Source of the DNA: Botryllus schlosseri
Taxonomy: Eukaryota
NCBI GenBank assembly: GCA_051294905.1
Contig: CM119372.1
Coordinates: 11,658,001-11,722,000, forward strand
Length of the DNA: 64,000 nucleotides
Reading direction: 5' to 3'
The notes beneath the pieces were generated by a model. It did not search any database. It worked only from the letters and a program-made list of their open reading frames with translations, and had not been told where the DNA came from. Shown one piece after another: positions 1 to 64,000 of this stretch (positions within the stretch are counted from its first letter, which is position 1; every line of letters starts with the position of its first letter). The translations under genes were made by a program, and so were the position numbers.

Positions 1-2564
1 CATCTGATTAGAGTGGTTGTCGCGGTCGGCCTGTGTTCCGTCACCGCCATATCCAGATGAATATCCGTCATATCTGTGAAATTTACGGTGCTGTATTACC
101 TATACTACATGAATCACGTGGTTCGTATTTGGACTATCATTTCATTTCTACTGCCGCAGTTTCCGAAGTCAAATAGCTTATTTGGTACTTTTACTTTTTT
201 AAATACTGCCAAGTTGAAAGGAGAATTTAAGTGGGTTTGCATTACTTTTATCCGGGACATCGTTCTAACCATCATAGTATAGCCCCTATAATCCCAGATC
301 ACCTGGCAAGGTTTCGCAATAATATACGCGCATCAACCCAGTTCAGTTTATAAATAATGTCATCATTTCAAATGACCACAATAATTTGATACAGCACTGC
401 AGGACCATTGTCCATTATTAGTCAGTCACAATGATGCATTAAATTATAAATTTCTCTGCAACGTGCCAATGTTTCGGACGAAAACATAACTTACTATGTT
501 TTCAATGTTTTTTATAACCGTTCATTTTCTATTTAAGTGAAGTTGTTTCGTCAATTTTTCATGTTTTGGAAATAATCACTGCATGTAACTAAATAGTATT
601 TTAGGGTTGTTTCTGCTTTAGCTTCGTCAAGTCTTGATTAGAAACCGATATAGGCAAAACGTCATGAAAATACACGCTACAGCCAGAATAATACATTCAA
701 AATTCAACCGCGGCTCTGAAAACTAGGTTATAGCCATTTAACCAGCTGCTCAAGTATTTCTATTCGATATTGCCTGTCCATATCAACAGTGGCGTAGCAG
801 CCACTTGGCGATTCTGGCTCTGCGCCAGGGGCGGCAAAATGAGGCTACACAGTGTACACGGCCGGCTAAAAGCAGCGTAATTGGCAGTACTATAGTTGGC
901 ATGCCGTGAGCTAAAATTGAATCAAACTGGTCTCAATCGAAAGCTAGTGTCGCGCTGATTCCGAATATGTTAACCAATTGAACCACTCCAAAATAGCCGT
1001 CAAGACCGATTGTTCCTAACATTCAGAGCGTTGCAACACGATGACCAATTGACCATGATAATGGAAATTATATCGATCGATTGTTCGGAACAATGCCGAT
1101 TTTCAGACCAGCATTTAAATTGTATTTCCGGAATCAGGGCAACGATAGCTTTCGATTAAGATCAGTATTGTTAAATTTGAGCGCTCGTAGGGTCTGGCCA
1201 ACTATAGGATGACCAATGACCAATGGTTGTTCAAAAAAAACTTTTTTTTCCAAATCTCACTCGCCTAATGACTAAATCGTCAGGTTGTCGAAGAATACGA
1301 TGCACACCAAATTTGACTCAATTCCAACGAGTAGAGGCCGTGCAATCTTGAATTGAATTTTTTAATTTATTATTAAAAATTAAAAAAAAATTTCAAATTT
1401 TTCTGTCAACCCCATGAAATTGTTGAGCTGTCTTCAAAGACGATGCAAAACAAATTTGAGTCAATTCCGACTAGTAGAAGCGGAGTTATTCGAGTTTTTC
1501 GTTGATAATTCTCGGATTATCCTTGATCCATTGACCATTGACCAATTATGCTGCTTGTAGATGTCTCAGCAGGAGGCTTGTCTGGGAATTCAAGTGTGAC
1601 AACTAAGTGCCTATTTGTCCGTAGGTTACTGATAAATGCTCTGGGTTACGAATTGGTACAGCAGACCGAGATAGCTGTGAAGGTAAACCGGTCGTAGGAA
1701 CTGTTCAAGTCGGTAATAATTGTCTGATTGACAGATTGTGCTTAAATTTATACAAATGTTAATTAAGACTCGAAAATGAAATACATTCGTTCGCTATTTC
1801 TTGTCTTCATTATTTTTGGCTGAGACGCGGCATATTATTTGTAGTAATTGTTATTGAAAAAATTGCTTGAACATGAATCTATGTCGAAATTTGCTGCGGT
1901 CTACTTAGAGGGGGGGGGGGGGCGGCATTTTAAGCGAGAGCCAGGGGCGGCAGCACTTGCTGCTACGCCAGTGCATATCAATCTAATCAATGTTTCTATA
2001 GTTGACGAACTTGTAAATTCGCAGCACGTCATCTTCAAATTAGCTGATACACAGATGTCATTCGGGTAGGGTTACCATACGTCCTCTTTTTTCAGGTTTT
2101 TGAATATGTCCTCCGATTACGCCTAAGCTCAGTGTCTTCCTTTTTGGCAATTCGTCCTCCTTTACAGCTTTTACTACTATGATAATGGAGAGATTCGAGT
2201 GAAAATGGGCACAAATGACGCTAAATAGGAAATTCGGGGTTCGATCCAAAGCGACGACGTTTTTTAGTCAACCCCACTAATTTTAAGTAAAACGTGTGTA
2301 AATCGGGAGTCGAACTAAAGAGACGAACTTTTTATAGTCAACCCACCAAATTTTACAGCAGAAAATAGAGAAAGCTGCTGTTTTCAGTTTTGATCAACTA
2401 ACTTTTCTGATTTGGTAAGTGTCCTCCTTTCCCGATTCCAAAATATGCTAACCCTACATTAGGGCAGCTAACATTGCATTGCATTGCCAAATCTCTTACC
2501 TGTCGTTGTTGGGGTTGCATTGGTTTGCGTGATTGTCATTATCTGCTTGTTGTTGTGGGTCCAT
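1..2564 (-). CDS. Micro-peptide gene copy A (DNHANQxNPNN-repeat peptide), 3' end runs off the window; exons 2564-2500 and 73-<1
   Basis: ATG at 2564, GTAAGA donor after 2500, TTTCACAG acceptor before 73. Spliced product MDPQQQADNDNHANQCNPNNDRYDGYSSGYGGDGTQADRDNHSNQM..., near-identical to copy C with the same exon-1 size (65 nt) and intron phase (2). Confidence 0.8.
787..1973. mobile_element. Non-autonomous hAT-type element (CAGTGGCGTAGCA termini) in intron 1 of peptide gene A
   Basis: TIR CAGTGGCGTAGCA ... TGCTACGCCAGTG; perfect 8-bp TSD CATATCAA on both sides. Confidence 0.8.
2067..2456. mobile_element. hAT-type MITE (TAGGGTTACCATA family)
   Basis: TIR TAGGGTTACCATA / TATGCTAACCCTA; TSD CATTCGGG/CATTAGGG; second family member at 35389-35821. 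Confidence 0.75.
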
Positions 2565-2669
2565 CGTAACCTCCTCGTGAAAAAAATGCTCAGTATTTCA
2601 GATCGCTAGCGTATCGATTCAACGTGAGTATCACATAGGCTATGCGGGACAAGCATCAGTTTGGACGCG

Positions 2670-2722
2670 TTTATATTCCTCCACAAATGTCAAGAGAGTG
2701 GTAGCGTGCAGGGTAATTCCCC
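2670..2722 (-). promoter_or_regulatory. Putative core promoter of peptide gene A: kB-like site GGGGAATTACC (2722-2712) and TATAAA (2675-2670)
   Basis: The kB-like site is identical at the homologous position upstream of copy C (10762-10772), and CATAAA (10818-10823) matches the TATA position. Confidence 0.5.
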
Positions 2723-2745
2723 GACATAGGAGACAACCGTTGCGG

Positions 2746-4925
2746 CATAGTGTCCTATATGGTGTCGACACAAGCAAATCGCACGGTTCAATGAAATTGT
2801 ATCACGTCACAGTTTCCATTTGGCTACAGGCAATTTGACGGTGATTTTTGACCGGCTTGCCGAGCATTAAATTTGATGAATCGGGTTTCAATCGAAAGCT
2901 GACTCTGCATTGATTACGAAAATATAAATTTTATTCCGCTCGCGGCCCTGGAACCCCCACAATCAGCCCCCAATTATTCATTGTCGAGTAGATTGGCAGT
3001 GTGACGCAACAAAGCTGTCTGGCGAAACGTGAGACTAGCTCAAGAGCAAGGATGCGGCCGAGCGGCGAGAGTGGGATCAGCTGACGTGACGGCAATAGCG
3101 ATGTGCAAACGCGCCACAGAGAAACGCTGCGCTGGTGATACTTTTTCTATGCGTTTCGGTACAACCGAGCACACACCAGCCTTTCCTTGACTTGTAAGGG
3201 TAGAACTGGGTCCACAGAATGTATTAGGGCCCTACCAATTTTCGCGCAATATCCCTCAGCTGATAAAGATATGTAGGCTACGTCTAAGTAGTCTACATTG
3301 GATATGTCAGATTATTATGATATCGATTGCCTTAGCCCGCTTGTTGCGTAGGGCTCCAGAGACACGTCGCGCTGTTGATGGCGGGTGTCGATACTTTCTA
3401 TAGTCGCTTTTATGGTTAAGTGTGAGCAAGGATCATTGACCATGAGCATACATTACAAGCTTTTATTTGATCCGTATGGGTAGGACTTGGTCCGCGAATG
3501 CAGCAGGTAAAATGTTGATTGTTGAATAAAGTTTAACAGCAGGAGTGTCGAATTAAACTGGTATCGCTGTCGCGATTCAATCCGTTACTAGAAAGCTTGC
3601 GGGCCATACCTGCCAAATGATTCCAAAATGTTACCACCAAATTCATACCTTTGTTTTTCACTGGAATATATCTGATATCACTATAAACGTTGACGTTGGA
3701 ATTTGGTTTAGCATTTTTCAATCACCAAATAGCGTTTTTGAATGCCGGGGACCTTTTGCGTCAAAAGTAATACAGTGGTATCGCAGATATTTGAATTATA
3801 TTCATCCTGTAGCCTGTATATATATTCCTAATGTAACTTACGTAAAACGGATTTGCAGTATTTTTTCGCATCTGTGAATAACTGAATTTCCATTGTCCAT
3901 TCGGCCCAACAGAGTTTGCACTTTTTCGCCTTCTCGGAATTTGGCAAGGTCACCGACGTGGTGCTTATGGGGACTAGAGTGAAAACTCAACACTGTAGTT
4001 GTATTACTACAATATGACGCGAAACAATAACTTCATATTGTTAATTTATTCGCTAAAAGCTTTTCGACTAACTCTCATCAGTAGCAATAATAACTACAAT
4101 ATGATATATTTACATTATCTAAATTTGCTGTCTTGAGTGAATCTTATTACTTGAAAGTATATTTTTCTTACTAGAAATATCTCTAACAGCTGAAGGATTG
4201 CGCGAAAATTGGTAGGGACCGCAAATACATTCTGTGGACCTAGTTCTACCATTACAAGTCAAGGAAAGGCTGGTTTGTGCTCGCTTTTAGCGAAGCGCAT
4301 AGAAAAAGTATCAACAGCCCTACGCAACAAGCGGGCTAAGGCAATCGATATCATAATAATCTGACATATCCAATGTAGACTACTTAGACGTAGCCTACAT
4401 ATCTTTATCAGCTGAAGGATATTGCGCGAAAATTGGTAGGGCCCTAATACATTCTGTGGACCCAGTTCTACCCTTACAAGTCAAGGAAAGGCTGGTGTGT
4501 GCTCGGTTGTACCGAAACGCATAGAAAAAGTATCACCAGCGCAGCGTTTCTCTGTGGCGCGTTTGCACATCGCTATTGCCGTCACGTCAGCTGATCCCAC
4601 TCTCGCCGCTCGGCCGCATCCTTGCTCTTGAGCTAGTCTCACGTTTCGCCAGACAGCTTTGTTGCGTCACACTGCCAATCTACTCGACAATGAATAATTG
4701 GGGGCTGATTGTGGGGGTTCCAGGGCCGCGAGCGGAATAAAATTTATATTTTCGTAATCAATGCAGAGTCAGCTTTCGATTGATACCCGATTCATCAAAT
4801 TTAATGCTCGGCAAGCCGGTCAAAAATCACCGTCAAATTGCCTGTAGCCAAATGGAAACTGTGACGTGATACAATTTCATTGAACCGTGCGATTTGCTTG
4901 TGTCGACACCATATAGGACACTATG
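2746..4925. mobile_element. Foldback DNA transposon with 610-bp TIRs, P/Galileo-like, non-autonomous
   Basis: Arms 2746-3355 and 4316-4925 are near-perfect inverted repeats (only two mismatches noticed), termini CATAG...CTATG, 7-bp TSD GTTGCGG (2739-2745, 4926-4932). The empty site matches the homologous upstream region of copy C. Confidence 0.85.
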
Positions 4926-5399
4926 GTTGCGGTCTCTAACCAATCAATGTCCTTGAGCCGTGACCAACTATATGTGGTTCTTGTTGGGTAAAGGCTACGA
5001 GGTGTTTCTATTGTCTGTCAGTATAGAGACTGTTACCGTCTCTATAATTTCAGGCTGTTATAGGCTACTACTTTTCCAATACCCATTTTTGAATTTGAAA
5101 CGTGACATCATCATTATTGACAATGACAATCTAGTACGTATATATATTCCCGCACGCACAGCTTTGGTATTCGCCATAGTTGAAATGGTACTGTGGTTTT
5201 CCACCACTGAACCATTGCGATCCCGTTTGATGGAAAATTACAACACGATTCCAATCCAATGTCCCGGTGAACCAATGCGCTTCCTAGCCGAGACACGTTA
5301 ACATTTATATCCAAATGTATATTCCACTCATCGCGATACAGTAATGTTACATTTGCAAGTTCATTTAATGAAAATTAAAACGACTGTACAGTGTACAAC

Positions 5400-5527
5400 T
5401 CTGCAGGTGTTCGTGCCTGACGACTAGCACTGATTTTGCTGGCCTCAAGTTGAGTTCTGGAAACACCAGGGATTGAATCTGTGATCTCGGGTATACGATC
5501 CAGCGGTGTGACCACTGAAATACTGCA
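5400..5527 (-). mobile_element. Degenerate tRNA-derived SINE head (same family as 9516)
   Basis: Reverse complement CAGTGGTCACACCGCTGGAT...GAGATCACAGATTCAATCCCTG resembles the 9516 element. Boundaries approximate. Confidence 0.5.
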
Positions 5528-6050
5528 TCCTACTATATAGCTGAATAACCTCACAGCAGTTTAACCGGGTTCACCATCTCTTCGCCAGGGTTTATAGGCC
5601 TACACACGGTGACATACAGAAATATATATTGTTTAGGACACCTATGGTTAATTGGTTAACCCAGTTCGATCCTAGGAATTATTCTCACCCCGCAATGTAA
5701 TGGCGTGAGTAACAAGCAATCTAGTCTGACTAAGCTCCGTTCAATAATTATAATAATTTGAGAATATATATGGAAACCTAGTCAGTTTCTACTGACGTAC
5801 CGCTTTTTCTGGAATGCCACATAATATTTTATCAACGAGAATTATAATTTCCAAAATTACTTTAAGCTGCTGGAGAGACTGGTGTACAAAATTGACGTCA
5901 GGTTACAAGATCAATATTGAATCTCATGCCGGATAGCACCATACTTAAACGTAGCAGACTTGCCATTTGCACATATGTGATAGCGACTTTACGGCGACAC
6001 TAGCAATCTAAAGCAGAGACGGATTTTTCAAGATACTAAAAGACGATACC

Positions 6051-7138
6051 ATGGATGCACAAAAGAAAGCGGCTAATGATAATCGCTCGAACCAAGACAA
6101 CCCTAACAACAAAAGGTAATAGATGCTATGATGCTATTTTATATGTACCATTGATATTGCTTTTACGACGGACAACAGTTCCTATATTGGACAGTTGCTG
6201 CTAATCTTCCAGTTGGCGAAATTCATTGCGCATGCTTATTGTTCGTAGATATGGTGGGCATACGCCTGGATATGGAGGTGACGGGACGCAGCCCGACCGC
6301 GATAACCATGCCAATCAAGGGAATCCAAATAACCCCAGGTATATGCAATTAGAACTATTATATAACGAAGGTATGGGAATTCTGCATACTATATGTCTTA
6401 ACACTTTGAAAATAGTATATAGGTCATGCCCGGGTCCATCGCCTTTGCATCCTAAGGCCGAAGTCCTGAATTGCCCCAACGTCACGAGGTGTTCGCTTGT
6501 ATCACGTCAAGACAATACGGCACGCGTTCTGAACCTTTGTAGAGTCATGGTACACTTTCAGATTATAAATATTTCTTGGTTCACTTCTTAATGTCATGCT
6601 CGAAATATAGAATGAATCTGTCGTTTTGAGTGGTAACAACTAAACATACATTTAATCTGAATATGACATACGTTCCTAGGATTACTCCAGTACTGTTGAG
6701 TTAGTTTCCGGTTATATTGCAATCGAATTTCATCCCTGATATCCTATTGATGAGCCTTTTTAGCTGTTATGATTACGACATACCGACAAAAGTATTTTAA
6801 TTTTTAATTCGACATATCACAGATTCTGACATTTCCCCCTGATAAAGGTCTGCGCGAAGTAGAGTAAAATATAATACTATATATGTTATTGATAGCATGA
6901 GAAGACGAATACAACAAAACGTTTCAGCAACTTCCTTATATTCCAAATAGCTCTATGATCCACGGATTAAGAACCACCGCTATGATCGACAATTAAACCA
7001 GCGGATATCGGGATGTCTCAGAATGCACCCCAGTATATTTTAGTTGGACCAATACTTATTTCAGATTGCAGCGTGGCATGGTACCGTTCGTTCGCTGATC
7101 ATTATTTATATATTTTTAGACATCAACCGAAGAAATGA
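6051..7138 (+). CDS. Micro-peptide gene copy B, 57 aa; exons 6051-6115, 6249-6338, 7120-7138
   Basis: Spliced product MDAQKKAANDNRSNQDNPNNKRYGGHTPGYGGDGTQPDRDNHANQGNPNNPRHQPKK*. GT-AG introns, both phase 2; exon sizes 65/90 equal copy C; AATAAA at 7227-7232. Exon 3 was chosen by analogy with copy C and is the least certain. Confidence 0.78.
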
Positions 7139-8168
7139 ATACGTGTGGCTGTTGGCGTAATGAGCGTTGGTGGATTGAACTGTGATAATTTGGGCATTTC
7201 TTAATTATATGGTTTATATATTTGTGAATAAAATCTTCGATTAACGTCTGTCCGTGGCGCGGGAACATACTTGGTACTGTGGGCCGCATGGATTTTGGAT
7301 TGCATACTATTTTAGGCGGGTCAACTGTAAAAATAATCGAGTTTGAAATACCGAAATAACTAAAGTTGTATTATATCCAACAACGGTGGTAACTCTTATC
7401 GAAGTGACCGATATAGTCCTTTTCCTTGGAGCTGTCTACTGTAAATATTTGGAATTATTATGACGGAGACGGAGTTCTTTTTCTTTGCTACAATCTGACC
7501 TTCACAAGATAATACTTACTTAAAAAAACAGAACAGTGCATAACGCTAATTTCCAGGCGTTTTCCGGAAATTAGTATAGAACGGGAGGCTAATGGCATAA
7601 TATATTACTCTAGTAACCGGATCTATTATAGAGATTTGGAAGCCACTCCTATACCCACCGATAACGAATGAATGGATTTGTTAGCAAAGTAATTAACCAT
7701 ACGCAATCGTATAATTTCAAAAGTTCCGTGCAGCATGTTTGAAAATATCCGAATAGCTGCCGCTTCGCACGGCTTGCGTGTAACGAGATTTGATTCACTA
7801 GCAACGAGTCCTATTGGTCGAAATTGGAATATACTATCGGTACATATTTACCTACTACATACGGCATTAGAGTTCGATCATTCGCACGTTTAATAATTTC
7901 ACCATTTCGAAGCATTCTATATCCTATACCATCCACATCCTAACATCCTACACTATATGCAAAGAGAGGAAGGCGTCGGAGAGACTTATCTAAATAAAGA
8001 AAGAGTTGCTCACCTCTGCCAACAATAGCAATAAAAAAACGTTGCAGAATCGCATAAATGTGCATACCGAGAAAGAAGTATCAAATTAGTAACTTATAAA
8101 ATAGATTCTATCTCTCACTGGTACCGCGCAGTTGGACGACGATGAAACTCGGGCATTGCACTGGTTAA

Positions 8169-9178
8169 TAGGGATGGTGTGAACCTCTGAAAGGTTCAGG
8201 TTCGTGTGAACGCGAGCCACTTTGAAAGGTTCTGCGCGAACCCGAACGTGAATCTCATGACGTCACGTGACGTCGTATTGCTAATTCCGACCCTACATTT
8301 CAGTGAAGTCATAGCCTATATTAATATACTTGTACACGGTACCCAGCGATGACTCGGGCCACATAATGTGACAATACTGAAGTATATAATGACGTTTTAA
8401 ACGTCGCTAAGTGTATCAACTGGGCCAATCAAATGATATAATAATCCCATAAAATCAATATCTTCCGTCGCTTTGCCAACAACTTCGACGAGGACTTGCC
8501 AGGGAATATGAGGTTACGCTGGGTTACGCCCTAAAAGTCTAGGCCAGACCAGACAATGCATTCGGCGCCTAAGTATTGCTACGTTGATATGGAGCAGAGT
8601 ATAAAACGGTTTGTATACTTGCTACCGATACTATACGCCATTAGCAAGCTATACAGCAGTAGCCAACACCCCAATCGCACGGATTTGGTTTCTATGATAC
8701 AATAAACATATGAAATCAAGATTGACCACGTACGCCTGCTAGATTTTTTACATCAGACAACGAGATCAATTCTTTCATTGGTTGAATAAGCATCATTCGC
8801 TGACTATAACAACATGTAGTGTATTTCGTTCTTGATGTTGTGTGATTGGGGGTAAAGCTCACAGCAGAGGGTCAAAAAATATTCGAGCAAGCCTTTGTAA
8901 TAAAGCAAGTAAAATTTTTGAGATTGTCAAGGTGCACGATTGTTCATGTTCAGTGTTGATTTTTTATGCTGCCAGCGCCATGCATATAGTGGCCTGCAAT
9001 TGAAATGCAATAAATTTCAAGCAAAGATGCTATGATGAAGTGAAAATTGTAGTATATGAAAAACGTTCACAGTGCAGAACCTACCAAGGTTCGTCTGTGA
9101 AAGTGAACCTCTAAATTTCTGAGGTTCACACTTCACACACTGAACGCGAACGTAAACCTCATGTTCACACCATCCCTA
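8169..9178 (+). mobile_element. hAT-type MITE, TAGGGATGGTGTGAAC family (copy 1 of 5)
   Basis: TIR TAGGGATGGTGTGAAC / GTTCACACCATCCCTA; degenerate TSD CTGGTTAA/CTGGTCAG; internal homology to the four other copies. Confidence 0.85.
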
Positions 9179-9515
9179 CTGGTCAGGTCAAGATATCGAA
9201 GCGAAGCATTAATTAAACATATTTCACCGAAATTATAATTAAAAATTTCGGCGAGAATCCGAAGGAAGGATAAATTTTCTCTCCAATGTTAGTCGAACAA
9301 TACACAAGAAATCATTGGAACAACTACATTTCCAGTATCGAAATGGATAACCCCATTAACCACAGATATCCTAAGTTAGGACCTGTATATTGAATATTTC
9401 TGTATTATTAGGACTCCTATCAATATCTGCCTGCCCCTGTATATATAAGCCATGGAAGAGATGAATACTGCCAAACAGCCGAAGTGGTGATTTAGATGCC
9501 ATAATGTAGGACCCA

Positions 9516-9780
9516 GCAACAGTGGCGCAGTGGTTACACCGCTGGATAGCCCACCAGAAATCACAGGTTCGATTCCTGCAGGCTGTTCCAAGCGAGCAAC
9601 ACCGGTGGCAACCGCAAGGCCGGATAAGTGGGCAGGCTCGTGTAAGAAAGAGCATAAGAGATGGAACTGGAGCTAAATCATAATGCGGCAAACTGAGCAC
9701 TGCGTCGATGCCTTCGGAGATCCCACACGCGCAGGAATTATTGTAGGATAGATACGCTACTTTGCATTCTTCCATTCTCA
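9516..9780 (+). mobile_element. tRNA-derived SINE
   Basis: Pol III A box TGGCGCAGTGG and B box GGTTCGATTCC, followed by non-tRNA body; related copy at about 5400-5527. 3' end approximate. Confidence 0.6.
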
Positions 9781-10623
9781 GCGCACGGTAATTCTCGCAT
9801 TCTTGGCATGATTTTTCAAATTGCGTATCAGATCCAACAAGATCAGTCTCTATAATCGAATAAGGCATATGGTTGTTCTGCATAGTCAAAAGCAAATCAT
9901 TAGACCTGTAGTTCCCAATCACTCATCGCCCCCTTATCAAGCCCGACACAGATTTTCACCCACCCCCCTATATTTATGGACCCGAAAAAGAGGACCTATA
10001 GACGGGAAATTTATACACTTTACTCTGATCCCTGGTGAATTGACTGTAACAAGGTCATTTTCCGAGTAGGTGTAGAGTTTTCCGAGAAGAAAATCGGGTT
10101 CCGCTTCTACTTTTCCTTGAGTTGACCTTTTTTATGCGTCATATGCAGAATAATCCGTCTTCACGTGCATTTTTAGTCGTGTTAATTAAATATATCTCAT
10201 TCGACGTTCTAACATTTTAGCCCCCCTGCCATGTCGCCTTGTTGGTATTTTAGCCCTCTTTCTCAAAATTGCCCATGTTGGGAACGACCGTACTAGACTA
10301 TGAAGCGCTGGAGGACATGTAGAGCTGTATATTTTCAATGCAGTGTATACAAAACCATTTTGGTTTCATGAAATAAATTTGAAATTATCCTGATTAGTGA
10401 CATTAAAAGTTCGGTATCGATGTCAACGTATCCAGGAAACCAATATCTTCATTGGAATATTGGAATCGAGCCGTAATTTTCCATCAACCGAACCCATGCA
10501 CAGAGTGCCGGGATCGCATCGTTCATGAATATCCCAGTCCGTACGGGCCTACAAAACATACACCTACTCGATTGTCAAAATGCTGATCTTAAATTATAAA
10601 ATCAATATTGGATACTCGGTAAC

Positions 10624-10823
10624 GGGGAAGTACCAGACGCGACACAATAAGGCAGCATTTTGGATAAATAATGGCCATATACACATAGCCTTGCCCAAAG
10701 TCAACCATGGTTAGTCAAGAATGTCGATGGGTTCGAAATCGCAACGGTTGTCCGCTATGTCGGGGAATTACCGTGCACGATTCTTCCTTCTTCGCTCTCG
10801 TGACTGTGACAGCTACACATAAA
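10624..10823 (+). promoter_or_regulatory. Putative promoter of peptide gene C: kB-like sites GGGGAAGTACC (10624-10634) and GGGGAATTACC (10762-10772), TATA-like CATAAA (10818-10823)
   Basis: From about 10715 onward it is alignable with the upstream region of copy A; the 10762 site is identical in both. Confidence 0.5.
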
Positions 10824-10905
10824 CTCGTCCAACCTATTGCTTCTCTGCACATGTGATAGTAACGTCGAATCGATACGCAAGCTGTTCGAAATACTGAGAA
10901 ATCAT

Positions 10906-11866
10906 TAGGGATTGTGTGAACCTCTGAAAGGTTCGGGTTCGTGTGAACGCGAACCTTTTTGAAAGGTTCTGTGTGAACACGAACGTGAACCTCGTGACGT
11001 CATATTGCTAATTCCAACCCTATCTTTCAATGAAGTGATAGCCTATGATACCTAGCGAAGACTCGGGCCACATAATGTCACATTGCTGAAGTACATATTG
11101 GCGTTTTAAACGTCGCTAAATGTATCAACCGCGGTTATGAAGGCATATAATAATCTCATAAAATCAATACATTCCGTCGCTTTGCCAACAATTTCGACGA
11201 GGACTTACTAGGGAATATAAGCTTATGCCTTAACGGTCTTTGACAGACCGGACAATATGTTCGGAGTCTGGGTATTGCTACATTGATATTGAGCAGAGTG
11301 TAAAACGGGTTTCTATACTCGCTACCGATACCATAAACAACAAGTTATAGCCAGCACCTTAATCGCACGGATTTGGTTTTAATGATACAGTAAGGATATG
11401 AAGTCAAGATTGACCCAGTACGCCCGCTCGATTTTTTACATCAGAAAACGATATCAATGTCATTGATTGGTTGAATAAGCATCATTCGCTGACTACGTAT
11501 ATCGCTCGTGATGTTGTGTGGTTGCGGGTTAAGCTCACAGCAGAGAGTCACTAAATATTCACAAACGGAAAGCTGGATATTTCGAGAAATTTTTGCAACA
11601 AAAAAGCAAGTAAAACTTTTAATGTTGTCAAGGTGCATGCTCGTTTAGTGTTGATTTTTTATGCTGCCAGCGTCATGCAGAGAGTGACCCGTAGTTGAAA
11701 TGCAATATATTTTAACCAAAGATCTTATAGTGAAGTCCAAATTACTATTTACCAAAAAGGTTCACAGTGCAGAACCTACCAAGGTTCTGTTGTGAACGCG
11801 AACCTCTAAATTTCCGAGGTTCACACACAGAACGCGAACGTGAACCTCGCGTTCACACCATCCCTA
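10906..11866 (+). mobile_element. hAT-type MITE, TAGGGATGGTGTGAAC family (copy 2), inserted between the putative promoter and ATG of peptide gene C
   Basis: TIRs present; perfect 8-bp TSD GAAATCAT (10898-10905, 11867-11874). Confidence 0.9.
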
Positions 11867-11899
11867 GAAATCATTTGAAGTTTTCACGAGGACGATACG

Positions 11900-12820
11900 A
11901 TGGACCCACAGCAACAAGCAGATAATGACAATCACGCAAACCAATGCAACCCCAACAACGACAGGTAAGAGATGTTGTGATGTCATCAGCCCCAATGACA
12001 TCTGTGAATCAGCAATTCGAAGATAAAGTGCCGATCATAATCCATCAAGTAGCAACAATTGTAATCATTATATTAACACGGAAGAGCAAGATCGAAAATA
12101 ATACTTCAGCCTATCAGCTTTCGACATGGTTATGAGGTTGTGTACTGTTGTGCAGTCTAGGAATTTATAAGGTATTTGACCCTGACTATATGTGTATAAT
12201 ACTGTGTATAGAGATCACGTTTTGCCGCTACCAGTTGCTAGTCAGGGATGTTGAATCTGACGTAGAAAGAACATTATTAAATGCCAGTCAACCTGCACTG
12301 CCACTATCAGCGCGAGGAAAACAACTAGCCTACACTTAAATGGAAAATGAAAAGTATTAAGGGCGCTGAAAAATAGGAAATTATGTGTCCATCCGAACCA
12401 TCTCGGACCGTCGTTGCCTGCAGAGACATTTGGAATTGGATGCATTATTGCTATGGCATTAATGTATAATGATACTGCAGTGCTATATCGTTTACTCACT
12501 ATTACACCTTTACGAATAGCCCAATTCTTTCACAGATATGACGGATATACGTCTGGATATGGCGGTGATGGAACACAAGCCGATCTCGACAACCACGCTA
12601 ATCAAATGAATCCAAATAACTCCAGGTATATAGAATTAGGACTATTGTCATATATTACATATTAAGCTAACGATCCAAGTCTAAGTTTTTCGTAAAATAA
12701 TTCTAAAAACTGTAATATCGCCTAGTTGTAGTAGAAATAGCAGTAGCCTATATCAAAAAATATGATATAGATATCTTGGTTTACTGCCCATTGTAATTCT
12801 TTTTCAGATACCAAGGATAA
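11900..12820 (+). CDS. Micro-peptide gene copy C, 55 aa; exons 11900-11964, 12536-12625, 12808-12820
   Basis: Spliced product MDPQQQADNDNHANQCNPNNDRYDGYTSGYGGDGTQADLDNHANQMNPNNSRYQG*. Donors GTAAGA and GTATAT, acceptors TTTCACAG and TTTTCAG, AATAAA at 12897-12902. Confidence 0.82.
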
Positions 12821-13921
12821 ATAAGATGCATGACATGTCGACGTATTGATCGTTTAGCAGTAACAATTTTGGGTTTTCATTTATTGCAAGTTGGCGAATA
12901 AAAACTGCGCTTATTGTTCTCCTGCTATTTACCTCTTACTCTGCGTCAGGTTACTACAGCTGCGAGTTTTACCATGCGTTGGACAGGCGAAAGGCAGTCG
13001 TTCCGTCGGCGGGAAGTTGTGGATAAGTCAAAAGTTTCAAATTTGCCATACATAAGCAGGATAATTACTTCATTGGCTGTGACCGCATTGCTAACGCGGT
13101 TTCTAACACCCATGCCAATGCTTTCCGTTTCAAGGTTTGCAACCTTGTTATAGCCGCGGACCACTTTCCGGTTTGAAAATATCCCGTCGTCCACCTTTCC
13201 AAGTTGTGTTGGAACTAGGGTTGCATTTGAAACCAATGGCTGTTTAAAGCACTTTGTTTAAAACAAATTGTGTTTTTTAAAAGTTTTATAATTGTGCCAT
13301 AAATGGCCCCGCTCTTTCTCTTCATCTACCTTGTCCGAATAATAGCCGAGGCAGTTACAGCTTTCCAGAGAAAAAATGTCGGGCAAATCTAATCATAACA
13401 GCAAACAAATTTGTATAATACAAGTTCGGCACATTTTCATCATCAAGCCTTATCATCGTAACCGCTTTTCTCCGACTCGTTTTTGGCTGATGGCTAATAC
13501 CTAGTACCCAACACAATGAACTTGGACATGTATTAACATAACATATTCACAGTGGAACGCTATAAGCGCGAATAAATTTGTGCGTTGCAAGAAATTCAAA
13601 AAATATTACATGAATGTTAAATGATCGCTTTATAGTGCGGTCGAGACTCAAATTTATACCCGGGTCGAGAGGTTTTTTTTAAAGTATTGGTCGCAAAGGG
13701 TACAATCGTAGCATACTAATGTTTAAAATGCATCCTTTTTGATGTGTGAGGCTTGGGTCGCGTGATGCCACTAAAACCATTGTTTCTGTCTGAAAGCATT
13801 TGCCACTCACCGAAAATACGGTGTATTTTGGATAGAAGTGTTTGATGATTCTTAAAGAGACCTGGTAATCCAAGCACTAGAAGTTCTTGTACAAAACCCA
13901 ACAACTTACTTGACCGTAAAG

Positions 13922-15486
13922 CAGGGGCGAGCAACATACGGCCCGCGGGCCGGATCCGGCCCGTGAAGGGATTTTTTTCCGGCCCGCGGACAGTTTTCCG
14001 TCTTACATGATAATGTAGCTCGCGGCCCTATAGTCTACCGAGATTCCCCACTACTTGCTACTACGTCAAATTTTAGTGACCGTATACATGGTGACTGTAT
14101 ACATACTGCATACATACTGCTGTATACATAGTTTTTAGTAGGCCATGATCCAGCCAATCCTAGACGTGATATTATCGAATAGGCAAGCTCAATTTTAGCA
14201 CTAATAGTAAATTCAGTGTATTATGTATAACACACATTGTTTCTTTTCTCATTAATCTGTTTTTATTCGTTTCGTTATATTTCATGGTGGGTCGCGCAAT
14301 AAAACTTGCATTCTAAGTGGGTCGCTAACTGAAAAAGATGGGGATGCACTGATTTAACACACGTAGCATTGGACGACAATGCCGCTCGCGACATTTTCAG
14401 AAGTAACGACTGGCGCAAAACGACGTCGTAACGCTGCGTTTTTACGCGGCCATCAAAACGCAAGAAGTTAACCTATAATTACCTAATTTATACGCCGCGA
14501 CCGTTACGCTGTTCTGTGAGGCCGTTGTGAGTACGTCAGTGACAACGAAAAAGCGATAACGCAACAAGCCCACTGACTATAAGATTATGTATTATTATAA
14601 CTACACAGTTTTTTTTTTCAAATTAGAGTAGAATTAGAATTATTGAATTCGTGAAAACTTGGAAATTGAATCATCAAGTTCAGTTCGTACCAAGCCAGAG
14701 TTGATTATCTCGAGCATGAGTACGGCAAATGTCTGTACACCAAAGCTTTAGTACGCCGTGCTGTATATTAGTGTATACGTGTATGGGATGCGCAGCGTTG
14801 CGAGAGTGGAGCTTACGCGTAAGTTCGTCGAAGCGAGAAGACTTGCATTATCGGCATTTACGAAGCACTCAACCCTAATTTCGTCTGTGGTAATCATGAT
14901 TTTTGTCGACTACAATGGTCATTTACACCAGGCTGATATTTCTTATTTTTGATTCCGTAACCGCTGACTTGTAGCACGGCACACTTCAAGGCTCTTGTAA
15001 GGCACCGCTTATGCCAGGGATCGCCAACTCAAAACGGGTCGCAGGCCACTTTATAATTTCGTAGAGGACGCGGGCCGCATGAATTCAATATCGAGATTAA
15101 TTAGGCCACACAGTTGAACAACGACGCTATCTCGTCACCTACTCAATCCTAATGAATCTCAATACTCAATAATAACTAATATTCTTGGTAAATTAGGGTT
15201 ACCGGTCTTCTCGAACGCCTTGAAATCATAATTAGGGATGGCGCCGTGCGTTGATTGATCAGAGAGAAGGAGACATGGCGGCGCTTGTATGACAATGCCA
15301 TTCTCAAATTGAAATGGCTTCGATTCGAAGTAACATTGCTGTCGTTAAAATACATTCATTAAATACGATTTATTCTTTGTATATGTGGATAAATGGGCGA
15401 ATAATGTATCGATTCAGCAATCCGGCCCGTCAAGTACCTAATTTTTCTATATCCGGCCCGCCGACTGGAGAAGTTGCCCGCCCCTG
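13922..15486. mobile_element. Non-autonomous hAT element (CAGGGGCG termini, GGCCCG subterminal repeats)
   Basis: TIR CAGGGGCGAGCAAC / GTTGCCCGCCCCTG; TSD CCGTAAAG/CCGTAAAA. Confidence 0.8.
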
Positions 15487-15571
15487 CCGTAAAAGGTTTT
15501 AGTGCAATATAGTTGAAATCAAAAGGACGAAATAGAATTGAATTTTTTAAGAGAAACTTGATGGCCTAAAC

Positions 15572-18168
15572 CAGGGGCCGGCAACCTTTTGTATGCAGCG
15601 TGCCAAAATGTCAAAAAGTGTGAAACTATTACCAACTGGCGTGCCAAACATTTTTAATTTTGTCATATTTAGCGTTTCAAGCAAGGAATCCCACCGACCG
15701 GTTATCTGCAGCTGGTAACGGCCTCAGTTACGACAGTGATTCTTAAATTACACTGGCCAACAAAATGAAAAAAAAATTGGCAGACCATCCGAGAGCTGTT
15801 TCTGGTGTTTTTGAGGTTGCTGATTACGAGTATTACATTAGTTTTGTCAGATTGGCTCTTTGTCAGAAGATATTTATACCCCTAAAAAAGACCAAAATTT
15901 ATGTATTTACCCTTAAATATTTCACTTGGTAGGAAGAAAATCGTAGTTTTTCCAATTTTATACTGCACATAAATAGCTAATTGACTATGAAGAACCCTCA
16001 TGTCATTCTCAGTCATTCTATCAATATCAACATGACAAGATGTGAAATATTTGTTTGTCAAAAAGCAGTTTGTCAAGCCTAAAAATAGTACTTTGGCACA
16101 ACCGAAATACATATTCTCTTGTATCAATTGGTCATTCTACCAAGATTAAAGAGTATAAAGCTGTAAAATTTGTCCTTGAAAGGCTCAACCACAATACTCA
16201 TATGCGTCTCATTTCTTTTGACTGGTAAATGGATAATTTTCCGCTGAGTCAACAAAGTGGGTATACCTAGTAACCCAAACGAGAAGCTGAAATCTGGTAT
16301 CTGGTCTATTCGACTACCGATGAAGGATTCCAATTTCACATTAGCAAGAAGTTCACTGCATGTAATTTCTCCAAAGATGTAGTAAATAAAACTTTTTAGA
16401 TGATCACAAAGCACTCAACTACAAACAGTTGGTCCGAAAATTCGTATCTGCATATCGTCCAGTCATCTTGATATATTTCCTGATCATGTTGTGGATTAGC
16501 AAGGGTAGAAGTTCTACCAAGACATCAGAACGACAAAAGAAAGATATCAGGGGAGATGAGATGAACAATTGAACATATTATGTCAGACCATTGCCGGAAC
16601 CTTTCAACAAACTGCACTTAATAGCTTACGGGCGAAAATCGTACAAAAACAATTGTGATTTGAAACACATCAATAATATTATATTCCAACTGATCATTTC
16701 AAATTTACAATAGGTGGTTGACGTAAAACTGATTGAATTAATGCCACGTTATTTGATTATCTAGGTAAATACTTATATACATGACTGGGGTTCATTTATG
16801 TACATGATATCGGTGAAAGTCTGTAACTATGATAAATCTATTATACTCCTAAATATTGTGCTGTTACTTTAAACTGATTTAAAAGAGTCTTTTGTGTGTA
16901 AAAATAACAAGTAGATTGAATTACTAAACTTTATAGTACGACTGAGTCGATTTTATGTTTAGTCATTACCGTGAAAATGGGGGAGATTTTGGTCAAAATA
17001 GCCCAATGAGCTATCTCCACAACAAGAGCCAACTTGAGAAAAGTAAGGTCATAATCGGAACCAGCGCCCTTCAGAACCCCCAAAAGCAATCTTCCATTGT
17101 CTGCCTAAAAATATGTGTTGACCAGTGTTACAGAACGCTTCCGCACTAGACATATCGCTGTACGCAATGTTTGCACCATTTACTTCTAGTTGCTCAATGG
17201 TAGATCTTCGATGGTTGCTTTGATCGTTTTTAAGCCAGCTTTGTTCGCTACCGCATACCCAATCAGTGACAGGCCAGTAAATGTTGTTACGATGATGTGT
17301 CCTAATGATGAAAATGTGCCCACCTCTGTAGTACCAGTGTATCATACTATTCGGTTTGATGTCACATTAAGGTTGGTCTGGCACTCGATTGGTCTGCTAA
17401 GCTCCAAAGGTCGCGGTAAAGCGGTAAAGGTTGTCGTTACTCCAGATATATTGGAATTAGACACGGATGGGGGTCATTATTTTGCTCGGTTGGTCTCATT
17501 TGATACAAGCGGCTCAAGCTGATGGCGCTGGTCATTTCGGACAGTGGACATACCGATGTCGAACGTTTTGGCCAACATGCGGTGGTTATTTTTTCAGGGT
17601 TTTATCGCTGCCAATCATTTTGAAAGCGCATACACCGCCGGGAGTCGCATGGTTGCATGTTTCCCGAAACATAACGTCTATGTCGTGTCTTCTACAGCGT
17701 GAAAACGTACAGCGTGAAAATGTACAGCGTCGAAATTCCGGTTCATGTAATAGTCGCGTTCTCGCAGGCTGCACAGTGAAAACTCCTAAACTAAAGCATC
17801 CAAACGGTTTCATACGATGCTAAGTTGTCTTTCTTTCATAATTACTAATACGGTTGGACTCATTTCTGTACGTTATTCATATTTGTGGGGCGTTCCCACA
17901 TTATAACCAAGAAATCAGGTACCAATAAATCGCGCAAAGCGCGGAAAAAAATTCAAAATTATTAAAATCTGCCTCAAAAGACTTTATTTGTTGTTGATTT
18001 AGGAAATATTCTTGGGTCGCCTACGAGCTTTATACATTTCAAAGACTTCTGTTTCACTCTTTACTAAAACATAGTTATAATGTCGTTTGCATCAAATCAT
18101 TTGGCGTGCCATGAAAAATCACCTCGCGTGCCACAAATGGCACGCGTGCCGAGGTTTGCCGAACCCTA
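15572..18168. mobile_element. Non-autonomous hAT element carrying a nested insertion
   Basis: TIR CAGGGGCCGGCAAC / GTTTGCCGAACCCTA; CGTGCC subterminal repeats; perfect TSD GCCTAAAC. Confidence 0.8.
15751..17127. mobile_element. Chapaev3-like (CMC) non-autonomous element nested in the hAT element
   Basis: TIR CACTGGCCAACA / TGTTGACCAGTG with 3-bp TTA duplication. CAC termini plus TWA TSD are the Chapaev3 signature. Similar right ends occur at about 23374 and 24735. Confidence 0.6.
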
Positions 18169-19351
18169 GCCTAAACAGATGGCCTATACCGGTATAAGCC
18201 TATGGCCTACTTGTTGAACTTCCGAACAAACTATTGAATAGCGTACTTGTTGAACTTCCAAACAAACTATTGATAAGTATCTTCATTTGCTTTTTGTATA
18301 GCAATTTTCCCTTGGTTTGTGCGAATGATTTTATTTTTGCCAAAAAGTACAAATAGTGCTTAAAAAGGTTGGAAAGCACTTCTCTAAAACCTAAGCCTGA
18401 ACAGGAGTCGGTGACGCTCACTGACTGAGGGACACGAGAAACATGACAGGTTCACGGTGATAGTATTTGTACCAATAATGTACCGAATTTCTTACCTTCC
18501 TTTACCCATTTTCTCGCTCTTGATGAGAGTGAATGTGAAAGTAGAATAATCTGATAAACTAAATTTTCACCAACTTCATATTTTATTAAAGGAGTTCTAT
18601 GGTTCACATCAAAATGATCAAATATGTCCCACTATAGTGGCGAGCGCACGAGTTGAAGACCAACGTAATACGATCGTAATGTGTGGGCACAGCGGCTCAA
18701 CTACTCAAAGCCAAGACGGATATCATGTATAATTCTTCGGGTGTAGTAGTAAAAGCAAATATTTTCGACTACCAAATTTATGATTTTGTTAATGAGTAAT
18801 CGATACTTTCTTCTGGTAGTTGCAGTTAGTATCTCTTGTATGCTCGGGTGTGGCGTACATCGGTACGTAGCGAGAAGTGTATGGAGCGCGAAGTTGGAAA
18901 TCTTTTCCCCCGTCGCAATTTTTTTCGCGCTACGCCGCTTTTTACCTCTAACTTATGGTTATTGCTCCATGTATAGTCCGAATTTCATATTTTAGAATTC
19001 CCGCAACAGTAAAAATCCACCATGCCGTCTCACTATACGTTGAGATTGCATACATTCAGTTTTTAAAAATATTTTTGATATTACGATAAAGATGGGCGCA
19101 ACATTTTTCACTGTCATCAAGGGAGGCGCGTCTAAAAAAGTATGAGAACCACTGAACTTGACACTGCAACTCTGAGTGGGTCTTCCAGATACGCATCAGT
19201 GTTCTGTGGTTGTTTTTGATGAAGTTCACGTACGAAAAGGCTGATTCACAACGATAAATAGAACAGAACATGCTTGCAACCTTCATAGCTGCTGCTCAAT
19301 GTGCGCATATACACCACTGTACTTTTCCGTGTCAACAGGGCACCAAATGGT

Positions 19352-20944
19352 GGCGAGATAGCGTAGTGGTATAATCCACAGCTGCAACACCAATGGGTTG
19401 TGAGCAGAGGTGGTCAGTAACGAAGTACTTTTACTTTTTCGAAGTACTCAAGTAGTGTTTCTCTACTTCTGGTACTTACTCAAGTACATCTGCTTTTTCT
19501 ACTTCTACTTCTAATTCGTAATATTTTGTGATGTACTTACTTACTTTTCGCTATTTTCAGTTTGTCAAGTCGAAGTAGTTTAATCCTCCAATCAGGAAGA
19601 TAGCCAGAGGAATTTCGGGGCTGTTTTCACGGAATATCAACATATAATTTTCATAAAAGTCGAGTAAAGCGCAGAATTTTCGTCGAGCTTCGCGCTCAGT
19701 GGATACGGACTAACCAGTATGATTTCACTAAAGTATCGGTGAATATAATTTAGGTAGCGGGTAGGCGTGGATCCGGTCACACCGCATTGTCGCCCTTCGC
19801 CCATATGGAATATTTCATCACAGTATATATGGCTCATCATAACGTTTTAAACTTATGTTTCGCAATCTAGCATTTACTTATCATATCGTAATTTAGCGGT
19901 CCATGGCGTGTGCTAACCTGGAAAAGTGGACTTTGACTTTTTTTAGTTTTAGAGCTGTTTTAGCATTCCACCTTTGAAACATTCTGGACTAAAAACATGA
20001 AATATATTTTCCGCTTTTAATAGTAGTAGTATTTATATTTCACTTTCAATTCCCAGAATCATATACTTCGAGTTCTAATTAATATCAGTTCTTTTGTCTC
20101 GATACCATACATGTTGAAGTATAAAAGAAAGTGTAGTAATGCCTTTAATTTCCGGAAATAAAGCTACACAAAATGACATTTTTGCGATCTACCATATTTT
20201 TTATTAACGTTTAATAATCGGGCAAAGTGTTTACATCGTATCCTGTACAACTTCCCCGTATTGCTCTTCGACTGAACCACGGAACTGATAATATGTGGGA
20301 GTGCGCCTTACCATGATATTTTCTAAAACATGCTGTTCGATTAAACAGAGGATTAGTGTCGCATTTCCATATCAATACTATCATTTTCATCCCATGATGC
20401 GGACGAATGCTTATGCTGTCGAAAATTGCATACCTCCGGGTATTCATCAATATGAATCAAGCTCGACACCTTTCGCATAGCTCAATTTGCACCTCTTGAC
20501 AATCCATGCGAACGAATTACGACCGTTCTAACAACTACTTACTTACTCGAGTAGATTTAAAGTTGTTCAGTTGTACTTCTACTTCAAGTAGTTTTAGGTT
20601 GGTTATGGAAGAAGTACTTCTACTCTTACTTGAGTAGATTTTACGTCGCTACTTCTACTTCTACTTGAGTAGCTTTCTTGATTACTCTGATCACCTCTGG
20701 TTGTGAGATCGAGTCCCACCGAGGTCGACTCCATAATCCTGCCTAAGTGTTTTAGGATTATCTAGGCTCCTCCTCGCCATATCATCTGTGTAAGGTGTAA
20801 GTAAGCGGTGTCTTATTAAAGCCTAGAAGGGGGACGTGCTACAAGCCGGCAGCTACGAAATAAAAATGAAGAAAATTGGCTTGGGGTAAACGACAAACTT
20901 ACCATGGTAGTCGACAAACACCACGAATACCACAAACAAACAAA
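19352..20944 (+). mobile_element. tRNA(Cys-like)-derived SINE, split by a hAT MITE
   Basis: A box TAGCGTAGTGG, CTGCAAC loop, B-box-like GATCGAGTCC after the insertion, (CAAA)n tail, imperfect TSD GGCACCAAATG/GGTACCAAACG; homologous copy at 54020-55602. Confidence 0.75.
19405..20699. mobile_element. hAT-type element (CAGAGGTG termini, TACTT/AAGTA subterminal repeats) nested in the SINE head
   Basis: TIR CAGAGGTGGTCAG / CTGATCACCTCTG; perfect TSD GTTGTGAG. Confidence 0.85.
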
Positions 20945-21329
20945 GGTACCAAACGTTTGTTGCAGCCTGGTGGACTTTAAAGTGGAGGTCATTTTGCAAT
21001 TTTACAGTTTCAATCTAGAACTATGCAGCCTCCAGGCTCAATAGATTTCAATATTCCGGACAGCAGCAACGATTACAGAAAGTTAGAAACATCGTACCAA
21101 ACTGCGTTGAGTGTAAGAGAATCAAGCTGTGTCTAAAGTGTTTATATATATATGTATTGTCATTTGTAAGTTACATGTTAGTGCGATTTTAACAAGAATA
21201 GCTAAATCAATCAATCAATCTATAAATATATAATATCGCACTGGTAAGTGCTGAAATTGGATAAATTTTAGAAGAGGCTCGCGGGCTACCTGGTGAACGC
21301 GGGCACCACGTTGGTGACCTCTGGACTAT

Positions 21330-21551
21330 ATTGACTGTTCTAACAATCCCATATCGATGTATGTCGGATAAATCGGGTGATTATTGTCAGTAGGCTCATA
21401 CAAAATGCTTTTTGGGAAAGTATTCACACAATTATTGCATAATTTTACAACTTGAAATTTTTTTTCTTAAAAGGCCGTTGTTTAAAACACTGTTAAAAAC
21501 ATGTTTTGAATAAAGTGATTTAAAGCACCGTTTATTTTAAATGCAACCCTA
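21330..21551 (+). mobile_element. Truncated right part of a TAGGGTTGCATTTAAAA-family MITE
   Basis: Ends in TTTTAAATGCAACCCTA and aligns with 37110-37335 and 55040-55346. Confidence 0.65.
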
Positions 21552-23048
21552 GCTACGACAGTGAATTTGTTAAAGTTCAGTGTCTTTGCTGTGGGCATCG
21601 AGGACGACTTTTTCTTGCACGCGAACTCCCACTCTTCATTCTCTTTCGCTTTCATGCGTCTACATTCGGGTATCTGCTGCTGACTTTGGAGCTCGGCTCA
21701 CTCTTCCTTCGGGATTTTCAAGACGCTGCGTTAACAGTTGGGTCGGCGATGAGGAGCCCTGATAAACCTCCGACACATAGAAAAATGGTAGAGCCGAGAC
21801 TCGAACCACAACGAACTATCGGATCCCAGAGAAAGACCAGATGAAGGGCACATGCAAGGAAGAGAATTGAAATACCCAGGAAAACGTCTAAGATATAAAT
21901 TGCAAGCGAAACATGGAGATCGAACACATTGACATTGGACACTAGGTCTTGGAGGATGTAAGATTCATTAAGAGATCGTAATTGATCGTTTAGATATTCT
22001 CTTACCGGTTCGTTACATGCCACCGTGTCCTGTGAATAGCATTGGACGTTGTATGTGTATCTTTAGCGGATCAAAATATAGAAGCCTACGAATATTACGA
22101 TTACACTGGTCTAAAAGATTTTTGCGCCGGGACTTCTTTCGGTCAATTATACCTAATTCGGGCGCGCTGAATACGAATCCGACATTATTTTTGCTCTATC
22201 ACATCACGTTTTTGAGATATTATATTGCTGAATATTTCTACTTTTTCGAGGTACTCAAGTAGATTTTGGCTACTTGCAGTACTTACGGAAGTGGTAATGT
22301 TTTACAAGTACTTCAACATCTAACTGAACAGAATTCTGGATGAACCAACCACGTTTGCAATTTGGTTTTTGTGAAGTAGAAAGTAGTTCAGGGATAATAT
22401 TGCACCACTATCGTGAGTTAAGTTGCCATAAGAAACGCGTAAAATAGCCTCTGAATCATGGTAACTGAATATCTTTTTTCGAATATTCTACCCATGGGTG
22501 GTGTCAATAGTCATTTTGCGTTAGCTGCGACGATTTCGTATGTAGCCACCTCCGACTAACTGTTAAAAGTATGCGACTACTCTCCCCCCTACCAAATATG
22601 CTTAGACATTTACTGACTTCTAGTAATTATCAGACCTTTTCATTTCGTCTTCCACTTGAAATAGTTTTCACATGCCTTGAAAATTACTACTTCTACTTGA
22701 GTAGTTATCATGATAAGCACTTTTCCTTGGAAAAGCAGACATTCCGTCTCTATCAATGATTCAAAACAAAATACTACAGATTTGGATCATGTACCGGAGT
22801 GAGCAATTCTCTTCTACATAATATACCAACAATACAATGTTTATTGTTTGCAAACTTTTACGTTTTACGAAAGAGCAGTGTGCTGTCACAAAATGTATTG
22901 GCCGATTAAGTTTGCAGGACCGATGTATAAAGATAGATAACGTAGGGAACTAAATTAGGTACGTAGCTACTAATCACAATCTTTAAACGAAGACTGGTAT
23001 ATAAAGATGATAAATGCTACCGACTAGAAATAGTTGCATCCACATATA

Positions 23049-24735
23049 AATTTATGGGTCGAAAAGAGCTAGAGAACCACTGGATTCAAGTTCATCGAAA
23101 ACTCAGATATTCTGTTCTACAACAACCCAGGTTTCATCATTATAGATTATTTCATTAATAATATTTGATCTGGTACTGTTGTACGCTCACCGTAATGTCA
23201 CTAACGAAATCCGAAACTTGATTAATTTATGAAAATGAGAAAAATACATACCGAAAAAATCTGACATGATAGAGAAAATCTGGGCACAGAATCGGATTCA
23301 ACAGCCTAATATTAACCTAAATCAATCATTGAAAATTCTGGGGCAAAATATTTTTGAAATTTGTTGACCAGTGTAATTTTATGGGTCGAAAAGAGCTTCC
23401 AATAGAACGAAGATAGAGAATCTCTGGATTCAAGTTCACCGAAAACAATATTTACTACAACAACCCAGCTTTCATGATAGATGATTTCAATAACACTATT
23501 TGATCTATTGCTATAGTAATAGGGATGGTGTGAACGTGAGGTTCACGTTCGCGTTCTGTGTGTGAACCTCGGAAATTTATAAGTTCGTGTTTACAACAGA
23601 ACCTTGGTAGGTTCTGCACTGTGAACCTTTTTGGTAAATTGTAATTTTCACTTCATTATAAGATCTTTGTTTCAAATTTATTGCATTTCAACTGCGGGTC
23701 ACTCTATGCATGGCGCTGGCAGCATAAAAAATCAACACTAAATGAGAATGCACCTTGACAACCTTAAAACTTTTTCTTGCTTTTTTGTTACAAAAATTTT
23801 CTCGAAATATCCAGCTTTCCGTTTGTGAATATTTAGTGATTTTCTGCTGTGAGCTTGACCCGCAATCACACAACATCACAAGCGATATTCGTAGTCAGCG
23901 AATGATGCTTATTCAACCAATCAATGACATTGATATCGTTTTCTAATGTAAAAAATCGAGCGGGCGTACGGGGTCAATCTTGATTTCATCATATTTCACT
24001 CATATCTTTACTGTATCATTGAAACCGAATCCGTGCGATTAAGGTGTTGGCTACCGCTGAATAACTTGTTGTTTGTGGTATCGGTAGCGAGCATAGAAAC
24101 CCGTTTTACACTCTGCTCAATATCAATGTAGCAATACTCAGACTCCGAACACATTGTCCGGTCTGGCTAGACCGTTAAGGCGTAGGCTTATATTCCCTGA
24201 TAAGGCCTCGTCGAAATTGTTGGCAAAGCGACGGAATGTATTGATTTTATGATTACCGATTATTGATTACCGCGGTTGATAGATTTGGCGACGTTTAGAA
24301 TGCCAATATGTACTTCAACATTGTAGCATTATGTGGCCCGAGTCTTCGCTAGGTATCGTGTACACTGTATACTGTACTGTACATTAATATAGGCTATCAC
24401 GTCATTGAAAGATAGGGTTGGATTTAGCAATATGACGTCACGTGACGTCACGAGGTTCACGTTCGTGTTCACACAGAACCTTTCAAAAAGGTTCGCGTTC
24501 ACACGAACCTGAACCTTTCAGAGGTCCACACCATCCCTATATAGTATGCTTATCTTGATTTCACTAACGAAAGCCGAAATTTCATTAATGTATGAAAATG
24601 ATAAAAAGGCATACGGAAAAAATCTGACGTGAAAGACAAATTCTGAGCACAGAATCGGATTCCTTAGATTAGCCAGCTGAATCAATCATTAAAATTTTTG
24701 ACCCAATTTTTTTTTTCGAAATTTGTGGACAAGTG
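23049..24735 (+). repeat. Local tandem duplication of about 330 bp; second unit interrupted by a MITE
   Basis: TTTATGGGTCGAAAAGAGCT...CTACAACAACCCAG...CACTAACGAAA...CACAGAATCGGATTC occurs at 23049-23375 and again at 23376-23519 plus 24540-24735. Confidence 0.7.
23520..24539 (-). mobile_element. hAT-type MITE, TAGGGATGGTGTGAAC family (copy 3, inverted)
   Basis: TIRs present; TSD TATAGTAA/TATAGTAT; reverse-complement match to 10906-11866. Confidence 0.88.
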
Positions 24736-24740
24736 ATCAG

Positions 24741-25618
24741 TAGGGCAATTTTTTTTGACCTAAAAAACGGAAGATTTTGACCTCAAAATCTAAATTTTGA
24801 CCTTTTTTGACCTAAAAAAACTGAAATTTGACCAAATTTTGACCTCACGTATGCAAATTAGGTGTTTTCGCATATGATGTTAAAATTGTACTACTTATCT
24901 TCATTTCTGGTTGGAACTGTCTGTCCTTACAAAGTAGATTCGCCTGAAAAAAAGTTTTTGGCTAAAAAACTGACAGATTGTTACATGAAAAACTAGTATT
25001 TTAACGAAATCTGGCCCTATGAAGAATTCCAGTAGTTACATTACGTATTCTGGTGGAAATAATTAAAATTTGTTGTAGTACAACGAAAGATCCTTTCCTG
25101 CATTCTCGGGTAGAAAGTGTCTGTCCTTATCTACGTAGCTTGCCAAGAACGGAGAAATAACGTTCAACAGCAGCATTTGTTGGCTGACAACACTCAAGTT
25201 GTGTTCACACTGCTGGTGACAAACCGTGTTGCTTCATTCTGAAAGTGTTGTCTATATCACAATTTTTCAGCTTGCGCTTCTTGATATAATAACCATGCAA
25301 TGTCCAAGCAGTCTTGCTTCAGCTAGGATATTGCGTTACGTTGACCATAAAACCATGTCATTATTTGTTTCATTTGACCATTTATGATTCACAATGAGCA
25401 GACGATGGTCCGTTTACAACGGTAGGCCTATAAAGTAGGCTACAAGTTGTAAAATATCAAATGATAAGTTCACCGACAGCGTAAAATCTACCATACAAAC
25501 GAAATGCAGAGGTCAAAAAATGTTTGACTTTGTAAACAATTTTGACAAATTTTGACCTAACGCTACAATTTTGACCTAATTTTGACTTTTTTTGACATGT
25601 CAAAAAAAAATTGCCCTA
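24741..25618. mobile_element. hAT-type MITE (TAGGGCAA termini, TTTGACC subterminal repeats)
   Basis: TIR TAGGGCAATTTTTT / AAAAAATTGCCCTA; perfect TSD GTGATCAG. Confidence 0.85.
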
Positions 25619-25782
25619 GTGATCAGCTATAACTATCCGATTCGATGCACCCATAAGTTGGCAGCATTGAGCTGCACAATTTCGGTCGGTATTTTCATAA
25701 AAGTGCCAGCTCGTTAGTGGCGAATCATTTTTAGAGCTGCTTAGTAACTGTGGTAGCCTACTATTAATACCTAGAGTACAAC

Positions 25783-25974
25783 CAATGTTCCCTCTAATTT
25801 TTGACGAGTCTGCGCGCACTCGCCAACTTACTGCGCCGTCCCCTGAATAACAGTGCGTAACGACTAAAAAGAAGGTGATCACTTCGGATTTTTTGTGCGC
25901 AGCTTAGTTTTTCTGTGCGCAGAGACCGTGTCAGTACTGCGCAATGCGCACGTGGCAGCTTAGACTAAACATTG
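25783..25974. mobile_element. Short hAT-type MITE (CAATGTTCCCTCTAA family); partial second copy at about 26104-26182
   Basis: TIR CAATGTT / AACATTG; perfect TSD AGTACAAC. Confidence 0.7.
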
Positions 25975-28392
25975 AGTACAACTATAGTACAACGATTCGA
26001 GTTGGCCTACTATTAATACCTACTACAAATTAATTATAATGATTCGAGTCGAATAGTAACAGTCGTTTCTTCGGATAACGAACTAACAGCCTACGCTCTT
26101 GACCAATGTTCCCTCTAATTTTTCACGAGTCTGCGCGAACTCACCAACTCACTGCGCGGTCCTTTGGACAAGAGTGCGTAACACAGGGTTGCCATGGCTG
26201 GACTCTCGATTTACCCGCATTTCTCCGGTAATGTGGGGTGTTGACTAAAAAAGGGTCATCACTTCGGCTCTACTCCCGAATTTTGCGAGACTCTGACGTT
26301 CGCTGCAATGGACTCGATTTTGTTATTGCATTTTAATACATTTTCTACAAAAAGTGATGGTGTCGCTTCGTCTGATTGCGAATTACTGATTACAAATTAG
26401 TGATGTATATTTGTGCACCTGAAATGGTTGTCAATTTAGTCTGATGATTAGCAGTGTCTTCTGTGAAAGATAGATATAGTGATAATTTCTTCGAACCACA
26501 GGTGGATTTCTTTTGTGGGCGGCACATATTTTTCAGCACAAGGTTACGAATATTTCTGGAACGACATCCCTGTTGTCAGCCAATATCATGGTCACTTGAC
26601 TCGATGAAATGATCGTGTGTATGTGGTATTATTTTCGGATACCCAGTTGATGAAAAATGCTATATCAATTTCACGATTTGCACCCGTACCTTAAAATTTA
26701 CCTCCGTACACGCCGGGTGGTATATGCCATTAATTTCGCTCCATCAATCCGGGTATCGTTATTTCACTACGTGAGGATATAAGAACAGATAATCGCCGAC
26801 GCAAGTCGCGACAATGTTTAGGCTTTGTCGCGCAGCCTGATTGCGCAGTTTTGAAACTGAAGTCATTCTTAACCAAACCAATCCAAATATGGCCAGCGGT
26901 ACATGCTGCACATCATGGATTAATATTAAAGTATCTTGTATGATGCACCGAGAATGTGAATGAAATGCGATGTTACCGCAGTAGTAAGCAAGCGGTTACT
27001 TCGCGAGAATTGAGTTTGCATGGTTGTTCAATGTAAGCTGATTCTGTGGCATCAACTATAACCTAATTTTGCAGAAAGGAATTTATGAGTAGGTGGTCTA
27101 TCCGATATAACTGCTAAATGGCCCTATGTTGCTACAATACCGATATTTCTACTCGCGCTAATGCGCCGAGTATCGTGAAGTTGTGATATGACTAATTTCG
27201 CTGAGTTGGGCCATGCTACCATACGCATAAGCTGTCAGCTTGGGTGGGACGGCGTCCGGAACTTGTCCCCACTCTGACATCACCAACCTGCCACCTACCA
27301 GAAAAACCTGCTGTTGTAATTTCAGAAGAACGTTTAGTAAAGCAATATGAAATGCTAAAATTGATTTCAGTTTAAACGTATTGTTGTTGTTGTTCAAAGT
27401 AAGCTATTCTCCTGTACCCAATATCACTTTTCCTCACTTGTAGATACGGCTTCGGCGATGGTAATATCATTTCACGGAGGAATAATTTGCTTATAGGAAT
27501 GGGCATATTGCCTTGACGTACAATAATCCACCATACTGCCAAGACCGAGACGCTTAGAAAACGACTTCGGGCTCCTCAAACGACCAATCATTACGAGGAT
27601 ACAGTTTTCCAGCAAGTACCGAGTCCAGCTAACCACAACATCGATTCTTCGGTCCAGGCTTAGATTAAGAAGGTCCAGGACAAGGTCCAGGGGTGGCCAA
27701 TATGCGGCGGTAGAAGGAAAATTATGCGGCCGTCGACACTAATTCGACTAGTATGTGTTGGCGGCCGTCAATATGCAAATTGAATTTACAAATTGACTCT
27801 CCAATTAATGAGATGTTTGAATTATTCTTTAGATTTTCTTCGCGTTATGCGCGGTTCAATGCTAGATGATTTTCGATTTTAATATAGTAGTGTCCTTTGT
27901 AATCTGAGCCCCACAGTACATATATGCAAACGGTAGAGGAAAATGATGCGCCAGATTATAAAGAAATACCAATTTGTAATCGTGTTCCCTCATCACGAAG
28001 GAAATTTGTTTCTGGTAGGCCTACGTTTGGGAGAATCAAATATCTTTCTACTGTACCGACAATCCTGATGGGAGGTCAAGAAATAACAGCATGCAACGAC
28101 AGCAGGCGGCTTCGCGCCTCCCCTCAGATGGTTTCACGCCCCCTATTTGAGAACCAATGCTCGAAACTGATTATGGAATAATTCATTCCAATACGAAGCA
28201 CCGCTTGTCAATGGCACTTTTCTATATTTTCCAGAGCATTTCAACCATTTCACAAACCACAATTTTACTGAGAGGAAGACAGGCAATAAGAAAAGAGAAA
28301 GTCGATTACTATTAAAAAGTTCTAAGAAGTATGCAAACGAGGTCGATGCCAGAATCGACAAATATATATATGCACAAATCACGACCTTGGTA

Positions 28393-28398
28393 TTTATT
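28393..28398 (-). terminator. Candidate polyadenylation signal of Hox3
   Basis: First canonical AATAAA I found on the minus strand after the stop codon, implying a 3' UTR of about 1.1 kb. Confidence 0.35.
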
Positions 28399-29481
28399 TG
28401 ACATGTGAAACTAGCTGTCTAAAATTCGATAACAACGGAGAACACAAAACAATATTTTGCAATATTGAGGGATGTACAATGTGAGATGTGCCTATTCTTT
28501 CAATGACATTGTTTGTTATCGCACCACAGTAATCTGAGGCGAAACCAGAATGGAAATTTGATTATGGTCAGAAAATTTCAACGATCAGGTGACGTGTCAT
28601 ATACAATGTGACGCAATACACGAATGTGAATTCACAGCGCCGAAACGACATGCATTTAGCTGATTTAGAGCGTCATTTGACTCACCTCTTCTAGCTAAAA
28701 TAGTCAGTCAATGCTGGGATACACAAAGGGTAATTCAGCCCTCGACACTACGGACACGGTATTAGATATACCGATACAACGGAATCGTGAACTATACGTT
28801 GCATTGAAAAGGTTTGCTGGCGATTTTCATTAATTGTATCGGTTCCAACTAGCATGCACACTGCGCAAGGACAGTTTTTGCATATAACTCCGTCTAGCGT
28901 GAACATGAACACCAGAATGAACTATCCCATCTGTTACACTCACCTATACCAGTCAAATTCGGATCGCTAATATCTTATAGACGTCGGATGAAAGAGCAAA
29001 CATGTTTTACCTATGATCGGATAGAACATATAACATATTCAATTCGGTAAGGGGAAAGTGATATTTTTATATCAGACCTGCTCAAATATTCTGATCAAAG
29101 GCCGTCCGGCAACACAACAGTAAAATAAGCAGTGCGAGGGAGAATCGGCTCTAACATCCACAAGTACCTCAGGCGCTTACAAAAAACCAAACGACACGCA
29201 TATATACGGACCAAGCCAGATCCCGACAGGTCAAGCAAAGAGACGAGATGCGTCATCACCATGGCTCGGTTACAAAGAACACAACTCTCTCCACGAGCAC
29301 CCCTGTATCGTGTGCTGCGCCCGCGACAAGTTAAACATCCGTTCCACGGAGCAATCCCTCAGCATAAATATATTATATATAGCGTTTATACCAAATCTGT
29401 ATGGAATGGACTAGCACCGCATAAAATGACTATGCTCGATTGAAAGAAAAACTTGCGACCTGCCCGTAGAAGATATCTCCA

Positions 29482-30308
29482 CTACAAGTGAGTTAAACGG
29501 TTATTCATGTAAACATCGTTCATCTGCATTCGCGGGCTGCTCGATTTAGACCTGGAAAAGTCAAGGGGCGTGCGTTCCACACGCCTCTCAAACCTAGCCG
29601 GTCCGCAGTGGCCGGGCGCGAAAGAACCGGCGAAAACGTCCGCGGGCGGGTGGCCGTGACCCGCAAAATGCCGCGCCCGTTCCTGAAACTCCCCTGGCGA
29701 GCGCTGCACGCAGTCGGACAGCGATTCGAGAGGGTTGTGAAACTGCCCGTAGCGTCCGGTGTTAAAGTTAGACGCGGCCGCCAGTTCTTTTGCCCTATCG
29801 TACACCGAAGAGAAATTCCCATGAGCGGGCGCGCGAGGCGCTGTAATTTGCGCGGCGTTACCTTGCGGCTTGCGCGCCGCGAGGTCGTCGATTTGATTTT
29901 GAAACGCAGGGAAACCGTTGCCGTGAAAGAGAGAGTCATAACCGCTCGGGCGTGACGCGACGCGCATCAACGCTTGCGTTTGCGCTCGCGCTGTTTTCTC
30001 TCGCAGCAGGCCAGCATCGTCTTCGACTGGAGTCTGATGAGGAGATATGCTGCTGGGCATGTAACCGCCCCGAGTGGACTGTCCCATGTTTTGCGCTTCG
30101 TTGCCGCTGCTGGAAGCTGAGCGCGCGCCAATGTCGGGAGTGAAGTTCGAGGACTGTCCGTTGCCCGGCGACAGCGTCCCGTTTGACGAGACGGATGACG
30201 GGGATGTGAGGCGGCCTTTGTGGGTGGGCCCAGGGTAGCTTTTCGGCATGGATTCGAATGAGTTTGGGGCACCGTGTGGCATCATATGCGTGTTCGGCAA
30301 GCCGGTGT
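29482..30308 (-). CDS. Hox3: Hox3 last coding exon
   Basis: Acceptor TTACTTTCAG before 30308 (phase 1); GC-rich open frame ending NNRLTHL-TAG, matching the KLTHL terminus of vertebrate Hox3 proteins. Confidence 0.9.
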
Positions 30309-33300
30309 CTGAAAGTAACGGAAGGGACATAAGCGTACGTGGTCAAAGTGTTAATGGTTTGCAATCAAGTCGAAGTGGAAGAAAAGGCGTAAATTTCAGC
30401 TCAAGGACAAGTAGAAGTAGCGATTTCCAAGCAAGTATAAAGTAAGTGTTATAGCCCTAGTTTTGCGTACAAAAATTTAAAACGGTCAAATAGAAGTATA
30501 AGCAACGTAAATTTCTACTGAGGTACAAGTAGGAGTAGGGATTTCTCAGTAAGTAAAAAGTATCTGATCTAGGCCTAGTTTTTGAAAATTGTGAATCAGA
30601 AGAAGTCGACAAACATCACCACTTGAGTAAGTAGTGCAAGTGGGGAAAAACTCCTTGAGTATTCGGAAAAAGTAGAAGTACCACAGGACCTAAGGCACAT
30701 AAAAGGTTTCATCTATGCGGTGGCGGCATCAAAACAAAATGGTACCGGTCGGGCGAATAAATTCTCATTACGATACCAACGGCGGTCTCAATAGCGGACG
30801 TTCAGGTCCTTCGCATTCACCTATGTTATCACAAAGAGAATATCGAATGTAGGCACAATGATTCTTCGACTATAATCGAGTATTGATTTCGGCGATTTGA
30901 CTCGAGAACTATACGAGTCGATTTTTCGAGTACTGAATTAATACGCTCTTATGCGACTAAGAATTGTTTACCGAAGTAGAATTATCTTGTCGATATTTCC
31001 TTCACATCACAACACTCAATAATGCGGTAAAGGGATACGTATATGTTTGTGGCGACAATCGCCTGAAGTATTGGCCCACCCTTGGCGTTGTCACAGTGTG
31101 GCATGTCACATTTATGGTACAAAAGCGCGCAATTATATCATGTGAAGTTCAACTGACAATATTCATTTGTGGAACAATGAAAGGTACATAATTATTAGGA
31201 TATTTCGTCCTTGACACCATGATGAGTGATAGTTATAGACTCGCCTCCAAGCTTAATAGTCGATATGCAATATCGATGGGTTCGCATCCCCGGATACTCG
31301 ATTTCGACGAGCCCTAATCGAATGGTACCTGCACTGGATTTTTTGGATAATGAGTAGTTAACGGGCGTTTCAAGTTCTTGTGGTTCACACGCGCGCTTCA
31401 AATTCTTGTGGTTCACATCACATCCACGAACATAACACGTTCCTCGGTGACGTCAAATTGGAGTGATGATATCGATTCAAGTCGCGACTCAAATTGAGAT
31501 CCGACCTGACAGGCTACACCTACTCATCGCCGAGATCATGCGATTTACGCAGAGCCAAAATCTGTTGGTCCAATATCGCTCCTATAGGTTAAGTACCATG
31601 CAAGAGACCAGATGAAAACTAAGAGATGGCGCGATCTCCTTTCATTGCACAGATTTAATCTATAGGTACACCGACAGAAGCCGTGTTTTGAAATGAGAAT
31701 TTCCGACATCGACAAACACACGTTCCGAAACAGTATAGGATCGCAACCGGCATGGTTCACTTCGTGACTTCAGCATAACATCAGATCAAACGCAGGTGCT
31801 GAGTGACACTAGGTAACGGAATATAGAAATTCATTCACACCGAGAGTTCAACCGCCGGTCAGTTCCAGGAATGTAAAGAAGCATCGGATACTTTTGAAAA
31901 CACTGACTCATTTCAACAACACGTCCATTGATACGATCTGCCATTCATGGCCGGGTGATCGGCTTACCTTGACTGACGTGTGACCCATGCTGCCGGTGCG
32001 AGTGGTAGCAACGGGATCCCGAAGAGCATCCCGGGGTCGAACCGGGACCTTCCGTCGGCAGCGGCCTGTAAGATCCGTCTGCAGGTAGGAATGGCGGATA
32101 TTAGCAATCCGAAAATGTGGAAACATAAATAGGCCTATTCGCGATATGGTGTTGAAACGCAGCGAGTGCTAGCAGGTATTTTATAGGTGAATAGCGCTCG
32201 CAACGTATTGACGAGACCTTCATTGTTGCGGTCTAGTATATGTTGAATGCCTTTGTCATCAAGTGTGACGAAACCAGGCATGGATTCATGCATGAGACAC
32301 TCTTTTTTCTAGAAACGAACGGGACAAAAAGTGGGGCGTACCAGTTCCATGAAGCCGATTTTGGTTAACAGCGAGCTCCGGTATGTTGACAGTATGAGGA
32401 GATACAAGAACGGCTTCGATCTCCCAAACGCACAATGTATACGAAAATAATATATTTTCCCGGTTTACACCATAGCGTAGGATGCAAGTCAGGCAAACTG
32501 CATTTTCTGGTACATAAATGTGGCTGTAACAACCATTACAATAGGTAACAACGAGTGAAATACAATTCCCTATGGTGTTTGGAATATGATTGTATGATAC
32601 ACGTAACAACCCATATATCTCCATAAGAACAGGTGCTTTTAACTCGTTTGAAGCCATTGGAACAGGTGTCAAAGCAATATTCGGTAGCAGAAAGCGCCAA
32701 CTGCTTGATTTCCGCCCCGATCTTTCGTGGAAATCTGGTAAAACACCTATTTCCCACCATACTATTTACAGTTTATGACTTTGGATCAAATACAGATCAA
32801 GTAGTGAATAAAAAATTCCAAACTGTAACCCCATTCGCCCTTACCTACCTTATAGTGTTGCTTGTTGACTGACACAGAACTATCATGACGGCCCCTTCAA
32901 ATTCAAATACTATGTATTCGCATGTATCCATTAATATCTAAAACTTTAGATATCCCTGGCATGTATCGCGTACTTTCTATAGGGAGCTCGACCAATGACA
33001 CCACGCTGTGAGGGTACGCCACAGGAGAAGTTTGGAGTGGGCCACAGAGCTATTTGGAAAATTGTAGAATTAGTGAAAGTTTAGTTATATTTGTTATGTT
33101 ACTCGATCAAAAATATATTCATATTATCGAATCACACGTAGGATACATAAATGTGATGAGACGTAGGGGCACTATGGCGTCATGGCCGGGGGACAAAAGA
33201 CGCCGTTTTTTTCCTCGGTCATGATAACCTACGGCTAACCTAACAGCAATGAAAACAATTTCGATTATATAATAACTGTAAGTTAATGCTGAAATAACCA

Positions 33301-36300
33301 AGTATTCCGGCAGGGTTATATGTCGTATGCCGTTAAAAAGATGTACAACGCTCGGACTGAAGTGCATTTGATGTAGATTCGCAGGTGATATTATTGTAAC
33401 ATTAAAATAGCTATAATTGTGATTTATTATCCATAATCAACTTCCTGTGGAAGTATACGACACCACCGCAACGAATCGTAATGGATTGAGGGTGCAGCGC
33501 AACACATTTCGATTTGGAGTCGGTTTAAAATGTCCTTCCTTGAAATCATTCTATATAATGTAAGAGTCACATGAATTAATTGTATCATTGAATTGAATGT
33601 TCTGACATCGCAATTTAATTATGTTAATTGTACAGCTTGCATTGAAAAAAAATTCTTTCTCAACTTCTCCGTAGTATCCCATTCACCAAAGAATTGTTTG
33701 AAGCTGGCCCACTGGTTATATTATTCCCATCGTAGTGGAACTAAAACCCCAATCACGCATTGTATGCGGGTTTAGATCATTAGGTTTCGCAAAGTGACTG
33801 GAACAGCGGGGGACCATAATGTACACAAGAGTTATACAATCTAAGAGGGCCGTACCCCTTACCCCCAATTAGGCGGAGCTCTAAGATGTCCAAATTTATC
33901 TCGTTGGTCGTTTGTTGGAGCAGATTTCTTCAACTTGAAAATTGTCGTCGCGCATCGCGCGGTCTCATGTCTCTAGAACAGTAGTTCTCAACCTTTTTGT
34001 CTACGCGGACCCCCTTTGGACTGTCACGGACCCCCGCGGACCCCTCAACAAACACAGCTTTAGTTCGTATATATCGTACAGCCGCCATCTCTCTTGTGCA
34101 AATATTGTATCAAAGTGAATTCTGTATCTGCATTTCTTGAAATACGCGGCCTTGTCCTGCAAATCTGCGGCGTCAATTTGATATGAACAAGTGCCGACAA
34201 TCCATTAGGTGATGGCGAATACACGTAGCGCTTCCGACGACGCCTTTGGGTGTGATCTCAATATATATGGCACCGATATAATGCCTAGCCTAGTCATTCC
34301 TATATCTATAGCAGCTCATGTTGAAGTTGTTCTGGGATAGCGGTTATGTATCTATATATCACCGGAGAAAATTGATTTCTGCCAAAAAATTTTCCTATCT
34401 GTTTATGTGAGTCCTGAAGTTTTAGCAGTTATGAAGCGAATGTGCTTCGTGATTTCTCTAAATTAAGACAAAATACATATTAGGTTACTAACCATTTTAC
34501 AAAATTGAAGGTTTCGTGGATCCCAGGTTGAGAACCACTGCTCTAGAGCAGTGCTCTTCAACCGGGGTGGTCGTACACCCTAGGGTGTACCAGAATTCGC
34601 AAAGGGTGTACCACTCGGATGGGGTGTACAGGGGTGTACCAGATCCGAGTAACAATGAGCCGATGGCTAGCTATCACAAATGCCGGTTTATAGGTCAGTA
34701 CAGACAGGTTGACGCACAGGTTAACGAGCAATATGGTACAATGTTATCTCAAGTGTAATACTGTACACCGCTTGATTGTGATGTCATAAGCAAATATTTC
34801 TTCTATTCATTTAGCCGTCGGCAATAGACCAATGGTTCCGTTTGGTGTTGTAAAGTATGCAGTTAACAAACATGTGTTCAGCTAGTCATTAGTATTTTAT
34901 TGATTTGTGAGGAAACCGCCGCGATAGCTCAGACTTTTTGAATCCGTGCTTCCTACCCGACGCTAATAAATACCGCAATGCACATAAATGAAGTGACGTA
35001 GCTAGCCAGGGTCGAAACAGCTTCCATATTGAAATCGAAACCCTTTTGTTTTAAAATGCCGATTGTATGTCCAATCTTTCGCCATACATTTGCAATCTAG
35101 TATTTTGTTATAAGTGATGTAAATTAGCGACAACAGACTGTGAAAGCGCCATACGATCTGAGGTTACTGACATCTCTTGCAGCCCATGTGCTACTATCGA
35201 CTGTGTGTGGTGTGTGGCAGGCCTGATGTGCAGTAGGCTGGTGCGCCTGCTATCATCGCTGATCTGAATTACCGCTTCTGCAGCAGTAGCTTTACCTACT
35301 CTCCCCCCAATACTGTTACATTTAGGTTGATTATCGTTCGTTATATCATGCTGTTTTTGCTCTGACACGAAATAAATTCCAATTTGCGTAGGGTTACCAT
35401 ACGTCCTCTTTTAAGAGGATTTGTCCTCTTTTTTGACTTTTTTGAAAGTGTCCTCGGAGGACGCCCTTTTGTCTTCTTTTTTTGAGATTTTGTCCTCTTT
35501 TTTGAAAATTTAGGTCAGATTTAGAGCAAATTGATATGCCGTAAATCAGCACAGAAGTGACGCTCCGGCGGGTATTTCGGAGTGAAAAACTGTGATTTTA
35601 GCTCTGAGTGAAAAGTTGACCTTTTTTTAGTCATCCACCTAGCAATGCGGAGAGAAAAACGATATTTTGAGCTCTGAGCGGAAAGATGACCTTTATTTTT
35701 AGTCAATTGATCACCAAGTGGAAATAATTCACCGGTTTTTTAGAATTCTTCTCCGGTTTTGCAAGTCTCAAATTTCTGAAAAAGTGTCCTCTTTTTAGAT
35801 TTCCAAAATATGGTAAGCCTAAATTTGCGCGGCGGGCTGCCTAACTGGCTGCTAATAGACTCTGTGACCAAATACTATTTTATTCAAATCCATTTTTTTT
35901 GACGGCAATACCTCCGCTTCTACTGGTCGGAATTGAACCAAATTTGAATAACATAGTTTTTATAGACAACCTAATACTTTCATGGGGTGAACAGAAAAAT
36001 TTCAAATTTTTCGTTAATTATTTTTGTATAGTAAATAGAAACTTTCCTCTCCCGTAGCAAGGCGGCTACTAGTTGAAATTGAACCAAATTTGGTGTGTAG
36101 GCTTAAATTAGGTAACCTAACAATTTTATCAAGTAGCCAGTACGATTTGAGAAAAATAGTCATGTTTGAAGACCCCTAATGAACAGGGGTGTACGAGTTT
36201 TGAGCAAACCTTAAAAGGGTGTACCACTTCGAAAAAGGTTGAAGAGCACTGCTCTAGAGGTCTAGATTTATGAGTGATTAGTAAGAGAAAATTGCGCATA

Positions 36301-39300
36301 TTTTAGAGAAAAAGGCATATAGGCGGTGATTACCACGCACTGAAGAGGACTATGACTCTAGGATAAGATGTGGGCCACAGAACATTTTCAAATCGGAAAA
36401 TGGTCCACGGCCAAAAAAACGTTGAGAACCCCTGTCTTAGATGCTATGGCATTGCATCGTAATACGCCGAGGCGCTGAAACAATGACCCAAGCAAATTTG
36501 TGAGCCTTTATCTCAATTCACACCAAAAAGCTCGAGACTCACTGCAAATAAAAGTCACAAAATAAAGACACGAAGAGGGCAATGGAAATACGAATATAAT
36601 CCCATACCTCCAGGATGAAAATGACCTCCGCCAACATAATGCCGGTGGTCGTTATTCCTTGATATCAACGGGTCCGTTGCCATGTTCGGATTGTGATGAT
36701 GCTGGTGGAAAAAGCCATCGTCCCTCGCCATGGGCACTACCTTCAGTTTCTGATCCTTCTTGTATTTCATTCTGCGATTCTGAAACCATATCTTGATTTG
36801 CCTGTGAAAGTATTTTCAGGACGTTTTAGAATATCACGGATAGCTCGCATCGAGATCAGAAATATTTCAAAATGACTATTAATAGGGTTGCATTTAAAAC
36901 AAAAATCAATTTAAAACAAACATGTTTAAAACAAGGCCCTAATTTAAAACTTGTTTTTAATTGTTTTTCATGTTGTTATTTTTTAAATCCATGACGTCAC
37001 GAATATTCAATTGTGACGACATAGTGGATTGACATTGACAATTGACAATATAGGGTAAAAATAGCTCCTTTTGATGAAATATATGTACTATTGCTGTTGA
37101 ACAGACTATTTTGAGGGTTGCAACCATCCCATATCGATATACGTCGGCTATATCGGGTGGTAATTGCCCATAGGCTCGTACTACATGTTTTTTGTAAAGT
37201 ATTTACACAATTATGACATAATTTTACCACTTACAAAAACAATTTTTTTTATTAAAGGCCTTTTTTTAAAACACTGTTTAAAATATGTTTTGAACAAAGT
37301 GTTTTGAAACACTGTTTGTTTTAAATGCAACCCTAACTAGTAACATGATAGAAGGGTGGAAAACGCTGGATTGGTGACTATCAGAATAGAATTGAGAGAT
37401 CCGTTTATTCAGATTTCAGAATAATAAACTCTCTTGTCATACATAGGATGACTAAAATAAACGTACGAAACGTTTCGCGCCTACGTCCAAGGAGAGGTAC
37501 CCTAATAATGCCCGATTGAATCGTGTCGAAATTTGGTTGAATGTAAAATTACGTAGAATTGATTTCTGTCAGAGAGTGTGAAAAAACGTGGGCCATAGTA
37601 TCGCAGTGAAGTAAACCGTTTCGATATGACCAATTTCGCACGCAAATCTGATTCATATGCTACCCCTACCATCCATTCGGAAACTGGCACGTAAACTTTG
37701 AAGTAACATCGTAATATCAAATCGTTTATACGAATGCATAAAAAATTATTTTGCAAAAACGCACCATCGAAAGAACCCCCTTATTGGCATAGTGACTTTT
37801 TCCGCCGCGAGGACTATCAGCTTGAATGTTGATGGTAAACTTGAAAATATTCTTTCATGTATACTGTATACATAGTAGGGGAGATGTGGTACCGATGGAT
37901 CAAAAATTGGAAAATGATCGCTGTCCCCGAAATGTTCAGCCGAAAACAGCAGATCTTTTGCCGGCTCAGCACTTCGATACAAGCTCTACCTATCGCTCAC
38001 ATCTACATGAATATCCGTCTTTTCAAAAAATATTTATGGACGTTCAAAATTTGTTGCTCGAACGTGTCATCGGTCCCCACCCGGTGGGTTCAATGGCACA
38101 CGACCCCGGGACCTATGACACAGATACCCTAAAAAACTCAAATGTGACTACTTTTCTTGCTCAGTATTATAATCCAAGCTACAGCAAGCCAAAGAAGAAT
38201 GTTTGGTCGCAACTGTCTAAAAATAGAATAAATATTACCTCAAATGTTGTCATAAAATCACGTTTCGATTTAGGCTCGGACTTATAAATTTGAGGGTACA
38301 TACATATTACCCGAAAATCGACAGTGTGACTTCCAAATACCTCGTTATGGCGATAAAACATCATATGCAATTATTACATAAAGATTTTCTGTACGTAGGC
38401 ATGTTTCATTTGTTTCATAATTAGTATGCTTGATTACTTTGCTTGATTTGGCTATTGTATCATCGGTCCCCACCCTACGAATTTTATACATGAATCGAAA
38501 AAGTCTACTCAAGGAAAGTACTGAAAAAATAATAATAGGTGCCATTATATAGCCTGATACAAGCCCTACCCTTCACAATAAAAATGATTGCTGGTTTGCT
38601 CGTGTTGAAGGTTACAAATAAAAATGTATATGTCGATCTAAATTTAGTTTACCCCCCCCCCCCAAAAAAAAAATCATCTGTGAGAGACCCCATAGCTCGC
38701 GTACGTCGAATTTTTTTTGTATGTGAGGAAAGATTTTGCCAGCACGCAATTGTAGACAAGTTCACGGAGTGTAATCATGGAATTATCATAGAGAATTTTC
38801 AAAGTATTTTCGGTCCCAGTGATCCATCGGTACCACATCTCCCCTACATATACTCCAATTCGGGTCACCCGTGGCATTGTAACGACCGTGGGCGTAGCCT
38901 CCGCGGTCGCGTACGGTTGGACACACGTGGAATTTTTTTGAAAACGGGGCGTTTTGAGAATAGGGAGCCAAGCTCGGCAGTTCGCATTGAAGGTTATAGG
39001 CCATTATTTAAGATACATTTTCTTATGAACACATCACACGGACGTACACATGTTACAAGAAATCAAAATGTCCCATAGCGACAATGAGATTTATATATGT
39101 GGTGTCCCTTCTCAAGTTTAAGAAAATTGTTCAAAAAATTGTGATACAACGCCGAAGATCTTCACCTGTTCAGTTTTTCCAAAATAAATTACAATCTCAG
39201 CAGTCTTTTCATTTTTATTTAGAAATACGAAACTATACATGTCACCTACCGGGTTTTATCGGCGGCGCACTACAGATGAGGGGTCGTGTGCCAAACCGCG

Positions 39301-42300
39301 GCGAATACGCAGATGAAAAAAAATCGTTTGATACATTACTTGCTCATCAATTATTTCAAGGAAAAATGTTTATCAATCGCGAACAAATGCGCCTTCTGAA
39401 AGAATTTTCGAAATTGTCCGTTGAGTAAGCGACAAAATGGAAACGCTTCGGAGTTGCGCATATTTGATGTATAGGTTTTCCCAACCACTAATGACAACCT
39501 GCTGGATGATTGACAAGAACCTGAACTTTATTGCCACCGCCTATTTTGTGGTTCGCACCTCGAGAGTGGATAGTGATGAGGCAAGTTGCTGTTTGGAAAT
39601 TACCAACGCTATAATTTATTTAAACCTTACAACCAAATCCCACGCTTTTGTGTTAACCAGGCAGTCCCGGATAAATGTTGTGAGATGCAATCAGTTCTCA
39701 AAAGCACGACAAAAATAATCCAAGCACCACAGGACCGTTCAGATCGCCGGGAATCAACAGGATTTTGATATCAATCTTCACAGCGAGGAACTTTATTTCG
39801 AAATAAATATTTCGGGTAGGTCTATCTGTAGGGTATGCTACCATTGAAGTATAAATTATAAGTCCTTGAAAATTAAATACATGAAATTATTTGAGGAGTG
39901 ACAATGACATACACTCCCACCATTCAGTCGGAAAGTCGCTACATAGGCATCTTCCGGCTGGAAAGCTTCCACCAGGGAGCTAACCTTTCTGTAAGATTCA
40001 GCATCTGAGCCATTTCGATTCGGCGCGGTCGGCAGAGGTATCTATTGAAATGGAATTCCTTCTCAAGTTCGACGAGCTGCGCGTTTGTATAGGCCGTCCG
40101 TTCACGCTTTGATGATTTGTCGCCACCATCTATTATACAATGGAAATGTTCAAAACAAAATGAAAGGAACGCGAATGAGTATTATATACGAAGGCATGGT
40201 TGTCCTACAACAAAGAAATGAATTAATCGCGTGCACGATAGACAGCAGTATATTTCAAAGAACCTGTGCTCCTTGGTGGTGAGCCATTACAATTATCTGA
40301 AAAACGACAACGCTATTAACACAGTGATGAGTAGAATTGTGAAACAAATGACGAAAATAATCCACACCGCATTAAGTGCATTTCTACAATTATGGATTAA
40401 CATATCTTTGATTAAGCTCTCGACAGATGGCACATGTTTGTTTGGTAGTTTGGATACAAGGAAAATATAAATTGGTACTTCTCTTGAGCTCCGGACTACG
40501 GGATTAAATATTGACGTTTGAGGTGCTACAGTGCCTGATGTCGTAGATACTCCATGAACGGAGGTTTAATTGAACATTAATTGGAATCTATTCAATTTAA
40601 TTGGATATTGTAAACAGTAATATTTCAGAAAAAAATAAAAATGCACATCCGACCGCAAGTAAAGGCCCGAAACCTAGTTTAATTATAATATTACGAAATG
40701 CCTCAAAAATGAGACAGAGAGTCAGTGTTAGTGGGAGAGAGAAAGAGATAGAGAGGGGAGAGAAAACAAAAATCATACGATGGAGTCTTTATAATATTAG
40801 TAACTTGAGCAGGAGCATCCAATTTTGACACTTGCAATTAAGCCTTCAAAAATTCTAGACGGTACCTTGTGCATGATTGAGATAATATTAATACAATTAA
40901 TATTAGTCAACATAATTGCATGCAGGCAAAGCTGGTTCCCTGTTAATTTATTGTATTCTTTGCAGTAGACCGATATCTCACACACCATTGATTTCAAATG
41001 ATGTTTCAACTAGAAGTCATTCTACAATTTGGATGCCAAGAATAAATACATCTTTTCAGAGAAGGTACACACATTTTCTACGGGATTGCTCAATACTGAA
41101 GTCCCTACGCGTAACGTGATATGCAATCGTGCAAGGATACTCCATATTTCCCTCTTATGGGAAATATTTGTTGACAACAATGTAGCTTTCCATCCGCATT
41201 CCGCATGTATACCATAACTGGATCTAAACCTCCATAGAACGTAGCAAGATGCATCGTATTCATCCCTGGGGCGCTCCGCTGAGTTTATGGAACTACACCT
41301 TCACCGATATGACGATTTTTTCAATTTCATTCGTAAGGTGAGTAGTCCCGCACGATTTCTAGATACCAAATAGTACAGCGATCACGTTGTATGCTTGCAT
41401 CCTAAAAGCTTAGACACCTGTAGCGCAGGTCATTAATCATCATCTACGACAGCTCCGCGTATTACTATAGGCCGACGGTGTTGGTGTGTTTACGTTGACG
41501 GTACTTGTGCACAGATAATCAAATCCGAGCGCGCGACGCGAAATTCGGAAGAAAAAGCGCAAGGATTTATCTCGGATAAATACCGATCAACGATCTCGAC
41601 GAATTCTGATGATGTTGCGTTCGATTCTAAAGCAAAACAGGAGGCCGTCGACTAAACATGATAATGTCTTCGCGACACGAACGAGCAGATGTTGCTGCCA
41701 TTACGGACAGAGACGCGAACCGCTCAGCGCCCGCAAAGGACGTTTCCGTCATTAGGCACGTTGCATTGGAAAATCGTGACATTATTTCGAAGCGCAGCTG
41801 GTGCACATTGTGACATGTTCACGTTTTCCGCGAATCGCGCATTTCAACCTGTTTGTGGTGTTGCGAGCAGTGTATAAACAAAAAAGTAGATTTTGTTTGC
41901 GCAATATTGGTTATACCGGAAATATGAGGTGGGCCTCTCGCTTTCATCGTGAGCCAAACTATGATCATCTTTACATTTGGCCAAATGTAATAGAACGACT
42001 TAGTTTAGATCTTCCTATATACAGAGTTTAGGTATTGCGGAGAAAAATTGGATAGTATATTAAATTAGCTTGTCATGCAAACTATTGCAAAAAATTAATG
42101 AGTTGATATAAGACTCATTGAGTGGCGTGAGAACGTCTACTTACAGCGTGATATCACGAATTGCAAGCAAGCAATTTTTATTCCAAGTATAAATAGGAGC
42201 AGTTGTTCACCTAGAAATTGCAATATCAAAACGTTCCCGAACTCTAGTACTAGCAGTCACTGTTTCTCTTGATTACCAAATGCAATTGGTCTAGCATCAA

Positions 42301-44938
42301 CTTTGGCTAACTTTAGATATACAGCCTAATACCATAGACAACAAATGTACCATTATTGAATATGCACTGATGCCACGTTTCGACTATTAAAATTGTTCCT
42401 CAGCAAGAGAGCTCGATTAATGTACCGAATATTATATTTTGTCTACCAACAAAAAAATGCCTGTAGAAATGACAGTCCCAAAACGTGGCACATTTTGCCA
42501 AAGTTAAAAGACGAAACAGCTTAATCTCTTACTTAATCGGATAATCGCCCATTGTACAGTTACATATCCATGATGATTTTTTTAATAAACGTAGGAAATA
42601 CCATTACTATTCGAGAAAAGTAGCTTTGTTTGTTAAATATCCTGGCCTAGATGTTCCTTGTGTTTCGACTGTTCAATTCATTGAAACTAGAACAGCGAGG
42701 GAAATTTCCAGATGCCTACGCATCCGACTTATAGGACTATCAACATTTAATCTTTTGAAATACACTGCTTGTCCCGCTATATTTAGCGTTTCATACGAAT
42801 GAGATAACTCAGGAAATCGATATTATGTACATCGCAATAGAAGGCATAACGGGGAACTTGAATTATCAAGTTTATAGTTTTCAAAAGAGCACCAAACAGA
42901 TAGATACTGATTTGCGTATGAACTTACCGCTACTTCCAGGGGCACTAGAAACACTACGGAAGATTTTGTAATACAAAAAGTTCCTATCACACCCATTTAC
43001 AAGCCTGACTCCGTCACCGAATGGACTTTATTTATGTAATCAAGCATTCGTCACTTCTTCAACATTAGTAACCAGTCACAGCTTACTAAAGACACACTCT
43101 TTATTATGGTTACGTCAGCGTTAGATCACGCACTTTCTCATTTGGACAATTATCATAAGCACTCTTCTCCCATGTTGTGTTAATAAAGTTTTACTGCACT
43201 GTAAATTTGCAATGATGAGGCTTTACCAAATGGCTTGTCAAGTGTCTGCATCCGCTTACACACTCAAAGCATGAACGCAATCGTCACGTTAAACGTTATG
43301 AGCTGTAATCCCTTATAAATTGATATTTGAAGAGAAATTCGACTATTTTGGTTATTATTCATGTCGAATGACAGCCTACTCCAATTCCATCTTTTACTCC
43401 ATCAAATTTATCACTAACGTGACTTGAATGTATAGGCCAGCTGATAACATGGAAAATGATAACTTACTTGATGAATTGCTCGATGTGCTTTGTTTTCTCT
43501 TAGCATTCTGTCTTGTTTCTTTCATCCAAGGGTAGATGTGTTTGCTTACAGGCGAATTCTCATCCAAATCTTCCCCCATTTCTGGAGTGTCGCCATTTTG
43601 ATGGCACTCCACCATAGTATCCTTTTCAGCGGACTTCGAAGACCCCGAATCCTGCGAGTCGCGGCGCTCGTGGCCGTGCTTTTCGCCAGACCCTGTACCC
43701 GTTGGAAATAGATTCGCAGCCTGACTGACTTTCGATTTATCATTGACGGCAACGCCGGTATGTCCATTAATCAATCGGCCTCTCGTAGGCGAGTATCCTT
43801 CGACCATATTATCTTTCGCTTCACGGTGCGACTGCATTTCTCCTCGGTAGTGACTCCGTTCACTGGATCTCTGAGAAATGTCAGTGTGCGAGTCGGGGGA
43901 CATGTATTCCGAGGCACGTTGCGCGGTAGGTGACGATTTCGCGCTGATTACTTTACCGCCACAGCTCGCTTGCAAGTCGTCGCAGGCTAGAAATGAGTCC
44001 TCGGCTGAATCACCGTTTTGCGCGTCCGCTACAATCAACATGCTACCTCTCTGCTCCACGTTTGACTTAGCTGCATGCTCACTGCGTCGAAGCTTATGAT
44101 TGAGAAACCTCTGCTGAAAATTAGCCTGCGGGTGTCGGAATTCAGCTTGCTCGACTAAGCGGCTTGCCTCGGACGTACGCGGACGCGTCTCACCGCCATT
44201 TTTCTTTCCCTTGACCTCATCATTCTCAACACGGTCACGTGACTCTGACGAGTGGGTTGTTTGGTCGGGGTTGCGAGATAGCTGCTCGCCGAGGTATGGC
44301 CGCTCGAACAGTGTTTGCGTTTCGTTTTGACGAACGTAATGGTCATTATCGTCTCGACATTTCAGATCATTAGCGATAGCCGATAACGGTTTGTTTTGCC
44401 TCGACGTCACCACGTTCTCTTTCCCGGTTACGTTGCGTAGATCTCCGAGATACTTCTCGATGAAATGTCTGTCTGGCTCGTCCGATCTGAGACTTATCGG
44501 GATTGAAGACTCTAGATTTCCGTGCAATGACTTTTCAACTGAGTTGAGAGCGGTACTTTGACTGGACATATCGTCCGCGAAAAGGCTGTTGCTTTGTGAC
44601 ATTCCATAACATGAGAAATCGATGACTTTGTCGTTTTTGGCGCCATTGCCAGGACCATTGTTGTTTTCTATTAGTTCCCCCGAAGTGTCAGTGACGTCGC
44701 TATAAAGCGGAGACAAGCCATTTGAGAAATTGCCGTTTCCGGTTGATTCGAACTTAATTTCATTGCATCTGCGCGCAAACGCTACTTCGTCATCAGAGAT
44801 TTCATTGCGTAACGCGCCGTGTCTCCGACAATAAAAGTCCCGACCCGAAAATGCACTCTGTATGTTAGCGCCACTATCCAAGTCGTGGTTTAAATCGAAA
44901 GAGCCGCTTTCCAGCGGTTGAATGGCTGGAAAGCTCAT
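29482..44938 (-). CDS. Hox3: Homeobox protein Hox3 (paralogy group 3), five coding exons, about 915 aa
   Basis: join(44938-43468, 40129-39985, 36801-36608, 32078-31968, 30308-29482) = 2748 nt, open, all GT-AG and phase-compatible. Hexapeptide [14 protein letters not shown], homeodomain [61 protein letters not shown] and terminal RLTHL* are all group-3 signatures. Confidence 0.93.
31968..32078 (-). CDS. Hox3: Hox3 internal exon (111 nt, phase 1-1)
   Basis: Acceptor CCTACCTGCAG, donor AAG/GTAAGC, GC-rich, open in the required frame ([37 protein letters not shown]). Confidence 0.75.
33979..34540. mobile_element. hAT MITE (CAGTAGTTCTCAACC termini)
   Basis: TIR CAGTAGTTCTCAACC / GGTTGAGAACCACTG; TSD CTCTAGAA/CTCTAGAG. 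Confidence 0.85.
34549..36251. mobile_element. Non-autonomous hAT element (CAGTGCTCTTCAACC termini, GGGTGTAC repeats)
   Basis: Perfect 15-bp TIR; perfect TSD CTCTAGAG. Confidence 0.88.
35389..35821. mobile_element. hAT-type MITE (TAGGGTTACCATA family) nested in 34549-36251
   Basis: TIR TAGGGTTACCATA / TATGGTAAGCCTA; perfect TSD AATTTGCG. Confidence 0.85.
36608..36801 (-). CDS. Hox3: Hox3 exon encoding homeodomain helix 3 and downstream His/Gly-rich segment
   Basis: Acceptor CTTTCACAG; reads (R)[20 protein letters not shown]...HFHPG; donor GAG/GTATGG, phase 1. Confidence 0.92.
36883..37335. mobile_element. hAT-type MITE (TAGGGTTGCATTTAAAACA family) in the homeobox intron
   Basis: Long TIR; TSD ACTATTAA/ACTAGTAA. 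Confidence 0.85.
37875..38847. mobile_element. MITE with 28-bp TIRs, probably Tc1/mariner-pogo-like, in the homeobox intron
   Basis: GTAGGGGAGATGTGGTACCGATGGATCA and its exact reverse complement, in TA-rich flanks. Superfamily is inferred. Confidence 0.75.
39985..40129 (-). CDS. Hox3: Hox3 exon encoding homeodomain residues 1-43
   Basis: Acceptor TATAATAG; reads [47 protein letters not shown](R); donor AAG/GTTAGC, phase 2. Absent from the ORF track. Confidence 0.95.
43468..44938 (-). CDS. Hox3: Hox3 first large coding exon with YPWM hexapeptide
   Basis: Long ORF (track 43394..45004); first ATG at 44938 (the track's start is a TTG); [16 protein letters not shown]; donor GTAAGT at 43467-43462, phase 1. 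Confidence 0.9.
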
Positions 44939-47900
44939 GCTGGATCTTGCGTTTCGGCTTTTTCCGCCAATTTCCCGCCGATAATGCGCACCTGTTAAAC
45001 ACAACCGGGTTTAGATTTGGTTTAACAAGGAACAAGCCCCTTATGGCGTCGACAACTTAGCAGCTGGGTCGCATAAAACGACTTTCTACCGACTATTACA
45101 AGTTGTCAATCTCTGCGTTCGCCTCAAGCATAAACAATTTAAATTGATGGGAAACAGAAAATTCGCAATTGATACGGAGCGCCAGAGTAACACGAAATAC
45201 TAACACGCACTTGTCAATCGGTGCCGCTTGCAAGAAGTCCAGTCGCGACCGACCTAAACGATGAGAGATGATGTCCCGTTTGAGCTACACCTGACTTGCA
45301 CCGAAACCAAATTTTTCTTATTCCCTGACAGCGAATCACAACCGGCCCACTTAGCCCACGTCTAGCTCAAGCAAGATTGATTGCGATTGGTGATCGCTGC
45401 ATGTCGGGTCGCGATTAATATCCTTTCTGAGAGATTTTTTTGTGTAATGGTAACCCTGAATTTTTAATCACGAACGCAGACGTTTTATCGATACCGTGTG
45501 AACGAATTGCATTTTTCGTCGGGCACGAAAGCGCCTTTCATGGCATTTGTTCCATTAGGGACGGGACGAATTTTTACTTGTTTCATTCTGTTCCACGCTA
45601 TTCAACAGTATAATCAAATAGAAAGATAGGAATCAATGTACACCGCTCGGAACGACACTATTAATGCCAACGGGCGGTCCATATTGTTAGATGCTCCGCG
45701 GGACAGAATAGGATTATGCCACATGCCGTTGTAGTTTGAAAATACGACGTAAATAAATTTGCATAATTGCATTAGATCATGTTTTAGTTGAATTGAGTCC
45801 GAAAAAGGTTGTTTTACCATTTATCAAATTATTCTGCGAAGTCTCAGGGCAGTGCGGCGCCAGGCATAAACAGATCAGCGTGAGGCCCCTGAATGATCTC
45901 TGGTTATCCGCTGATATGTATGATAAATGCATTATATATCAATTCCCTAGACATCAATTTGGACGATTGATGTAAACGGACCGAGTGTGTTTGTTGATAT
46001 CAGACAGAATGAGGTGGCAACAAAACTTGGTGGAAACCGCCAGATTCAGATATTTGCCTTAACCGGATCCAAAATAACAAACACCTTCTTTATTTTATAC
46101 TTAATGTTGCACATGAAATCTGTTTGCATTCATTAAAGTTCCGACGTTGACACTAGCTATTTGAGGTCTGATCGGGTTTGCAAAGTGTGCAGTGCATCGA
46201 CTCTGTTAGTGAGTATAGTCACAAATTTCGAAGGTTACTTTTCCTATCTTCGGAATAGGAACTTTACATTGAAGAGCATGGATAAACTATTAATCTAATC
46301 AAACTTACACGTTCAAGTTGACGGAATTGAATACCACAGTTGACTCTATGAAAAATAATTACAACTGAATAGTCTGTGCCAATAACAGAGCACCTCGCTT
46401 TTGCAAATACGGTAAGTTGTGATGGTGAAAGACTGATCGCGAGATTTGCAGTAATTCGGAAGCCTTATTCAATCCAATTGACATTGCTGTATACAAATAG
46501 TCACATAAAAATTTATTTTTCATTCATATATACGCAGCAAATATGCGAATTTGTTAGATCCCTTTGAAGATGCCGATATCTAAATTTACTGGAGGCACGT
46601 TCGAGAGGCTGTGATATCATTATTCCATCGAAATTCGTGTGTGAACGGATTAATATGTAAAATATCGTAATTGACGCTTACAAAATGTATTATAGATTAC
46701 ACGTTTTCGCCATTTGCAGTTACGTGTAAATTCACGGAATGACGTAAACGCATAGGCTCTATTGCGGCTCTTAGTGGGCTTGTGAAATTGACTTACATAG
46801 CTTGTATTTTTTTATAAGGTAATTATAAGCCATGACAAAATAAACCGTACCGTACTATGGGTGGAATACCTGTCTTGATAAACAAATATACTCTAACGAT
46901 CACAATTGATTTGAAAGGCGATAAAATAGATAGGCGTGACAATGATAAAGATTTAGACAAGAGTATCTCTAATCATACAATATCATTGTAATTCGCGTAT
47001 AAACGTTACATGTGTTAACAAACTGATGCATCAAAAGCACGATACCCAACAATTTAACTTGATCTTGATCAAGACAAAGACGGAGATAAAATACAAACCT
47101 TGATAACATCACATAAGCAACATCCATGTGTAATATCTGGAATGCTGTGTCGGTAATAGTATGCGTCATCGGGGTAATGTTGGAGCGGTATGTAAACCGT
47201 CTAAGTGCTTTGCATTTTCACAACAAATTCGCAGATTAACAATGTAAAAGCAACCAAAATAGCAGATCGAGGTAAAAAGTTGAAATAACTGCGTTTATAT
47301 CCGGGATAAATAATAGAGTCTCATCCGAGACAGCCAGACGAACAAAATGGCGCGTGGCCGTGAACCGCTGCATTGTTTGTGGAGGGAACGAATCACCGAC
47401 TCGCTGTATCGTAAACTTTAACTTTAACTCATCAACTGAATAATCTAGGCTAGGTCGAAGATAGAACGAAGATTAGAACACAATTCGTGCTTCTGTCGGT
47501 AGATTTTGATAAGATGCAACCAGGCTATGTCGTTTTGAATCCACTTGAAGCTTTCAAGCGCTACAAATGACTCACAACTCTCTCCTTGACGTACTGAAAA
47601 TTTCTTTATTAAAAGTAATGTCGTCGACTATATGGAGCGCATATACCAAACTGCTGACCGATGTATCACATTGTTCTGGCAAACTAATTCAATAAGAACG
47701 TACATAACGAATCTGCCATATTTGAGCATATACTCGTTGTATACCTGTATGATTTGGGGAAGATTGCTCCCTACATTACTGACACGATTTTTCCGTGTAT
47801 ACAAGGAGAAGATACGACCAGTTTCCGCAAGATAAGTTTTACGGTTCATCAGTGTATTTCGGAATGAATCGGCTTTGCCATAATCAAGAGAAGTCCGGCT

Positions 47901-50224
47901 TTTGTTATATTCGTAAAATTCTTATACCGTGACGCTAACTATGAAAAGAAAAGCTAACAAGCCTCCAGGTTGGACACGGTTCGCTGCAGTAGCAGTGTCA
48001 CCGCAAGGTCATTTCGTGACTTTTTGACGCATGAGGCTCGCGGAAAAGTTACGCGACGGTGTATTATTTATTCATTCTACATACCGCATCGTCTTGCTAT
48101 CCCCTTTTTTCGGGGTCCTGTGTGTATGTCGGAAACGCTTGAACCCTTCCCCTTTCCATTTCAATACGATTGGTGTAACACATACCATATAAAAAGGACA
48201 TCAATATCGAGGCTACGAATAAGCATTGGACGGTTTCAGAACAAAAGGCACCATGCATTTTAGATCTGCGAACTCAAAATCCCTGTGTATTTCAGCACAT
48301 CAATGGCTAGCAATCGACGCACAGTGCGCCGTGTTATACCATGTTTACTCAGAGCTTCCACTCTTGCGCATTGATCATTCCGCTCAATGTATTTTTTAAC
48401 ATGGTTGACAGCACGTGGATAATGCTAATGTTGTTGTCTCAATCGTTCATAAAATGTTGGCTGCATGTTGCATATTGGATAAAATTATGCTGGTTTTACA
48501 TGAAAATGGTCCAGCACCGCGATATATTGATATACAATTAAAACCGATTAATTTTCATCCAAGCTTATTAGCGGAATACTGACTGCCGCATCTCAGATAT
48601 AACAAGATTGCTGACAGATAACCGATATTTATTCTAGCGGCAAGTAGCTTAACACTGGCACTACCCCATTATCTCTGAACCCAAATTCACCAACCCTAGT
48701 AGCAATTTACCGGGTTCAACGGGGCGGGAAATATCTCAAGGCTGCATAATCATGCACTTCTGCCCGATAACCCTGCGACATCATACCCCGCAAAAATGCA
48801 TTGCAATACATTAAAGGCCGTCCCTTGGGAATGAAGGATGATGGATAGATATCAGAGGTGAAAGACGTTTACTATACGTCTCTTACAGATAAAGCAACGC
48901 CAGAACTTGACCGAAACGCCATTTTGTAATTCGGAATTGGGAAAACGGCCACTTGAAGCCTCCGGCGTGAGATCACGAGAAGCACTTAACATCTTGTCGA
49001 CAACTAACCTTGACGCAGGCTTATCAGAAGAATAAGGGTTTTGACTTAGATGACAAACCACGAACACCTTTCAACTCCCTTGATAACGAACAAATATTGA
49101 TTGTGCAGCACTACAATTTTCCCACAGTTAACTTCCAGCCACATCAGAAGTAACGGAAAGCAGAATTCAGCGGCTGTAACTCGTTTTTAGGCATTTTATC
49201 CGACAAGGATTGTATTTAGATTTCATAGCTTCTCGTATTGAGCGTACGAGGATACAACGTGGCGTAAAATATAGGCAACCGAATATGCACATGTACACGG
49301 ATAAACTGCTTTAAGCTCTCAATACATGTGAATATAAAAGAAAATCCGGCCGAGCGTGCGATAACCCGGTTCTTGTGTTGAATGGGAGAGCACGGTAGTT
49401 GCCGCTCGATGGGCCGATATTTTGTTATGTCTCGCGACTGAAAGACTTGAATGATGGATCCTCTTTCTAGAGGTAATTGGCTTTTATTCACAAACACGGC
49501 TCGGACGCCTTTCGCCAATGTTTTACTATCGCGTTGCGATTGTCCCTAGGGGCGCCGGCGCAATTTGGAAACATTCGAGAAAAAGTCAGCGAGAGGTTAC
49601 ATCATTTGATACGGAACACGGCGATGATTGAATAAATCACTCCGCGGGGGCTGGTGATGAAAACGAGGAATGCGAATGTCTCGGATCCGATGATAATGCG
49701 CGATGCGAGTTTTTTGAGGCGCCTATAATCCCTAACACGCTTGAATCTTGTCTCTTTCAATTTGTTACACATGTAATCACGACTCGACAAGTTGCGATAC
49801 GCTACGATAAGGTTTCTGCTGGGCTGATAGCTTCCTAACCGTAATTACTATTTCCGTACAAATATCTCTTTTGTATTCTCGTAACTCGCCACAGAAATGA
49901 TCATAACTTAACGAAAGCGATCCGACCCAAGTTCGCATCTAGGGATCTATCTTTGTTTCCTATTTTAATGCACTGATTCGTGGATCATGAGACGCCATTT
50001 TTGCAATATATTGTGTTGGCTGGGGCCCAAGAGGCCAGTTCACATCTAGATTGATCTGGTGGGACACGACCATCTTAGAGGAAATTCCAATACATTTATT
50101 AGCATTTATATATTTTCATCGTGCTTCGTATTCTATGGTCCTTCGCATCGGACAAATATGTGTTCCTATTGTTATTTATTCTTGCACTGACTGACTTCCT
50201 GACTTACAAGCAATTAGTCTAAGC

Positions 50225-50711
50225 CAGGGGCGGTCAACCCATGGCCCGCGAGAAGGTTTTGAGTGGCCCCCTTGAGTAATTCTCGAAATTAGTTATATTA
50301 TCAAAAAATAAACTACCAAAACCAAATAACCAAAATTTGATTAGCCTGATCGAGAAAAGTGAGATTGTGATGACTAAAATATCAGCTCCGACGCATTGGC
50401 GTAACCAGAGCCAGCCAAATTTTTCGTATAGTTCGTCGTATATGACCATAAAGTACAATATGTCGCATATTAGTCGAAAACTTCGATATTTATAAGTCCA
50501 AGAGACGAATAATCCTGTCATTGCCAAATGAGCCCAGCGGTATGCTCACTGGGTCTTCATGTCATAATCGTTATTGATTTTGATGCGTGATATTATAAGT
50601 ATTGTTTTCACCGTTACCTAATCCGGTTCGCTCCTATCAGTAGACTAAAAAACGTCATCAACATTCGTAAAACTCATGTGCCCCTTTTGCCGAAAAGATT
50701 GACCACCATTG
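50225..50711. mobile_element. hAT MITE (CAGGGGCGGTCAA termini)
   Basis: Imperfect TIR; perfect TSD GTCTAAGC. Confidence 0.75.
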
Positions 50712-50758
50712 GTCTAAGCATACATGAAATTAGGTATGAAAGCATGGGCGAGAGATAG

Positions 50759-51181
50759 GGTGTCCGGTCAATACCGAGAAAACCATTACCGAGAATGCCA
50801 TTACCGAGAATGGACACCACCGAGAATGGACATTGCCGAGAATGGACACCACAGAGAATGGACATTACCGAGAAAGGACACCACCAAGAATGGACATTAC
50901 CGAGAATGCAATATATGCAATGCAGGCATGTTATGAATATGCACAGGTCGTGTGAGTGCATCACGGCGTTGCCACATTCGGTATCGATGATCAGGTTTAA
51001 ATTTCTCGACAACGTCAGTCCCAGTAAGCTATATTCTTGACATTGGCCATTCTCGGTAATGTCCATTCTCGGTAACGACCATTCGCGGTAATGTCCATTC
51101 TCGGTAATGTCCATTCTCGGGAATGGCATTCTCGGTAATGTCCATTCTCGGTAATGGTTTTCTCGGTATTGGTATAGAACC
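50759..51181. mobile_element. Small foldback element with tandem-repeat arms, MULE-like
   Basis: Arrays of about 17-bp ACCGAGAATGGACATT units in opposite orientation on the two arms; 9-bp TSD GAGAGATAG. Confidence 0.8.
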
Positions 51182-51973
51182 GAGAGATAGTGGAACATGG
51201 AGATGCCATTGTCAATCTGTTCGTTTTGTGGTTTGTTGCACTAAAATCTGATTACACAACAAAGCAGGTAGGGTGTTCCGTCACTGTTATTATATGTGGG
51301 TTCAGGTTGTATCCGAATTCCGAACATCACCGTCAGATATTTTAGTGTGTCGTTGATCTCCTAGCGTAACATTTGCCTGGCATGCCAGGTCGAATTCATG
51401 CAACGTTTATAACGTCACCGAAGATAGGAAGGAGCGTACATACGTGACGTCATTTATTAAACGGAATACCCTCAAGTCAGGTCAAATTTGTGAGATGGGA
51501 TGGTAACCACATACCCCGCATTATACATCAGTAGCAGAAATATGCATGGGTATCTGAACAGCGGACACGAACAACGAAAGTATCGGATCTATTTATACTA
51601 ACAGGAAATCTAACGCCATGGTGATATTATATCATGGTGCAATTGACGTAATAAGTTCTTTCCGAATTTATTGCGCTCCACAACGATAGCTTCATCATCA
51701 TTCCCGTGAGTTAGTGTCAAATCATTCATTCCGTCGAGAAGTTGTAAGACAGGATTTAGTTGAGCATAACCTTTCGAATTAACCACGGATTTCAGACCGC
51801 CGTGGAAGAACGCGAAGCCGTAATTTTTAACTCGTACTGACCCCAAAGGATCTTGCAGCAACTGATAAGAACGCGCCAAACGAGAGAGGGTTGTCTATGC
51901 GGCAATGTCCATCTATCCATAATAAAACCAATCGTCACCAAACTGTTTATACAAGCACTGGCATCAACTATAT

Positions 51974-52776
51974 CAGGGATGGCCAACCTTTTTCCCATTC
52001 ACGGCCGCGTTTCGACTATACTAATGTAGCCTACGGCCGCATTCCACGACATAGTGGTAATGAACTAGATGGACGCCAAATACCCATGTTAAACTGTCTA
52101 TGTCCATTTCCGGGGCACTCCGGACTAATTTATTTAATAGTAGAGGCTTACTATACGCACCGAAATTGCGAGTGGTGACTGGCCATGTTATGGGGTTGCT
52201 CATAGTCGCGCGAAGCGCGAAAATTTGTTCAGATTCACTAATGAATTTCGTCATTAATATTAGTTGTTTTACATATCACTATCAAACATTTATGCTTTCT
52301 CAGCCCATGTGATCAGATTCACAGGTATAGTTGATGGAGGGGTGTTTTCGAGCATTTAGGGCAAGTTATAAATGGTGTTGATGATGCCTCTTCGGCTGGG
52401 CCAATTGTTATTAGTCACTTTGTTGCATGCTGTTATTTCTTGACCTCCCATCAGGATTGTCGGTATAGGGAGGAGAACACGATTCCGAGTTGGTATTTCT
52501 GTATAAGGCGCATCATTTTCCTCTGCTACTCGCATCTGTACTGTGGGGCTCTGATTGCAAAATGCGCTACTATATAAAAATCGAAAAATTAAGTCACATT
52601 GAATTGCGCACTGCGCAAAGAAAATTTCAAGAATAATTAAAATCTCTCAAGAAACTGGGAGTCAATTCGTAAATTCAAATTGCATGTCGACGTCCGCCTA
52701 CACCCACTAATTGAATTACGTGTCCAGTCCACGGCCGCACAAATTTCCTTCTACGGCCGCAGGTTTGCCACCCCTG
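51974..52776. mobile_element. hAT MITE (CAGGGATGGCCAACC termini)
   Basis: TIR CAGGGATGGCCAACC / GGTTTGCCACCCCTG; perfect TSD AACTATAT. Confidence 0.82.
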
Positions 52777-54043
52777 AACTATATTGTCTCCATGTATAAA
52801 GTGCGATTAGAGTTCGATCAGACATTTCGCGTATCCCAGGTTGCGCCTGTCAATGATTCTATATCAGTGATGGTTCTTAGCCTTTACAATACTGGCGAAC
52901 CCATACGATAATCTGTTAAGACTTCGGCGAACGCCTAATCTACGCGCAGTCACGAAAACAAGAATTATCACATTACGCTTCTAATTCACCACTATACAAT
53001 ACTAATGAACAGAATTATCTGAGCATCAGCAACAGTGTTAAACGAACAAAACCATTTATACACAATTTTCACACGAATCAAAAATATTATAATGAACATA
53101 TATACTGCATATCAGTGTGACTTCTCTGTGTGAGTCGGATGTGTTTCTTAACCTCCACCGAGTTCGTTTGAATCCCGGTTAATAACCGCGGTTTTAAATA
53201 GATATCAATCAATATGTATATTTATCATTCATTTGGAAATCCTTTCGGCGTTGCAAAAGGCAATGGACAACATCAAATATAAATTTAAAATCAAGAATCG
53301 ATGTGAGTTTGAAACAGCTTGCTGAAAGCAATCCTATCACTCCAATTTAATGAAAAATTGTATACTTGAGCCTCGACGATTAGCGTGTGATGTTATCATT
53401 AGTAATTTAGTATCGCCTCGTGACCTTCCACCCTTCGCGTATTTACGCCAAGTGGAAATCCTGACACCGTCTTAATACGTGTGTGAAAAGCTGAGGAATT
53501 ACTTCTCATAAAATGTAAACCAATACCGATTTGTTCACGAGTAATATAGCTTGACTGAATTGATCTCTGATAAGCTAAACAAGGTTTTAGCGATGCATTC
53601 TATTTACAAAACATCAGAAATCTATACCCAATAGTGCAGCTATGAGTATTCAAAGAACTACAGGGTTAGCATATATTCCGTATGCGCATGGAAAATATCG
53701 TCTTCATTGATTTTTTGGTATTTGCTGTAGATTAAGTTCCAAAATTGAGCCCAATGGCTATAAGTTCGATTTCCGATGCAATCGTTTCACCGTCCTTTAA
53801 TTTACTAAGCAAACGCAAGAGGAGTTGAAAATCGATTACTTTGTTTTCTTTTTCATTTTGATTGTAAAAGGAAAATGCAAAACGTAACAGTCGATGTGTG
53901 AAACTGCTCATGCTCATGCACAAACGCACATACGTATACGTAATTACGTATACGCTCATGATTCTACGTTTCACATATGCAACGCAATAATTCCACCGAA
54001 TTTACGCATTCGTCTCCACGGCGAGATAACGCAGTGGTATCAT

Positions 54044-55346
54044 TAGGATTGCATTTAAAACAAACTCAACTTAAAAGAGACATGTTTAAAACAAGGCCCT
54101 AATTTAAAACATGTTTTTTATTGTTGTTGTTTTGTGTTGTTCAAGTCATGACGTCAAGAATATTCAATTGTGACGTCATATTGGAATGACATTGACAATT
54201 GAAAATATAGAGTAAATATAGCTCTTTTGACGAAATATCTGTACTAATAATGTTGAACCGACTATTTTTAGGGTTCCAACTAGGGATGGTGTGAACCTCT
54301 GAAAGGTTCAGGCTCGTGTGAACGCGAACGTGAGCCTCATGACGTCACGTGACGTCATATTGCTAATTCCAACCATACCAGCCTGTATTAATGTACAGAT
54401 CGGGGTCCGAGTATTCCACGTTGATATTAAACAGAGTGTAAAACGGGTTTCTATACTTGCTATACAGATATTACCCCATTAACAAGTTATACAGCAGTAG
54501 CCAACACCCCAATCGCACGGATTTGGTTTTTATGATACAAACATATGAAATGAAGATTGACCCCGTATGCCTGCTACATTTTTTTACGTCAGACAACGAT
54601 ATCAATTTCATTGATCGGTTGAATATGCATCATTCGCTATAACTATACCTACATGTAGTATATTTTGCGCTTGATGTTATATGATTGCGGGTCAAGCTCT
54701 CACAGCAGAGAGTCACTAAATATTCGCATATGGAAAGCTGGATATTTCGAGCAAACCTTTGTAACAAAGCAAGTAAAGTTTTTGAGACTGTCAAGGTGCA
54801 TGCTGGTTTAGTGTTGCTTTTTTATGCTGCCAACGCCATTGATGGAGTGACCCGCAGTTAAAATGTAATAAATGTTATAATGAAGTGAAATTGGTGATAT
54901 TCTATATGAAAAAGGTTCACAGTGCATAACCTACCAAGGCTCGTTTGTGAACGCGAACCTTTAAATTTCTGAGGTTCACATACAGAACGCGAACGAGAAC
55001 CTCACGTTCACACCATCCCTAGTTCCAACCATTCACTATATATCTATATACGTCGGCTATATCGGGTGGTAATTGTCCGTAGGCTCATACAGCATGTTTT
55101 TTGGAAGGTATTTAGACAATTATGGCAAAATCTTACAGCTTAAAAAAACACAATTTTGTGCGTCAGCCGAAAATATTCGGGTTTATTTCAATATGAATAT
55201 ACCATTCAATTGTATATTGAAGTTCTGTACCTCCAAGAAGCTCTTCAATTTTGTATTTTTAAAAAGGACTTTTTTTTTAAAACACTGTTTAAAACATGTT
55301 TTAAACAGAGTGTTTTGAAACACCGTTTGTTTTAAATGCAACCCTA
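54044..55346. mobile_element. hAT-type MITE (TAGGGTTGCATTTAAAACA family) nested in the SINE
   Basis: TIRs; TSD GGTATCAT/GGTATAAT; matches 36883-37335 once the inner MITE is removed. Confidence 0.85.
54281..55021 (+). mobile_element. hAT-type MITE, TAGGGATGGTGTGAAC family (copy 4, internally deleted)
   Basis: TIRs; perfect TSD GTTCCAAC. Confidence 0.9.
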
Positions 55347-56698
55347 GGTATAATTCACAGCTGCAACACCAATGGGTTGTGGATTTGAGTCCGACCGAGG
55401 TCGAATTCGGAATTCCTACCTAAATATTGGAGGTTTATCTAGGTTCCTTCTCGCCATATCATCCGGTAAGCGGTGTCTTATAGAAACCTAGAAGTGGGCC
55501 GTGCTACAAGTCGGCAGCTACTGAAGAAAATTGACCTGATGTAAATGACCACGACCATACTAGTCGACAAGCACTACGAATACCACAGACAACAACAACA
55601 ACTCGTCCTCCATCGTGATTAGGACGTGAACAGATTAAAATATCGTAGCTAGTTCGGCATTTTATATAATGGAAATCACAGATCGATATCATGATGTATT
55701 GGTACTATGGGCTTGATTTATTCTGTATAAAAGACTTTGCATGCGTAATATTTGTTGTTGTGGCATTTCAGGGCAGAACGTTGCTGCGTGTACTCCATGC
55801 AATCCCTATTGTCACATATGCAAAATTGCACATTTAAGATTCGTTCTAGGACGCTGTATTCAACGCATGTCCATACAACGCCCGAAATTCTGTCATTCTT
55901 CCTATTTACACACGGATGCCTTAGTTGCGACGGAACAACATTTTATTACTTTCTTCGATAATCGAGCAAATGGAAATCGTACGGTATACCTCCAATGCAG
56001 TGTGTCACTTGTCGAGCGTCTTGTGCAGGCTCGACCTACATATATGGTACCTTACTGATCCGGCAGATTACATGCGATGATACCTGTAACTGGCGAAGTG
56101 GCCATCGTTCTAGACCGGAGGCGTAAACACGTAAAAATGTGAACGCGGCATGATGTTTGCGTGTCTCGCAGCAGGTGTCTACCATATGTTTGATTCAGCA
56201 ACTCTTTCTTGTGGCCAGAGGCGACCCGATCTTTCTCCGTGTGAATATTGTTATCGATTTAATCTCGTCACAGACACTTTGATTTATGGCTTCGGTTATT
56301 AGCTGCCGAACACGCAGGTGTTGCGACTTGGGATAAGCTGCGGTGACGTTGAATGTCAGGTAATCATCACAAAAGGACGGATGTTTGCTACTATGAAGTG
56401 AAACAATGGGCTTAACACACTTCTTCTGTTGTCAACACAGTTCTATAATATGAGACTGATGATAACCATTTTCTTATCTCTGTCAGCACGTTTTCAACAT
56501 AAGATGTCATGAGACTAAACATATATCTGTGCCTGGAATCTGGCACAACATCAAGTCCACCCCGAGGTATTTACCAAGACTTGTTAATCGCTGGAAATGG
56601 TAAAATCTTTGTGGCTAAAGCTTAGCTTTCGTGTAACGATTGGCAAGGGGTGTTGTTTATTTAGGTGTGTATATTCATGGTTTCAAAAGATTGATCAG

Positions 56699-57553
56699 TA
56701 GGGCAAATTTTTGTTGCACTAAAATTGCGATAAAGTTGAACTTAATTTCGACAAAAGTTGCAGTAAAAAGTTGCGTTTATATTTTTGTTGGATTAGTAGG
56801 GTATGAGATACTCGAAAGGTTCCGCTGTATAACCTTAGTTCCTGTAAAGCTGTCAATTCACGCTCATTCTGGCGAGATGGCCAAAAATTACTTTTTTCTC
56901 GGTACACAAGAAAATCACGCAATGCGGGAATGATTTTCCCCAAAAAAGCCAAACAGCATAGCGACAATCCCCTCCCCCTAAAACCAGTCAAATAACACAC
57001 CCCGAACCCTCTAAGTCTGCAAACTTGACCCAAGGCGTTGCGTAAAAACTCACTCTTGGCGACTTTAACAAAATCAATAGCCTCTAAATTAAGTGACCCA
57101 ATGAAAATGTAATTTTCGGCGGTCTCGCCTGGGCGTTCGTGAAATGGGAAACTATCTCAAATTTAAACGATAGAAATAATAAAGCGATCTATTTACATTT
57201 GTTCGGCGGTATTGACAGGGGTGGTTGAACTTCTTGCTTGTAAGCCATCGTGTTATAGATAACAGGGAGATGCAGCTAACCCATCATAACTGTTTGTTAT
57301 GCAAATCAAAGAGAATAAAACCAAACTAGAAATAGTTTATAGCATGTTTTTAAATGACTCCTTTACATTTTTACGCAATATCTGATAAAAGTTGCAGTAA
57401 AAATTGGTATGAAAAACAGAGAAAAGTTGCAAAAAGTTACACTATAAAATCCCTCCAAACAGCTTAAAACATCATAGTACATCGATGCTGGGGATCTAGG
57501 AAGCTGTCGGAAGCTGTGAAAAGAAGTTGCAAAAGTTGCAAAAACTTGCCCTA
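56699..57553. mobile_element. hAT-type MITE (TAGGGCAA termini, AAAAGTTGC subterminal repeats)
   Basis: TIR TAGGGCAA / TTGCCCTA; TSD TTGATCAG/TTGATAAG. Confidence 0.8.
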
Positions 57554-57599
57554 TTGATAAGACGTGATTGCAGTGCATTCGTAGTGAGATATAGATACG

Positions 57600-59460
57600 T
57601 AAGGATGGTGCGAACCCCTAAAAGGTTCAGGTTCTTGTGAACGCGAGCCTTTTTAAAAGGTTCTGTGTGAACGCGAACGTGAACCTTATGACGTGACGTG
57701 ACGTCCAAACCCTACATTTCAGTGACTTGATATATTAATGTACACCATGGCTAGCGACGACTCGGTCAGCATAAGCCACAATGCTTAATTAAGTAGATGC
57801 TGTTTTAAACGTCACCAATTGTATCAACTGGAGCAATCAAATGCTATATAATAAAATCAATATCTTCCGTCGCTTTGCCAACAATTTCGACGAGGACTTA
57901 CAAGGGAACATAAGATTATTAAAACTATTGCTACATTGGTATTGAGCAGAGAGTAAAATGGGTATCTATACTTTCTACAGATATTACCCCATAAACAAGT
58001 TATACAGTGGCCAACGCCCCAATCGCATGGATTTGGTTTATATGATACAATAAACATATCAAATCAAGATGGATCCCGTACGCCTGCTAGATTTTTTACA
58101 TTAGACAGCGATGTATTCTTTATATCAGTGGTCGGGAACCTATGGCTCGCGAGTCATATATGGCTCTTTTGGGTATAAGATATGGCTCTTTGCCAAATAT
58201 GTATTATTGTACTGAATTAATCAATATTGCAGCGACTTGTTGGTAAATTTTCATCACGGCCAGAATAAATATTCTCGTGGCAGTATAAACATGTATTTGA
58301 GAAGTAAAGAGAATGTCGTCTTCAGGTTTATAGGCTCGGACTCCTTCTTTTCAAAATCATCAAATTTATGTTACTGTCACTCGCCAACATCGATCGCGAA
58401 TTCTATGTCCCGGGCTCGAAATCTTGAATTGTGCGATACGTTGATTAATCAAAGAGCATAGCAGACATGGCGACGTCCATTTCAAAACGCAGCTTTCAAA
58501 TACGCATTGTCTTACTGATCTACGGCGCGAAATGAACTGTTGTGGATGTGAGTAATAAAAACTCGAATTATAAGCAACGTCATAGCTATCCACGTCCTTG
58601 ATTGGTAGTACAGCTCCTTGTAATATACTGGCGATAAAATGTAGGCGTGTTGCGCAACGTTATGTTACTGCCGAATACTTTGCGAACTGAGAACTCGATA
58701 AGTATTTCGATTTTCGGAATCAGTGTGACAGTCCCATTCGATTAATATCAGTTGTAATAAATTCTAAGCTACTCATGAGGAATTGCGTTATCAATGGTGA
58801 GGCTTGGCCCGTCTGTGCCTTACCTCTCGTTTCGAGCTTTATTTTCGAACAATGAATACCAGTTTTTACAGAGAAAATATGGCGCTCACGAGGAATCCCA
58901 TGTAGTGAGTTCGAATTAGTGCTACCATGACGTCACGAATTTTCAATTGTGACGTAACAGTTGATTGACATGTATGGCTCTTCGGGAGTTGAGATGGCAA
59001 AAATAGGGCCAATATGGCTCTTCGGACAAAAAAGGTTCCCGACCACTGCTTTATATCAATTTCACTGATTGTTTGAATAAGCATCATTCGCTGACTTCCC
59101 ACATGTAGTGTATTTTCGTTCTTGATGTTGTGTTATTGCGGGTCAAGCTCACAGCAGAGAGTCACTAAATATCAACAAACGGAAAGCTGAATATTTCGAG
59201 CGAACCTTTGTAACAAAGCAAGTAAAATATTTGAGATTGGCTAGGTGCATGCTCGTTTAGTGTTGATTTTTTATGCTGCCAGCGCCAACCATAGAGAGGT
59301 CCGAAGTTGAAATGCAAAGAATTTCAACCAAAGATTTTATAATGACGTTAAAAATTGTAATATATGAAAAAGGTTCACAGTGCAGAACCTACCAAGGTGC
59401 GTTTGTGAACGTGAACCTCTAAATTTCTGAGGTTCACACACAGACCACGAACCATCCCTA
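57600..59460 (+). mobile_element. hAT-type MITE, TAGGGATGGTGTGAAC family (copy 5, diverged, with nested insertion)
   Basis: Degenerate TIRs TAAGGATGGTGCGAAC / ACCATCCCTA; internal homology to the other copies; ATAGATA in both flanks. Confidence 0.82.
58126..59048. mobile_element. hAT MITE (CAGTGGTCGGGAACC termini, TATGGCTC repeats) nested in copy 5
   Basis: Perfect 15-bp TIR; perfect TSD CTTTATAT. Confidence 0.88.
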
Positions 59461-60060
59461 ATAGATAGCCTATAGACATCCTTTTAGATTTGAAAAAAAA
59501 TGGTTCACATTTTAGATCTGGGGATATGATGAGATCCTAGAAAATAGTACTGAGATTTACAGAGTGCATGAAAAATAGCGGACTTGCTATATAGCTATAT
59601 CGGTACATAGCATTTTTTCATGAACTTCGTACACACATCGGGGAATTGTGTCTTATGGAAGTGAAACACTAGCTATTTTACTATGCTGCAGTTTTATTTT
59701 AAACAAATGAAGTAGTTATGGAATGTATTTTCAAATGACGGCCACTAATTAGAAGTTCTAGTTGAAATATGTCACATTTAGATATCGGTCGAAATATTGG
59801 CGTTACGGTAAACGTATGTCATATTCATGATTTCGGTATCTTTTGAAAATTCTGATATCGGTCGAACACAAGTCATGATTACTGTGCAAGGTAATTAACA
59901 CGACAAAGTCGCAAAATTAAATTCCCGAAAGAGTCCAAGTGCATTTCCATGCCAACGCATCTTCACCCATAAGATTGCTTGGTTTCGCCATCCGTTGTGT
60001 TTTTATATTGCGCATGGTTACCGTGAGTTGAAGACATCAACCCACTGTATGGGGGATATA

Positions 60061-60141
60061 TGTGAGTGTGTTTGCCTTTGTGTGTGTGTGTGTGTGTGTG
60101 TGTGTTTGTGTGTGCATATGTATGTGTGTGTGTTTGTGTGC
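60061..60141. repeat. Imperfect (TG)n microsatellite
   Basis: Directly visible TG runs. Confidence 0.9.
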
Positions 60142-61941
60142 ATTGTGCAGTTTGCATGCATGAACTGGAATTTGCGTCTTCTAAATTGTTGTAATTTCGC
60201 TAGTTTATAATGTCGTATAATGCAACACTTAACCTGATAATTGTACGCATACAAACAAATCTCCCGATTTGTACCCCGCACAAGTAATCTACAGATCCTC
60301 CCACTTGACTCATGTTGGTTGAGATCACGGACATAAGAAAAGAGTACTTCTAAACTCGGGGCCAACGATATTCGAATATAGTAGGCCCCGCTCAACTGCT
60401 TGTATGTGAACTGTATCGGGATCAGTACGTGTACAAGTTTCCTAGTGATCGATCAAGAATACGACAATTTCATGTCTAATTTCCAAAATGCAAGAACAAA
60501 ATTCGTTAAATTAAATAAACCGTGAAATTTAACGACATTAGGTAGCATGACAGAGGCTAACAAGCAGCCATGTCGCATTGCATTTTGGGTTAATTTATAT
60601 TTTCACTGGTCCACAAAATTTGTTTTGAAATTTTATCGGCCCGCAACCTCAAACAGGTTGAGAACCATTGACATAGAAGATATTATATATAGCTCTATAT
60701 ATCCCTGCTGGACGATATGCCTGTCGGTTAAGCGTATAATCAAAATGAGATGAACTTATACGCTTACACTTCACATAAGACTACCCTAGATTGTCGTTCA
60801 CGTCGTCTTCAATATATTTCGTTATGAAATGCGGGCATTTTATTTCTCGGTGACATCCATAGACCGCGATTGAAGAGTGTCGACATGTGCCGACGGAGGG
60901 CTAAAATTGTAAAATCACCCGTCGTCGGAAACGCGATAGAACTAGGAATGAGAATTTAAACCTCCCGCGTCTGCGATCTAAACCGCCGTCGGTCGCGGCG
61001 CTTTGCTACTTTTAAGTTATGAGTCACAAGTAGATCAAGAAGATATGATTATGATGTGTGAAATTCGGACGTTTAGCGGTGAGTGTTTTGCATGGGGAAT
61101 TTCAATTAGTTCGCTTGCAGCGCGGTCTGTAATGGTTCTAACGGAAACGTCGATAACAAACGGATTAGATGTGATCAGCATGTCGCGTAATTTCATTCCC
61201 CAAAGCTCGTAATGTAAAATACCATACGCTGTATCAGATGACGTATTAGTTTTACCTAGACGATATTAGTCAAAGCCACTGAGCGAGAGGTCAAATCACT
61301 TTTTATATTGTGTTCGTTTGGTAAAATTAACTATATACGCTCGCAGATTAGTCTAGACTAGGCGTTGGATCCGATTATTGGAGATTAAAATAGTTCGCGC
61401 TTACAGCGAGGCTCTTGAAAGCGTCTGCATCTCGAAAAGTGCACGCTCCAACACCCTTCGACGAGGTATAAGCACATTACAAGTACGGGTAGCGCTATAC
61501 ATACAATGCTTTGTCGGCACGGCTGGGACTGGCCAAACAAACACACGGACAAATTCGGCATAGGTCACTAAAAGGACAAGTGGAACTTATAGCAACAAAC
61601 CGCAGACTAGTCATCACCCTGATTACTCCACGCTCCATTCAGGATATTTCGAGGTACAAAGAAATCTACAAACTTCCACATGCGCTTGAGGGTAATTGCT
61701 TGTTTGTAATCTGCATCGGCTAGTTAACTCACTTACAAATCGCTATCCCTTGCTGTGCATTCCTCCACCTTTCATACGGAACGGTAATTGGCTACCTCAA
61801 CAGCAAACGAGCATCACGCATTAATTAAAGTAATTAGGAAGTTCATGAAGGTTTGCTCTCAAGACCGCTAAGAGGACACACTTCACTCAGTCCTTAAAAT
61901 ATGTAGTAGCCTAATAAGATGCATCAAGTCATGCTGTAAAT

Positions 61942-63078
61942 CAGGGGTGGGCAAACTACGGCCCGCGGGCCGCATGCGGCCCGCGACACCATTTTGCGCG
62001 GCCCGCGAAAGGCTCATGAATGATATTTAAAATATTGAAAAAATGCGCAGTAAAGATCTAATTTCTGGGGGGACTCGGAGGGACAGTTTCTCATTATATT
62101 TCACCAGGATAATTATAAGTTATATCCTTACTAGTATATTCTTATTTCATTGCTGGTGCGATAGCCCGACCTAAAGGTCCATGCATTTTAAAAGGTTTCA
62201 ATTGCTAGACATTAAAAAAGTCAAAATGGGAATGACTATGACATCACGAGTGTAATTTTACATTGGTTACTCCAGCAAGTGTATTACTTTTCGTGCTGTA
62301 GCCTACTTGTAAAAACCGATTCGCGCGTGTCGTAGGTAGATTCGTTCTCTATATGTGCAGAAGTATTTATATCTATAAAATCTCTATGCATCATATTTGA
62401 AGCTAACATGGTTATGACGCTGTCAGCATTGATTGTCCTGGAGTTGAACCAAAAGTAGAATCAGTAAATCTACAAGCAGATCACTGCACACAGATTCAAA
62501 TCTCCATCCTGTTCTAAGAATCGAGATTAACGACTTTTCATCCCTAGTTTAAAAAAAATAGGTTATATTGAGGTTGACCAGCACCTTATGAAATCTCGCC
62601 AGAGTTTCTGATGCGTGTACCATATTCTCAAATCAATGGTTGGTTGGTTTTAAATAAAAATATATATAACTTGCTTGCACATCCTCACTATATAATCAAA
62701 TACCAACATTGCGTTTTGGTTTATAATCCCAATTTTATATAGTGCGGCAGGCGAATGGATTTAGATGTTGAATGCTCGGTCCATGTCCTGAATGCCGCAG
62801 TAAACTGAGAAATTTTTCGCGCTTCGCGCGATTTACCTCCAGTTCATAGTTCTTGCTCTGTCTATTGTCCAATGTCCATATTTCATATACGGTATCACAA
62901 TTCTCTCGTTTTTCACTATCATAAAGGAGGGCTTGTCTAACAAAGTTTAGGAACCACTATTATATGATTAAATAACAATATTGCCTTTGCCTAATAATCT
63001 CAATTTAGGATAGTGCGGCCCGCGAATAGATTTAGATGTTGAATGCGGCCCGCGAGCCCAAAAGTTTGCCCACCCCTG
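61942..63078. mobile_element. hAT MITE (CAGGGGTGGGCAAACT termini)
   Basis: Perfect 16-bp TIR; perfect TSD CTGTAAAT; GGCCCGCG subterminal repeats. Confidence 0.9.
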
Positions 63079-63879
63079 CTGTAAATGGTCCTTAACAACG
63101 CTTTACGATACATTAAGCTGATGTTACTGCAACTTGTCCGACTCGCTTAACAATGCTAACTCGAATTTCTAAAGAACATTCGTCCATATCCCATTTTACA
63201 TCCTTCAATATCCTATAGCCGTAGTCGACGTCTACCGTAGTGAGGCAGAACAAACAGGCAAATATACAGGAAAGCGATATGGCTTGGATATTAATAGGCG
63301 AAAAGTTGCGGTGAAGTGTGATGTAGTAGGACCATTTGTCGTCCACGATACATGAACGGCACCGATGGATGTGGCTAATGGTCAGAACACTTAGTTGATC
63401 TCCAGTGTAAAACAAGAATACGCGTACTCACTTAGCAGCTATGTGAACAAATGTGGTCTCAGAGGCGCTTAAATCATTTATCAACATTAAATCCGCATTA
63501 TTCTGCCGAATAAATAACGATACGGGCAATTTCTTAATGGGTGATCGCAAAATTCGCTGTATCACCTTGCTCGCATAACGGCGATTCAAAACATTGACTT
63601 ATTTCGGCTGTGACGTTAGGAGAAGCCGAGAAGGATTAGATTATGCCGATGTTGTTCGTTATATAGAAAGGGATTATTTTGCATTGGAAGCGGTCATAAA
63701 GCGTTGACCCTGTTAGGAATACGACTATATATGTACAGAGGTGAATTATTGCAATAAAATATATTCCAATCTATTGGTGATAGAATCACGCAGTGCAAAT
63801 GCAGATGCAGGGTCACTTATGGTGTAGTCGAGGTCTTGTCAAATGAATGGTAGCGTATATCAGCGTATACTATCTAGAC

Positions 63880-64000
63880 CAGGGGTGGGCAAACTTTTGA
63901 GCTCGCGGGCCGCATTCAACATCTTAATCCATTCGCGGGCCGCACTATATAAAATTGGGATTATAAACCAAAGCACAATATCGGAATTGGACATGTAGCT
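63880..64000. mobile_element. Related hAT MITE in inverted orientation, cut by the window edge
   Basis: Starts CAGGGGTGGGCAAACTTTTG and is the reverse complement of the right end of 61942-63078; preceded by ATCTAGAC. Confidence 0.8.

Follow-up and report, generated by a model that had tools for sequence, protein, structure and literature searches.

Three candidate micro-genes beside a Hox gene in Botryllus schlosseri belong to a widespread, unnamed NPNN-repeat family

What is encoded by three very short, spliced reading frames that adjoin a Hox gene in Botryllus schlosseri? The window analysed here, a stretch of 64,000 nucleotides, carries micro-gene A on the minus strand and micro-genes B and C on the plus strand, with products of 56, 57 and 55 amino acids, respectively. 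Intron-bearing micro-proteins of fewer than 60 residues are routinely overlooked by annotation. The locus thus poses three questions: are these genes real, is their family a local one, and what might such peptides do?

All three gene models share a coding exon 1 of 65 nt and an exon 2 of 90 nt, and all six splice junctions within the window (6/6) are GT-AG and phase 2. The coding exon 1 of gene A (2500..2564, minus strand, ATG at 2564) encodes the first motif, NDNHANQCNPNN. It is followed by a phase 2 GT-AG intron (74..2499; donor gacag/gtaagaga, acceptor cacag/atatg) that contains fragments of dispersed repeats, and by exon 2, which runs downward from base 73 to base 1. The final 17 nt of this exon lie outside the window in the flanking locus L004, as do a short intron 2, a tiny exon 3 and an AATAAA signal. 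For gene B, on the plus strand, exon 1 (6051..6115) encodes the first motif, NDNRSNQDNPNN, exon 2 (6249..6338) the Gly/Tyr linker and second motif, and the coding part of exon 3 (7120..7138) finishes an Arg codon and adds HQPKK and a stop, with AATAAA following at 7227-7232. The spliced tail of B is the usual C-terminus of the family (R/K-Y/F-Q-x-P-K-K). Gene C, also on the plus strand, has its coding exons at 11900..11964, 12536..12625 and 12808..12820, the last of which finishes an Arg codon, then encodes YQG and a stop, and AATAAA follows at 12897-12902. Five in-frame motif copies lie in the window and a sixth is split by its edge. The coordinates, start codons, 65-nt first exons and phase 2 introns given in a preliminary description were all recovered on re-checking. 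Many eukaryotic relatives are a single uninterrupted reading frame, whereas in A, B and C each repeat ends at a phase 2 intron; unspliced relatives from other organisms align collinearly across both junctions, as for protein P0044, where residues 4-22 correspond to exon 1 and residues 20-49 to exon 2.

Comparison of the paralogues bears out the proposal that they are under purifying selection, with dN/dS values of 0.16 (A-B), 0.08 (A-C) and 0.13 (B-C). Over exons 1 and 2, A and C differ by seven synonymous and three nonsynonymous changes (Sd 7, Nd 3), and over exon 2 alone by Sd 6 and Nd 3; exon 1 therefore holds a single synonymous difference, just as had been described. Beyond the exons, A and C share only a few short stretches. 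A six-frame search of the complete 495-Mb genome with the exon-2 peptide gave six matching places, with E values of 1e-13 to 7e-6, far beyond chance. The view that there are three paralogues holds for the window but not for the genome, where the family occupies at least five loci, the additional ones being on contigs C16 and C10. The C10 gene has two exon-2 copies and hence three motifs. Against these further copies, A, B and C have reached saturation at synonymous sites (pS 0.66-0.91), with pN at just 0.08-0.18. Two observations weigh against our best explanation: the recent C10 and C16 copies give dN/dS values of 1.3-3.0, albeit from few changes, and the C16 copy has no start codon.

A mobile-element origin was also considered. 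Exon 1 of gene A is 97% identical to that of gene C across 93 nt, and this 93-nt segment has just three copies genome-wide. A high-copy interspersed repeat of 961 nt (10906..11866) is inserted 33 nt upstream of the gene C ATG, where it splits the exon from upstream DNA shared with gene A (10740-10898 versus 2589-2744). It has 5384 first-look candidate places in the genome, and most of the 40 copies scored are full length and 93-99% identical. The repeat stops short of the gene C exon and does not belong to the gene family; both its boundary and the genomic copy count indicate that the exons of A, B and C are not transposon sequence. With so young a repeat 33 nt from its start codon, gene C may be silenced. 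We conclude, from sequence evidence, that A, B and C are very probably real three-exon, protein-coding members of the NPNN-repeat family.

Each of the three peptides is built around a duplicated 16-residue unit, D-x-D-N-H-[AS]-N-Q-x-N-P-N-N-x-x-Y/R, whose copies lie at a spacing of 30 residues with a Gly/Tyr linker between them. The core D-x-D-N-H-[AS]-[ND]-Q-x-N-P-N-[NH] is present in all six motif copies. In A and C the first unit has NQC and the second NQL or NQM; B has NQD and NQG, with the 30-residue spacing kept. The peptides are extremely hydrophilic (GRAVY -1.90 to -2.32), with 19-21% Asn and 10.7-12.3% Gly. For A and C the highest 9-residue hydropathy is below zero, in agreement with the reported lack of a signal peptide or hydrophobic core. 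Overall charge is not the conserved trait, since the pI is acidic in A and C (4.1-4.3) but basic in B (9.6), and the tails of bacterial relatives are strongly acidic; this too weighs against our best explanation.

Is this family peculiar to the locus, as had been supposed? Profile searches show that it is not: public collections contain thousands of its members, none of them named. As delimited here by two profiles (A1 and A2), it is very large. With a profile built from the exon-2 peptides of this genome, 264 cluster representatives score at E ≤ 1e-3 and 67 at E ≤ 1e-10. Of 7200 candidate proteins, 2713 match the family profile at E ≤ 1e-3, and longer forms number 64 at E ≤ 1e-5. Members come from a sponge, molluscs and an annelid (Geodia, Mercenaria, Mytilus, Mactra, Plakobranchus, Lamellibrachia), from insects, a springtail and a rotifer (Gryllus, Nylanderia, Exocentrus, Allacma, Rotaria) and from protists (the dinoflagellates Prorocentrum and, as a transcript, Biecheleria; Euglena, also as a transcript). 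Those that are annotated are all called "hypothetical" or carry misnomers such as "alpha-amylase" or "DNA polymerase beta". Among the 246 best hits the median length is 76 residues and 182 have two motifs; the window's peptides fall within the family's length range of about 50-90. These two-motif relatives are spaced by precisely 30 residues in 130 cases, with NQC in repeat 1 in 110 and NQL or NQM in repeat 2 in 156. Examples of these unnamed relatives are Nylanderia ADE27969.1, Mercenaria LOC123563437, three Geodia barretti proteins (GBAR_LOCUS7781, 12893 and 29778) and the multi-repeat proteins of Mytilus coruscus; the eukaryotic ones resemble A, B and C in motif, two-repeat layout, 30-residue spacing, NQC then NQL or NQM, and basic tail. 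A, B and C are canonical members of a very large, unnamed family found across many animals and protists.

The core unit extends to prokaryotes and phages: with a different tail, it recurs in small proteins from numerous bacteria, from one archaeon and from a few phages. No fewer than 350 loci of bacteria and archaea have the DxDNHANQxNPNN core (350 of 601 pattern matches, confirmed among the matches listed), and a profile derived from eukaryotes matched 5/5 prokaryote genomes tested, with per-genome E values of 3.5e-9 to 2.1e-6. The suggestion that such strings occur in invertebrate and bacterial proteins is thereby confirmed, by profile and pattern searches alike. A 15-residue string, QADLDNHANQMNPNN, is common to gene C exon 2 and a reading frame from a Dehalococcoidia bacterium (L011); the 16-residue core is nearly unchanged from animal to bacterium. 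The bacterial forms (for example in L011, L031 and L038) often have a single repeat, compared with two in A, B and C, and an acidic D-A-Y-W-x-S-R-G ... P-D-D-W-E tail in place of the Gly/Tyr linker. Their distribution is patchy, reaching 6 of the 201 genomes sampled from one class, and this counts against our best explanation.

No curated family accounts for these proteins. Scans of Pfam and NCBIfam gave no family at cut-off for the window's peptides, for 13 relatives of eukaryotic type or for 10 from prokaryotes, as the preliminary description had anticipated in declining to assign them to a named family. Nothing in PHROGs or PADLOC reached threshold for the family, no solved structure matched it, and a literature search with the motif strings found no paper. 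The NPNN-repeat family is therefore new to Pfam, NCBIfam, PHROGs and PADLOC, its members being already present, unnamed, in public collections.

How might so short and so conserved a unit act? AlphaFold2 models of two relatives, P0029 (pLDDT 74) and P0044 (pLDDT 66), place a short helix and then an NPNN turn on each motif. Confidence is modest (pTM 0.37-0.39), and neither model supports a tertiary fold. In these models D-x-D-N-H-A-N-Q is predicted to form a short amphipathic helix that is capped by the N-P-N-N turn, with a narrow apolar stripe at the L/A/(C,L,M) positions and a polar face made up of the invariant D, N, H and Q. We suggest that the peptide would be a cytosolic, mostly disordered protein of hydrophilin type, in which the two helix-cap units could form a bivalent polar surface that binds either water-stressed macromolecules or a single small polar ligand or ion. 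The number of repeats may be tuned through duplication of the exon with symmetric 2-2 phase. This stress-hydrophilin mode of action is put forward tentatively, as falling appreciably short of an even chance, and the full explanation, gene models and mode of action together, we regard as somewhat less likely than not.

The same residues could instead hold a divalent cation, with Asp, Asp, Asn, His, Asn and Gln on one helix face and two repeats, or two single-repeat chains, clamping the metal so that the protein acts as a buffer or chaperone for it. Positions D(-7), D(-5), N(-4), H(-3), N(-1) and Q(0) are 74-100% conserved, and the residue four beyond the His is Cys in repeat 1 of 110/182 relatives and Met in repeat 2 of 48/182. 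Dinoflagellate repeats are, moreover, fused to PLAC8 (P0141, 35.3 bits against a cut-off of 34.4), a family linked with Cd and Zn handling. Each repeat has but a single His, however, and Asn and Gln coordinate transition metals only weakly. Leu follows the Gln in 108/182 second repeats and in most bacterial forms, which suits a hydrophobic stripe better. The other fusion partners of the repeat (Hint, tetraspanin, PAN, H-NS and LuxR-type HTH domains) point to other roles, and metal-homeostasis genes do not recur beside the bacterial genes. A metal-binding module is an unlikely reading.

These same fusions to unrelated domains, together with membrane anchors, would suit a docking motif for one conserved protein or nucleic acid partner, with the peptide as a small regulator or adaptor that folds upon binding. 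So too would the near-invariance of the motif in bacteria, archaea and eukaryotes, whereas linkers and tails vary freely, and the isolated, coreless helices of the models. In 80 bacterial loci, however, no shared partner or stress operon recurs beside the gene; a MatE-like protein is found in seven, a TPR protein in five and an unnamed protein of 380-425 residues in four, and these recurring neighbours reflect lineage-level synteny. Presence in only 6/201 genomes would also be odd for a regulator of universal machinery, and we consider a docking role improbable.

Export as an immune, antimicrobial or signalling peptide is very unlikely. Tandem duplication and the fast-changing linker of recent copies could be read in this way, and some bacterial and protist members (L008, L019, L023, P0154) do begin with a membrane anchor or a segment that resembles a signal sequence. 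In one metagenomic protein the repeat is combined with a Hint autoprocessing domain (131 bits), and Hint domains are usually found in secreted proteins. But the window's peptides have no hydrophobic segment, a hydrophobic run of seven or more residues is seen in just 17/246 relatives, A and C are acidic, and conservation sits in the motif rather than in the variable part. The suggested inducible immune effector is thus unsupported. Secreted Gly/Tyr-rich antimicrobial peptides of the nematode NLP/CNC type were considered as a class and set aside, the window's peptides having no N-terminal signal peptide. A self-assembling module loosely like HET-s, also raised earlier, can draw on the two repeats, the Gly-rich loop between them and the Asn/Gln-rich composition, but is highly improbable given helices rather than strands in the models, an invariant Pro inside each repeat and no match to Pfam prion domains at E up to 10. 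That the genes are chance reading frames, transposon fragments or dead copies is scarcely credible, for although gene C has its young upstream repeat and the C16 copy its missing ATG, the low dN/dS of A, B and C (0.08-0.16), the presence of the exon-1 segment at just three places in the genome, the repeat boundary ahead of gene C, the intact splice sites and frames, and the thousands of homologues, some of them transcript-derived, all oppose it.

A family so widespread and so constrained is expected to have a definable biochemical role. One broader reading, possible but doubtful, is that DxDNHANQxNPNN may be an ancient, self-contained helix-cap binding module, common to bacteria, archaea, phages and eukaryotes, that would recognise a single specific small polar ligand or ion and might serve either as a free micro-protein or tethered to membranes or to Hint, PLAC8, tetraspanin or DNA-binding domains, its valency in animals perhaps being set by copying the symmetric 90-nt exon. 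If so, it would be a previously unrecognised, widespread micro-domain with a single biochemical function. The members are small enough for synthesis and direct testing, and a curated model of the repeat would clear the present misnomers and permit systematic annotation.

Finally, how do these proteins compare with known systems? The HET-s prion-forming domain shares with A, B and C two short repeats and a flexible, Gly-containing loop. The dimerisation domain of ArgC-type semialdehyde dehydrogenases (PF22698) has, at positions 29-57, a G-x-S-G-x-G-x-K-A...N...Y pattern that resembles some eukaryotic linkers and motifs. Membership of PF22698 was rejected: the best relative scores 21.4 bits (E 2.4e-4), below the 27-bit cut-off, and covers 29/165 positions. 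Three further members are flagged in precomputed annotation, and neither the peptides of the window nor the bacterial members give a match; the likeness is probably one between Gly-rich loops. Closest in character are the hydrophilins, which include LEA proteins, yeast proteins of the Sip18/Hsp12 type, the bacterial YciG/KGG-repeat proteins and CsbD. The hydrophilin criteria given in PMC11277543 are Gly above 6% and a hydrophilicity index above 1, and the Gly content and GRAVY values of A, B and C lie on the hydrophilin side of both. Sequence kinship with the curated hydrophilin families was not found in the Pfam and NCBIfam scans, and models for the LEA groups, KGG, CsbD and CON-6 gave no cut-off-level match to the window's peptides or their relatives. 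A, B and C nevertheless resemble hydrophilins in being small, Gly-rich and very hydrophilic, without a signal peptide and with predicted disorder and short helices, and the NPNN family, like them, has a short conserved repeated unit and occurs in both bacteria and eukaryotes. They differ in being rich in Asn, where hydrophilins are instead rich in Lys, Glu or Ala, and in a motif far more invariant than is usual among hydrophilins. In all domains of life the N, Q, N, P and N positions stay fixed, as would be expected of a specific binding or structural site more than of bulk water replacement.

Genes A, B and C share one architecture. Each opens with a 65-nt first coding exon that stops two bases into a codon at an AG/GT donor, with its ATG at 2564 on the minus strand in gene A and at 6051 and 11900 on the plus strand in genes B and C, respectively. 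In B and C this is followed, on the plus strand, by a 90-nt second exon (6249-6338 and 12536-12625), which again stops two bases into a codon, and by a tiny terminal exon that starts at 7120 in B and 12808 in C, with AATAAA at 7227 and 12897. Exon 2 of gene A, on the minus strand, starts at base 73 and reaches 17 nt beyond the window edge; the flank (locus L004) then adds a short intron, the terminal exon and AATAAA, a 3' end like that of gene C. Every coordinate proposed for these genes in the preliminary description matches the sequence. The products comprise 56 (A), 57 (B) and 55 (C) residues, and a six-frame scan places five copies of their motif in the window, all within the exons of these genes, with a sixth truncated at the window edge. 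Loss of exon 2 from the spliced product would keep the reading frame and leave a peptide with one repeat; the three peptides have few sites for trypsin. Within bases 1-13500 neither an Rfam family nor a tRNA gene was detected by the respective scans.

Over the first two exons, Nei-Gojobori counts give dN/dS values of 0.16 for A-B, 0.08 for A-C and 0.13 for B-C, and exon 1 of A and C differs by a single synonymous change. When A is compared with C, alignment is limited to exon 1 with its 19-nt leader (97% identity over 93 nt), exon 2 (90% identity) and a few short flanking stretches. For the database protein P0044, an uninterrupted relative, residues 4-22 match exon 1 and residues 20-49 match exon 2, and the spliced tail of gene B (Arg, then HQPKK) is the common C-terminus of the family. 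The proposed splice junctions are thus supported by unspliced relatives that align across them. No processed, intronless copy is present in the genome. The exons could alternatively have belonged to a transposon consensus. The 93-nt exon-1 segment, however, occurs only three times in the genome, whereas a 961-nt interspersed element, whose end in gene C lies 14 nt upstream of that segment, is high-copy and young, so the exons do not belong to a transposon. We conclude from selection, copy counts and homology that A, B and C are coding genes, and this part of the earlier interpretation, three real, spliced micro-genes under constraint, is upheld.

The 961-nt repeat has sharp ends; a first look gave 5384 candidate places in the genome, of which 40 were scored, and the majority of these are 93-99% identical over the full length. 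The copy at 10906-11866, 33 nt upstream of the gene C ATG, splits that gene from upstream sequence common to C and A; further places in the window are 8168-9178, 23520-24540, 54281-55021, 57600-58121 and 59055-59439. A 610-nt inverted repeat, 99.7% identical (2746-3355 and 4316-4925), with its arms 960 nt apart and 144-nt repeats inside, begins directly upstream of the shared promoter-side segment of gene A, and may represent a foldback element or, alternatively, an artefact of assembly. Elsewhere the window contains a Hox gene on the minus strand (36741-45010). Its 538-codon open exon (43394-45010) ends in the hexapeptide IYPWMK, and its homeodomain is split between 39975-40139 and 36741-36800 by an intron of ~3.2 kb, located after Pfam position 42 and before position 43. 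In the protein collection the long exon has a single relative, at 45% identity, and the 18-residue ending may be that of paralogue group 3, which it resembles. A Ser/Pro/Gly-rich open frame of 286 codons (29482-30342, minus strand), which lies in the most GC-rich stretch of the window (0.457), matches no Pfam family and might represent an exon belonging to a neighbouring gene.

Within the 495-Mb assembly (219 contigs, with the window on contig C2), the exon-2 peptide has six matches, at E values of 1e-13 to 7e-6: three in the window, one on contig C16 and two, 1 kb apart, on contig C10. The C10 gene (L005/L006) has an ATG-bearing exon 1 and two exon-2 copies, each preceded by intron-1-like sequence, and thus carries three motifs, through tandem duplication of the intron-1 sequence together with the symmetric, phase 2-2 exon 2. 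In the C16 copy (L002) short tandem repeats replace the 5' part of exon 1, leaving just its 3' part; there is no in-frame ATG, and the copy may be a pseudogene. Between the window genes and these copies pS is saturated, at 0.66-0.91, but only 8-18% of non-synonymous sites differ. The recent C10 and C16 copies differ chiefly in the linker; their dN/dS of 1.3-3.0 is calculated from few changes.

The family was at first thought to be hidden and local, but it is instead large and cross-domain. A profile of the six exon-2 peptides, searched against 1.84 billion cluster representatives, finds 264 of them at E<=1e-3, 67 of these also reaching E<=1e-10; most are 45-140 aa long with two matched stretches. 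A profile of 20 full-length hits finds, among 7200 candidates, 2713 proteins at E<=1e-3, and also 64 longer ones at E<=1e-5. The named carriers are Geodia, Mercenaria, Mytilus, Mactra, Plakobranchus, Lamellibrachia, Gryllus, Nylanderia, Exocentrus, Allacma, Rotaria, Prorocentrum, a Symbiodinium-type record and, as transcripts, Biecheleria and Euglena. The occurrence of one 64-aa member on 25 contigs of at most 818 bp labelled Enterobacteriaceae is likely contamination. Where a source names the relatives at all, they are "hypothetical" or "uncharacterized", or bear likely misnomers such as "DNA polymerase beta" and the automatic Atlas label "alpha-amylase"; three unnamed or misnamed ESM Atlas clusters, at 0.85-0.86, are leads only. 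Two motifs are present in 182 of the best 246 hits, at a spacing of exactly 30 residues in 130 of these 182. In 110 of the 182 the Gln of the first repeat is followed by Cys, and in 156 the Gln of the second is followed by Leu or Met. Since A and C match this pattern, they are canonical family members, B being divergent and basic.

In some relatives the NPNN repeat is fused to another domain: PLAC8 in dinoflagellates, Hint in a metagenomic protein of marine origin (P0074) and, in precomputed domain labels, tetraspanin, PAN, H-NS and LuxR-type partners. These fusions do not settle the question of function. As a separate observation, contig C6 of the B. schlosseri genome carries, between 19.8 and 29.7 Mb (L087-L091), five or more ORFs with a Hint domain, each with 231-246 open codons. 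They share 34-42% identity with the Hint portion of P0074, and no NPNN exon is linked to any of them in the genome.

The suggestion, in the preliminary description, of similar strings in invertebrate and bacterial proteins is verified by both profile and pattern searches. A pattern scan of one genome for each of 185,579 species gave at least 601 matching stretches, at least 350 of them confirmed by tblastn. The best 80 of these loci include complete chromosomes and cultured isolates; represented among them are Dehalococcoidia, Flavobacterium, Chryseobacterium, Christensenellaceae, Treponema, Vibrio, Ruegeria, Roseovarius, Massilia, Poribacteria and one Methanomethylophilaceae archaeon. Two types of ORF are seen among them: one is 27-90 aa long, its one or two units preceding D-A-Y-W-x-S-R-G and an acidic tail, P-D-D-W-E, and the other is membrane-anchored, of about 140-210 aa, with mostly three units. 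Exon 2 of gene C shares 15 consecutive identical residues with the ORF of a Dehalococcoidia locus (L011), and the eukaryote-derived profile recovers a single locus in each of five out of five carrier genomes (per-genome E 3.5e-9 to 2.1e-6). Carriage is sporadic, with six carriers among 201 sampled genomes in one class. Viral contigs provided 29 confirmed matches out of 68, too few to class the family as phage-borne, and the plasmid collection a single record.

Pfam searches and clustering of 146 neighbouring bacterial ORFs, with eight ORFs of at most 86 aa left out, revealed no universal partner gene, and synteny is at lineage level only. At three loci from distant bacteria (L011, L059 and L058) the small gene follows dapA, dapB or the homoserine dehydrogenase gene hom by ~60 nt or less on the same strand; three loci are too few for this arrangement to be accepted as an association. 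Two other loci have a second small ORF immediately upstream of the NPNN gene (L032, 2835-2987; L072, 2757-2897), whose motif, N-K-G-T-x-G-T-N ... Q-G-N-R-G-K-Q-L-N-P-N, is related to the NPNN motif but distinct. These ORFs hint at a wider QLNPN super-group of micro-proteins.

No model was matched at threshold in Pfam, NCBIfam, PHROGs or PADLOC by the window peptides, 13 eukaryote-type relatives or 10 prokaryotic relatives. The only recurring sub-threshold row was PF22698, over a 29-position stretch (best 21.4 bits, against a cut-off of 27), and PHROGs gave a single sub-threshold row. A PDB sequence search found no related chain, its one chance row being a nanobody at E 0.45, and Foldseek gave 0 matches in the PDB for the model of P0029, another database protein. 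Motif strings, accessions and locus tags retrieved nothing relevant from the full-text literature searched, which excludes subscription journals and supplementary tables. Given that these searches gave no curated model, PDB relative or relevant full-text match, we regard the family as present in databases yet undescribed in that searchable literature.

What might the peptides do? Over 430 units, numbered from the Gln as position 0, N(-4), Q(0), N(+2), P(+3) and N(+4) are conserved at 95-100%, H(-3) at 84%, D(-7), L(-6) and D(-5) at 74-78%, and Y/F(+8) at 85%. Two AlphaFold2 runs, for P0029 (20 sequences, pLDDT 74, pTM 0.37) and P0044 (122 sequences, pLDDT 66, pTM 0.39), predict for each unit a helix spanning -8 to +1 and, after it, an NPNN turn; the tertiary packing in these models cannot be trusted. 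A complex prediction for two copies of P0044, with a score of 0.02, speaks neither for nor against pairing. From their spacing, L(-6), A(-2) and C/L/M(+1) would align as a thin apolar stripe on the predicted helix, with the invariant polar residues making its opposite face. The peptides of A, B and C have no hydrophobic segment, in agreement with the earlier view that they lack a signal peptide and a hydrophobic core, and are rich in Asn (19-21%) and Gly (11-12%), with GRAVY values of -1.9 to -2.3.

Given the predicted helix and NPNN turn, and a composition of the hydrophilin type, we tentatively favour a cytosolic hydrophilin-type protein in which two helix-cap units may present a bivalent polar binding surface, a reading that is possible rather than probable. 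Because the core is strictly invariant, two other functions stay in contention: specific binding of an ion by the unit, which we consider unlikely, and specific binding of a partner, to which we give the same low probability. For the HET-s-like amyloid analogy we find nothing in favour, helices being predicted on the units. None of the roles suggested in the preliminary description is demonstrated for these peptides. Their interest lies in the deep conservation of a 16-residue unit and in the ease with which it can be tested.

For the tentatively favoured hydrophilin-type protein, the comparison is with the published definition of hydrophilins, in the portion of PMC11277543 that quotes it, as proteins with more than 6% Gly and a hydrophilicity index above 1, both of which the A, B and C peptides satisfy. 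By composition they are thus a variant of the hydrophilin class, and by sequence they form an uncurated family.
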